A DNA stretch of 64,000 nucleotides, from the NCBI GenBank assembly GCA_964016885.1, contig OZ024753.1, positions 24,180,001 to 24,244,000 on the forward strand, given 5' to 3'. The position numbers and the translations under genes were made by a program. Of this stretch, positions 1-64,000 are shown piece by piece. Below the pieces are notes generated by a model. The model was not told the DNA's origin and made no database searches. It was given only the letters and a program-made list of their open reading frames with translations. Position 1 is the first letter of the stretch; each line of letters opens with the position of its first letter. Source of the stretch: Eledone cirrhosa. Its lineage: Eukaryota.

Positions 1-434
1 TCGTTATGTCTGTGTTATGTTCTGTGTATTGTAATGTCTCTTGTTATGACTGTGTTGCGTTGCGTGTATTGTAATGTCTGTTGTTATGTCTGTGTTGTAT
101 TTAATGTAATGTCTGTTCTTATGGATGTGTTGTATGTATTGTAATGTATGTTGTTATGTCTGTGTTGTGTGTAATGTAATGTCTGTGTTGTGTTGCATGT
201 ATTGTAATGTCTATTGTTACGGCTTTGTTGTGTTGAGTGTATTATAATGTCTGTTGTTATGTCTGTTTTGTGTGTATTTTTATGTCTTTTGTTATGTCTG
301 TGTAGTGTTGTGTGTATTTTAATGTCTGTTGTTATGTCTCTGTTGTGTTGTATGTACTGTAATGTCTGCTGTTATGTGTCTGTTGTGTTGTATGTATTGT
401 AATGTCGGTTGTTATGTCTGTGGTGTGTTGGGTG
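1..434. repeat. GT-rich minisatellite, degenerate unit of roughly 33-40 bp (ttgttatgtctgtgttgtgttgtatgtattgtaatgtctg-like)
   Basis: Recurring tgtaatgtctgttgttatgtctgtgttg units run up to the assembly gap. Confidence 0.85.
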
Positions 435-634
435 NNNNNNNNNNNNNNNNNNNNNNNNNNNNNNNNNNNNNNNNNNNNNNNNNNNNNNNNNNNNNNNNNN
501 NNNNNNNNNNNNNNNNNNNNNNNNNNNNNNNNNNNNNNNNNNNNNNNNNNNNNNNNNNNNNNNNNNNNNNNNNNNNNNNNNNNNNNNNNNNNNNNNNNNN
601 NNNNNNNNNNNNNNNNNNNNNNNNNNNNNNNNNN
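435..634. other. Assembly gap (200 N)
   Basis: Run of N. Confidence 0.99.
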
Positions 635-1498
635 TTATCTATACGGTGAAATCTTTGAAATAAATATATGTTAAAACGAAAAAGGAGAAAATAAATAACT
701 GGCGGTTAGAAAAAAATATTCCTATGAAATTTTAATCATACCATTAGGTGTGAATAAGGAAATATTTTTTTATTGTCAAAACAAATGTTCAAAAGTTAAA
801 CTCCAATTTTTTTTATTATTTCCAATTTTTTCATGAAATTGAACACTGGACATTGGCTGCTGGAAATGGAAATTAAATCGTATTTAATTGTATTTAAATT
901 TCTAACCTTATTTTATTATTTATATTTTTTCAATAAGAAATAAAAAAAAGCAACAAAAAAAATTGAAGAAAAAAATTGAACAAATCAAACGTAGGTTATG
1001 GAACTGCGCAATCTGATTAATAAATTACCTCATCAGCAGCAACCTTCTTCAAATGGTCCTTATTATCAGCAGTAACAACCACAAATTCAATGGCAACCTT
1101 CTTCAAACCACAAATTCAATGGCAACCTTCTTCAAATGGTGTCAAGTCAGAACCGCCTCGAACTGGTTACTTCTGGCTTGTGCAAGGTGTCTCTATAGCA
1201 ACCAGCGACTCCCTCGGCCTCAGTGACCAAAGTCAGTGGAGATGGGAAGGTAATGTTTCTATAGCGACAGTGTTTCTCTTGGTAGTACCAAAGTGGAGAA
1301 AGGAAGGGGAAGGTAATATTTCTGTAGCACGTGTTTTAGCGTCTATTCACTCTCTCTTTCTCATCTCTCCCTCCCGCTATCCCCCTCTCGTAGTCTGTCT
1401 CTTTCTTTCACTCTCACTCTCTCTCTACGCACGTGTTTCCACTGTCGGACAGACAGACAGAGAAATTGCTGGTTATATATATAAGTAGACTAGCAATT

Positions 1499-1924
1499 TC
1501 TAAAGTGCAATGCTATGGAATAGCTTATAAAATGGGGTAATGACCCTTAGAGACGAAAAAAAACATTTTCCCAGCGACCGCAGCGTGCTCTAGCCATTGA
1601 TATGGTGTTTCTTTACATTGCAGTTATTTTCCGCACGTGAGCATCCTATATTTTCTTTAAACTTTATCATCTCCGCTCTTCGTATGTTCGAAAGTGCGAG
1701 CTTCTCACGTGATGTTTGTTTACATTCTCAAAAGCTATTTGATTCAGCCCGTTAATTTAGACATTAAGATGTTGTCAGAGGTCCCTCAGCTCAATGATGA
1801 GATCCCTCATCCTATATCCGAGAGATACGAGTTTCGATTCCTCGTGGCTGCCGCTGTAAACTTCTTTGTCCGTCTCTAAGTGCCATTAACCTATTTTATA
1901 AGCTATTTTATAGCAATTGATTCT
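1499..1924. mobile_element. Putative MITE with ~45-bp imperfect subterminal inverted repeats
   Basis: gctatggaatagcttataaaatggggtaatgacccttagagacg (~1512-1555) is the near reverse complement of cgtctctaagtgccattaacctattttataagctattttatagc (~1871-1914). Direct repeat actagcaatt at 1489-1498 and 1925-1934 may be a TSD. Confidence 0.5.
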
Positions 1925-2015
1925 ACTAGCAATTATTTTCTTCGCTTCATTACCTACATCTTCTGTAAACTTCATTCTCTAAGCGCTTCGTAAGTTTGAG
2001 CTTAGCACACGATGT

Positions 2016-2110
<95 letters not shown>

Positions 2111-2381
2111 ATTGTCCTGTGTTCCCCCTTCTATCGGTATGTTTACTTCCTTTTTCCTTTTTATCTTCTTCCCTTTTTCTTTCTTCCTCTCTCTTCGCTA
2201 TCACTTCTTTCACTCATGGTCCTTTTGATAGATAAAAGGCCATGGGTGCGCTACGGATCGATGTTTTGTTTTTTAGTGCCAAAACATCCAGCTAAAGAAG
2301 GGAAACTTTTCATCTCTTGTTTGTGTCCCGATTACCTTCTAACACTTCGTTTTCAGTAACCACACAGCCTCGCCTCCTAAC

Positions 2382-2492
<111 letters not shown>

Positions 2493-3042
2493 GTTAATAA
2501 ACAATGAGTGGTATGATAAATAGAAATAAGGAAAAATACCCCACTCTTTTTTGTCGTATTGGTGTATTTTTTCCTGATTTTAATACCATACCTACCGCAT
2601 TTACCCAGTGACATTTCAATATAGATATTTACAAATGTAATTTGTCGCTGTAAAAACAGACTCAGTATCACTATATAATAAACTGGTTTCTTTGTTATCT
2701 ATTTTACATGTTTACAAACTTTACCTTATCTTCTATTGAAAGGTTTCTGCAGGTCGGTCATAAAATCACCGAAAACCTACTGTAAGGAATTAGCTTCTTA
2801 CGCATCAGTGGTATTTTTAATTAACAGATAACCCTCTACTCTATACTACCAGGAATAAATACTACATTATCTATCTTGATTTCAGGTTGGAAACATAGTT
2901 TACATAGTGTTTTGTTTTTTCTAAAATACAAAACAAATATTCGCTAGGGAAGAGGTATGGCTGTTTAAATATGTATATTACTAGTGTATTATTGGTATTG
3001 ATTTCATCAAATAATATATATATTGTGTTAGCTGATATTAAA

Positions 3043-3170
3043 GTGGTGAATTGGCAGAGTCGTTAGAATTCTTTGCGGTATTTGTTCCGGCTCTCTGCTC
3101 TCTGAGTTTAAATCCCACCAAGGTCGATTTGCCTTTGACACATTCGAGGTCGACAAAGAAAAGTACCAGT
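3043..3170 (+). mobile_element. tRNA-derived SINE fragment (Meta-domain-like)
   Basis: A-box-like ttggcagagtcg, B-box-like gagtttaaatccc, and core gcctttg...gaggtcgacaaag..agtaccag shared with other copies in the window. Confidence 0.7.
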
Positions 3171-3664
3171 CTCGTATTCTATATTTCTTTCTCACTTCCA
3201 TTCACTCGCTCCCTATCCTTCTCTGGACGAAATCTGTTGTATTCAGACCTGGAGAGGAGATTGTGCTCTGCCAGGTTTTAAAAATACCCTAGAATACGCC
3301 GTTTATTTATTTATATACTTATAACAGAAGAAAAATATTATATTATAAACAAATGTTAAACGACTAATAATCGTAAATACACTTACTATTAAGATATATA
3401 CTTAGAATATATTTCCCTCAAATTAACGTTATATGAGTTTTATTCATCCTCTCTTGTTTCTTTCTTCTTTCTCTCTCTCTAGCACTATTTTATCCTCTCC
3501 TCTTATCTCTTATCTCTTTCCATAGTCGTTTAAATAAACAGTTGTTTTTCAATTATTTACATATTCATTTGCATATTCACACATAAGTTTGAAAAATCCC
3601 TAATACATTTCCACTAGCCAGTGAATTTCCAACCGATAAGGTATGATTTTCATGGGTATGTATC

Positions 3665-3765
3665 TATTTATAAAACAAACTTTGTATTTTATCTGATGAA
3701 AGCGTATCAATGTGTCTTGGTACCCTTGAAATATATATAATAAAATAAATATGGTTTTATAAATA
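3665..3765 (+). ncRNA. Minimal type I hammerhead ribozyme (PLE-1 5' pLTR)
   Basis: Stem I tattttat/ataaaata; CTGATGA 3693-3699; stem II aagcgtatcaa/ttggtaccctt; GAAA 3728-3731; palindromic tatata; TA cleavage site; outer stem tatttataaaac/gttttataaata. Confidence 0.85.
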
Positions 3766-3938
3766 TTTATTTCCATTTATTTAATATCATTGAATATCCA
3801 CTCCAGTAAACTGTTGAGTGCTCTAAATCAGTTATAAACATTTATATTTGTTGGACTTCCAACAAATTAAATACCTCTTCTACTTATAAATAGCTCCTTT
3901 AATGTTGAGCACTTTAAATTATAACTGATTGCTAAATA

Positions 3939-6159
3939 ATGGAATTCTTTAGGATTTCTTCTTCTCTAAAAGATGTACCTTTACCTAAGAATAAGGACTA
4001 TCTTAAACAACTCATTGAGAAATCTGACTCCTTTATACGAAGACTTAGATGGCGTGCCTTCCATTTCGATAGAAAATCAGATGAAAAACCAAATAAATCC
4101 AGTTACAACTTCGATATGATCTTCAAATCCAAGAAAAATCCACCTAACAACAAACGATTAATTGAATTTGAAAATGAAATAATATCGATCATACAAAACA
4201 TCAAATTCAAGAAAAACCAATTTGTAGGCCAGGAATACCTTAAAGGCCTCAAGAATAATATAGACAATCTTGAAAAAACTGAGAAGATCCTCGTAAAATC
4301 TGACAAAACTAACAATCTATACGGAATGCAAAAGGACAAATACAATAACCTTATATTGAAAGAACTAAGGAAAAACTACAAAATAACAACTAATGAAGAT
4401 CTTGAAATGGTAAATAGAGAAGCTTCTGAAATAATTCACAAATTAGGTACCGAAAATAGGACCGAACACTTTATACCAAGAAGACCGAAAATTAACCTGA
4501 AAGATCACAAAAGAAACTTTGAAATAGAACTACCAGTCAGACTTATAGCACCATATAAATCAGACTTGGGGATAGTTAGTAAACATATATTAGATAGAAT
4601 CATACCGCAACTTAAAGAAATATCTTACTTAAAACTATGGAACGGTACTAACGAGGTTATAGATTGGTTCAATAACATAAAATTTAAACATAACAAAAAA
4701 TTCATACAAATGGATATTGCAAACTACTACTCCTCTATTACTCCTAGTTTACTTAATAAAGCTCTTGTCTATGCATCTAAAGATACAGATTTATCTAGCG
4801 AAGAAATTCATATTATTTTAACTGCACAGAAACATTAATTGAATTCAACAATCATCTCTGGACAAGAGCCGATAGAAAAAATAATTTTGATATCACCATG
4901 GGATCATCTGACTCGGCGCAAATAACCGATCTTGTGGGGCTATTTATTAATAATACACTGCATAGAAAAATACCAGAGATGACCGGTGGTTTTTATCGTG
5001 ATGATATGCTGCTTTTAATTGAAAATCATAGTAATTGTGAAATTAATAAGAAAAGAAAATCCATAATACAATTCTTCAATAGCTACAACCTTAAGTTAGA
5101 AATAGAGAATAACTATAAAATTGTTAACCTTTTAGACGTAACATTAAACCTTAACACAAGGCTCCACTATCCATTCCATAAAATTAATGCGAATCTAAAC
5201 TATGTAAGTTTCAACTCTAATCATCCTAGATCTATCAAGAACACTATCGTCAATTCTGTCCAACAACGGATTTCACGCATCTTCGCTAATAAAAACATTT
5301 TTGACGATAAGGCAGAATATTATAATGAAGCTTTAAATAGAGCAGGGTATATAAATAAGATTAAATACATCGACAACAGTAATAAGGCAAATAACCCTAC
5401 TATTAATTGTAATAATAATAATAAAAAATTTAACTTAAACTCTAAAACTAACAGAAGAACTAGAACTAAAAATATTATTTGGTATTCACCCCCATTCTCA
5501 TTAAGCGTAAAAACACCTTTAAAGCACTAGATAAATGTTTTCCTAAAGCCCACAGGTACCACTCAATCTTTAACAGACATACTATAAAACTATCCTACTC
5601 TACTACTATGAACATAGCACAAAATATAAATAGAATTAATAATAGGAATTTAAACCCTAACCAAAATAACCAAAATAGCAGTAATATCTCTAGCAATATC
5701 CAACATAATAGTACCGTTCCGAACAACAACAAATGTAACTGTAGAATTAAATCAAACTGCCCTTTACAAAATAAGTGTTTAGATAAAAACGTCTATAAAT
5801 GTACAGTTAAAACTAGTGATAATATATTTAACTATGTCGGTGCAACTTCTACAGAATTTAAAAGTCGCTGGAATAATCACAAATGCACTTTCCGAAGATT
5901 TGATAAAACATCTTCAACTTCTCTTTCAAACCTGATATGGAACTTAAAAGGCAAGAGTATGGACTATTCATTAACTTGGGAAATAGTTTCAAAAGCACCC
6001 GCGTACCGAAACACAGCTTTATCTAGATTCTGCAAATTGTGTATTGAGGACATTTTTTTCATACTTAAATGTAACAACTCTATTAATCTAAGAGCGAATT
6101 TATTTAATTCTTGTAGACATCGCCTGAATTCAACATTCAGAACTATATATAACTTATAA
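3939..6159 (+). pseudogene. PLE-1 reverse transcriptase / GIY-YIG endonuclease ORF, frameshifted
   Basis: Motifs SLKDVPLP...FIRRLRWRAF, QMDIANYYSSI, MGSSDSA, YRDD, LLDVTLNL, NHP, CNCR..CPL..KC, YKC..YVGAT..FKSRW..H and CKLC. Frameshifts near 4835 and 5520. Confidence 0.93.
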
Positions 6160-7098
6160 ATTATACTTATAATATTTCTACTTATTTCCATAACAATCTC
6201 ATCCACTTGGTTTTAATATATTGATATCTCTAAATCATAATATATATAACTTTTGCTATAATTCCACCTCTTAAAATTTCATAAAATATATACGTATGTA
6301 ATTCTAACTTTTTAAAAAATTTTTATTTTAATTTTAATTTTAATTTTAATTTTAATTTTAATTTTAATTTTAATAATTTTTTATTTCTTTATTTTTTTTT
6401 TTATTTCTTAAATTATTTTTTTAAAAGATTTCTCTAATTTTTTAATATTTTTTAATACTGTATCAATATTTTTTCAATACTGTATCAATATTTTTCAATA
6501 GATTTATAACCACTAACTGATTCTGGGTAAATGTATCTTTGAACATCTATACTTATTTTAACTAAATAGTCTCACACTAACGAATAAATAAATTAAACCG
6601 GAGTTTTTTTTATATTCCCATTTTAATTTAATTCAACTTAATATTTATTTACATTAAATGCAAAACCAATATCCCTCATAACTCACTAGAAGAATTATCT
6701 ATAACATGATATACCCATCTATTTATTTATTTATTTATTTATGTATTTATTTATTCATGTATTTATTTATCTACTTATAACAGAAGAAAAATATTATATT
6801 ATAAACAAATTTTAAACAACTAATAATCGTAAATACTAGACTATATTTCCCTCAAATTAACGTTATATGAGTTTTATTCATCTTCTCTTGTTTCTTTCTT
6901 CTTTCTCTCTCTCTAGCACTATTTTATCCTCTCCTCTTATCTCTTCTCTCTTTCTATAGTCGTTTAAACAAACGGTTGTTTTTCAATTATTTACATATTC
7001 ATTTACATATACACACGTAAGTTTGAAAAATCCCCGATATATTTCCACTATCCAGTGAATTTCCAACCGATAAGGTATGATTTTCATGGGTATGTATC

Positions 7099-7199
7099 TA
7101 TTTATAAAACAAACTTTGTATTTTATCTGATGAAAGCGTATCAATGTGTCTTGGTACCCTTGAAATATATATAATAAAATAAATATGGTTTTATAAATA
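7099..7199 (+). ncRNA. Minimal type I hammerhead ribozyme (PLE-1 3' pLTR)
   Basis: Same sequence as the 5' copy: CTGATGA 7127-7133, GAAA 7162-7165. Confidence 0.85.
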
Positions 7200-7315
7200 T
7201 AGTTTCCATTTATTTAATATCATTGAATATCTACTCCAGTAAACTGTTGAGTGCTCTAAACCAGTTATAAACATTTATATTTGTTGGACTTCCAACAAAT
7301 TAAATACCCCTTCTA

Positions 7316-7380
<65 letters not shown>

Positions 7381-7597
7381 AGAGAGAGAGAATATTTACG
7401 TATCGAGAGAGAGAAGGAGGGATAGGTGATACATGTAGTTATTTGCCAATAGAGAATGCAAAGGATGCTCAATACTAGTGCCGGCAGTGTCAAATATTAG
7501 AAGTGTTAATATCTAGTGGGCGAAAGAATTAGCAGAGCGTAAGCACGTGGAGAAATAAATATACGAGAACAAACCGTTAAAACATGTTTATTTAAAA

Positions 7598-7642
7598 TAG
7601 CACCTACGTACGTTTCACTCGAATGGGCTTCTCAAGGTCATA
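7598..7642 (-). ncRNA. Hammerhead ribozyme, U3-A8 core variant
   Basis: Minus strand: acc-TTGAGAA-gcccattcgagt-GAAA-cgtacg-TA-ggt. Confidence 0.6.
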
Positions 7643-8750
7643 AATAACTAAAAAGTGTTCCTTACATGGCTCGGAATGGGTTTTTAGAGATAAGTTCACG
7701 TCAGAGTTCATTCTTCGTAAAAAAACATGCATTGATTTTGCAGTAGGCCAAGGGAGATAACTCTGGCCGGTGTTAGGGCAGTTTCTTCCGGACATTATTT
7801 TTATCCGTTACCAGTATGTGGCTACTACCTTACCATTGTCGATACGCACATGGTCAGCTATTTGTTTCGAGACGTTTGTTTGCAGCGCCTTCCCACCTGG
7901 GTCGATTCATGCAGGGTCTGGGATGCATGGTTAGTTTCCGGATGTTTTTTGAAGCGCCTGCCCATCGGGGTGTTAAAACTTGGTGAAGGGAGACCCGGTT
8001 TACGGTTTCACTCCTCATTCTTATTCCATCTGGAGTAGGATATTTTTAAGCGGTGTGTACAGCTTATAGTCGTTTCAGCTCTGCTGTTGATGAGCTCGTG
8101 GGGTGCCGTTATGATGTGGTAGAGCTCCATGAGGCAAAGCTCGCACTTCCTCTAGATGTTGTACTGTGCAGCCCTGCCGACAATTTCCCAGTGCGTGGAG
8201 AAGCTGATGTTTGAGTCCTTTAATGCTGTGATGTAGTTCGCAAGCAAAGTAGAGTGTCATAGTTTCTTGTTTGCGAAAGAGTGGAGTTGTGTTCGAAATC
8301 TAATTTTGAACGGGCCAGACGTAGCCCCTATATAATGTTTAACGCTATTATGGCTAGTTACGGTGCACCTATATATAACCCTATCAGTCAAGAGTTCCCC
8401 CTAAGGGGGCAGCGTCCCATGTCGCTGCAGTTACAATTTCGGTCGCGGTCCCTTCTAGTTCCCATGGTAAGGCTATTATTATTGCTATCTACGTTGTTAC
8501 CTAAACTCCCACACCTGTCATTAGCACCATTATAACCCACTGCGTGCGGTGTGGTACCATTATTATTCCGCACGCAGCAGCGCCTTCCCTTGCCGCCAGG
8601 TGACTCGTGCGGGTCAGTTGCATATTCTCCAGTCATGTCGCGGTTATGTTGATTGCGTCTGTAGCGGCTGCTGCCAGCACTATTAGATGCTGCTAGGGAG
8701 TTGTTAAGGCCGATATTGTTGTTGTCAGGTGTAGGTGCGTTTAGTTATTT

Positions 8751-8795
8751 ATGCCCTTGAGAAGCCCATTCGGGCGAAACGTACATAGGTGCTAT
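8751..8795 (+). ncRNA. Hammerhead ribozyme, U3-A8 core variant
   Basis: ccc-TTGAGAA(8757-8763)-gccc attc gggc-GAAA(8776-8779)-cgtaca-TA-ggt. Confidence 0.6.
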
Positions 8796-8831
8796 TTTAA
8801 ATAAACATGTTTTAACGGTTTGTTCTCCTAT

Positions 8832-9006
<175 letters not shown>

Positions 9007-9108
9007 TGTGTTTGTGTGAGTATATGTAGGTGTGTATGTATGTATATATATATATATATGTGTGTGTGTATATATATATATGTGTGTGTGTATATATGTA
9101 TATAGATA

Positions 9109-11491
9109 TGTAGCGAAATCTGTCCACGCCTTTAACCTTGGGTGACACCTAAAGGTCAAACTGTAGGTCACCACCCTTTTGGTGTGAACAGGTTCATGCG
9201 TGGACTATCCCCTTAAAGTGGGAGACAGAAAGCGACATGTATATAAAGCCTATATTTTCCCACCTTAGGCACACAGAGATCGGTGCACCACGATACAGAC
9301 TAGCTATGTGAAAGATTCACCGCTACCTTCAGGTCCCAGAGGTCTACAGAAATACAGAGAGATCGGAACACCACGATACAGACAAGCTATGTAAAAGATT
9401 CACCGCTACCTTCAGGCCGCAGAGGTCTACAGACATACAGAGCGATCGGAGCAGTACGATATTACAAGCTATGTGAAAAATTCACCGCTATCTACAGGCC
9501 ACAGTCGTCTACAGTCAACTCAGACAATTCAGAGGTCTACAGAACATTACTTTCTTTCTCTCCTGGTCGCAGACTAAACCAGCCTCATGAACCAACAACA
9601 AAAATAACATCGTCAACCTTTGCAACTCGTGGTAATATGTTTATAGTTCTTTTTGACTGAAGTGAAGTAAACCTTTATATATAAACTAAATCGGTCATTC
9701 TTACACCTATTAATGTTACCTCATCTAACAACTTTGTTATAATTATCTTCTAACAACTAAAAACACCTTCGTTAAATTGGTGAACCCGACGTGACTTAAA
9801 AAAAAAACGAAGTAGTATTTAAAAAAAAAAGAAAACCACCCGCAGCCTTTTTGATCTGATCATGGCTTCTTTTGCCAATATCAACAACTTTCTCTCACCA
9901 AGCTTCTCATCTATATTCTACTATATGATAACACTTCACTTTTTCAAATTATTCACCAAATTTCCATTCTACGGAATATTTACAGTGACTTCGCTTTTAT
10001 GTTTCGATTCATTACCAAACACTTCACCACTTGCTTCGTAATCTCCAACAACAACAACAGACAATACTACTACTTCCTAGCAAGAAAACGAACACATAAA
10101 GAAGAGAAAACCGAACTTTTTTTAAAGAACAATTATATAAATGTTTTTTTTTTACAGGTTATATATGAACGTTCATTTTATTTTTATTTGTTTCACTATA
10201 TTATATGCCTTTATCAACATACACGTTTTGCATCAAACACATATCATTTTCTTTGTCACACACCAACATGTTTTTGGCTATGGTATATTCTGGATTCAGT
10301 TGGGTCTCAGTGAGATCACTTTTCAACTGGTCGAGGTATGGCAACAGCTATTAAACACATGAGAAACTCACCCACGGTTACTACTCGCTTTGACTCACTA
10401 AAGCACGCAACTCAAAATTGCACACACTCATGTCATAGCGTAAACCTCGACTCACTGGAAAAGCATCTTATGTATGATGATACATCGAGAGAAATAGTCC
10501 TCTGTGTTATCATATCGTAATCCGATACCGTAACCCCATCGAGATACAACGGGTCGAGGTACGGCAACAGCTATTAAACACATGATAATCAACCCATGGT
10601 TACTACTTGCTTGAACTCACTCAAGCACGCAACTCAAAATTGCACACACTCATGTCAGCGTAAACCTCGACTCACTGGAAAAGCATCTTATGTATGATGA
10701 TACATCGAGAGAAATAGTTCTCTCTTTTATCATACCGTAATCCGATACCGTAACCCCAACGTCCATCCCTCCATACACAACAGTTCGAAAAACATGGTCA
10801 CAACTTTGTATAGTTACAGTTTCTTCTAAATGTTACAGACACATACATACACAGTTATACGATTATTTTTTTTCTCTCTCCAAATTTCTCTGCAGTCGAA
10901 ATGCGGGCGCAGTAACCACATTTTGTGTGTTTTGGGACACGCTTCTGAAACCAGATTCCGCTACCCCTTTTATAATCGATCGCTGCTCCTGCATTGATCT
11001 GGGTAGGGAACTAATGTAATGCGTGGGCTATCCCCTCAAGGTGGGAGACAGAAAGCGTCAGGTATATAAAGCCTATATTTTCCCACCTTACATACAGAGA
11101 GATCGGAGCAACACGATACAGACAAGCTATGTGAAAGATTCACCGCTACCTTCAGGTCCCAGAGGTCTACAGACATACAGAGCGATCGGAGCAGTACGCT
11201 AATACAAGCTATGTGAAAGATTCGCTGCTATCTGCAGGCCACTGTCGTCTACAGTCAACTACAGACAATTCAGAGGTCTACAGACCATTATCTTCTTTCT
11301 CTCCTGGTCGCAGACTAAACCAGCCTCATGAACCAACAACAAAAATAACATTGTCAACCTTTGCAACTCGTGGTAATATGTTTATAGTTCTTTTTGACTG
11401 AAGTGAAGTAAACCTTTTTATATAAACTAAATCGGCCATTCTTGCTATTACATCTAATAATCGTGTTAATCCCATCCAACAACTTCTTACA
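9109..11491 (+). mobile_element. Non-autonomous LTR retroelement (Gypsy-type signals, non-coding internal region)
   Basis: 5' LTR starts TGTAG at 9109. PBS tggtgaacccgacgtga (9778-9794) resembles the tRNA-Trp PBS TGGTGACCCCGACGTGA. Purine tract gggtagggaa at 11001. 3' LTR 11015 (TGTAA) to 11491 (TTACA) is homologous to the 5' LTR. Confidence 0.8.
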
Positions 11492-11504
11492 TATACCATT
11501 CTTT

Positions 11505-12180
<676 letters not shown>

Positions 12181-12499
12181 ATTCCACCAACTTTTAAAAT
12201 GAAAATCGATAAGATTTTTACATTTATATTAACCGAAATAACAAAATTATTTTCGAAACCCTTCCAAAAATAACAATCTCATCTATCTATGACACGGACA
12301 AATATAAAGAAATCGAAATAAGAGTAAATAAATATGTAGAAAAAGTTGTATTTGAAATCACTATGATCCACTTCCCGGGGCAGTTGCCGAGGGAGTATCG
12401 TTACTATCTTCTTCATTCATTATCCTCCCTGTTTTGATTTTCTTCCTTTTCCTTCTGTTCTCGTACACCGTTCAGTGATTATATATATATATATATATA

Positions 12500-13383
12500 T
12501 ATATAACGAAGGAATTGTGGTAAGGAACCAGATGGACCATAACGCACCAGAGTACTCAATACTTAGGGTAGTAGCGTGGGTAATAGGAAAAAGTAAGATC
12601 CCGACGGCAGAGCTCAAGCCGTTTCGACGGCTATTTCTGGACTAAATTAGAATTTTTCGCCTGGTAAATAAATAGCCGAACTTGTCAAGGGGTACTTCTT
12701 TATATGGGAAGATTGTAGTTGTCAAGAGGATTGGTCAACATTTGTAGCCTAAGTACCACCACACCTGTAATTTTAAGATAGCATAAGCGGAATACGCTTT
12801 ACTAACTATTTATAGAAGCTGTGTTAGACCCCTGAAAAATTTGATTTATATTTTTTCACTACCCACTTCTATAATCTTTTATTTAGTATTTCCCATTCTC
12901 AACTTATTAACCTTTTCTATAGTTTTGGCCGTACAAGCAACACCTACTAATTATAGCAGCTGTCTCTAGACTCTTCTGTGTTTTTTTTAATTCATTTCTC
13001 ACTATCTCATTTTATATATATATTTTATATTTCTTTCTATTATTTTTATTGTCTCCTACTCTCATTTGACTTACCTATTCTATAACTTCCCTACTCCATT
13101 TTCTCCAGAACAATTTTTTGACTTTTCATACACCATCCTTAGAATCTGCTGTATAGATTTAACTTTCAACGCTTGACCGGCTCCACTCACTCACAAGTTC
13201 AGCCACCCCTACCTCCCACCAAATGCCATGATAGACTTATTTGTGTTTACAACAAATTTTGAACAATCCTCTTGACAACTACAATCTTCCCATATAAGGA
13301 AGTACCCCTTGACAAGTTCGGCTATTTATTTACCAGGCTAAAAATTCTAATTTAGTCCAGAAATACCCGTCGGGGTCTTACTT

Positions 13384-13388
<5 letters not shown>
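12500..13388 (-). mobile_element. Non-coding PLE-derived element with inverted HHR-bearing terminal repeats
   Basis: 12589-~12735 is the reverse complement of ~13262-13387. Flanked by (TA)n on both sides. No ORF. Confidence 0.7.
12592..12698 (-). ncRNA. Hammerhead ribozyme, U3-A8 variant with long stem II
   Basis: Minus strand: ccc-TTGACAA-g ttcggctattt...aaatagccg tc-GAAA-cggc ttgagctct gccg-TC-ggg. Confidence 0.7.
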
Positions 13389-13434
<46 letters not shown>

Positions 13435-13438
<4 letters not shown>

Positions 13439-13620
13439 TGAAAGATCGATGCTTTGGCTGCAGCCAAGCAAAGTCGACCTACAATTAGGAATGAGTAGCA
13501 AAGCACTCAATAAGGGTAGGTCCTTAGAGTAATGACATTACGTTTAGATAGCTTGACAAATTGAAAATTGCGGCATACAATACCAAAACAACGAAAAAAC
13601 TAATCAGGTATATATATAGT
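13435..13620 (-). mobile_element. Solo/degenerate PLE pLTR fragment
   Basis: Abuts (TA)n and carries the same bulged hairpin and terminal hairpin as other pLTRs. Decayed core-like CTGATTA...TAAA. Confidence 0.45.
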
Positions 13621-14645
13621 TTTAGTTTTTAACACCTATTAATTCTTTTTAATTTTTATTTCAATACTCAACATTTAATAAGATGAATTTTAATAATACA
13701 TCGAAACCAGTAATACTTTAAATACTTTATATAAATTATAAAATTTTTTTTTTTAAATTGTCCCTCTCATTTTTTCAATAATGTCATCTTTTCAATAATG
13801 TCACTTTGAAGAATCAAAGAAAGGATAAAAAAAGAAAAAGAAAAACAGACCCTTAAATATTTTATCCGTGCTATTTCTAACTTCACCTTTTCTCTATATC
13901 CACTGTTCTGTATAGAACCTTACTCCCCTTTTCTAATATATAGAACGCAACACAGAACTCACTCGTTACACTAAAGATAGTTATCAATTTTTCACGACGA
14001 ACCTCCTGTTTTATGATTTATCTGTCTCTCTCTCCCTCACTCCCACACTCTCTCTCTTTCTCTTTCACTCTATCTATCTATCTATCCATCTTTCTATCTC
14101 TCGTTATTTATTTATTTCATCCCCCCCCCCACGTTCTTTCTTTTCCCTCTCCTTTCCCACTTTGTTTCTCTGTTTTCTTTCTTTGACTCGTTCTTAATAA
14201 TCCTCTCACATTATCTTTCCACCTTATACCATTCTTGCAAATCCTAAATAACTAGTTTCGTCTAAACACACCCACTCTATCGTCCAAATCCAAGAGTCTC
14301 TTTCTTTCCCCCTCCACTCTTTATCCCGTCTTATTCCAATCGTAAGATGTTTTTTTGTTCGTATATTCACTCTTAATGTCGTTGTTATCTGGACGGCTTT
14401 GTCGGTTATAAAACCTCCATGAGCGGATGTTCTATACGTATTTCCTCTACGTACGTTTTGTAGTAATGCTAACCTTTATGTATTTTACTCAGAGCTTCTA
14501 TATTGACATCTATAAACACACTGGATATACAGTACTGGTTCACGTCTAGGGGCTGCTGCCGAAGGGGTATCGGTGCTTTTTGTCGGTTTATTGTCTTCCG
14601 TGTTGTGCTTTCCATTTCCTTATATATATGTGTGTGTGTGTGTGT

Positions 14646-15225
<580 letters not shown>

Positions 15226-15231
15226 GAATGG

Positions 15232-15620
15232 TGGTTTATGATTTAGGCACAAGACCAACAACTTGGGAGGACGGAAAAGTCGATTAAATCGACCCCAGTG
15301 CATTACTGGTACTTTATTTATCGACCTCAATAAGGATGAAAAGCAAAGTTAACCTTGGTGGGATTTGAACTCAACATGTGAAGGGAAGTAACTATATACC
15401 ACAAAGCATGTTGTCCGATGCTCAACCGATTCCACCACCCTTTAAATATTGGTTTCTGATTTAGGCCAACAAATTTTAGTCGGGGGCGAGTCGATTAAAT
15501 CGACCCCAGTGCATTACTGGTACTTTATTTTATCAACCCCGTAAGGATGAGAGGCAAAGCTAACCTCGGTGGGATATAAATTCAAAACGTGAAGGGACGT
15601 AACTATGTGCCGCCAGAAAT
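15232..15620 (-). mobile_element. Two tandem tRNA-derived SINE copies (Meta-domain-like)
   Basis: gtcgattaaatcgaccccagtgcattactggtactttatt..tcgacc..aaggatgaaa.gcaaag..aacct..gtggga occurs twice. Confidence 0.8.
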
Positions 15621-15701
15621 AATAACCAACAGGTCCTATGGAAAACTCCGCATTTTAGAAGCGTTTTAGAAACATTATCATTAACATTAGCCTGAATACA
15701 C

Positions 15702-15880
15702 GTGGCCACGTGGTTATGGCGTCGGGCTTACGATCAGAAAGCCGTGGGTTCAATACACAACTTAAGTGGTATTTTGTGTTCTTGAGTGAGGCATTTCATT
15801 TCAAGTAGTGAACAGGTTAAAGTCAGTTTTCCACTTATTTTGGTGACCACAAAATGATAAAAGGCAAAGTTGTCCTTGGC
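15702..15880 (+). mobile_element. tRNA-headed SINE, degenerate (CORE-like body)
   Basis: gtggccacgtggtta...gggttcaatac head followed by tgtgttcttgagtgaggcatttca. Confidence 0.55.
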
Positions 15881-16344
15881 GTGATTTAAACCATTTAGTC
15901 AAAAGCTCTATATCCGTAATTTTATCTGGCTCTACTCGGCTACCACTTGAAGACAAATAATGAAGTGGTATATAGTAGAAATGTACAGAACGCAACCATT
16001 AAAAAATATGAATGGCAAAAAACAATATAGCCTTAGAATTTACAGACTGTGAATTACGTGAATTACGGTGACACGTGTCTGAGGAATACCCAGTCACTTA
16101 CACGGGAAATTCTGGTTGTTTCATTTTCAGAGAAAACACATAGGTCTGCTAAGTCCATTTCAAAAACGTAGCATAACATTTTCAAAATGAGGCAGTTTGT
16201 GTTAAAAAGTAACAAAAATTGAAAATACATTTTACCAGTCAACAAGGAATACGGGAGAATATAATGATACAATGGTGTGGGAGAAACAACATGGCAAAGA
16301 TGAAGCAGTACCGGACTAAAGGTTTTTTGTTTCGTTATCCTATT

Positions 16345-16530
16345 CGAGGGTCCGCTGAAAAGTTCATCGGCTGACTATGAAGATTCTAGAGCTGTGAAAT
16401 CTTGCATGCATTTCAACTCTTATTCATAACTGCACAGTTTCTTTCTAGGGACTATGTTGAAAAATAAACCTCATGTAGTCATTCCATGAGAGTATCTTGA
16501 TCAGCCTATAAACTATTCAGCCGACCCCCG
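16345..16530. mobile_element. Mariner-like MITE
   Basis: TIRs cgagggtccgctgaaaagttcatcggctga / tcagcctataaactattcagccgacccccg. Confidence 0.7.
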
Positions 16531-16607
16531 TGTACACACACACACACAGTGAAACTAATAAGACTTGTTGTACCTCTGTTTTGTCATTTCCTACAACTAT
16601 TTATGTG

Positions 16608-16684
<77 letters not shown>

Positions 16685-16709
16685 ACACACACACACATAT
16701 ATATATATA

Positions 16710-16993
16710 CGGGGGTCGGCTCGTATTTTGATTTTAAATCCCACGGTGGTCTAATGTCAAACATACAACGAATATCAGTAGATAGCAGTAATATACTTGT
16801 GTCGATTCAATAAACAATATCCTCTGACCAAGATACTGTCATGGAATGACTAAATGAGGTTTATTTTTCGACATAGTGCCTGGAAACATACAGTAGTCAT
16901 TAATAAGAAAAGTTGAAAATAAACCGTGCAAAATTTCACAGCTCTAGCATCACTTCTTCATAGTCAGCCTATGAACATTTCAGCCAACCCCCG
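16710..16993. mobile_element. Mariner-like MITE (same family, opposite orientation)
   Basis: TA-cgggggtcggct ... cagccaacccccg-TA. Internal sequence is the reverse complement of the 16345 copy. Confidence 0.7.
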
Positions 16994-17182
16994 TACACGC
17001 ATTCAACTCTGGTAAAACCAAACATGGTCAGGTTTCAGCATTTGTTCATGGATGCAGGTTATCGTAAAGCGCGTAATCTGGTGGTCAAATATGTTGGGTT
17101 TATATACGGAATTATAGACGGAGAGAAATACTATGTTACATTAAGACCCATTCAGTCGATATCTGCATAGAACAGCCTATCA

Positions 17183-17425
17183 TAGGATAATGATGATGGA
17201 GGTGATGTCATTGGTAGTGGTGGTAGTGGAGAGGATGGCGGCGGTGGTGTTGGCGTTGGTGGTAAGAATGATGATGCTGGTGGTGATCAGGATAATGATG
17301 ATGATGACAATGAAGATGATGACAATGAAGATTATGGTGGTGGTTGTGGTGAAGATAATGATGATGGTGGTGGTGAGGAGCATGAGGGTGATGGTGATGA
17401 CAATGATGATGACGATGACGATGCA
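17183..17425. repeat. (ATG)n/(GTG)n degenerate trinucleotide repeat
   Basis: Direct reading. Confidence 0.9.
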
Positions 17426-17659
17426 GTATTTTATGAGATGAATTGATTTTTAGAGTTGTCGATTTGAATTTACTGAAATCTCGGTCGTACCAACAATATC
17501 AATTGTTCTGCAATGACTTTGTAGGTGGGGGTGCGCTGGGGTGGGGGAGGGGTGTTGGGGTTGAGTGTGTCGGGGCGGGGTGCTGGGGTGGGATGTGCTG
17601 GTTGGGGGTACCGGGGTGGGGTGTACCCTGTGTGTACCCTCTGTATTTCATTCCAAATA

Positions 17660-17850
17660 ATGGTTTCTCATTTAGGCACAAGGCCAACAATTTTGGGGAA
17701 GGGAAAAGTCGATTACATCGGCCCAGTGTATCACTGGTACTTTATCTTATCGACCCAGTAAGGATAAAAGGTAAAGCTAACCACGGTGGGATTTGAACTC
17801 AGGACGTTAGAATGTAACTAAATACCATAAATCAATTCGGCCACCACTCT
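17660..17850 (-). mobile_element. tRNA-derived SINE (Meta-domain-like)
   Basis: tttaggcacaaggcc...gtcgattacatcg...ctggtacttta..atcgacc...ggatttgaactc. Confidence 0.8.
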
Positions 17851-18125
17851 GGCGTGTATATATATATATATATACCCCTCCCCCCAACACTGGAACGGGA
17901 GCTCTGCAATAGAACGAAGAAAATTAATATATCTCAACTGATTCGCCAGATACATTACGTTATGTTTAAAGATAAGTTTACCTTGTCAGCTGTATGTGCA
18001 TTCACGTATGAGCCTAACATGCAAAAGGAATCCACTGATATGGACTTGTTATTTTAAATTTCCTCTATCGAGATCTATCGAGATCTATTTCCAATGATAT
18101 ACTAATACTTGATAGATAGATAGAT

Positions 18126-20153
18126 ATGTTCCTTTATTAGCCACAGGGGCACAAAGGGGGAAGTTTACATACAATAAAAACGTGTAAAATATTATTACAA
18201 ATGCAATTTAAAAATTAGTCGATTTTCCCCAATAGGAGGAGACAGTTCATATGGGTAACACATACCCCCGAAAAAATGTGCAACCCTCATCTCCAGGAGT
18301 ACGAAGAGTTTGTACTCCTTTCCTCTCCTCCTTTTCCTGAACCTACATGCTGATATAGAGAGAAGGCCCATTCACTCGGGCCATTCTCGCCACTTTCACC
18401 CACCTTTCATAAAACTTGCTGGGGTACAGCTTCTCTCTCTCCATCCTGATTATTCTTCCAAAGTGGTATTTGAAAAAGAATCAGTTGTTGGCCGGAGAGA
18501 AAGGTGTCTGACCTCAGCCCTTTCAACCTTGTCCACCATAGCTATCACACAAAGGAAAACCGCCTCTCCTTCGTTTTTGAAGGAGGGTGGCGGTTTGATC
18601 ATGACAATGAACTCGGTGGTCGACCGGATTGGTCCCACCCGCGACAATAGTCGTTCTACATAGCCCCACGTCGGTGACTCCCGGGCAGTGTATGAATGCG
18701 TGCGCGATGGTTTCTTCGTCTCGCACGCACCACGGACACATCTTTTTTGCAGGGTCCCTGCCCGGGCGCCCATGTCTGTAGAGCTTGTCAGGAACTGGTA
18801 GCACTGCCAGGCCAGGGACTTTTGGAAGTTGTCCATCGGTCCCGGGTGGAAGGTCCTACCGAACAGACTGGCCAGTTCATCTTCCTCTACGCCTAGAGTT
18901 TCACCGAGCGCGTCGTCGCACTTGCTGCGGATCAACCCTCTATAGAATGACGACGTGGAGTCTCAACTGATCGCCGGGTCCGCCGGCCAGAGGGCTGTGA
19001 GCGTGTGAGCACATTCGATGTGCCAGTCGCCCATTTTCCTCGGTCTTTGCTTGACCCAGGACTGCAGCTCGGTCAGCGAGACGAGTCGTGGGAAGGCTCG
19101 CCTCACGAACGGGGCCCACACCCGTTGTCCGGTGAGGAATGCGTACAGATGCCGCAGCCTGAGTGCGTGTTTGCGCATCGTCAGCCAAGTCATCCCCAGC
19201 CCTCCGTTGGAAGGGTGTTGGCAGCAGATGGATCTTCTCACCAAAGGAGCCCGCCTCTTCCAAAGGAATTGGAAAAGCGTGCGCTCCATTTTGGTGAGCG
19301 TTTTGGCTGGACAAGGCTCGACGGTCAAGCGGTAGTAGATGGCGGACGCTATAAAAGTGTTCGCCACCTCCGCTCGACCTTTCAAGGATAGTTTGCACTC
19401 GGCCCACTTCTGGGTGAGTGCAAACACCTTGGCCGTCACCTTGTTCCAGTTCTTCTCCACCTAGAGGTCCGGACCCAACCAGACCCCGAGCAGCTTTACC
19501 GGTTCTTTCGTCCAGCGTCCGACGACGCCATCGGAAGGCATCGGTTTGCCTCTCCACGATCCGAGTTGCAAACCGATGGACTTGTCCCGGTTCACCTTCG
19601 CCCCTGTGAAACTTTCGTATTCCTTCAGTAAGGTGCCGACTTTTTCGATTTGCGAGGCGCTCGACACCATTAATGTCACGTCGTCGGCGTAGGCCGACGC
19701 CGCTTTCCGCAGTCCCGGTTCCAGAGGGATGCCCTGCAACAGCTCCAACTTCCGCAGTAGTGGCTCGAGAGTCAGTACGTACAGAAGGGAGGAGAGAGGG
19801 CATCCCTGTCGAATGGAGCGTGTGATATGAAACGGCTCCGAGAGGTAGCCGTTCACCTTGACCCTTGAGCAGATGTTGCTGTTGTGCATTGCAGCAATCC
19901 AGCCCCTGAACACGGGTCCGAAGCCTGCCGCCTCGAGCACCGCATCCAGGTAACGATGGTCAACCCTATCGAAAGCCTTAGACTGATCCAAGTTGATGAG
20001 GGCCCCACCGAAGCCGGGTTTACACCCTACGCTCTCTATGATGTATCGCATGAGGTGGTGGTTGTCGTGTATGGACCTGGTCGGGATTGCGCATGTCTGC
20101 GCTTCTCCCCCCAGGTTCTCGACGACAAGCGCCAGCCTCTTTGCCAACACCTT
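18126..20153 (-). mobile_element. Tx1/L1-clade LINE copy A, 5'-truncated (RT + C-terminal zinc finger)
   Basis: NLDQSKAFDRVDH, RQGCPLS, AYADD, KLLGVW, GGLGM, CPWC...ETIAHAFIHC. In-frame stop at 19461. AATAAA precedes (ATCT)n on the minus strand. Confidence 0.92.
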
Positions 20154-20184
<31 letters not shown>

Positions 20185-20637
20185 TTCTTTATTAGCCACA
20201 AGGGCGCACAAGAAAAGGGGACAATACAAAGTCATGCCGGGGATTTTACATACAGTCGTGTAAAAAATATAAAAACAAACAATTACAACAATCGAAATCC
20301 CCAATAGGGGGAGGCGCCACAAATGGGTTGTTTAATACCCCGTCTATAGAACAACCCTCAACTCCAGGAGCGTGTTGTGCAAGTGGTCCTTTCTTCCTTT
20401 TGCTCTCTTCCTCAACCTACAGGCTTATAAACAGAGAAGGCCCAATCACTCGGGCCATTTTCGCTTCATTCACCCACCTTTCAGTAAATTTACTGGGGTG
20501 CAGTGCCTCTCTCTCCACCCTGATTCTCCTTCTATAGTGATACTTAAAGAAAGGAATCAATTGTTGTCCGGAGAGAAAGGCATCTGTCCTCAGTCCTCTC
20601 AAACTCGTCCACCATATAACTTCTTTCACCATAGCAC
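20185..20637 (-). mobile_element. Tx1/L1-clade LINE copy B, 3'-terminal fragment
   Basis: AMVKEVIWWTSLRGLRTD...RRIRVEREAL is homologous to the C-termini of copies A and C. Distinct 3'UTR. Confidence 0.85.
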
Positions 20638-20654
20638 AGATAGACAGATAGATA

Positions 20655-23600
20655 ACTTTCTTTATATTTGCCACCAGGGCATCAAGAGTGGGACAAGTAC
20701 AATGGGGGGGAGTTTACATAGCAAGGCGTCCTCAATATGGAGGAGGCAATAACAAAGTATAAAAATAAAATACAATATAACAAAATAAATTTTATAACAA
20801 AATCCTCCATACGGAGGAGGCGCCTTGGCGGGTCGCACCCACCCACGAAAAAAAGTGTGCAACCCTTCTCCTCAGGGGCACAGAGAGGGGGTGCTCCCTT
20901 GATCTTTCCTCTTCCTCACCTATAGTCTGATGTAGAGTGAAAGCCCATTCACACGGGCCATTCTCGCCACTTTCACCCATCTTTCATAAAAACGGCTGGG
21001 GTGCAGCACCTCTCTCTCCATCCTGATCCTTCTTCCGAAATGATATCGGAAGAAACGGACCAGTTGTTGGCCAAAGAGAAAGGTGTCTGACCTCAGTCCT
21101 TTCAGACGCGTACACCATACAACCTCTTTCGCCATGGCTATTACGCACAGAAACACCGCCTCTCCTTCGTTTTTGAAGAGGGGGGCGGCTTGATCGTTAA
21201 AATAGACTCGGTTGTCAACCGGATCGGTCCCACCCTTGACAGCAGTTGTTCGACATAGCCCCACAGATCGGTAATGCCCGAGCAGTGTACCAATGCGTGT
21301 GCAACGGTTTCCTCGTCGCACACGCATCTGGGACAGATCTTTTTCGAGGGGTCCCTACGCGGGCGCCCGTGTCTGTAGAGCCTTTCTCGAACGGGCAGAG
21401 CCCTTCGGTAGCACTGCCAGGCCAGGGACCTCTGGAAGTTATCCATGGGTCCCGATCTGAATGTCCTACCGAACAGGTTGGCCAGTTCGTCTTCCTCCAT
21501 GCCTAGGGCTTCTCCGAGGGCGTCGTCGCACCTGCTAACCACCAGCCCTCTATAGAATGACGAGGTGAATTCTCCACTGACAGCCGGGTCCGCCTGCCAA
21601 AGAGCCGTTAGCGCCTGGCACACCGAGTGTGCCCAGGCGCCCAGTTTTCTCGGTCTTTGCTTGACTCAGGATTGCAGCTCGGTAAGTGAGACGAGTCTGG
21701 GAAAGGCTCGCCTCACAAACGGGGCCCACACCGGTTGACCGGTGAGGAGTACATGGAGGTGCCGTAGCCTTAATGCGTGTTTACGTATCATTAGTTTAGG
21801 CATCCCCAGCCCTCCTTTCGAAGGGTGTTGACAGCAGATGGATCTCCTCACCATAGGAGCCCGTTTCTTCCAAAGGAATTGGAAGAGTGCGCGCTCCATT
21901 TTGGCGAGCGTTTCCGTTGGGCAGGGCACAACGGTCAGGCGGTAATAGATGACGGACGCTATATAAGTGTTCGCCACCTCAGCCCGACCTTTCAGGGACA
22001 GTTTGCACTCGGCCCACTTCTGGGTTAGTGCAAACACCCTGTTCGTTACCTCACCCCAGTTCTTCTCCACCTGGAGGTCTGGTCCGAACCAGACCCCAAG
22101 CAACTTCACCGGACCCTCTGTCCAGCGCCCGACGACGCCATCGGAGGGCATCGATCTGCCCCTCCACGTGCCGAGTTGCAGACCGATCGACTTGTCCCGG
22201 TTCAGCTTAGCCTCTGTAAACCTTTCGTACTCCTCCAGTAAGGTGCCGATCTCCCCGATTTCCGAGGCCGTCGACACCATTACTGTTACGTCGTCGGCGT
22301 AGGCCGACACTGCTTTCCGCAATCCATGTTCCAACGGGATGCCCTGCAACAACTCCCACTTCCGCAGCAGTGGCTCTAGAGTCATTACATACAGAAGGGA
22401 GGAGAGAGGGCACCCTTGTCGGATGGACTGCGCGATTTCGAACGGCTCCAAGAGGTAGCTGTTCACCTTGACCCTAGAGCAGATGCGGCTGCTGTGCATG
22501 GCATTGACCCAGCCCCTGAAAACGGGTCCGAAGCCTGCCGCCGCTAGCACCGCATCCGGGTAACCATGGTCGACCCTATCGAACGCCTTAGATTGATCCA
22601 AGTTGATCAGGGCCCAACCAAAACCGGGTTCGTTCCCAACCCTCTCTATGATGTATCGCATGAGGTGGAGGTTGTCGTGGATGGACCTGGACGGGATAGC
22701 ACATGTCTGCGCATCTCCCACCAGGTTGCCCACGACAAGCGCCAACCTCTTTGCTAGCACCTTGGCCAAAATCTGTAACTCTGTATTTAGCAGAGTTATG
22801 GGCCTGAAATTATTTATATCGTCTCCCTTGTTCTCGTCCTTCCTCACTAGCGTGACTACGCCCTTGGTCACAGCACAGGGAATTCTCCCGTTCTGTTGCC
22901 AGTTGCAGTAGACCGCCTCGAGGAGATCGGGGAACAAGTCCGGCATAGCTAGATACAGTTCGTATGGAAGGCCGGAGATTTGCGTTTGCCGCATTGGCTT
23001 AGTACGTCCTCTATCTCAGCGGCTGAAATCGGCTCCTCGCAGGACTTCGCCTCCCTGTCCGAGATACGCGGCAGGCCGTCGAGGTATGGACCAAAGTCCA
23101 CATCCTCAACTGGCTCCCCGCCCCTTCCGAACAATCCGGCAAAGTGCTTTTGAAAAGCCTCGCACATTTGCTTAGGTTCAAGGATCACCCGTCCATCCTG
23201 GTCTCGCAAAGACCGGATAGTGGATCTGCTCCCTCTTTTGGCTTCTGTCACGCGGGCCCAGCTAACAGCTTTGGTCCCCTCGTTTCCCAGAGCACGTATT
23301 TTGCTTCGGACGATGCAGCCTTCGTGTTTCGCGTCGAAGAACTGGCCCAGGGCCCTTCTCGACGCTAGCACTCTGGCCACGTCGCCGCTTCTAATTGCCT
23401 CTTCTACACTATCTACCAGCTCCCTTTCCTTCCTATTTCTATTTGTTGCTAACTCCTTACTAAATTCTATAGAGACTACTCTAATCTCTCTTTTGAGAGA
23501 TCCCCACCACCTGCTGTTGACGATGGCGCCCGTCAACCGCTCCTTAACTAAAGTGCTAATCCGGTTCCTGTAAGCCTTACTTGCCGGTAAGGACAAGTTG

Positions 23601-23842
23601 AGCTTCCAGTAACCGGGTCCCTGTCTATGCGTTCTGTCAAGGTTGACCATGCAGCTCACTAACTTGTGGTCTGAATAGCCAACCATGCTCATTTTTGGAC
23701 AACTTAAAAAGTCCTTATCCTTATTTCTAACTAAGAACCTATCTAGGTACGACCTAGATGATCCGCTGATATTTGCCCAAGTCCAGGTTGGCGCAGTCGG
23801 AAAATCTAGTCGATATCTATCGGCCAGATCAAATCGACCGAT
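20655..23842 (-). mobile_element. Tx1/L1-clade LINE copy C, 5'-truncated (APE C-terminal half + RT + zinc finger)
   Basis: TWTW..SRSYLDRFL..SDH..GPGYWKLN, FRPITLLN, DQSKAFD, AYADD, CPRC..ETVAHALVHC. Frameshifts and a stop at 21666. Confidence 0.93.
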
Positions 23843-24479
23843 TAGATAGATAGATAGATAGATAGATAGATTAAAAATAAAACTGAAATTGCTGTTACTA
23901 TTTAACCGTCGCAATTAACACACACACATACACACACATGGGGGGGGGGGTTATGTATGTGTACTTCTATTACACATACACACCATTATATTAACATACA
24001 CATACTTTTGCTCATAGCTTCGTACTTAACATGCACACACACACATTTTTTCTTAGCTTCGTACGGACGTATAATAACACACACACAAAGACACACACAT
24101 GCATTCGCACGTGCACAAGTATAGCTACTTATGAAAAACGGTTCTTTTTCCATTTCAGGTAGACGTGTTCCATCATCCACTTTTCTAAAAAAATAAATCA
24201 TACTCAAAACGCCAGCACCAACAGTTTCCAAGAGTTGTCAACATGAATGGACTTGTTATTTTTATCTAAAGAAATTTTTTCCAATTCCAACCGACCTGTC
24301 CCTTCAATCTATCTTATTTCTCATTCTTTCTTCTGATGATGGACTAGCGTCCAAAACTTTAAGGCCTTCTTCCTGCTATATCAAGCGTTAACCTAATATA
24401 TTCCTTCCATATACTGTACCAATTGAGTTGTTATTTCTGTTTACCTTTTACATACATATATATACATACACACACACAT

Positions 24480-25075
24480 ACATGGTGGCTGCCAACTCGT
24501 TTTCGAGTACGGCCACTACTTTATATCCATGTAGGAGAACCCCTACCGATGCGCTGAACAAGTGTGACTTTTTAGTCCAGCCAGCGACTTGAAAACTCTG
24601 GTTCAAACACTACACTTGTGACAATTATTGACACAGTGCTGGGCCCATGGTACCATGTGACGACAAGTGCAGAGAGATCTCCAGATACAAAGCAATGCCT
24701 GTGCTGTGAAGCTTTTATAGTGATCAAAGGCACTGCACAAAGCCAGTCCCACTCTCTTAACCAAGATGATATTTACCAAAAAGAAGAACAAGTCAACATC
24801 ATTGGATACCATCAGAGTTGCAGGTGTTATATCAGAGTTTTCCTTCTCCTAGAATTCTGCCTTGACAAAGGCTAAGGGGTCATCTCTCCCGGTGATTTTG
24901 GATGGCCATTGACTCTTAAGAGCTCCTTTGCCCTTTGACAGGTTTTGTTTTTAGTCCTGCAGGGTGTCCAAAGTCACCCTCCTCACAAAGAAACCTTGGT
25001 GGGGTTGCCAGTTTAGTCGCCATGAGACAGGTTGTACTGGGATACATGTTAACAGTAGCACCAACTGGTGGCCTG
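24480..25075 (-). mobile_element. Degraded LINE 5' fragment, probably RTE-type APE N-terminus
   Basis: Frameshifted FFFGKY..G*ESGTGFV resembles the APE motif YTFFWSG...REHGVGF. Confidence 0.35.
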
Positions 25076-25155
25076 ACATACATACATACATACATACATA
25101 CATACATACATACATACATACATACATACATACATACATACATACATACATACAT

Positions 25156-25248
25156 ACAGTAAAAGCCCCAATAAAATGCAGGCATAATAGACCAGATATT
25201 ATGATATGGGACAGGAAGAAGAAAGCATGCACAGTGGTGGAAATTAGC
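25156..25248 (+). mobile_element. Fragment of an RLE-type LINE (R4/Dong-like endonuclease motif)
   Basis: TVKAPIKCRHNRPDIMIWDRKKKACTVVEIS matches the RPD-x-E restriction-like endonuclease signature. Confidence 0.6.
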
Positions 25249-25429
25249 TATATATACATACTATATATATACATACACGCACCCTATATATATATATACA
25301 TACACACACACCGCGTCATAATGACGTAATGCAGACAGCCAGGCATACAGACAGATATTATAAGGGCGCAACGTAATATCTATGTATCTATCTAAAAAGA
25401 GAAAGACTAAGAGAGAGTGAAAGAGATCG

Positions 25430-25603
25430 CTAAATCGCACAATGCGGTCCCTTGGGCATTGAAAATTTGATTTTTTTTTACCTCAGAACACTCAATAGGA
25501 CCATAAGTATTACATGTGTAAAGTTTGAAAACAATCGGTTGGGTGGTTCTCGAGTTTTAGTGATTGAACAGACAGACAGATAAACAGACATTCTCTGTTT
25601 TAG

Positions 25604-25607
<4 letters not shown>
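25430..25607. mobile_element. Helitron/HINE-like non-autonomous repeat end
   Basis: aaagtttgaaaacaatcgg...ggttctcgagtttt...acagacagacaga...ttttagtaatatata, an arrangement typical of such repeats. Confidence 0.45.
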
Positions 25608-25639
<32 letters not shown>

Positions 25640-28600
25640 ATAATAATAAATTTGAAGACTAAAATCCAAAGAGGGCTCGATAAGGATAAATATATATCAA
25701 ATATATAAGAACCGTAGAGCAAATTATCCTTATCGAGCCCTCTTTGGATTTTAGTCTTCAAATTTATTATTATTTCTATTTGGCTCCCTCGATTGAGCAC
25801 TCTATTGACTTATATTCATCATGCAGAAACAACATCTGAATATTTCTACAAAGAACATACCCGTACCAAGCAGGAAAACATACCTAAACTCCTGATACAG
25901 AAAACAGACGCGTTCATTAAAAGGTTGCGTTGGCGTGCCTTTTATTTCGATAATCCGCGAAAAGGACAACAAACAGGATAAATTTGGATTTAAAACCTAT
26001 AATAACACCCACCCACCCACCCACGTGTAACCCAGCATTGCTACCCTTCGAAAATGATGTCTTGGAACTCATACGGAGTATCAAATTTCGGAATAGGAGC
26101 AATTCCTTCCAGCAGGACCTGAAGAATAGAATTCGTTCTATTAAGGATTCTAATGCCGTGCACGTCCATTCCGAGAAAACTGGCAACCTATATCAAGTGG
26201 AGCGCAGTACTTACCATCAACTACTACATAATGCTGTAACTAAGGATTACCGTAAATCTAATCGGTGCGTCATCAATGAAATCAACGATGCTGGGTTTTA
26301 AATCACATCTGATCTCAACATCCTGGACCGGACCGAACCTCTGGACCCTTGTCTCCCCACTTTACCCTGAAGGATCACAAATCCAATTTTCCGAACAACC
26401 CCTCTATTCGGCTTATTAACCCTACGAAGTCCGATTTAGGTAGACTTAGTAAAACGATTCTTGATACCTGAAATTAGAAGTTTGGCCCCTCTTGCACTGT
26501 GGAACAATTCTTTCGCGGTGATTGATTGGTTCAACGGCATATGGAACAAGGAACATTGCCGTTTTATCCAATTCGACATCAACAATTACTACTCCTCCAT
26601 CACTTTACCACTTCTCCTTAGAGCTATCAATTTCGCTAAAACACTCACAGTTGTTAAGGATTTCGAAGTTGATCTCATCCTCAATGCCCGCAAGTCGGTG
26701 ATTAATTTCGACGACTCTATTTGGATGAAAAAATCCCATAGTACCCCATTCGACGTGAGTATGGGCGCCAGCGATTCTGCGGAGGTTACTGATCTTATCG
26801 GCCTTTTCCTTCTTTTCTCTATCAAGGACGAATTCCCCAACGCGGGCGGTGGTTTGTACCGTGATGATGGTCTTTTGACCATGACTAAGTGCGGACCTCG
26901 TGCTTGCGATAGGTTCAGAAAAGAACTCACAGCCTTCTTTAAAGGCTTCAACCTCTCTATACAGGTTGAGGCCAATCTCTCGGTCGTTAATTACCTCGAC
27001 GTTACCCTCAATTTATCGAATGGGTTGTATTACCCGCATAGAAAGCCGAATGATACGCTTAATTACATAAGTAGGCATTCCAACCATCCTGCCAGCATAA
27101 CCAAGAACCTGGTAAGAAACGTTTCGTTGAGGCTTTCCCGTCTATCTACTAACGAGCATATTTTCAACGACCATTCCACTTATTACAATGAAGCTCTTGC
27201 TCGGAGTGGATTTGTCGATAAGGTAGCATATACAGAGTACGAAAATAGACCTAGAAGAAATAGATCCCGTCGCATTTGTTGGTATTACCCACCATATAAT
27301 ATGGAGGTGGCCACACCATTAGCTAAGATTTTTCTTTCCCTTATTACGAAGCATTTTCCCCCTACACATAAATATAGTAACATTTTTAATAGAAATACTA
27401 TTAAAATTTCTTACTCTACGACTCCTAACCTTGCACATAACATCACAGCTTCAAATTTAGCTAAACTACCTAGCCGTAGAAACACGTGCAACCCTGTAGT
27501 TAGTACTAACTGTAATTGTAGGAATCGGGTTGAATGCCCCCTATCCGGGAAATGCCTCTCTAGTAACATTGTCTACAAATGTAAGGTTGAAACACCCACG
27601 TCCCGTAGGGCCTACATAGGGTTAACCGCCAATAGATTCAAGCAGCGTCTTTACATGCATACCCATTCTTTTCGTTACCCTCTGAGAAGGAATATGACGT
27701 CACTTTCAGCTTATATCTGGAGTCTAAAAGACAACCACACCCAATATAAGTTACACTTGGAGATCCTAGCTAGGGCTAGATCGTATAACGGAAATATAAG
27801 ACCATGTGACCTCTGCGCCGCTGAGGCCCTGGAATTAATCTACGCCACAGACCACATCTTAAACTAAAAATCTGAGGCAATTTCGGCTTGTAAACATAAA
27901 TTGCACAAAACTTTCCTGTATTACAGCCCCACGTTATACCCTAACGGATAGTACGATCTATACGTGGATATTTTACGTCTTGATGTGGTAGCTAAGTATA
28001 TGTTTTGTTTATACCAATTACTTAGTTGCATAGGTAAGTATATATTACCTGTATGTTTGGTGAAGGTACGTATACTCTCTCGTACGTATATTTGATTGTA
28101 TATGTTATGGCGTATAATTTTTTATATATTCTGGTACATATGGTTTGGTTATGTGTATACGGGAGTTTTGCGTCTGTGTGAGTATGCAGGTTCGTACGTA
28201 TGTAGGATGCATGTATATGTGTACTTCATGTTTTGGTTGACTTACGTCTCCGAACATTTGTGTATTTACATGTAGGTATGTGTGTGCGCTTGTTATATAC
28301 GTATTTATTTATTTATATACGTTTATTTAATTAATTATTTATTTGTATGCACGCACACACACACACACACACACATATTTATATGTGCTTGGTTTTGTAT
28401 ACCTACGGGGAGTGTTTTCGCATATGCTTGTGTATGTACGTATTTGTATGCGTGTATGTATTTATTTAATGTCTATTACCTCTGTATTGTATTTATTTAC
28501 TTTATTCTTAACTTCGAAGCGGAGATTCATTCGGTCTCCTAGTTAGAATTTTAGTCTACGACTTCTGCTATACCATTTACGTGGTTTTGTCTTTGCGTAC

Positions 28601-28970
28601 AATTGTTCTCTACGCTCCACATATGACGTATTATCTTCGTTCTTTTCGTTCATTGCCAGAGAACGTCTCTATGAACCAGCTAAGAGAACATTAGTCTACG
28701 ACCTCTTTTATACCATAAACGTGGTTCTGTCTTTGCGCGTAATTGTTTTTCACCGCTCCTATTAATGACGTATTATATTCGTTTTTTCCAGTTCTTTGCC
28801 AGGGAACGTTCCCACGAACCAAAGTATCGTCTTCCTGTCTTCCTCCGGTTGCAACGTTTTTTGAAATATCCACTTCTGCGTTTACAGATTGACTTTGTTA
28901 GTTTCAGAAGATCCCGTTAAGGGTGAAAGCAGCGATTCTTTGCTTAAACTTTAATCTGTTAGTTTAATAA
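25640..28970 (+). mobile_element. Penelope-like retroelement PLE-2 (Naiad-type)
   Basis: 5' 50-bp inverted repeat, RT + GIY-YIG ORF, 3' UTR, degenerate HHR at ~28900-28950, and (TA)n flanks. Confidence 0.9.
25821..27951 (+). pseudogene. PLE-2 RT / GIY-YIG ORF, disrupted
   Basis: AFIKRLRWRAF, QFDINNYYSSI, MGASDSA, LYRDD, YLDVTL, CNCRNRVECPL, VYKC..AYIGLT..FKQR..H, CDLC. Frameshifts in the 5' part and a TAA at 27865-27867. Confidence 0.92.
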
Positions 28971-29080
28971 ATATATATATATATATATATATACGTAGGT
29001 CCCGGGTTGAGTCAGGGATAACCACAGTAAGTAAGGTACTCAATACATGGCAGAGTAAAATATATTTATTGTATAGAAGG

Positions 29081-29131
29081 AGCTTCTACAGGACTAGTAC
29101 TGTTTCATTCAGATGAAATCTTCAGGAAGCT
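29081..29131 (-). ncRNA. Type I hammerhead ribozyme (PLE-3 pLTR)
   Basis: Minus strand: agcttc-CTGAAGA-tttc atct gaat-GAAA-cag tactagtc ctg-TA-gaagct. Confidence 0.85.
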
Positions 29132-29678
29132 GGGTGTCATATTAAGTTCTGGTATTTATACATTTAGATTTAGGTAGTGGTAAGGGAGGGGTGGTGGCTG
29201 GGGGGGGGGGGGGTAGGATGGTATTTAGATACACAGGACCACAACATGGCACAGGCCGTTTTTTCTTTGAGGTGTGGTCAATTAGCCAGAGTGCTTTTGT
29301 AAAATAAAATGAAAAGAAAAAGTAAATAAGTAAATAAATAAATAAATAAATGAATAAATAGATAAATGAATAAATAAATAAATAAAAATGAATAAAAAAT
29401 AAATAAATAAATAAAAACCCCAGGAATAGTAATTCAACAGATATATAGTAGGGAAACTTTTTTAGGTGGGTTGGTATTAGAAGATAAACAAGACCGAATC
29501 ATGGCACAGACTGAGGTGAGTGGTCAAGTTAACATACAAGCTACAGGTGGCCAGAGTGTTTTTGTAGAATGGAAGGAATAAAATATATTTACATACTCAC
29601 AACCACATACATAAATACTTACACACACATATACATGTATATACACATATACATACACATACATATATATACACATAG

Positions 29679-29724
<46 letters not shown>

Positions 29725-30130
29725 ACATATACATGCACACACGCATACATACACATACACATACAAATACATACACATAAACACATATACACATACACGC
29801 ACTCGTTCGCACACATACATGTATCTATAATATATTGGGAAAAAGTAGTGGGACAAATTATAAACTGAGCCTGATAGAGGATTAAAATAATTATTACCAC
29901 TACTAAGTTATTAATATTATCATCAAGTAATTAATTACTATTTATTATTTACCATTCACTATTCATTACCTATCTTTTATCTTTTATCTATTCATTACTT
30001 AATCATTCACTTATTAATTAATAAATAAATGAGTTAACTAACACATAAACAAACAGATAAACAAATAAACAAATAAATAAATAAATAAATAAATAAATAG
30101 ATAAATAAATAAATAAATAAATAAAATAAC

Positions 30131-30181
<51 letters not shown>

Positions 30182-30423
30182 ATCTCGAACGTGTGCGTGC
30201 AGCAGTTCATAACTGCACGTATGCAAACATGAGCAGATATATACGTGAATTTGTGTGTGCGGCCACGGAACCTTACTCAGAGGCATACAACACAATATAT
30301 AAGACCTGGAGGGGAGGAAAGAAGGTAATAATGAGAGATAGAGGGGAGGAAAGAAGGTAATAATGAGAGATGGAGGGACGGAAGTGGGATGGGGTACGGG
30401 GGTGGGGTGGTGATATGGGGGGG

Positions 30424-31874
30424 TCAATCGGGGGGCCGGGTGGGTCTGTAGTTTCTGTAATTTGCATGGTTCTTGTGCATGCAATTAGGGGAGTGTTCCG
30501 AGATCTTGTTGAGGAGAGGGCCTTTGGCGAATAGAATCTCATAGCTCTCGGAGATACAGAGGTCACAGCAATTATGGCCTCCCGTGTAGGATCGCGCTCT
30601 CTGGAGTAGTCTCCATTGGGTCTTGAAGGGGATGGAGTTCCTTTTAAGGTGCCAGATGTGGGCGGCGAGTGTTGTTTGGTTAGATTTGTCTGGGCGCCGG
30701 AACGAATGTGTGTGGGCGTACCAGCAAGTCTTAAAACTGTTAGAAGTCATCCCGATGTACGCGTTTCTTTTTTCATCGGGGCCTGAGAGTACATCGCATA
30801 TATAGACGAGATCTTTTTTTAAGACAGTTGTTGTTGAGGGGGCAGGTAGTCTTATCAGGGCAATTGCAATTGCCATCGGTTGCTGGATGGGCTTCGGAAA
30901 AAGTAGACTTATTTAACTTCTTGACGTTATTGTTGGCTAAGTTCCTAGCCAGATTATGTGTGGTTGAGTAAGAGAGTCTAATGGTATTCTTATTAAGGAT
31001 TGTATAGTACCTGTGTTGGGTGGGGAAGTGTTTTGTAAGAGAGTGAAGAAAATTTTAGCTACAGGTGTTGAAACTTCGCGGTTGAAGGGGGGGGGGTTGT
31101 ACCAGCTAATGTGCCTTCGCCTATTCTTCCTGGGTGGACGTGGGGCTATACTAAGGTAGGTGATCTTATCTCTAAAGCCGCTGCGCTGCCAGGGCCTCGT
31201 TGTAATAGGGGTTGCTGCTCTAAAGATATCTTCATTGGCGGCGAGGCTAGATATCCTAATGGAGACACTTTTCACTAGGTTGTCTAATATATTTTTGGGG
31301 TGGTTAGAATTAACGTCTATATATCTAAGGGATTCATTAGGTTTGTGGTACGGGTAATAAAGGGAAGTTTCTAAGTCGAGGGTAACGTCTAGGAAGTTAG
31401 CTTTAGTTAAGTTCGAATCTAAGGTAATCCTAAGGCCTAAGTTTTTAAAGAAGGTGTAAAGGTTTTTCCTGAACCATTCCGTGGTCCTGGGGTTGATTTT
31501 GTGGAGGGCAAAGAGGCCGTCATCTCGGTAGAGACCGCCGGAGAGGCCTGTGAAGAGGGTCTTCAACCTGAGGAGGATGAACAGACCCACAAGGTCACTT
31601 ATTTCAGCTGAGTCGCTAGCACCGATGCTAACGTCGAAGGGGGTCTCAGATTTTTTGTTGATCCAGTGGGATCTGTCATGGTAAAGAAAAGTCTTACGTG
31701 CATGGAGGATCACATCCTGCTCGGCTTCGGTGATTGTGGTAAAGTTCCTGGCGAAGTTAATCGCGTCAATCAGCAGGCTCTCTGATATGCAGGCGTAGTA
31801 GTCCTCGATGTCTAGCTGCAGGAAGCGGGTGTTGCTTTTGTCGGGAAAGTCCCGGAACCATGTGATTGCCTCCA
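30424..31874 (-). pseudogene. PLE-3 RT C-terminal half + GIY-YIG
   Basis: LQLDIEDYY, GASDSAE, LYRDD, FLDVTL, NHP, VYIC..AYIGMTSNSFK..H, CDLC. Frameshifted. Confidence 0.9.
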
Positions 31875-32626
31875 TACACATACACACATACAAATACATA
31901 CACATAAACACATATACACATACACGCACTCGTTCGCACACATACATGTATCTATAATATATTGGGAAAAAGTAGTGGGACAAATTATAAACTGAGCCTG
32001 ATAGAGGATTAAAATAATTATTATCACTACTAAGTTATTAATATTATCATCAAGTAATTAATTACTATTTATTATTTACCATTCACTATTCATTACCTAT
32101 CTTTTATCTATTCATTACTTAATCATTCACTTATTAATTAATTAATAAATGAGTTAACTAACAAACAAACAAACAAACAGATAAACAAATAAACAAATAA
32201 ATAAATAAATAAATAAATATTTTATTTATTTATTTATTTATCTATTTATTTATTTATTTATTTATTTATTTGTTTATTTGTTTATCTGTTTGTTTGTTTG
32301 TTTGTTAGTTAACTCATTTATTTATTAATTAATAAGTGAATGATTAAGTAATGAATAGATAAAAGATAAAAGATAGGTAATGAATAGTGAATGGTAAATA
32401 ATAAATAGTAATTAATTACTTGATGATAATATTAATAACTTAGTAGTGATAATAATTATGTTAATCCTCTATCAGGCTCAGTTTATAATTAGTCCCACTA
32501 CTTTTTCCCAATATATTATAAATACATGTATGTGTGCGAACGAGTGCGTGTATGTGTATATGTGTTTATGTGTATGTATTTGTATGTGTGTATCTGTATG
32601 TATGCGTGTGTGCATGTATATGTGTA

Positions 32627-32723
<97 letters not shown>

Positions 32724-33043
32724 GTGTATATATATGTATGTGTATGTATATGTGTATATATATATATGTATATGTGTGTATATATGTGTTTGTGTGTATG
32801 TATGAGTATGTATGTATGTGTGTGTATATGTATGTATATGTATGTATAGTATAGTTTATACCGAGAGACATACATACATGTATGTGTATATATATATGTG
32901 TATATATATATGTGTATATGCACGTGTGTATGTGTAGATATGTATGTATATGTATATATATATATATATGAGTGTATGCATATATATGTGTGTGTATGTG
33001 TATGCGTGTGTGTGTGTATATTTGTGTGTATGTGCTTTTTTCT

Positions 33044-33122
<79 letters not shown>

Positions 33123-33648
33123 ATATATATGCATAGATATGCATATATATATATATGTGTGTGTAAGTGTTTATGTATGTGGTTGTGAGTAAATATATTT
33201 TATTCTTTCCATTCTACAAAAACACTCTGGCCACCTGTAGCTTGTATGTTAACTTGACCACTCACCTCAGTCTGTGCCATGATTCGGTCTTGTTTATCTT
33301 CTAATACCAACCCACCTAAAAAAGTTTCCCTACTATATATCTGTTGAATTACTATTCCTGGGGTTTTTATTTATTTATTTATTTTTATTTATTTGTATTT
33401 ATTTATTTATTCATTTATCTATTTATTCATTTATTTATTTATTTATTTACTTATTTACTTTTTCTTTTTCTTTTCCTTTTATTTTACAAAAGCACTCTGG
33501 CTAATTGACCACTCCTCAAAGAAAAAACGGCCTGTGCCATGTTGTGGTCCTGTGTATCTAAATACCATCCTACCCCCCCCCCCCCCCGCCACCACCCCTC
33601 CCTTACCCCTACCTAAATGTACAAATACCAGAACTTAATATGACACCC

Positions 33649-33699
33649 AGCTTCCTGAAGATTTCATCTGAATGAAACAGTACTAGTCCTGTTGAAGCT
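33649..33699 (+). ncRNA. Type I hammerhead ribozyme (PLE-3 inverted copy)
   Basis: agcttc-CTGAAGA-tttcatctgaat-GAAA-cag tactagtc ctg-TT-gaagct. Confidence 0.8.
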
Positions 33700-33715
33700 C
33701 CTTCTATACAATAAA

Positions 33716-33845
<130 letters not shown>

Positions 33846-33854
33846 GAATAAAGG

Positions 33855-33950
33855 ACAACAGTTTGTCAGAATCGTTACGTACTGAGTTCAAATCGTGTCG
33901 AGGCCAACATTACCTTTCAGTGTTCGGGGGCCGATAAAGTACAGTACCTG
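33855..33950 (+). mobile_element. SINE fragment (Meta-domain-like)
   Basis: gagttcaaatc...cctttcagtgttcgggggccgataaag. Confidence 0.6.
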
Positions 33951-34002
33951 CGCAATATTTGTGTGAACATATTCGACTTATCCTCACCAAAAGCTTCCTG
34001 CT

Positions 34003-34190
34003 TACCATATATACTGGAATATGAGTCGAGGAAATGTGACCAGAAATTGGTAAAATGGGTGGGGCTGGCTTATATTTACCATCTAAACAGTGTTGATCAG
34101 CTGCTTCAGATTATAAATGGGGTTTGGAGTTTTGCCCATTTCTCAGACAGAAAATAGGGGTCAATTTATATTGAAGTATATAGTATGGTA
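34003..34190. mobile_element. Tc1/mariner/pogo-type MITE (family also at 35206 and 62899)
   Basis: TIRs taccatatatactggaatat / atattgaagtatatagtatggta. Confidence 0.7.
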
Positions 34191-34375
34191 TGATCCCGTG
34201 ACTCCTGGTAGAGTCGTAGAGGCACCGTATTGACAAACGGTATTTCTTGGACATTATTTAGTCTGGTGGAGCCCATTTCCTCTCCATGTCTGAATACATC
34301 AGATTTCTTCCAGAAAATGATAGAAAATGAGAGAGAGAGGAAGTGGGAAAAGAAATATAGAAGAAGAATCAACCT

Positions 34376-34525
34376 GAGTACCAGACTGGTACTTTATTTA
34401 TCGATCTCAAATGAATGAAAGGCAAAGTTGACTTCGGGTGGGTTTGAGCTCAGAGAGCCGAGAACCAGAACCAATACCACAAACTATTCTATCCAACGTT
34501 CTAATGACTCTGCCAATCCACCGCT
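34376..34525 (-). mobile_element. tRNA-derived SINE (Meta-domain-like)
   Basis: ctggtactttatttatcga...gaaaggcaaagttgacttcgg...ctgccaatccaccgc. Confidence 0.75.
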
Positions 34526-34958
34526 CTATTCATGTGTATACTGTATGTAAAAAATCGCCATAAATGTTGAGAATTGACTGACTCTTTGGAGAGTCGGACA
34601 AAATGGTGTTTAACTATGATTTATTTTACATCAGTGTTCATATCTCACTCAGATCAGCTTTAACTTTCAAACTTCTGTGGACGATGAAATAGATGAAATA
34701 ACAGTATAAAGTCCTGGCATTAATTTAAACGACTAATGTTTTCCCCAAATGTCACCTAGCTTTGTGTCTCTGCTAGAAATGGTTATAAACACAGCTTTAA
34801 TATTTATAGAGCTGCGTGTAAAAGACGACATACATGTAATACTTTGTACTGCTTTCATGTCACCGACCAAGAGAAATCTATCTTCTCTCTGTTCATTTCA
34901 TATATAACATTCCCAAATTATCAGCTACACATTTTCCGACGTTATTGTAAAGTAATAT

Positions 34959-35155
34959 ATAGTTTATGGGCGGTGGATTGGCAGTATCGGTAGAGGGTCG
35001 GATGCCATGCTTTGCAGCATAGAGTTTGGCCCCTTTAAGATCTGGGTTCAAATCCCGCCGAGGTTAACTTTGCCTTTCATCCTTACGGGGTCGATAAAAT
35101 AAAGTACCAGTAATGTACTGGGATAATTGCTGGCCTTGTGCCAAAAGTAGAAACA
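34959..35155 (+). mobile_element. Full-length tRNA-derived SINE with 18-bp TSD
   Basis: A/B boxes (ttggcagtatcgg, gggttcaaatccc) and core gcctttcatccttacggggtcgataaaataaagtaccag. TSD gttattgtaaagtaatat at 34941-34958 and 35156-35173. Confidence 0.9.
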
Positions 35156-35205
35156 GTTATTGTAAAGTAATATTAGTATGAAGTCGTCTGACCAGAGTTA
35201 CTACA

Positions 35206-35397
35206 TACCGAATATACTCGTATATAAGATGTCCCCTAATTTTTGTCTGAGAAACGAGCAAAAATTCAAAGCCCGTCTCTAAGTCAAGGCAGCTAATAAC
35301 CGCATTACGTTTAGATGGCGAATATAAGCAGACCCTTCATTTTACCATCGAGGTTTTGGTCACATATTCTTCGGCTTATATTCAAGTATATACGGTA
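35206..35397. mobile_element. Tc1/mariner/pogo-type MITE
   Basis: TIRs taccgaatatactcgtatataag / cttatattcaagtatatacggta. Confidence 0.8.
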
Positions 35398-35667
35398 ACT
35401 ATTGATGGGTGTCTGAAATTGAGTTCCATAACCAAGTAACCCACTCTCTTATTCTACCAGCTTGATTCTATTCTAATCTAGCAATCCTATGACCAATGAC
35501 GTAAAGACTAGGACCCTTCTACCATATTTTCGTTGACTACGCCCCGCACTATATTATCTAATATACCCAATTTTAAGACAGAATGTGTTTTGAGGGATAT
35601 TTAGCTGTACTGTTATTAGCTTTCTCCTTCCCATGCATATACATATATATACATATAAAAATATATT

Positions 35668-38600
35668 CTCTTTTACTCTTTTACCTGTTCCAGCCATCCG
35701 GCTGAGGTCATGCTCGGGCACCACCTTTGTTGCTACACATTCTATCTCCGGCCTGGGTTGGCTGGCCACTGGTGCAAGAGGGAGTTCGTTGCTGCTGCCC
35801 TTAGGTTACCTTCGTACCGAGCTGTGGGCTCATCCGGGATCCTGGATAGCAGGGTGTCAAGATGTTTCTTGAAAACATCCACGTCCACACCATGCAGATC
35901 ACTCAAATCCCTTGGCAGCTTGTTGAAGAGTTGAGGGCATTTGAACCCCAGGCTATTGCAATATCTGCTCCTTATTCTAGATATCGAAGATGCGACCTTT
36001 TGCACTGGACAGTGACGTCCTGTTCGGGCGTTGGTCCAGCTCCAAATATCAAAGTTTGGTGCTAGTCCCTCCAGGCTTTTCCATATGTATATCGCTGCGT
36101 ATCTCTCCCGTCTTCGTTCCAAGGAGTAGATTTTCAGTTCTTTTAGCCTCTCCCAGTAGCTTATCTCCTTCATCGTGGCAATCCTTTTGATGTAGCTTCG
36201 TTGGGTTGCCTGAAGCTCCGTGGTTTGTTTGATACTATGAGGTGACCACAGCTGGGAGCAATAGACCAGGCGGATTAGGACAAATGTCCTCCATAGTATC
36301 AACATGGACTCTCGGTCTCTTATCTGGAAAGTCCTCAAGATACAGCCAGCGAGTCGTCTGCTCATTGTCGCCACGCTCATTATGTGCGAGGAGAAAGATG
36401 TATCGTCGCTCATGTCTATTCGCAGGTCTCGTATCAATTTCGACACAGGAATTTCTATCCCTCCTGGTCCAGTGTTGCTGTGTTGTAATGTATTTGTGTT
36501 TGCAGGTTAGTATTGTAGGGCATGAAATTTTACAGCATTAAACTGCATGTTGTTGTCCTCAGCCCATTTGTATATGGCATTCAGATCTTGTAAAAGGACA
36601 GCATAAGCCGGCTGTTTGATTGCCTATGCTACCTTTGTGTGATCAGCATAGCTAATGAGGGATGTTGTATGTACTACAGAAGGCATGTCTGACAGAGCCA
36701 CCTAAACCAGTAGTGGTCCCAAGACTGTGCCCTGGGGCACCCCACTTGTTATTGATGTTTCCTTTGAGAGGGTTCCATCAGCTGCAACTGTTTGGTTTCT
36801 GTCATTTAAGAAATCATGCAGCTACTCACCTACTTTTCCCGTATGGCAAGTCTGTGTAGTTTGTAAATATCATTCCGTGGTCGACCTTGTCAAAGGCCTT
36901 CGCAAAGTCAAGATATATCACGTCCACATGTGCGCTGTCTAGCAGTTGTTTCAGTACCCAGTTATACTGTTGTAGCAGCTGTGTAAAGCAGCAGCTTCCT
37001 AGGCGAAAGCCATGCTGCGTGTTAGTCAGGCGGTCATTTTCTTCGAGGAACGTGATCAGTTTCTTTCTGATAACTTGTTCCATGACCTTACTGATATGTG
37101 ACGTCAGGGAGACTGGCCTGTTATTTTTGGCATCCGCTCTGCTTCCTCTTTTATGGATAAGGCCTATTGTGCCTTCTTTCAGCTCCCTGGGTAGTATACC
37201 GCTAGCCAAGGAGATTCTGAAGAGCGTCTTCAGTGGAGTTGCTAAGGACCGCTTACATGTTTTTAAGAGGACTGCTGGGAATCCATCAGGTCCAGCGGCT
37301 TAGTCTGTTCTAATTTCTTCTATAGCGTATACCACATCCTCCTCCGTTATGTCTATGTGGTTGATGGTCGCCATTTCTTCATGTAGTGTTGTGGCATCAA
37401 AGAACTCCTCTGGCTTTGTTATTTGCATGTGCCTCAGTGGACATGTGAACACACATTTGTACTGTTCGTTCAGTATTTCACTTATCTCTTTGGGATCCTC
37501 GGTTAATGAAACATCTTTATGGAAGACTGGCCCAATCTTGCAGTGTACCGAGGCCGTCTCTTTTGCAAATTTAAAGAAGGCCTTAGGATTTGTTTTAATA
37601 TTTTCTATGGCCCTGATTTCTCTCTCTGCCCTCTTTTTTTCATGGAAAGTTTGAGTGCAGTTTCAATTTCAAGTAGTGCATGTTTCAGATAGGATTCCTT
37701 CTTGTCCTTTTTCTTTGTGCATTAAACTGGTTTGAGAGCTTAGTTCTTCGTCTCATAAGGATTTTCCTGTCTCTAGGAATAAGATTTTTGTGTCCGTTGG
37801 CTTTTTTCTCCGGGACAAACTTATGACATATAGTTTGTATTGTTGTCATGAAGTGTCGAAAATGTGTCTTGGTGTCTTGTGTGGTGATGTTGTCGCTCCA
37901 ATTTTGCTTCCGGATTTCTGTCTTGATATTTTCCAGTTAGCCTTGTGAAAGTTAAGGCTGGATAAGTTCCCGGTGCTTCTTGATGGTTGCGTCTCTGTTA
38001 GTTCTCTCGGACCACATATCATTAGTTCTACTAAGTTATGATCTGAGGAAATCGTTGGTGTCATCTTTACATAGTGGATCAGCACTGCGTTGTTCGTAAA
38101 GCAGAGATCCAGGAATTCTCGCCTCTTGTTGGGAAGAGTATTGTTTGTTCCATGAACAGCCTGTGTGTGAGGGCCAGCAGGGATTCCGTCTGACTATGTT
38201 CTATTGACGTCATTCCAGGGAGGAGGTGGCCCTCGGGCCATTTGACCTTTGGCAGGTTGAAGTCTCCCAGCAGTAGAATGTTGAGACCCTGGTCCAGTTT
38301 GTCAAGAGGCTATCCTCAAATTTACCCTCATGACTAGGGACATCGGGCAGCCGATATGTGACACATATTACTGTCTGTAGTTGCTTCATATGTACTATCA
38401 GTGTGTTACAGACTGAGTTTGAATGTGTCAACAGTACAATGGGTGTGACATCTTCACGGATATACAGAGCAACCCCACCATGAGTTCTCTCCTTCCTGTC
38501 CGAACGAAATACAGTGTATTTCGGTATATGTATTTCCGTATCTACTATACTGCTTGTCAGGTGCGTTTCAGTTTGTGCCATGCATATTGTTTGATTGCTT

Positions 38601-39345
38601 ACGGCTAAGTCTCCCAGGTAGGAAATTTTACTCATGTTAGTGAGTTTCACCAGACCTCTGACATTCAACAGCAGCACTGGTATGACATTTGGGGTGTCGG
38701 CAATGACTGTCGGTGTGGCACCTGGCCTGGTGTCAGCGGCGGCCACCCTGGGTCCTTTATTTGTGGTGGTCTCGAGTGCTGATGTGAGTGACCCTAGTTC
38801 TGAGAATGATGCAGCCAGGTCATTTGTCCCACAATCTTCTCCGGCATCTCTAAAAAATAATTTTGCTCTGCTGCCGTTGTATATGCGTGCCTTCCCTCAT
38901 TGGGGCGGCACGGGCGACATCAGCATACTTCTGGGGCAGCTTGCATCGGTTCTGGTTTTGGCTGGGGCATTTTGTGTGAGTAGCTCACTTGGGGCCTGGG
39001 GTGAGCGAGCCTACAGCCTGTCCCTGTTTCTCCATGCCAGCAGATCCCGTTCCTGAAGAACTTGCATTTTACCTGGGTTTTCTTGCTCCCAGTGTCTCGG
39101 CGCCTTCTGTTCTTCCTTTGGACAGTTGTTCACTGGCCCTTTCTGCTTGGCTGCTATCTTTCGGATGGTCAATTCGTTTCTCACCTTTACCGCTTGCTTA
39201 TTGTTTGCCCAGCCTGCCTTCTTTGATTGTGGCGGCGGGTACCTCATTTGTTTTCAGGTCCTTCTGGGTCTCCGTAGACCCTTTGCGGTCAGTATTTGTG
39301 TTTTCTTCCCTTTCTTTTTCTTTCTCTCTGTCTTTTTCCTCCTTG
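35668..39345 (-). mobile_element. CR1-clade LINE (partial ORF1 with CCCH finger, APE + RT ORF2), degraded
   Basis: LLNVRGL..ETHL..RSDR..HGGVALY, SDHN, RPVSLTS, QHGF, YLDFAKAFDKVDH, SLERRRERY. ORF1 CKFFRNGICWHG..CRLAHP. (AAGAGT)-type tail at ~35668-35683. Confidence 0.9.
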
Positions 39346-39960
39346 GGGAACGCTTTAGGCCAAGTGTTGATAAGACATCCGATGTGGGCCGGAGCGCTGC
39401 GTTGCTCGAGACCAGCAAACTTAGTGCCGTCGGAACGACACCCTCAATTAGTTTGAAGTTGACTCTGTCCTGGAGACATTTCGTGCTTCGGAAGTGTATT
39501 GTGGGCGTTGTGTTCGCACTGGTAGAAAGCACGAGATATCTGAGAGGCTTACGAGCGAAGGGGCACAGAAAGAAGCGATATTGCCCTTGAGCCTCGAAGT
39601 CAGCGAGGACCCGATCTCTCTCACGCCGTCGGTTTCCCTACCAACGGGATCCCGAGTACGAAGGTTGCTAAACTAAATAGTTTGGTCCAGTCCTGCGGGC
39701 CGCCCGAGCCAAGCGTTTAGTCGATTGAAGTCATTAGCGCCTTGGTCACGGGAGTGCAGGAAGCCCTGGTGAACCTGGTGATGACGCTCCGCGTGTGCCA
39801 GTGGTGGGAGATCGTCACCAGAGTCTCGTCCGAGTCGAGCAGGTTCGGGTCCCCATTGTGTCAGACACCCGTGACCGGATGTGGTGTAGGGGTGGTGGGT
39901 AGTGCCACCGTTGCAAGGATTCCGGCGGGTGTCATATTTAGTATCTCCTTGCTACCTCTA
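39345..39960 (-). mobile_element. CRE-clade LINE N-terminal fragment
   Basis: RVNFKLIEGVVPTALSLLVS...VLSTLGLK and upstream W.KLFS.A..L.IP...SLTSRLK resemble the conserved CRE pre-RT region (from memory, not searched). Confidence 0.55.
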
Positions 39961-40133
39961 AATTGAGCTTTAAAGCCTGCCTCTCATCCCTAGATTCTAT
40001 TGCAGACTCCTCTATGACACTAACATAGACATTTCTTGACAGCCATTCGCATAATTTATCCTTTTAAATCTCTTTCACCGATCAATTTGAGTACATGGCA
40101 AGCACTTGAAAATGCTTGTTAGCCCCCCCCCCC

Positions 40134-40176
<43 letters not shown>

Positions 40177-40305
40177 TACACACACACATACACCTTAATA
40201 AAGCAGAAAATTCCTAAAAAAAAGGCGTCAAGGAAAATGTTTAATCTATATCCAAAATTTAATCCATAAACTCAGCCCTGTTCTTGCATTATATATACTA
40301 GCAGA

Positions 40306-40480
40306 TTGGCAGTATCAGTAGAGGGTCGGACGCCATGCTTTCCAGCATAGTTACGTCCCTCTACGATCTGAGTTCAAATCCCGCCGAGGTTGACTTTGCC
40401 TTTCATCCTTACGGGGTCGATAAAATAAAGTACCAGTAATGCACTGGATAATTGCTGGCCTTGTGCCTAAAGTAGAAACA
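40306..40480 (+). mobile_element. tRNA-derived SINE with 18-bp TSD
   Basis: Same family as the 34959 copy. TSD attatatatactagcaga at 40288-40305 and 40481-40498. Confidence 0.9.
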
Positions 40481-40551
40481 ATTATATATACTAGCAGAAA
40501 CACCACCCAGTGGGCAGTTCTCTGCTGGCATATTTAGTGGGCATATTGATA

Positions 40552-42520
40552 TTAATCCAGGTGCCTTGTCTCTCTGGGCGAATATCTGTCGGCTTTAGCC
40601 CTCAAAGCGAATGTCAGAGGTTTGTGGTCGGTTAAAACAGTAAAATTTCGCCCCTCAAGAATATGAGAGAAATGTTTCACCGACACAAATATATGGCTAA
40701 TAATTCCCGCCCAAACGTGCTGTAACACATTTCTGCTTGTTTTAGCTTCCTTGAGAAAAATGCCAAAGGTTGTTGGTTTCCAGCGTTGTACTGCTGTAAA
40801 ACTGCTCCCACAGCAGTATCAGATGCATCAACACAAAGCGAAAGCTTGGCCTCTGGTACCGGGTGGGCTAGCAAAGATGAACTAGCGAGTGGTGTCTTGG
40901 CAGTCTGGAAGTATTTAAGCTGTCCTTGTGTCAAGGAAATATCCTCATTCTTCTTACGACGATTTTTCAAAATGTCAGTAAGGGAAGATAGCAAATTAGC
41001 ACAATCAGGAACGAAACGCCTATAGAAATTGATTAGGCCTAAGAACTGGTGAAGTGTAGTAGGCGGAGGTAAATCCTGTATGGTTTGAACTCGCCGAGGG
41101 AGCGGCCTAATACCTTCGGCGTCCATGAGGTGGCCTAAAAAATTTAGCGAATTGGAACCGAAAACACACTTTGCGGGATTCACACGAACGCGGTAATCCT
41201 GAAGTCGCCGAAATAAGAGATGCATGTGGCGCATATGCTCTTCCGGAGAGGAACTAGCGACGAGAATATCGTCTATGTATGCATAAACGAAGTCAAGACC
41301 ACGAGTGACTTCGTCTATGAACCGCTGAAAAGTGCTAGCGGGGTTCCTGAGTCCGAAAAGCATGGTAAAAAATTTGAAGGATCTGAAAGGAGTTGTAATC
41401 GCCGTTTTCGGAATATCCTCCTTCCTGACCGGAATTTGGTGGTAGGCTCGCACTAAATCTAGTTTTGAGAAAATCTTACACCCCTGAAATGAAGGTGCGA
41501 AATCCTGGAGATGGGGAATGGGATACCTATCCGGGACGGTCATAGCATTTAACCTCCTATAATCCCAATGGGTCTTCAGTCGCCAGAAGTCTTGGGCACC
41601 ATGTGTAACGGTGAAGCCCAAGGACTCGTAGATGGGCAAATAATGCCCAGCTGCAGAATACGGTCGAGCTCGGACTGTGCTGCCTTTAATTTGTCCGCCG
41701 GTAAGCGGCGTGGACGCGAAAACACTGGAGCACCGGTGGTGGAAATGAAATGTTCAGTTGAGTGTGTTGGCTCAGTGACTCGAAAATTTCCATCGGTGAG
41801 GTCCGGGAAAGAACCTAACAACGAATGGTAGGCGTCTCCAGTGGCAGCGATGAAGAATATGGGGCTGACTGTTGGAGCATTGGCTTTCCGGACACGAATT
41901 GAAAAACCGGTGATGTCATCCACCAGGCGTTGGCCACGGACGTCTACAGTCAAAGGGAAGTTGTGGAGGCAATCCGCTCCTGAGATAGGGTATGGCAAAT
42001 CGGCAACCGTAAAAATTCACTTAAAATCCCTACGAAGATTTAGGAATTTGAGAGGAAGCGAGATTTGTCCGTACGTCTTTATAGACGAGTGATTAACGGC
42101 ATACAGAGTAACGGATGACTCCACGGGGGTATCTTTCAGGCAATGGACCAGCAAAATACTACAGGAGGCTCTTGTATCCACGAGAAAACCTCTTCCCGAC
42201 ATAAGGTCCTTAATGAAGAAATGGCGGTTTGGTGGCTTTTTGTTGAGGTCAACTGCCCCATCAGCGGACGTCTTTGGCGTTTCCCGCCTTATGAAACGAG
42301 CAAGGTTGTACGCAGTGGTTCGCGCTCTCGGCAAATCGCTCATGGTACCAGCATAAAGATGAAGCTGGTGATTTGGGGCGGCGTCTAAAAGATTGAGATC
42401 TCCCGCGGCTGCGCGGGCGCGAACGGACACCACACCAGACCTTCATCTTCTGGAGCTCCAGGGTGAGTTCCTGAATGGACTTCTGCATCGCCATAATGGC
42501 TGAGTGAGATGCCATTGTTA
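40552..42520 (-). mobile_element. Ty3/Gypsy internal fragment (gag end, protease, RT, RNase H), degraded, no LTRs seen
   Basis: LCWYHERF..C (gag), FLVDTRASCS (PR), [30 protein letters not shown] (RT), DASD...RELLAIY...TDHKPL (RH). Confidence 0.9.
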
Positions 42521-43129
42521 TACCGTAGGTAATCTTTAAAAAAAATCGTCTTCGTTTGGAAAAATGTCTCCAAAGGAAAACAAAATCGCTTGTTTTTCTC
42601 TGTCAAACAACTGGACAGGAAAAAGAATGCATCTGCGACAACATGTAAAGGAGCGACTAACCGAGCGATGTCATTAACAAGTTATAGGCAGGGAATTTAA
42701 AACTAAAACCAATATGGCGCACGATTTCGCGCCAAAATCACTATTGATGGAGAAGAAAGCCGCCATATTGTCATCCTCAAAAATTTTAGCCAGAGAAAAG
42801 AAGAAAAGAAGAAAAGGAGAAAAAACATTCATACAATTGTTGTTTTGTGTTTGTGTGTAAATAAATGGAATGTTCGCTTTGCACATATGAGGAGTTTGAT
42901 TGTTAAATGTTACAGATAAAGATGCTGAAATCAGTAAAATACAGCCAGATCAGAATGAAGCGTGTTGTTCTGTATTAAATGTTTTTTTTCTTTCTCTTGA
43001 ATTTTTTATATACACATGGTACCGTTTCCCATTCTTTTTTTTATTTTTTTAAACGTCACGTCACCAATTTAGAATGTTAGTATCAGTGTATATATATTAT
43101 TAAGAATGGCAATAAATGCAGGTGAGTGT

Positions 43130-43564
43130 TGTGACATGGTTTTACTTCAAAGAAGTCAAATAAATTAATAGAAATAATTTTTACCACATGTTGATGGTGA
43201 GTTGGGCTCAACTCCCAGACCGGAGTGTGTAGAGAAGAACGGAAATCTTCTCTTAGTAAGGTTCAAGTGTTTCTTTAGGCTGCCGGCGCAGGAAGTGAGA
43301 GAGAAGACAGAAGTCATATCTTGACAAGGTCTGAAGTGTTCTTCTTGTTGCAGCGTAGGAAGTGAGAGTTACTGCCTTAAATGTTCTCGAGTATATATTC
43401 CCCGGGGGGACGCAACTCCATTTAGTACATGGATCTGCCACTGAGAGTCGCGGCCATCACAAAGGGACGCAACTCCTATACGTATCTGACACTGTGAGTC
43501 GCGACCGTCACAAAGGGATGCAACTCATATACCTGCTGAGTTACAGCCGTAAGGGGTCGCTACA
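43130..43564. mobile_element. Probable solo LTR
   Basis: TGTGAC...GCTACA termini, internal ~55-bp subrepeats (aagggacgcaactc), near-TSD agtgt/tgtgt. The minus-strand start TGTAGCGA matches the start of the LTR at 9109. Confidence 0.5.
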
Positions 43565-45791
43565 TGTGTATTATCTGTGTTTTGTATGAGGTCCTAGATG
43601 TATGGATTACCTGCTTGTGTTGTCTGCGGTACTAGAAGTATGTATTACCTCCTTGTGTGTTGCATGTGGTGCCAGATGTGTGTATTACTTGATGGTGTGT
43701 TGTATGTGGTCCTACATGTATGTATTATCTGCTTGTGTGTTGTATGTGGCCCTAGATGTGTGTATTACCTGCTTGTGTGTTGTATATGGTCCTAGATGTG
43801 TGGATTACCTCCTGGTAGGTTGTATGCTGTCCTAGATGTGTGTATTACCTGCTTGTGTGTTGTATGTGGTCCTAGATGTGTGTATTACCTCCTTGTATGT
43901 TGTATGTGGTCCTAGATGTATGTATGTATTACCTCCTTGTGTGTTGTATGTGGTCCTAGATGTACGTATTACCTGCTGGTGTGTTGTATGTGGTCCTAGA
44001 TGCATGTATTACCTGCTGGGATGTTGTATGTGGTCCTAGATGTATGTATTACCTGCTTGTGTGTTGTATGTGGTCCTAGATGTGTGTATTACATCCTTGT
44101 GTGTTGTATGTGGTCCTAGATGTATGTATTACCTCCTTGTGTGTTGTATGTGGTCCTATATGTATGTATTACCTGCGGGTGTGTTGTATGTGGTCCTAGA
44201 TGTGTGTATTACATCCTTGTGTGTTGTATGTCGTCCTAGATGTGTGTATTACCTGCTGGTGTGTTATATGTGGCCCTAAATGTGTGTATTACATCCTTGT
44301 GTGTTGTATGTGGTCCTAGATGTATGTACTACCTGCTTGTGTGTTGTATGTGGTCCTAGATGTGTGTATTACCTGTTTGTGTGTTTTATGTGGTCCTAGA
44401 TGTATGTATTACCTACTTGTGTGTTGTATGTGGTCCTAGATGTGTGTATTACCTTCTTGTGTGTTGTATGTCGTCCTAGATGTATGTATTACCTACTTGT
44501 GTGTTGTATGTGGTCCTAGATGTGTGTATTAACTTCTTGTGTGTTGTATGTCGTCCTAGATATGTGTATTACCTCCTTGTGTGTTGTATGTCGTCATAGA
44601 TGTATGTATTACCTGCTTGTGTGTTGTATGTTGTGCTAGATGTGTGTATTACCTCCTTGTGTGTTGTATGTGGTCCTAGATGTATGTATGTATTACCTCC
44701 TTGTGTGTTGTATGTGGTCCTAGATGTATGTATTACCTGCTGGTGTGTTGTATGTGGTCCTAGATGTATGTATTACCTGCTTGTGTGTTGTATGTCGTCC
44801 TAGATGTATGTATTACATCCTTGTGTGGTGTATGTGGTCCTAGATGTGTGTATTACCTGCTTGTGTGTTGTATGTGGTCCTAGATGTGTGTATTACCTGC
44901 TTGTGTGTTGTATGTGGTCCTAGATGTGTGTATTACCTGCTAGTGTGTTGTATGTGGTCCTAGATATATGTATTACCTGCTCGTGTGTTGTATGTGGTCC
45001 TAGATGTGTGTATTACCTGCTTGTGTGTTGTATGTGGTCCTAGATCTATGTATTACCTCATTGTGTGTTGTATGTGGTCCTATATATATGTATTACCTGC
45101 TTGTGTGTTGTATGTGGTCCTAGATGTATGTATTGCCTCCTTGTGTGTGGTATGTGATCCTAGATGTGTGTATTACCTGCTTGTGTGTTATATGTGGTCC
45201 TAGGTGTGTGTATTACCTGCTTCTGTGTTGTATGTCATCCTAGATGTATGTATTACCTACTTGTATGTTATATGTGGTCCTAGATGCGTGTATTACATCC
45301 TTGTGTGTTGTATGTGGTCCTAGATGTATGTATTATCTGCTTGTGTGTTGTATGTGGTCCTAGATGTGTGTATTGCATCCTTGTATGTTTGATGTGGTCC
45401 TAGATGTGTGTATTACATCCTTGTGTGTTGTATGTGGTCCTAGATGTGTGCATTACCTGCTGGTGTGTTGTATGTGGTCCTAGATGTGTGTATTACCTCC
45501 TTTTTTGTTGTATGTGGTTCTAGATGTGTATATTACCTGCTTGTGTGTTGCATGTAGTCCTAGATGTGTGTGTTCTAGATGTATGTATTACCTACTCGTG
45601 TGTTTTATGTGGCCCTAGATGTGTGTATTACATCCTTGTGTGTTATATGTGGTCCTAGATGTGTGTATTATCTCCTTGTGTGCTGTATGTGATCCTAGAT
45701 GTGTGTATTACCTCCTTGTTTGTTGCATGTTGTCCTAGATATGTGTATTACCTGCTGGTGTGTTGTATGTGGTCCTAGATGTGTGTATTAC

Positions 45792-48700
45792 TAGAGGATT
45801 ATATATCATTGTGTGACGCTATGCAAAACATGTTATAGTGTTCTGATATTATTCATTCCTAATAGTGCTTTTCATCTGTTTCAGATGTCCATCATTTATT
45901 GATACAAATAAAGTGGATGTATTATGAAAAGAGTTCGTGCTTATGAGGGACAGCGTCAATTCATACTTTACAGAGAAGTTATTCTAAGACCAAAGTTTAT
46001 TTATAGGTGAAATTTGAATTTGTGCCCGCAACCGTTAAGATTTCGTTTTGTATAATTTAATGTGAAAGATGCCTACAGTGAAGTGCCCTATCCCACACTG
46101 TGATTTTGAGACAGAAGACTTCGATCCTGTAGGGATCGCTGCACTGCTGACTGCAAAATCAACAGTCTACACTACAACCCCCAGCATCTCTGCCAAAGTC
46201 GAACGGGTCAAGCGGCCTAGCGTCTCCTCCGTAGGTACAAGCGAGGACTGGTGCTACTTCATCTCAAGATGGACGGATTACGTCGAGGCAACCAAAGTCA
46301 CAGGTAAAGACCTCATTGTACAACTCCTTGAGTGCTGTGACGAGACACTACGTAGATACTTAACAAGATCCGCTGGTGGCACACTGACAGACAAAACCCA
46401 AGCTGATGTCCTCAAGGCCATTCGAGTCCTTGCTGTCCGAGAGGAAAACACCATGGCTTCTCGCGTCACTCTTCGGAGCATGACACAGGGCCATGACGAG
46501 TCTGTCCGCTCATTTGGTGCTAGACTTAGGGGACAAGCAGTTGTCTGCAAATTTGTCACAGCATGTCCGGGCTGCCATCCGGAAGTGAACTATACTGAGG
46601 CAATCCTTCGTGACGTACTCACTCGTGGACGTAATGACTCTGAAATCCAGCTTGACCTCCTCGGAGATAAAAACCAGGATATGAGCCTCGGGGAAGTATT
46701 TAAATATGTTGAAGCTAAGGAGGCCTACTTGATTCCCAGGGTGCCCAGGCTATCGGCAGTAGCTACCATCGTAACAAGAAGACCCCACCAGACCACCCCA
46801 AGGGATCAGACCTCCAGAAAGAGACCTGCATCTATTGCGGTAAGAGAGGACATGGCACACGAGCACCACCAAGGGTCCGAGGTAAGGAGTGTACTGCGTA
46901 CGGCCACACATGCTCCTACTGTTCCAGATAAAACCATTTTTAGTCAGCTTGTTGCAGCAAGGACAGATCCAAGCGGGAAGTGCCTCCAAGACCTATAGAG
47001 AACACGAGGGTGCCATCTTTGATTCCCTATGCGCAGCAAGTCATTTAGTATACAAGCGAGATCACAAGTCCATAACCTTGGGCCACCACATACACGATCA
47101 ACTATCAGATACATGGTCAAGGCAGTCATCTCAACCTCAACCCTTTATCCAACTGACAATGAAGGTCCTACATGAAGATTACCATCAACTCGGCTTTGGA
47201 CACATCCTCAAATCCAAACCCAAGACTCTTTGCCATTGCTGATACAGGCTGCCAGAGCTGTCTTGCCGAGGTGAAGGTCTTGCACAAGCTTGGACTCAAC
47301 ACCTCTGACCTCATCCCAGTAACACTGAGGATGCTGCGAACAATAAAGGCATCCCCATCCTTGGAGCCATCATTGTTCGCCTTTCAGCTCAAGACTCCAC
47401 TGGTGAACTGATCGAATCTCGCCAACTTGTATACATCACAGACAACTCAGACAAGTTCTTCCTCAGTAAAGAGGGATGCATCTCACTTGGGATGATCACA
47501 GATAACTTTCCAACTATCAGCGTGGCCAGTGGTAGTGTGAATGCAGCTGCATCCTCAGGTGACAACCAAACACATCAATTACAGGACCAAGACAAGGTGG
47601 AAGGTGAATGCCCAAGACGAACACTGCCACCACCCCTGCCAACCAAATTACCCTACCCTGCAAGAGAGGAAAATCGCAAGGAATTTGAGCGGCTACCTTC
47701 TTGATTGGTACAAATCAAGCACGTTCAATACCTGCGAACACCAACCCCTTCCCCTTATGGAGCCCCCCCCCCTATGAAACTGATGGTGGATCCCAACGCC
47801 ACACCTATAGCTCAATACACTCCAATACCCGTGCCGCTCCACTGGCGAGAAGCAGTCAAGGCCAGCGTCGACCAAGATGTCCAACTGGGTATGATCGAAC
47901 CTGTACCAGTTGGCGAACCTGTCACTTGGTGCCATAGGATGGTTGTCTGCCCAAAGAAAAATGGTAAACCCCGCCGCACCGTGAATTTCCAGGCTCTCAA
48001 CGCCCATGCAATAAGGGAGACCCATCACACACAATCCCCATTCCACCAAGCACGCTCGGTACCATCAGACAAGAAGAAAACTGTATTCGATGCCTGGAAC
48101 GGCTACCACAGTATACCAATTCGTGACGAAGCCAAACACTTAACCACATTCATCACGCCATGGGGAAGATACCGCTACCTGACTGCCCCCCAAGGCTACA
48201 TTGCGTCAGGTGATGGATACACAAGGAGATTCGATGAGATCATCTCTGACGTACAGAACAAGACTAAATGCGTCGACGACACCTTGCTGTGATCTGACAA
48301 CATTGAAGATAGCTTCTTCCGTGCCTGCGAATGGCCAGACCTCTGCGGCAGAAACGGAATAACCTTAAACCCAGAGAAATTTGTCTTTGCCAAGGACACA
48401 GTCGAATTTGCAGGCTTTGAGATCACATGCAACAGCGTCAACCGTGCAAAAAATACCTCCAGGCTATCATTGACTTCTCCACACCAACCAACATCTCCGA
48501 CATGCGCTCTTGGTTTGGTCTCATCAATCAAGTCTCCTACGCCTTCAGCATGGCCGACAGGATGCAACCATTCCGCAAGCTACTGAAACCAGGAACACCA
48601 GTCCAATGGAATGACCAGCTGGACAAACTCTTTGAAGAATCTAAGAGTGTGATTGTCAGTGATATAGAAGAGGGTGTACGCATATTTGACACCAGAAAAC

Positions 48701-49396
48701 CTACATGTTTCGCCACTGACTGGTCGAAAGACGGCATTGGATTCTGGCTGTTCCAGAAACACTGCACATCACCAAAGACAGTCCCATTTTGCTGTTGTGA
48801 AGGATGGTTACACTGGTCGGAAGTCGCTTCACCCAAGCGGCAGAATCACGATACGCACCGGTTGAAGGCGAGGCTCTCGCTGACGCACTGGACAAGGCAA
48901 GGTATTTCATTCTGGGCTGCACCAACCTCACCATAGCGGTAGACCACAAACCACTACTCAAGATATTCAGTGATCAATCCCTGGAAAGGATTTCCAATAC
49001 TCGTCTTCGCAACTTGAAGGAAAAGATTTTCCGCTACAGCTTCAAGATGATCCATATTCCCGGGGCAAGACACGGAGCTGCTGATGCTGTATCTCGACAC
49101 CCATGTGACCCTGGAGACAAGATGATTCTAGAGGATTCAGCAGCCATCAGTATCTCCAGCCAACCATCTATTCAGAAACTCGTACTCGCCACCAAAAGAT
49201 ATGGTGACCAACCAGATAACCCAATCGAAGGGTCTACCTTCCTCTCAGCCGTGTCATCCATCAACTCACTACAATCAATCACTTGGCACAAGGTTCAAGA
49301 AGCCACCAACAGATGAAAAGCACTATTAGGAATAAATAGTATCAGAATGCTATAACATGTTTTGCATATCGTCACACAATGATATATAATCCTATA
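45792..49396 (+). mobile_element. Gypsy-derived element (gag-PR-RT-RH, no integrase) bounded by 89-bp terminal inverted repeats and an ATTAC TSD
   Basis: TIRs at 45792-45880 and 49308-49396. ATTAC at 45787-45791 and 49397-49401. Confidence 0.88.
46069..49310 (+). pseudogene. Ty3/Gypsy gag-pol, frameshifted, truncated after RNase H
   Basis: Gag MPTVKCPIPHC... with zinc knuckle CIYCGKRGHG, protease IADTGCQSC, RT FDAWNGYHSI..APQGY..CVDDTL, RH ATDWSKDG..VDHKPL. Confidence 0.92.
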
Positions 49397-49840
49397 ATTA
49401 CCTCCTTGAGTTGTATGTGATCCTAGATGTGTGTATTACCTGCTTGTGTCTTGTATGTGGTCCTATATGTGTATTTTAGCTGGTTATGTGTTGTATGTGG
49501 TCCTAGATGTGTGTATTACCTGCTTGTGTGTTGTATGTAGTCCTAGATGTGTGTATTACCTCCTTGTGTGTTGTATGTGGTCCTAGATGTGTGTATTACC
49601 TCCTTGTATGCTGTATGTGGTCCTAGATGTGTGTATTACCTGCTTGTGTGTTGTATGTGGTCATAGATGTGTGTATTACCTGCTTGTGTGTTGTATATGG
49701 TCCTAGATGTGTCTATTACCTGCTTGTGTGTTGTATGTGGTCCTAGATGTGTGTATTACCTGCTTGTGTGTTGTATGTGGTCCTAGATGTGTGTATTACA
49801 TGCTTGTGTGTTGTATGTGGTCCTAGGTGTGTATTACCTG

Positions 49841-52800
49841 ATAATGTATTTTATTTATTCCTCTTTTCCTTTTTCTTAAGTTTGTAAAACAATAAAATAA
49901 AACTACCTTTGTAATGGTATTCACACAACTGTGAATAAAATCGTAATTGACAATATGCATTGAATGAAGATTGTGTTACACTTTCTTCTGTAATCAGTAA
50001 AGTAATCCATGATACATTTTAAAAAGATGTTATTTTATTTAAACGGCGTTACGGCAAAATGTCATTAAAATGATATAACGAACGCTAACGGAAGTGTTGA
50101 CATTTGAAAATTTTAACAGAAATTAATCTTAAAATAAGAATACATTATATATAAGAATATTTGTTTAATTAAGAGCTTTAATTAAGATAAATTACATAAT
50201 ATTCATTCATGATTTATTCAAAGTAACCCAACTTATTTTAATAGCATGTTCAGAAAAAATAACCCCGACACAGTCTCGCAGTCATCCAACCATTAGATGG
50301 ATTTTAAACTTCATTGATGTCTACCAATGAATATTACGAATGTACTCAACTTTATTTACGGGAAGAACATAATTGTATGTCTTATGTTGCTAGCTTTGGA
50401 TACTGTAGCAGTTGAAGATATGATTGATGGGTAAATTTATAGAAAAGCACCTGTTGGAGTTCGGTAGGACATGTTTTTTTCTACGTTTATTCGCGTGTTT
50501 TTAACTAATCTTAAGTCGGTAATGCTCTTAATCACCTTTTTGGGTGGGGTGGGGGCTCAAATTTTTTGTAGAAATTGATTTCTTTTCTAAGTTTTTTTTT
50601 TTTTCGTTTGTTTACAACCGATCTGACATCAGATTCACCAGCCAACGACTCCTTTTTTCGAAAATGGAAGTGGGGAGAGAAGAGCACCTCTCAGGCGTTT
50701 AAATTTTTAGAAAAGCACCCGCTGGGGTTAGGACCACATACAACACACAAGCAAATTGTGTTGTATGTGGTCCTAGACGTGTGTATTACCTTCTTGTGTG
50801 TTGTATATGTCCTAGATGTATGTATTTCCTGCTTGTGTGTTGTATGTGGTCCTAGATGTGTGTATTAACTTCTTGGGTGTTGTATGTCGTCCTAGATGTG
50901 TGTATTACCTCCTTGTGTGTTGTATGTCGTCCTAGATGTATGTATTACCTGCATGTGTGTTGTATGTGGTCCTTGTGTGTTGTATGTGGTCCTATATGTA
51001 TGTATTACCTGCGGGTGTGTTGTATGTGGTCCTATATGTGTGTATTACCTCCTTGTGTGTTGCATGTGGTCCTATATGTATGTATTACCTGCTGGTGTGT
51101 TGTATGTGGTCCTAGATGTGTGTATTACCTGCTGGTGTGTTGTATGTGGTCCTATATGTGTGTATTACCTGCTTGTGTGTTGTATGTGGTCCTAGATGTA
51201 TGTATTACCTGCTGGTGTGTTGTATGTGGTCCTAGATGTGTGTATTACCTGCTTGTGTGCTGTATGTGGTCCTAGATGTGTGTACTACCTGCTTGTGTGT
51301 TGTATGTGGTCCTAGATGTGTGTATTACCTCCTTATGTGTTGTATGTGGTCCTAGATGTGTGTATTACCTCCTTGTGTGTTGTATGTGGTCCTAGATGTG
51401 TGTATTACCTCCTTGTGTGTTGTATGTGGTCCTAGATGTGTGTATTACCTCCTTGTGTGTTGTATGTGGTCCTAGATCTGTGTATAATCTGCTTGTGTGT
51501 TGTATGTAGTCCTAGATGTATGTATTACCTGCTTGTGTGTTGTATGTTGTACTAGATTTGTGTATTACCTGCTTGTGTGTTGCATGTGGTCCTAGATGTG
51601 TGTATTACATCCTTGTGTGTTTTATGTGGTCCTAGATGTGTGCATTACCTGCTTGTGTGTTGTATGTTGTCCTAGATGTATGTATTACCTGCTTGTGTGT
51701 TGCATGTGGTCCTAGATGTGTGTATTACATCCTTGTGTGTTTTGTATGGTCCTAGATGTGTGTATTACCTGCTTGTGTGTTGTATGTGGTCCTATATGTG
51801 TATATTAGCTGGTTATGTGTTGTATGTGGTCCTAGATGTGTGTATTACCTGCTTGTGTGTTGTATGTAGTCCTAGATGTGTGTATTACCTCCTTGTGTGT
51901 TGTATGTGGTCCTAGATGTGTGTATTACCTCCTTGTATGTTGTATGTGGTCCTAGATGTGTGTATTACCTGCTTATGTGTTGTATGTGATCCTAGATGTG
52001 TGTATTACCTGCTTGTGTGTTGTATGTGGTCCTAGATGTGTCTATTACCTGCCTGTGTGTTGTATGTGGTCCTAGATGTGTGTATTACCTGCTTGTGTGT
52101 TGTATGTGGTCCTAGATGTGTGTATTACATGCTTGTGTGTTGTATGTGGTCCTAGGTGTGTATTACCTGATAATGTATTTTATTTATTACTCTTTTCCTT
52201 AAGTTTGTAAAACAATAAAATAAAACTACCTTTGTAATGGTATTCACACAACTGTGAATAAAACCGTAATTGACAATATGCATTGAATGAAGATTGTGTT
52301 ACACTTTCTTCTGTAATCAGTAAAGTACTCCATGATACATTTTAAAAAGATGTTATTTTATTTAAACGGTGTTACGGCAAAATGTCATGAAAATGATATA
52401 ACGAACGTTAACGGAAGTGTTGACATTTGAAAGTTTTAACAGAAATTAATCTTAAAATAAGAATACATTATATATAAGAATATTTGTTTAATTAAGAGCT
52501 TTAATTAAGATAAATTACATAATATTCATTCATGATTTATTCAAAGTAACCCAACTTATTTTAATAGCATGTTCAGAAAAAATAACCCCGACACAGTCTC
52601 GCAGTCATCCAACCATTAGATGGAATTTAAACTTCATTGATGTCTACCAAGGAATATTACGAATGTACTCAACTTTATTTACGGGAAGAACATAATTGTA
52701 TGTCTTATGTTGCTAGTATTGGATACTGTAGCAGTTGAAGATATGATTGATGGGTAAATTTATAGAAAAGCACCTGTTGGAGTTCGGTAGGACATGTTTT

Positions 52801-55800
52801 TTTCTACGTTTATTCGCGTGTTTTTAACTAATCTTAAGTCGGTAATGCTCTTAATCACCTTTTTGGGTGGGGTGGGGGCTCAAATTTTTTGTAGAAATTG
52901 ATTTCTTTTCTAAGTTTTTTTTTTTTTCGTTTGTTTACAACCGATCTGACATCAGATTCACCAGCCAACGACTCCTTTTTTCGAAAATGGAAGTGGGGAG
53001 AGAAGAGCACCTCTCAGGCGTTTAAATTTTTAGAAAAGCACCCGCTGGGGTTAGGACCACATACAACACACAAGCAAATTGTGTTGTATGTGGTCCTAGA
53101 CGTGTGTATTACCTTCTTGTGTGTTGTATATGTCCTAGATGTATGTATTACCTGCTTGTGTGTTGTATGTGGTCCTAGATGTGTGTATTAACTTCTTGTG
53201 TGTTGTATGTCGTCCTAGATGTGTGTATTACCTCCTTGTGTGTTGTATGTCGTCCTAGATGTATGTATTACCTGCATGTGTGTTGTATGTGGTCCTTGTG
53301 TGTTGTATGTGGTCCTATATGTATGTATTACCTGCGGGTGTGTTGTATGTGGTCCTATATGTGTGTATTACCTCCTTGTGTGTTGCATGTGGTCCTATAT
53401 GTATGTATTACCTGCTGGTGTGTTGTATGTGGTCCTAGATGTGTGTATTACCTGCTGGTGTGTTGTATGTGGTCCTAGATGTGTGTATTACATCCTTGTG
53501 TGTTGTATGTGGTCCTATATGTGTGTATTACCTGCTTGTGTGTTGTATGTGGTCCTAGATGTATGTATTACCTGCTGGTGTGTTGTATGTGGTCCTAGAT
53601 GTGTGTATTACCTGCTTGTGTGCTGTATGTGGTCCTAGATGTGTGTACTACCTGCTTGTGTGTTGTATGTGGTCCTAGATGTGTGTATTACATCCTTGTG
53701 TGTTGTATGTGGTCCTAGATGTGTGTATTACCTGCTGGTGTGTTGTATGTGGTCCTAGATGTGTGTATTACCTGTTTGTGTGTTTTATGTGGTCCTAGAT
53801 GTATGTATTACCTACTTGTGTGTTGTATGTGGTCCTAGATGTGTGTATTACCTGCTTGTGTGTTGTATGTGGTCCTAGATGTGTGTATTAACTTCTTGTG
53901 TGTTGTATGTCGTCCTAGATGTGTGTATTACCTCCTTGTGTGTTGTATGTCGTCCTAGATGTGTGTATTACCTTCTTGTGTGTTGTATGTTGTGCTAGAT
54001 GTGTGTATTACCTGCTTGTGTGTTGTATGTGGTCCTAGATGTGTGTATTACCTGCTTATGTGTTGTATGTGGTCCTAGATGTGTGCATTACCTGAACCTG
54101 TGTTGTATATGGTCCTAGATGTATGTATTACCTGCTTGTGTGTTTTATGTGGTCCTAGATGTGTGTATTACCTGCTTGTGTGTTGTATGTGGTCCTAGAT
54201 GTGTGTATTACCTCCTTGTGTCTTGTATGTGGTCCTAGATGTGTGTATTACCTCCTTGTGTGTTGTATGTGGTCCTAGATGTGTGTATTACCTCCTTGTG
54301 TGTTGTATGTGGTCCTAGATGTGTGTATTACCTCCTTGTGTGTTGTATGTGGTCCTAGATGTGTGTATTACCTCCTTGTGTGTTGTATGTGGTCCTAGAT
54401 CTGTGTATAATCTGCTTGTGTGTTGTATGTAGTCCTAGATGTATGTATTACCTGCTTGTGTGTTGTATGTTGTCCTAGATTTGTGTATTACCTGCTTGTG
54501 TGTTGCATGTGGTCCTAGATGTGTGTATTACATCCTTGTGTGTTTCATGTGGTCCTAGATGTGTGCATTACCTGCTTGTGTGTTGTATGTTGTCCTAGAT
54601 GTATGTATTACCTGCTTGTGTGTTGCATGTAGTCCTAGATGTGTGTATTACATCCTTGTGTGTTTTGTATGGTCCTAGATGTGTGTATTACCTGCTTGTG
54701 TGTTGAATGTTGTCCTATATGTGTATATTAGCTGGTTATGTGTTGTATGTGGTCCTAGATGTGTGTATTACCTGCTTGTGTGTTGTATGTAGTCCTAGAT
54801 GTGTGTATTACCTCCTTGTGTGTTGTATGTGGTCCTAGATGTGTATATTACCTCCTTGTATGTTGTATGTGGTCCTAGATGTGTGTATTACCTGCTTATG
54901 TGTTGTATGTGATCCTAGATGTGTGTATTACCTGCTTGTGTGTTGTATGTGGTCCTAGATGTGTCTATTACCTGCCTGTGTGTTGTATGTGGTCCTAGAT
55001 GTGTGTATTACCTGCTTGTGTGTTGTATGTGGTCCTAGATGTGTGTATTACATGCTTGTGTGTTGTATGTGGTCCTAGGTGTGTATTACCTGATAATGTA
55101 TTTTATTTATTACTCTTTTCCTTAAGTTTGTAAAACAATAAAATAAAACTACCTTTGTAATGGTATTCACACAACTGTGAATAAAACCGTAATTGACAAT
55201 ATGCATTGAATGAAGATTGTGTTACACTTTCTTCTGTAATCAGTAAAGTAATCCATGATACATTTTAAAAAGATGTTATTTTATTTAAACGGTGTTACGG
55301 CAAAATGTCATGAAAATGATATAACGAACGTTAACGGAAGTGTTGACATTTGAAAGTTTTAACAGAAATTAATCTTAAAATAAGAATACATTATATATAA
55401 GAATATTTGTTTAATTAAGAGCTTTAATTAAGATAAATTACATAATATTCATTCATGATTTATTCAAAGTAACCCAACTTATTTTAATAGCATGTTCAGA
55501 AAAAATAACCCCGACACAGTCTCGCAGTCATCCAACCATTAGATGGAATTTAAACTTCATTGATGTCTACCAAGGAATATTACGAATGTACTCAACTTTA
55601 TTTACGGGAAGAACATAATTGTATGTCTTATGTTGCTAGTATTGGATACTGTAGCAGTTGACGATATGATTGATGGGTAAATTTATAGAAAAGCACCTGT
55701 TGGAGTTCGGTAGGACATGTTTTTTTCTACGTTTATTTGCGTATTTTTAACTAATCTTAAGTCGGTAATGCTCTTAATCACCTTTTTGGGTGGGGTGGGG

Positions 55801-58800
55801 GCTCACATTTTTTGTAGAAATTGATTTCATTTCTAAGTTTTTTTTTTTTTTCGTTTGTTTACAACCGATCTGACATCAGATTCACCAGCCAACGACTCCT
55901 TTTTTCGAAAATGGAAGTGGCGGAGAGAAGAGCACCTCTCAGGCGTTTAAACTTTTAGAAAAGCACCCGCTGGGGTTAGTTAAATGTTTTTTAACGTTTT
56001 TTTGTTGTTTTTTTTGTGTATTTTCAAATAATCTGACCTCTGACATGTTCGAAATTGACTTTTTTACGGAAATGAAATCGCAGGGGAAGGGGAGACCCCG
56101 GGGTCGATTGCGAGCATGTCGGGTGCCAGATTAGTTGAAAACAGCAAAAAACGTAACAAAAACGTTTTTAATTAACCCCAGCTTTTCTATAAATTTCTCG
56201 TTTGAAGTATTTCAATGTTTGAAACATGTCTCCAGGGCTCGGGTAATCAACAAATCATATAGTCACCCGTGAGAGTGAGGGGGTATGTTTCAACATACGT
56301 AGCTAATATAAACACTGCCTTAACTGTAGACAGGACCGTATTTAATGGGGGACAAAGGGGGCAATTTCCCTAGGTCCCCTACATTGGGGAGGGGCACCAG
56401 CAACTGCCGTAGCAATTTATTTGTGCCCTCAGCGGTTCTTTTTTCTAATTTTAGGAAGATTAGAAATGTTTAATTTAATACCTGTATGTATAACTTTTCA
56501 GTTCCAGTTACTTGCACCTAACTTTGATATACAACATTGGGGGGGGGGCGGGGGTTGCTGTGTATTCTAATTGCATGTGTATGATCCTCCCCACTCCCAC
56601 CAAACAATCTATATCCAAAGTTTAATCCATGAACTCAGCCCTATTCATTCATTATATACTAGCAGAAACACCACGCAGTGGGCAGTTTTCTGCTGGCATG
56701 TTTAGTGGGCATATTAATATTACCTATTGTAAATATATATGCATATAGATATGATACGTAAATTAAAAAGTAAATCGTCTTCACTGGCAGCTCACCTAAC
56801 AGAGGTAACTGCTGATACTTGTGAGGGTGCTTCGTTGTTCCAGTGCCTCAGCCACGCCATCACCCCAGGTAATGCTGCGAGTATGCTGGCTTGCCTCAAA
56901 AATTATTAGAGAGGTTTTCCAGTGGTCCTCACGATATCTTTATCTTTTGTTATGGCAGCGGTTTATTTGTCCACCTCTTCCGGCTGCCTTTTGTTATATG
57001 TGGTCCTAGATGTGTGTATTACCTGCTTGTGTGTTGTATGTGGTCCTAGATGTGTGTATTACCTGCTTGTGTGTTGAATATGGTCCTAGATGTATGTATT
57101 AACTGCTTGTGTGTTGTATATGATCCTAGATGTGTGTATTACCTGCTTGTGTGTTGTATGTGGTCCTAGATGTGTGTATTACATTCTTGTGTGTTGTATG
57201 TGGTCCTAGATGTATGTATTATTTGCTTGTGTGTTGTATGTGGTCCTAGATGTGCGTATTACTTGCTTCTGTGTTGTATGTGGTCCTAGATGTGTGTATT
57301 GCCTGCTTGTGTGGTGTATGTCGTCCTAGATGTATGTATTACCTGCTTGTGTGTTATATGTGGTCCTAGATGTGTGTATCACCTGCTTATGTGTTGTATG
57401 TGGTCCTAGATGTGCATTACCTGAACCTGTGTTGTATATGGTCCTAGATGTATGTATTACCTGCTTGTGTGTTTTATGTGGTCCTAGATGTGTGTATTAC
57501 CTGCGTGTGTGTTGTATGTGGTCCTATATGTGTGTATTACCTCCTTGTGTCTTGTATGTGGTCCTAGATGTGTGTATTACCTCCTTGTGTGTTGTATGTG
57601 GTCCTAGATCTGTGTATTATCTGCTTGTGTGTTGTATGTAGTCCTAGATGTATGTATTACCTGCTTGTGTGTTTTATGTGGTCCTAGATGTGTGTACTAC
57701 CTGCTTGTGTGTTGTATGTGGTCCTAGATGTGTGTATTACCTGCTTGTGTATTTTATGTGGTTCTAGATGTGTGTATTACCTCCTTGTGTGTTGTATGTT
57801 GTCCTTGATGTGTGTATTACCTGCTTGTGTGTTGTATGTAGTCCTAGATGTGTGTATTATCTCGTGTGTTGTATGTGATCCTATATGTCTGTATTACATC
57901 CTTGTGTGTTGTATGTTGTCCTAGATGCATGTATTACCTGCTTGTGTGTTGCATGTGGTCTTGGATGTGTGTATTACATCCTTGTGTGTTTTGTATGGTC
58001 CTAGATGTGTGTATTACCTGCTTGTGTGTTGTATGTGGTCCTATATGTGTGTTTAACCGGCTTGTGTGTTGTATGTAGTCCTAGATGTGCCATTACCTGC
58101 TTGTGTGTTGTATGTGGTCCTAGATGTATGTATTATCTGCTTGTGTGTTGTATGTGGTCCTAGATGTGCGTATTACTTGCTTCTGTGTTGTATGTGGTCC
58201 TAGTGTGTGTATTACTTGCTTCTGTGTTGTATGTGGTCCGAGATGTGTGTATTATCTGCTTCTGTGTTGTATGTAGTCCTAGATGTATGTATTACCTGCT
58301 TCTGTGTTGTGTGTGGTCCTAGATGTGTGCATTACCTGCTTCTTTGTTGTATATGTCCTAGATGTGTATATTACCTGCTTGTGTGTTGTATGTGGTCCTA
58401 GATGTGTGTATTACCTGCTTGTGTGTTGTATGTGGTCCTAGATGTGTGTATTTCTTGCTTCTGTGTTGTATGTGGTCCTAGATGTGTGTATTATCTGCTT
58501 CTGTGTTGTATGTGGTCCTAGATGTATGTATTACCTGCTTGTGTGTTTTATGTGGTCCTAGATGTGTGTATTACCTGCTTGTGTGTTGTATGTGGTCCTA
58601 GATGTGTGTATTACCTGCTTGTGTGTTTTATGTAGTCCTAGCTGTATGTATTACCTGCTTGTGTGTTGTATGTTGTCCTAGATGTGTGCATTACCTGCTT
58701 GTGTGTTGCATGTGGTCCTAGATGTATGAATCACCTGCTTGTGTGTTGTATGTGGTCCTAGATGTGTGTATTTCTTGCTTCTGTGTTGTATGTGGTCCTA

Positions 58801-60468
58801 GATGTGTGTATTATCTGCTTCTGTGTTGTATGTGGTCCTAGATGTATGTATTACCTGCTTGTGTTTTGTTTGTGGTCCTAGATGTGTGTATTACCTGCTT
58901 GTGTGTTGTATGTGGTCCTAGATGTGTGCTTAACCGGCTTTTGTGTTGTATGTGGTCCTAGATGTGTGTATTATATTTATTCCTCTTTTCCTTTTTCTCA
59001 TGTTTGTAAAACAATAAAATAAAACTACCTTTGTAATGGTATTCACACAACTGTGAATAAAATCGTAATTGACAATATGCATTGAATGAAGATTGTGTTA
59101 CACTTTCTTCTGTAATCAGTAAAGTAATCCATGATACATTTTAAAAAGATGTTATTTTATTTAAACGGTGTTACGGCAAAATGTCATGAAAATGATATAA
59201 CGAACGTTAACGGAAGTGTTGACATTTGAAAGTTTTAACAGAAATTAATCTTAAAATAAGAATACATTATATATAAGAATATTTGTTTAATTAAGAGCTT
59301 TAATTAAGATAAATTACATAATATTCATTCATGATTTATTCAAAGTAACCCAACTTATTTTAATAGCATGTTCAGAAAAAATAACCCCGACACAGTCTCG
59401 CAGTCATCCAACCATTAGATGGATTTTAAACTTCATTGATGTCTACCAAGGAATATTACGAATGTACTCAACTTTATTTACGGGAAGAACATAATTGTAT
59501 GTCTTATGTTGCTAGCTTTGGATACTGTAGCAGTTGACGATATGATTGATGGGTAAATTTATAGAAAAGAACCTGTTGCAGTTCGGTAGAACATGTTTTT
59601 TTTCTACGTTTATTCGCGTGTTTTTAACTAATCTTAAGTCGGTAATGCTCTCAATCACCTTTTTGGGTGGGGTGGGGGCTCACATTTTTTGTAGAAATTG
59701 ATTTCTTTGTAAGTTTTTTTTTTTTTTTCGTTTGTTTACAACCGATCTGACATCAGATTCACCAGCCAACGACTCCTTTTTTCGAAAATGGAAGTGGCGG
59801 AGAGAAGAGCACCTCTCAGGCGTTTACATTTTTAGAAAAGCACCCGCTGGGGTTAGTTAAATGTTTTTTAACGTTTTTTTGTTTTTTTTGTGTTTTCAAA
59901 TAATCTGGCCTCTGACATGCTCGCAATTGACTTTTTTACGGAAATGAAATTGCAGGGGAAGGGGAGACCCCGGGGTCGATTGCGAGCATGTCGGGTGCCA
60001 GATTAGTTGAAAACAGCAAAAAACGTAGCAAAAACGTTTTTAATTAACCCCAGCTTTTCTATAAATTTCTCGTTTGAAGTATTTCAATGTTTGAAACATG
60101 TCTCCAGGGCTCGGGTAATCAACAAATCATATAGTCACCCGTGAGAGTGAGGGGGTGTGTTTCAGCATACGTAGCTAATATAAACACTGCCTTAACTGTA
60201 GACAGGACCGTATTTTATGGGGGACAAAGCGGGCAATTTCCCTAGGCCCTCTACATGTGGGGGTGGGGCACCAGCGACTGCCGTACCAATTTATTTGTGC
60301 CCTCAGCGGTTCTTTTTTCTAGTTTTAGGAAGATTAGAAATGTTTAATTTAATACCTGTATGTATAACTTTTCAGTTCCAGTTACTTGCACCTAACTTTG
60401 ATATACAATATTGGGGGTGGGGGAGGTACTGTGTATTCTAATTGTATGTGTATGATCCTCCCCACTGC
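49841..60468 (+). repeat. Dispersed 0.9-1.5 kb spacer unit repeated four times between satellite blocks (49841-50728, 52170-53051, 55093-~56596, 58974-60468)
   Basis: Near-identical sequence beginning tttgtaaaacaataaaataaaactacc. The long copies include an internal inverted repeat and a hAT-like left end (caggaccgtattt). Confidence 0.93.
56779..56990 (+). mobile_element. Degraded CRE-clade LINE 3' end
   Basis: Homologous to 60867-61020 (cttcactggc.gctc.cctaa.agaggtaactg). Confidence 0.7.
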
Positions 60469-60661
60469 CATGTAAAGAGTGTGATAGATCGACTTTCGTT
60501 TTAATTCCCCCACCGTCACTCGTTTATTCTCTATTTGTGGTTTGGTTGCTTTCATAAATCTTTCCTAATATATAAAAATAATAACTTCGATAGCTATAAG
60601 TGATGACCGAGTGTATTAGGCATGTGGTTGCCTGAACAAATGTCATAGTATAATTCGTAAT

Positions 60662-61140
60662 TGTATGTCTTGTCTGGGACGTCACTGTTAGTGACTCTTT
60701 TGCTCTTTCCCACATCCTGGATGCTGCGGTTAGGACGAGAGCCACAGCTCAGCAGCCGAGCGGAGTAAGACCCTCAAATACTCTGATCTGTCGGCCAGCT
60801 ACATTTTTCAGCTTGTGGCTTTGGTGACGTTTGGGGGAGTCGGGCCGCTGACTGCGAGGTTCCTCTCTTCACTGGCGGCTCGCCTAATAGAGGTAACTGG
60901 CGAATCTTGCGAGGGCGCTTGGCTGTTTCAGCGCATCAGCCTCGCCATCACCCGAGGTAACACTGACACCCGCGGTAACTCTTGCCTCAAAAATCATCAG
61001 AGAGGTTTCCCAGTACCTCTCGTTGCTGTATTTTGCTCTGGTGTTGACTCCGTTGATCACCCCTTCCTTTACATTTTCTTTAATATTGTAACATTAAAAG
61101 AATATATCTTTCTGAAAGAATCGCGAGCTATTTATAATGT
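60662..61140 (+). mobile_element. CRE-clade LINE 3' fragment (RLE domain)
   Basis: CLVWDVTVSDSFA..AE.SK.LKY..L..SY.F..VALVTFGGVGP..FL....RL...TGE..E..WLFQRISLAITRGN. Confidence 0.8.
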
Positions 61141-61599
61141 TGTCTAAGCATTTGTAATGTTATTTATGTATATATTTAAAACATATTTGTTATGTTATTC
61201 TACTGTAAATTTATTTATATGCTCTCTTTATATTTTCATTCTGAAGGAATTGCAAACGATTTGTAATGTTGATTGTGCAACTTTGTTTATTATTAACCAC
61301 GTCATGTTATGGTGGCTACTATATAGTCATGTGTGTTGTGTGTGTATATATTTTCTTTAATTGTTATCTTTTTTAAAAATCACAGAAGCATATTTTTTAA
61401 GAAAAGGGAATTTAAAAAGATAGTAAAGAGTAAATTCATTACGAACGGAAGTTTACTAATCAAGTTACGCGGAGTAAATAGTATTATTAGTAATTTAATG
61501 TAACAGTGCTATCACAGCTGAGAAGAGACAGCATACTAAGGACATTGTCTTCTTTCTCAAAGATTAGAAATTAATTACCGTAAATCAAGCTGTATTTAT

Positions 61600-62600
61600 C
61601 AAGTAAAGGCGCCTATTGAGAGGGCAAACAAAAGTCCATGTTTATCTCCATATCAAACCCGTAGCCAGGTTTTCTGCCAGGTAATGCCATTCGAATATAT
61701 GTTAAAACATGGGTATGCCTAAACAAAATAAAGAAATATTGTTTAGTAAAATATATATATTTTCCAAACAAAGACACATTATACAATGAAATGTAAAAAA
61801 AATAGTTTTCGTGGTTTCTTTAACCACTCATTTGCAAAATCTTCAAATATAATTTTTTCACATTCATCTTTTTCGAAAAAGATGTATGTCAAATTGCATT
61901 CTCTGTAAGGTGATTGTCATCTTTTTTGTGGTGAGTCTATATATCATTAAACTCACTGTTAATTGCGTTGATAGTTTCAAAATGACATGATCACCGTGTT
62001 TCAATTAAACACTTTAATGCTTCCCCTTTGTAATGTTTTCGAATATCAACCAATTTGAAATGATTGTATAAATTACACACAATATCATAGTGATCATTAA
62101 TTTTATTTATAGATGTTAAAGAGCGCTTGACAACTAAAGCCATTTTGTGACAAAAACAGTGAATATATACCACTTCCCGACCAACTTTTTCATTCAATAA
62201 TTATTGTAAACCATCAGGATAACCAGCCATAACATAAAATACAAGTCAAACCGTATAATATTGTGATATTGTCTCATATAGGCTTATTCTGTGTCATTAA
62301 TGTTTTATTTTGCCTTTATCTGTTGTGTTAATTTTTAAAAATAAAATCTTGTTTGATGGGGATGCCAAAACTAAATGTGCTTTTGATAGGGGATGCCGGG
62401 CATCCCCTGGCATCCCCTTGGCTACGGGCCTGCTCCATATAGCAAGATTGGTTGAATTGTTACTTGGAAGAGTCTGATCTTGGTGTGGTTGGAAAGAGCA
62501 TCAAACTCGATCTTGTTGCAAGCTGACTATGCTTGGGCCTTTCTGGTGGCAAAATCCTTCTCAGAGTTCAGGACCCAAGATACTTGAAATCCTCGACTAT
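61600..62600 (-). mobile_element. RTE-like LINE fragment interrupted by a hAT element
   Basis: Minus strand VEDFKYLG..RKAQA..TKIRLFQVTIQPILLYG, continuing across the insertion. Confidence 0.6.
61654..62432 (-). mobile_element. Internally deleted hAT DNA transposon with 8-bp TSD
   Basis: TIRs caaacccgtagccagg / cttggctacgggcctg. TSD ctccatat at 61646-61653 and 62433-62440. Transposase remnant YIHCFCHKMAL...LKCLIETR. Confidence 0.88.
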
Positions 62601-62898
62601 TATATCTATTAAACTCCCATTAACACATACACACGTATGTAATATATACACACATAATAATACACATACATAATACACTCATACATGTATAATATATACA
62701 CATAATAATACACACACACACACGTATTTTCCAACTTTTCCATTATCAAATTCACTGTTGTGTTAACTATGCTGCATCTTCCAAACTATGGCAATCTATC
62801 TATTACATCTATTAAACTCCCATTTAACACACAAACACACACACACACACATACAGAGAGGATAAACTCTGGTTTAGTGTGCCTCTATGATCGAGATT

Positions 62899-63093
62899 TA
62901 CCATATATACTCAAATATAAGCTGACCCCAGAATTTTATGTTTGAGAAATGGGCAAAAATCCAAACCTTGTTTATAGATAATTGGAAATTGGTGAAAATC
63001 GTCAAAATATTGAGCTTGAATATAAGCTGACTCCTTTCTACCATCGATTTTTTGGTCACATATTCCTCGACTTATATTCAAGTATATATGGTA
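62899..63093. mobile_element. Tc1/mariner/pogo-type MITE (same family as 35206)
   Basis: TIRs taccatatatactcaaatataag / cttatattcaagtatatatggta. Confidence 0.8.
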
Positions 63094-63829
63094 CTTTTAA
63101 AAATATAGCACAATTTCTCTGATTGCAAACATAATTGTTAACTTGTGGACTATTTGTTTAATAACATTTCAGATAATAATTGTGCATTCTTGTTTCCCAT
63201 TATGTAACGATTGGTACACATCTAGCATAGCCTTAAGTCTTTTCATTCTTTGCATTCTTTTAATTCTAGCAGTTGGTTTATAGATTGATGCTTTCGTTAT
63301 ATATTTCTCTAGGTTGTGTATACATTTAAAATATAAAGGAAACAAGTGCGATACACTATATACAAAGAAGAGAGTAGAAGTTGTTAGGAATGGAATGAAG
63401 TGGTTTATTATTGAGAATGAGTTAATCAGGCTAGTGAGGACAGCAGGAAAAGAACTATCATTTTTTTCATGACTGTTGAAGGAGCACTTTATGCAAAGTC
63501 ATTATTTTTATTTACAAATTTTGAAATATTTTAGTAGTGATATGAGAGATACATCAAACATGTAGAAACCACTAAACAAACCAAAATAGATCACACCAAT
63601 AACAAAAACTGTGTAAATAAACACCTAATGATTTTATCTTAAACAAGGTGAAAAACAACACAGAGAAAAACTAACATAGACATTCCCTTCGATGCTGGTT
63701 AGAGGGAAAACATTAATATGATTATATTATATTATAGTATATGTGTTGTAAATGTATGTAGAACCAAATTATATATACGTTGTTAGTGCATAATTCTGTG
63801 AAAGAATATATTTATTTTAAGGAAAACAT

Positions 63830-64000
63830 TGGCAGGAAGAAGCTTGGAAAATGTGATTCTGAACAAGCTGTAAACAGGAAAAATATTGGTTGCTCTTTGA
63901 TAGGTTTGCAGTCAAGCCCATGACAGTGGAGACTTCTGGTGTCCTTGGTCCTTGGGCCACACTCCTGCTCACTGCCATCAACACAGTGTTGGCTATCCAC
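63830..64000 (+). mobile_element. Degraded CRE-like LINE 3' fragment (runs off the window)
   Basis: KY...RFAVKPMTVETSGVLGPWATLLLTAI resembles the CRE motif F.PIAVET.G..GP. Confidence 0.5.

Follow-up and report, generated by a model that had tools for sequence, protein, structure and literature searches.

The markers of the Mag cluster of Gypsy elements, and the GRV-type C-terminal module of Hydra2-1, are set out by Llorens et al. 2009 (PMC2774666, supplement table AF3A). A second described system is that of Tf1, whose RNA primes its own reverse transcription and adopts a three-duplex fold (10.1101/2022.12.06.519325, PMC4600332, PMC6317226); self-complementarity of at least 10 nt has been used as a criterion for such priming (PMC6317226), and the copied PBS is retained at the 3' end in about half of Tf1 cDNA (PMC11042837). 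In the literature surveyed, tRNA-independent self-priming is assigned only to Tf1/sushi, Tcn1 and TAR elements. Inversions are also reported for HIV-1: among the distinct proviruses, 2 carry them, at 1.3% in each of two classes (PMC9278108). Finally, the chain of events by which an LTR retrotransposon would become a DNA transposon with terminal inverted repeats (TIRs) is called unclear by Bao et al. (PMC2836005).

The element described here is present in one copy within a 64-kb stretch of DNA (the window), and its features are listed in Table 1. It is probably a Mag-like Ty3/Gypsy copy that has decayed and lacks integrase. Its right end is an inverted, second left end, which likely arose a single time in the course of reverse transcription, and the product was then likely inserted by the integrase of its parent acting in trans. 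A function for the locus is unlikely, as it would be a one-off, dead copy.

Table 1. Features of the element and its satellite flanks, in window coordinates.
Feature	Position	Strand	Basis
40-bp satellite array, left flank	43576..45791	+	TRF, monomer scan
Left 5-bp target-site duplication (TSD), ATTAC	45787..45791	+	Relatives also make 5-bp TSDs
5' LTR, ~152 nt, TAGA...CTTA	45792..45943	+	Alignment with L001 LTR and clade motif TA|TG; end position putative
Predicted U3 (91 nt), bases 1-89 = left arm	45792..45882	+	Putative boundary from Inr-like TTTC|A and start of self-primer arm
Predicted RNA 5' end and self-primer, decayed	45883..45895	+	10/13 complementary to 45943-45955; exact in relatives
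AATAAA, likely polyadenylation signal in R	45907..45912	+	Sequence
PBS-position complement of self-primer, no tRNA PBS	45943..45955	+	Comparison with relatives
gag, broken, two zinc-finger arrays	46069..46990	+	71% identical to P0001 aa 1-219
Aspartic protease (DTG), frameshifted	47163..47560	+	Weak Pfam match, E 0.096; P0001 alignment
Reverse transcriptase, broken	47705..48440	+	RVT_1 E 5e-7; at most 83-84% identical to relatives
RNase H and RH-IN linker, cut ~50 aa before integrase zinc finger	48440..49312	+	Domain scan, P0001 alignment
AACAG microhomology, common to pol and inverted U3	49308..49312	.	Junction alignment
Inverted U3 bases 1-89 = right arm	49308..49396	-	Arm comparison
Right 5-bp TSD, ATTAC	49397..49401	+	Sequence
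40-bp satellite, right flank, orientation and phase as left	49397..49840	+	TRF, monomer scan

The coding region has the order gag, protease (PR), reverse transcriptase (RT) and RNase H (RH), with an RT of the Gypsy type, which marks a Ty3/Gypsy origin, and both gag zinc-finger arrays are visible when stops are read as X. Ty3 Gag-Pol is the best solved-structure match of the family profile. Together, the four domains correspond to aa 1-1122 of the relative P0001 (1659 aa), in which the integrase lies further on (H2C2 from aa 1175, rve from aa 1245). Thus, the window copy is without integrase, PPT and direct 3' LTR, as the preliminary description of the sequence had stated. The relatives, whose RTs are up to 83-84% identical, have everything expected of an intact element (two direct LTRs, a PPT and an integrase, which follows RH), and they make 5-bp TSDs. 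Protein searches did not find an integrase-bearing parent in the host, the best matches being 83-84% identical in RT and ~60% over the full RH-linker query; RT relatives in viral contigs came to 12 candidates, with 0 confirmed.

Portions of the relatives also carry the markers of the Mag cluster. Among 60 full-length relatives, 56 contain the long-spaced zinc-finger array, 58 the CCHC array, and 43 the GRV (GxV/I) C-terminal module that is also present in Hydra2-1; a chromodomain was absent in both of the two full-length relatives scanned for it. Their LTRs start with TAG in 15/15 cases and end with TA in 14/15. A side result is thus a Mag-like clade of animal Gypsy elements, placed by markers, with TA...TA ends and predicted self-priming.

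The LTR of the sister element L001 starts TAGAGGAT right after its PPT, and the window arm starts likewise. At the other boundary, the preliminary description had drawn an LTR-like segment that ends with TTACA at 45972. This position was rejected on the alignment with the L001 LTR and the clade end motif, and the likely end is instead 45943 (CTTA|TGA). The same description had noted that no intact TGG-PBS is present; this is correct for the window copy, but the absence is a trait of the whole clade rather than damage. At the PBS position, 48 of 59 relatives contain an exact complement, 10-18 nt long, to the predicted RNA 5' end, as in the Tf1 type (at least 10 nt, the start of R against the sequence just after the 5' LTR). 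The complement reaches at least 12 nt in 36/59, compared with shuffle means of 6.8-8.1, although the 59 include many near-identical copies from few assemblies and are not independent. A Tf1-like, three-stem fold is found in 10/10 hand-picked relatives (z -1.7 to -6.1) and also in L001. The lineage of the relatives is thus predicted, from sequence comparison, to prime reverse transcription without a tRNA, as Tf1 does. The window copy's own primer duplex has decayed to 10/13 pairs and no longer folds in the self-priming way (z -0.69), and its U3/R border is a putative placement.

The inverted repeat reported earlier is genuine: its two arms match at 83/89 bases (blastn E 6e-33), and an arm 22-mer occurs 2 times in the 64-kb window but never in 100 shuffles. 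On either side the repeat is bounded exactly by ATTAC (45787-45791 and 49397-49401), and in silico excision of the element restores one 40-bp satellite monomer, in phase, which bears out the earlier claim that ATTAC was duplicated from a single monomer. The length of the duplication falls within the 4-6 bp of Ty3/Gypsy TSDs. Among the relatives, the 5-bp TSDs are exact in 11/15 and have one mismatch in 4/15; that of L080 is likewise ATTAC. Because a tandem array can mimic a TSD, this argument required a control. Two copies could have inserted in opposite orientation at the same satellite phase, with a later deletion that fused the RH of the first to the U3 of the second; ATTAC recurs in every monomer of the 40-bp array, L080 indicates that it is a real target of the clade, and opposite LTRs have been proposed as a source of TIRs by Bao et al. 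(PMC2836005). Such a history is quite unlikely. The probability that two independent insertions share a phase is ~0.045, based on the targets of 15 relatives, and must be multiplied by one half for orientation; the family looks low-copy, with 1-7 contigs per site over the element; and a break would again be required at the U3/R border. A comparison of left and right satellite monomers did not tell one insertion from two. The earlier argument that the TSD places the inverted structure before insertion is favored by the clade-type length of 5 bp and by the ~0.045 chance of same-phase mimicry in a tandem array. A post-insertion fold-back duplication was also rejected: it would have inverted the flank as well, but the satellite on the right runs in direct orientation and keeps its phase. 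The element contains no PstI, SbfI or EcoRI sites, and an Rfam search of the 64-kb window gave no match.

Divergence of the body is 3.1% (57/1824 and 54/1764 letters, from 8 listed pieces each of contig sets X2 and X3, compared with other copies). The arm divergence, 6/89, fits arms that were identical at insertion and that each aged like the body (P(>=6)=0.48), and it is at odds with an artefact of copying, for which an error of 0.5% gives P 6e-6. An assembly artefact within the satellite array might be suspected from the tandem-repeat location and from the lack of an independent read across the junction among the matches listed. However, the six arm differences (arm versus arm, 89 sites) are mostly transitions, both ends fall exactly at the clade LTR start with a duplication of the clade length (5 bp), and the sole N run of the window, at 435-634, is neither in nor near the element; an artefact is thus highly improbable. 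Contig sets X1-X4 (at most 2 samples) were mapped on 45752-49436, which includes 40-bp satellite flanks. Among the matches listed, the joint and loose-end tables contain satellite rows and one internal deletion. Contigs share an end at 49286, which stops 22 nt before the junction and is uninformative about it. In organism B, every contig has a different letter from the window at many sites, and the sample may lack this very copy.

The AACAG overlap between pol and the right arm, also reported earlier, proves to be authentic. In the pol frame it supplies an Asn codon, and its last two bases open a Ser codon; Ser is present at the equivalent place in 42 of the 45 motif-matching, full-length relatives (60 examined). 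The arm corresponds to the predicted U3 of 91 nt with 2 nt missing, and the junction lies 2-7 nt from the predicted U3/R border. By a post hoc estimate, the coincidence has a chance of ~7% for any break in one LTR and of far less over the 5-kb element. A 5-nt microhomology is typical of microhomology-mediated end joining. This would fit an origin in which the host joined two cDNAs before integration, an LTR-to-RH piece and the left 84-89 bp of another, with no template switch by RT. Such joining would account equally well for the TSD and the two U3 ends; however, it does not explain why the second piece ends 2-7 nt from the predicted U3/R border, and it is considered unlikely.

The preferred origin, a two-U3, template-switch cDNA that was integrated in trans, had been one of two proposals in the preliminary description. 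It is well supported by the near identity of the arm to the predicted U3 and by the start of the arm, which is the L001 post-PPT start. In this pathway, the 5' end of the parent's own RNA would prime minus-strand synthesis, as in Tf1. The retained primer could then anneal to R in its minus-strand copy, so that the PPT-primed plus strand would stall at U3/R, and stalling at this border would free a "U3-only" strand. The 3' end of this strand, CTGTT, could pair with AACAG on a plus-sense strand (either a second RNA or growing plus DNA), and extension of both paired strands would generate a linear cDNA, both ends of which are PPT-defined U3 ends. Integrase would take both of them, the U3 and U5 ends of the clade being alike (TAGA/TCTA), and leave the 5-bp TSD. 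The product, having neither PPT, 3' R nor integrase, would be a dead end; it has since aged ~3%, and with its frames also broken, the window copy would have no means to propagate.

The other earlier proposal, a propagating, TIR-bounded gag-pol family, found no support and is very unlikely; such a family would be moved as DNA by integrase or a Ginger-like transposase in trans. The 89-bp terminal arms and the TSD do resemble those of a DNA transposon, and Ginger TIRs span 40-270 bp (PMC2836005). However, an inverted LTR is present in 0/57 relatives, compared with a direct repeat in 38 (L068 had been flagged as inverted due to a flanking tandem repeat), the ends are TA versus the TGTNR of Ginger, and the arms have drifted like the body. 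In organism B, U3 is covered only 2.6-2.8 times as deeply as the leader, a weak indication, since depth does not measure copy number. Excision from chromosomes is not known for Gypsy integrases, which also disfavors this proposal. An exact search of metagenomes for the arm gave 0 matches, as did an exact search of viral and genome contigs for the junction, in collections that are unlikely to include the host. In a literature search by title and abstract opening, which covered few subscription journals or repeat-database notes, neither an element with two U3 ends nor self-priming in a Mag-like animal clade was found.

Under the preferred origin, the locus represents a natural case in which an LTR element likely came by inverted, integrase-usable ends in one step, and it illustrates how ends like those of a DNA transposon could arise in a retrotransposon. 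Other inverted-end junctions should then be sought at the U3/R border. A broader possibility, which is quite doubtful, is that the shedding of U3-only plus strands is systematic in self-priming, Mag-like Gypsy elements, which would repeatedly make integration-competent, inverted-end cDNAs, the locus being one member of a mobilized TIR family. If so, a switch downstream of integrase would in a single step create an element that is bounded by TIRs and carries integrase, and this would supply the missing route from LTR retrotransposons to Ginger-like DNA transposons. The clade itself may matter more than the locus, being widespread in marine animals, with TA...TA ends and priming predicted to be independent of tRNA. 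Its elements would be drawn wrongly by annotation that insists on TG...CA ends and a tRNA PBS, and they would also be expected to evade silencing by tRNA fragments.

Several known systems come close to the element. Members of the Mag cluster (Hydra2-1, SPM, CFG1), like the relatives, have two gag zinc-finger arrays and an integrase after RH; the window copy differs from them in lacking integrase, PPT and direct 3' LTR and in ending with an inverted U3. In Mag A and Mag C the LTRs are TGT...ACA (PMC3601003, Table 3), whereas those of the relatives are TA...TA, with no tRNA PBS, and the Mag placement is made here by markers. The Tf1/sushi chromoviruses, Tcn1 and TAR (Copia) share with the relatives an RNA 5' end whose complement lies just past the 5' LTR, and a three-duplex fold. 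Unlike Tf1/sushi, the relatives are apparently non-chromoviral, animal elements with 11-18 nt arms and TA ends, and their self-priming is a prediction. Defective HIV-1 proviruses, among them ones that carry deletions, are inverted or have asymmetric LTRs, resemble the proposed origin in that template switching by RT yields rearranged cDNA that is still inserted by integrase, although none bounded by two U3 ends is described in the available text of PMC9278108. Ginger1 and Ginger2 have TIRs of similar length, a 4-5-bp TSD and Gypsy-related ends (PMC2836005), as does the window copy. However, according to the same source, Ginger has an integrase, no RT and TGTNR ends, whereas the window copy keeps gag-PR-RT-RH, has lost integrase, and contains no integrase-like transposase between its TIRs and no TGTNR termini. 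DIRS-1, like the window copy, has inverted terminal repeats around gag and RT-RH. DIRS elements are recognized by a tyrosine recombinase and the lack of a TSD; the window copy, in contrast, has a TSD, a protease and an RT of the integrase-bearing Gypsy type, and no tyrosine recombinase is present among the 8 ORFs scanned, all of which are accounted for by P0001 aa 1-1122.

The window is animal DNA with abundant simple repeats and retroelements, and one stretch of its 40-bp satellite carries a 3605-bp insert. The first 89 bases of the insert recur, inverted, as its last 89, with 83 positions identical. This inverted match ends exactly at ATTAC on both sides, beyond which the orientation and phase of the satellite are unchanged. 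Comparison of the sequences thus bears out the terminal inverted repeats and flanking ATTAC claimed in the preliminary description, and the inverted-end structure is real and unusual. The interior aligns, in broken frames, to amino acids (aa) 1-1122 of P0001, a 1659-aa gag-pol relative; coding sequence stops about 50 aa ahead of the P0001 integrase zinc finger (aa 1175), as expected of the gag-pol without integrase described earlier. A search of the window for further copies found none.

Features of the insert and other repeats in the window
Feature	Position	Strand	Detail
Insert	45792-49396		
Inverted arms	45792-45880, 49308-49396		
Frame shifts or stop codons	near 46725, 46980, 47225, 47330, 47690, 48290, 48440, 48800		
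Predicted transcription start	45883		by alignment with L001
Predicted LTR end	45943		by alignment with L001
AACAG	49308-49312		
Similar ORFs	3936-6159, 26440-27867		similar to those at 30424-32034
Non-LTR retrotransposon copies	18253-23914	-	decayed copies in tandem, sharing 82% identity across 1.9 kb; RVT_1 E 8e-25
Inverted repeat	29060-33720		750 bp, 91%; ORFs at 30424-32034 lie between its arms
Second, unrelated Gypsy RT-RH fragment	40677-41753	-	RVT_1 E 2e-28; no more than 26% identical to the clade described here
AT-rich unit	50432, 50700		33-nt direct repeat; precedes the hairpin
Hairpin	50729-50776		inverted part-monomer opening the next satellite array

The ORFs within the 750-bp inverted repeat look Penelope-like by eye; a Pfam scan of two of the ORFs of this appearance gave no match. 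The hairpin arrangement may resemble that of Helentron/HINE-type elements with internal tandem repeats.

Searches with the RT yielded 102 related loci. In a quick tree the window RT pairs with that of L001 (SH-aLRT 91). The LTR of this sister element begins TAGAGGAT directly 3' of its PPT and can be aligned along the left end of the window element; for this reason, the inverted arm is the U3 end of the element's own LTR. The upstream region is directly repeated in 38 of the 57 loci with enough sequence around gag. Fifteen loci that retain both LTRs and their flanks were picked by hand: in all of them the LTR starts with TAG, in 14 it ends with TA, and the insertions are bounded by 5-bp TSDs, 11 of them exact and four with a single mismatch (ATTAC in L080). 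Judged from these alignments, LTRs of this clade ordinarily start with TA. In the loci listed, a G-rich PPT typically precedes the 3' LTR. The accessible text of PMC8220671 gives TATA among the LTR end motifs of an annelid; TA...TA ends by themselves therefore have a published precedent. One of the 57 loci, L068, was flagged for an inverted LTR and rejected, the match being a flanking tandem repeat; its 3' LTR is cut after ~12 nt (7178-7190), probably by a post-insertion deletion in satellite, and is followed by a tandem repeat resembling the one on the left flank. The family carries the Mag-cluster markers listed in PMC2774666 and is, by these markers, Mag-like. The Mag lineage is described as common in molluscs (PMC6238403, in part), and the named protein matches come from bivalves, sea anemone, sea urchin and hagfish. 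Twenty-two loci of the clade (L081-L102) come from GTDB prokaryote genome bins and are most likely contaminating host DNA. Protein searches did not find the integrase-bearing parent in this host.

An intact TGG-PBS is indeed absent, as first described, but the relatives examined also lack one just 3' of the 5' LTR. There, the post-LTR sequence is instead the exact complement of an LTR-internal stretch, typically starting at an initiator-like TC|A. A scan of 59 loci in which gag is preceded by at least 260 nt gave a longest exact inverted match of at least 10 nt in 48 and at least 12 nt in 36, counts that overstate independence since many loci are near-identical copies; in 30 shuffles of each, the longest match averaged 6.8-8.1 nt and reached at most 9-13 nt. 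Arm sequences vary among families while pairing is kept, and a central duplex with inner stems is predicted by folding in 10 hand-picked leaders and L001. Exact self-primer/PBS duplexes of 11-18 nt, which differ between families of this marine-animal Gypsy clade (TA...TA ends, 5-bp TSDs), are present in the 5' LTR/leader of L007, L010, L012, L050, L051, L057, L079, L083, L087, L093 and others. Tf1-type self-priming is thus predicted in this clade, outside the chromoviruses. The accessible parts of PMC6317226 and PMC6934838 attribute self-priming to Tf1/sushi, Tcn1, TAR and fungal elements; a literature search mainly of open-access papers turned up no account of it in a Mag-like animal clade. 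In the window copy the self-primer complement after the LTR has decayed (10/13 paired), and the leader no longer folds as such a duplex.

Alignment with L001 ends the LTR upstream of position 45972, where an LTR-like segment had been thought to end. The predicted U3 is 91 nt and the arm corresponds to its bases 1-89, the junction lying 2-7 nt short of the predicted U3/R border, counting the 5-nt overlap. The AACAG microhomology noted earlier at the pol junction holds: it belongs to both partners, extending the arm and reading Asn plus the AG of Ser in pol, a Ser conserved in 42 of the 45 relatives that, among 60 examined, match the motif.

The reading that fits best, and is probable, is a dead, one-off insertion with two U3 ends, the aberrant-cDNA alternative of the preliminary description; with an end-joining variant included, a one-off two-U3 insertion is likely. 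The 5' end of a self-primed minus strand would consist of the primer, R bases 1-13; the strand would also carry the complement of these bases adjoining U3 and could therefore fold back on itself precisely at the U3/R border. According to the accessible text of PMC11042837, the copied PBS is kept on about half of Tf1 cDNA, and therefore the primer would often be retained. The PPT-primed plus strand would stall at the fold-back; once released, its 3' end could pair at AACAG of a plus-sense strand and extend, giving linear DNA bounded on both sides by a U3 end that the PPT defines. Integrase of that particle would then insert this DNA, duplicating 5 bp of target as usual. Template switching leading to rearranged yet integrated genomes is established in HIV-1 (PMC9278108, in part); a literature search turned up no paper on an element bounded by two U3 ends.

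Since tandem repeats are able to mimic a TSD, a target profile was drawn from 15 relatives. ATTAC is not specially favoured in it, and two independent insertions would share phase with a probability of 0.047 (0.045 without L080), which makes two fused insertions unlikely. The arms differ by 6.7% and the body differs from the listed organism B contigs by 3.1%, as would be expected of two copies identical at insertion, alike for one insertion or two of the same age; such divergence argues against an assembly copy, and an artefact is very improbable. At many sites the organism B contigs depart from the window, and that sample may therefore lack the window copy. The family is low-copy (each listed site is covered by 1-7 contigs of organism B; copies ~90% identical in organism A), and U3 depth is just 2.6-2.8 times leader depth, weak evidence against MITE-like amplification; the propagating TIR-bounded family also proposed at first is improbable.

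The one-off two-U3 insertion is of interest as a way of gaining inverted ends in a single step, a matter that the available part of PMC2836005 leaves open, and for the predicted self-priming clade that it brought to light. The insert works like an aberrant provirus and resembles a DNA transposon in appearance only; it fails the tests for membership of both Ginger and DIRS. The predicted leader fold of its relatives resembles that of Tf1 in the accessible parts of 10.1101/2022.12.06.519325 and PMC4600332. The LTRs of Mag A and Mag C, as given in the available text of PMC3601003, are TGT...ACA, unlike the TA ends of the present clade.
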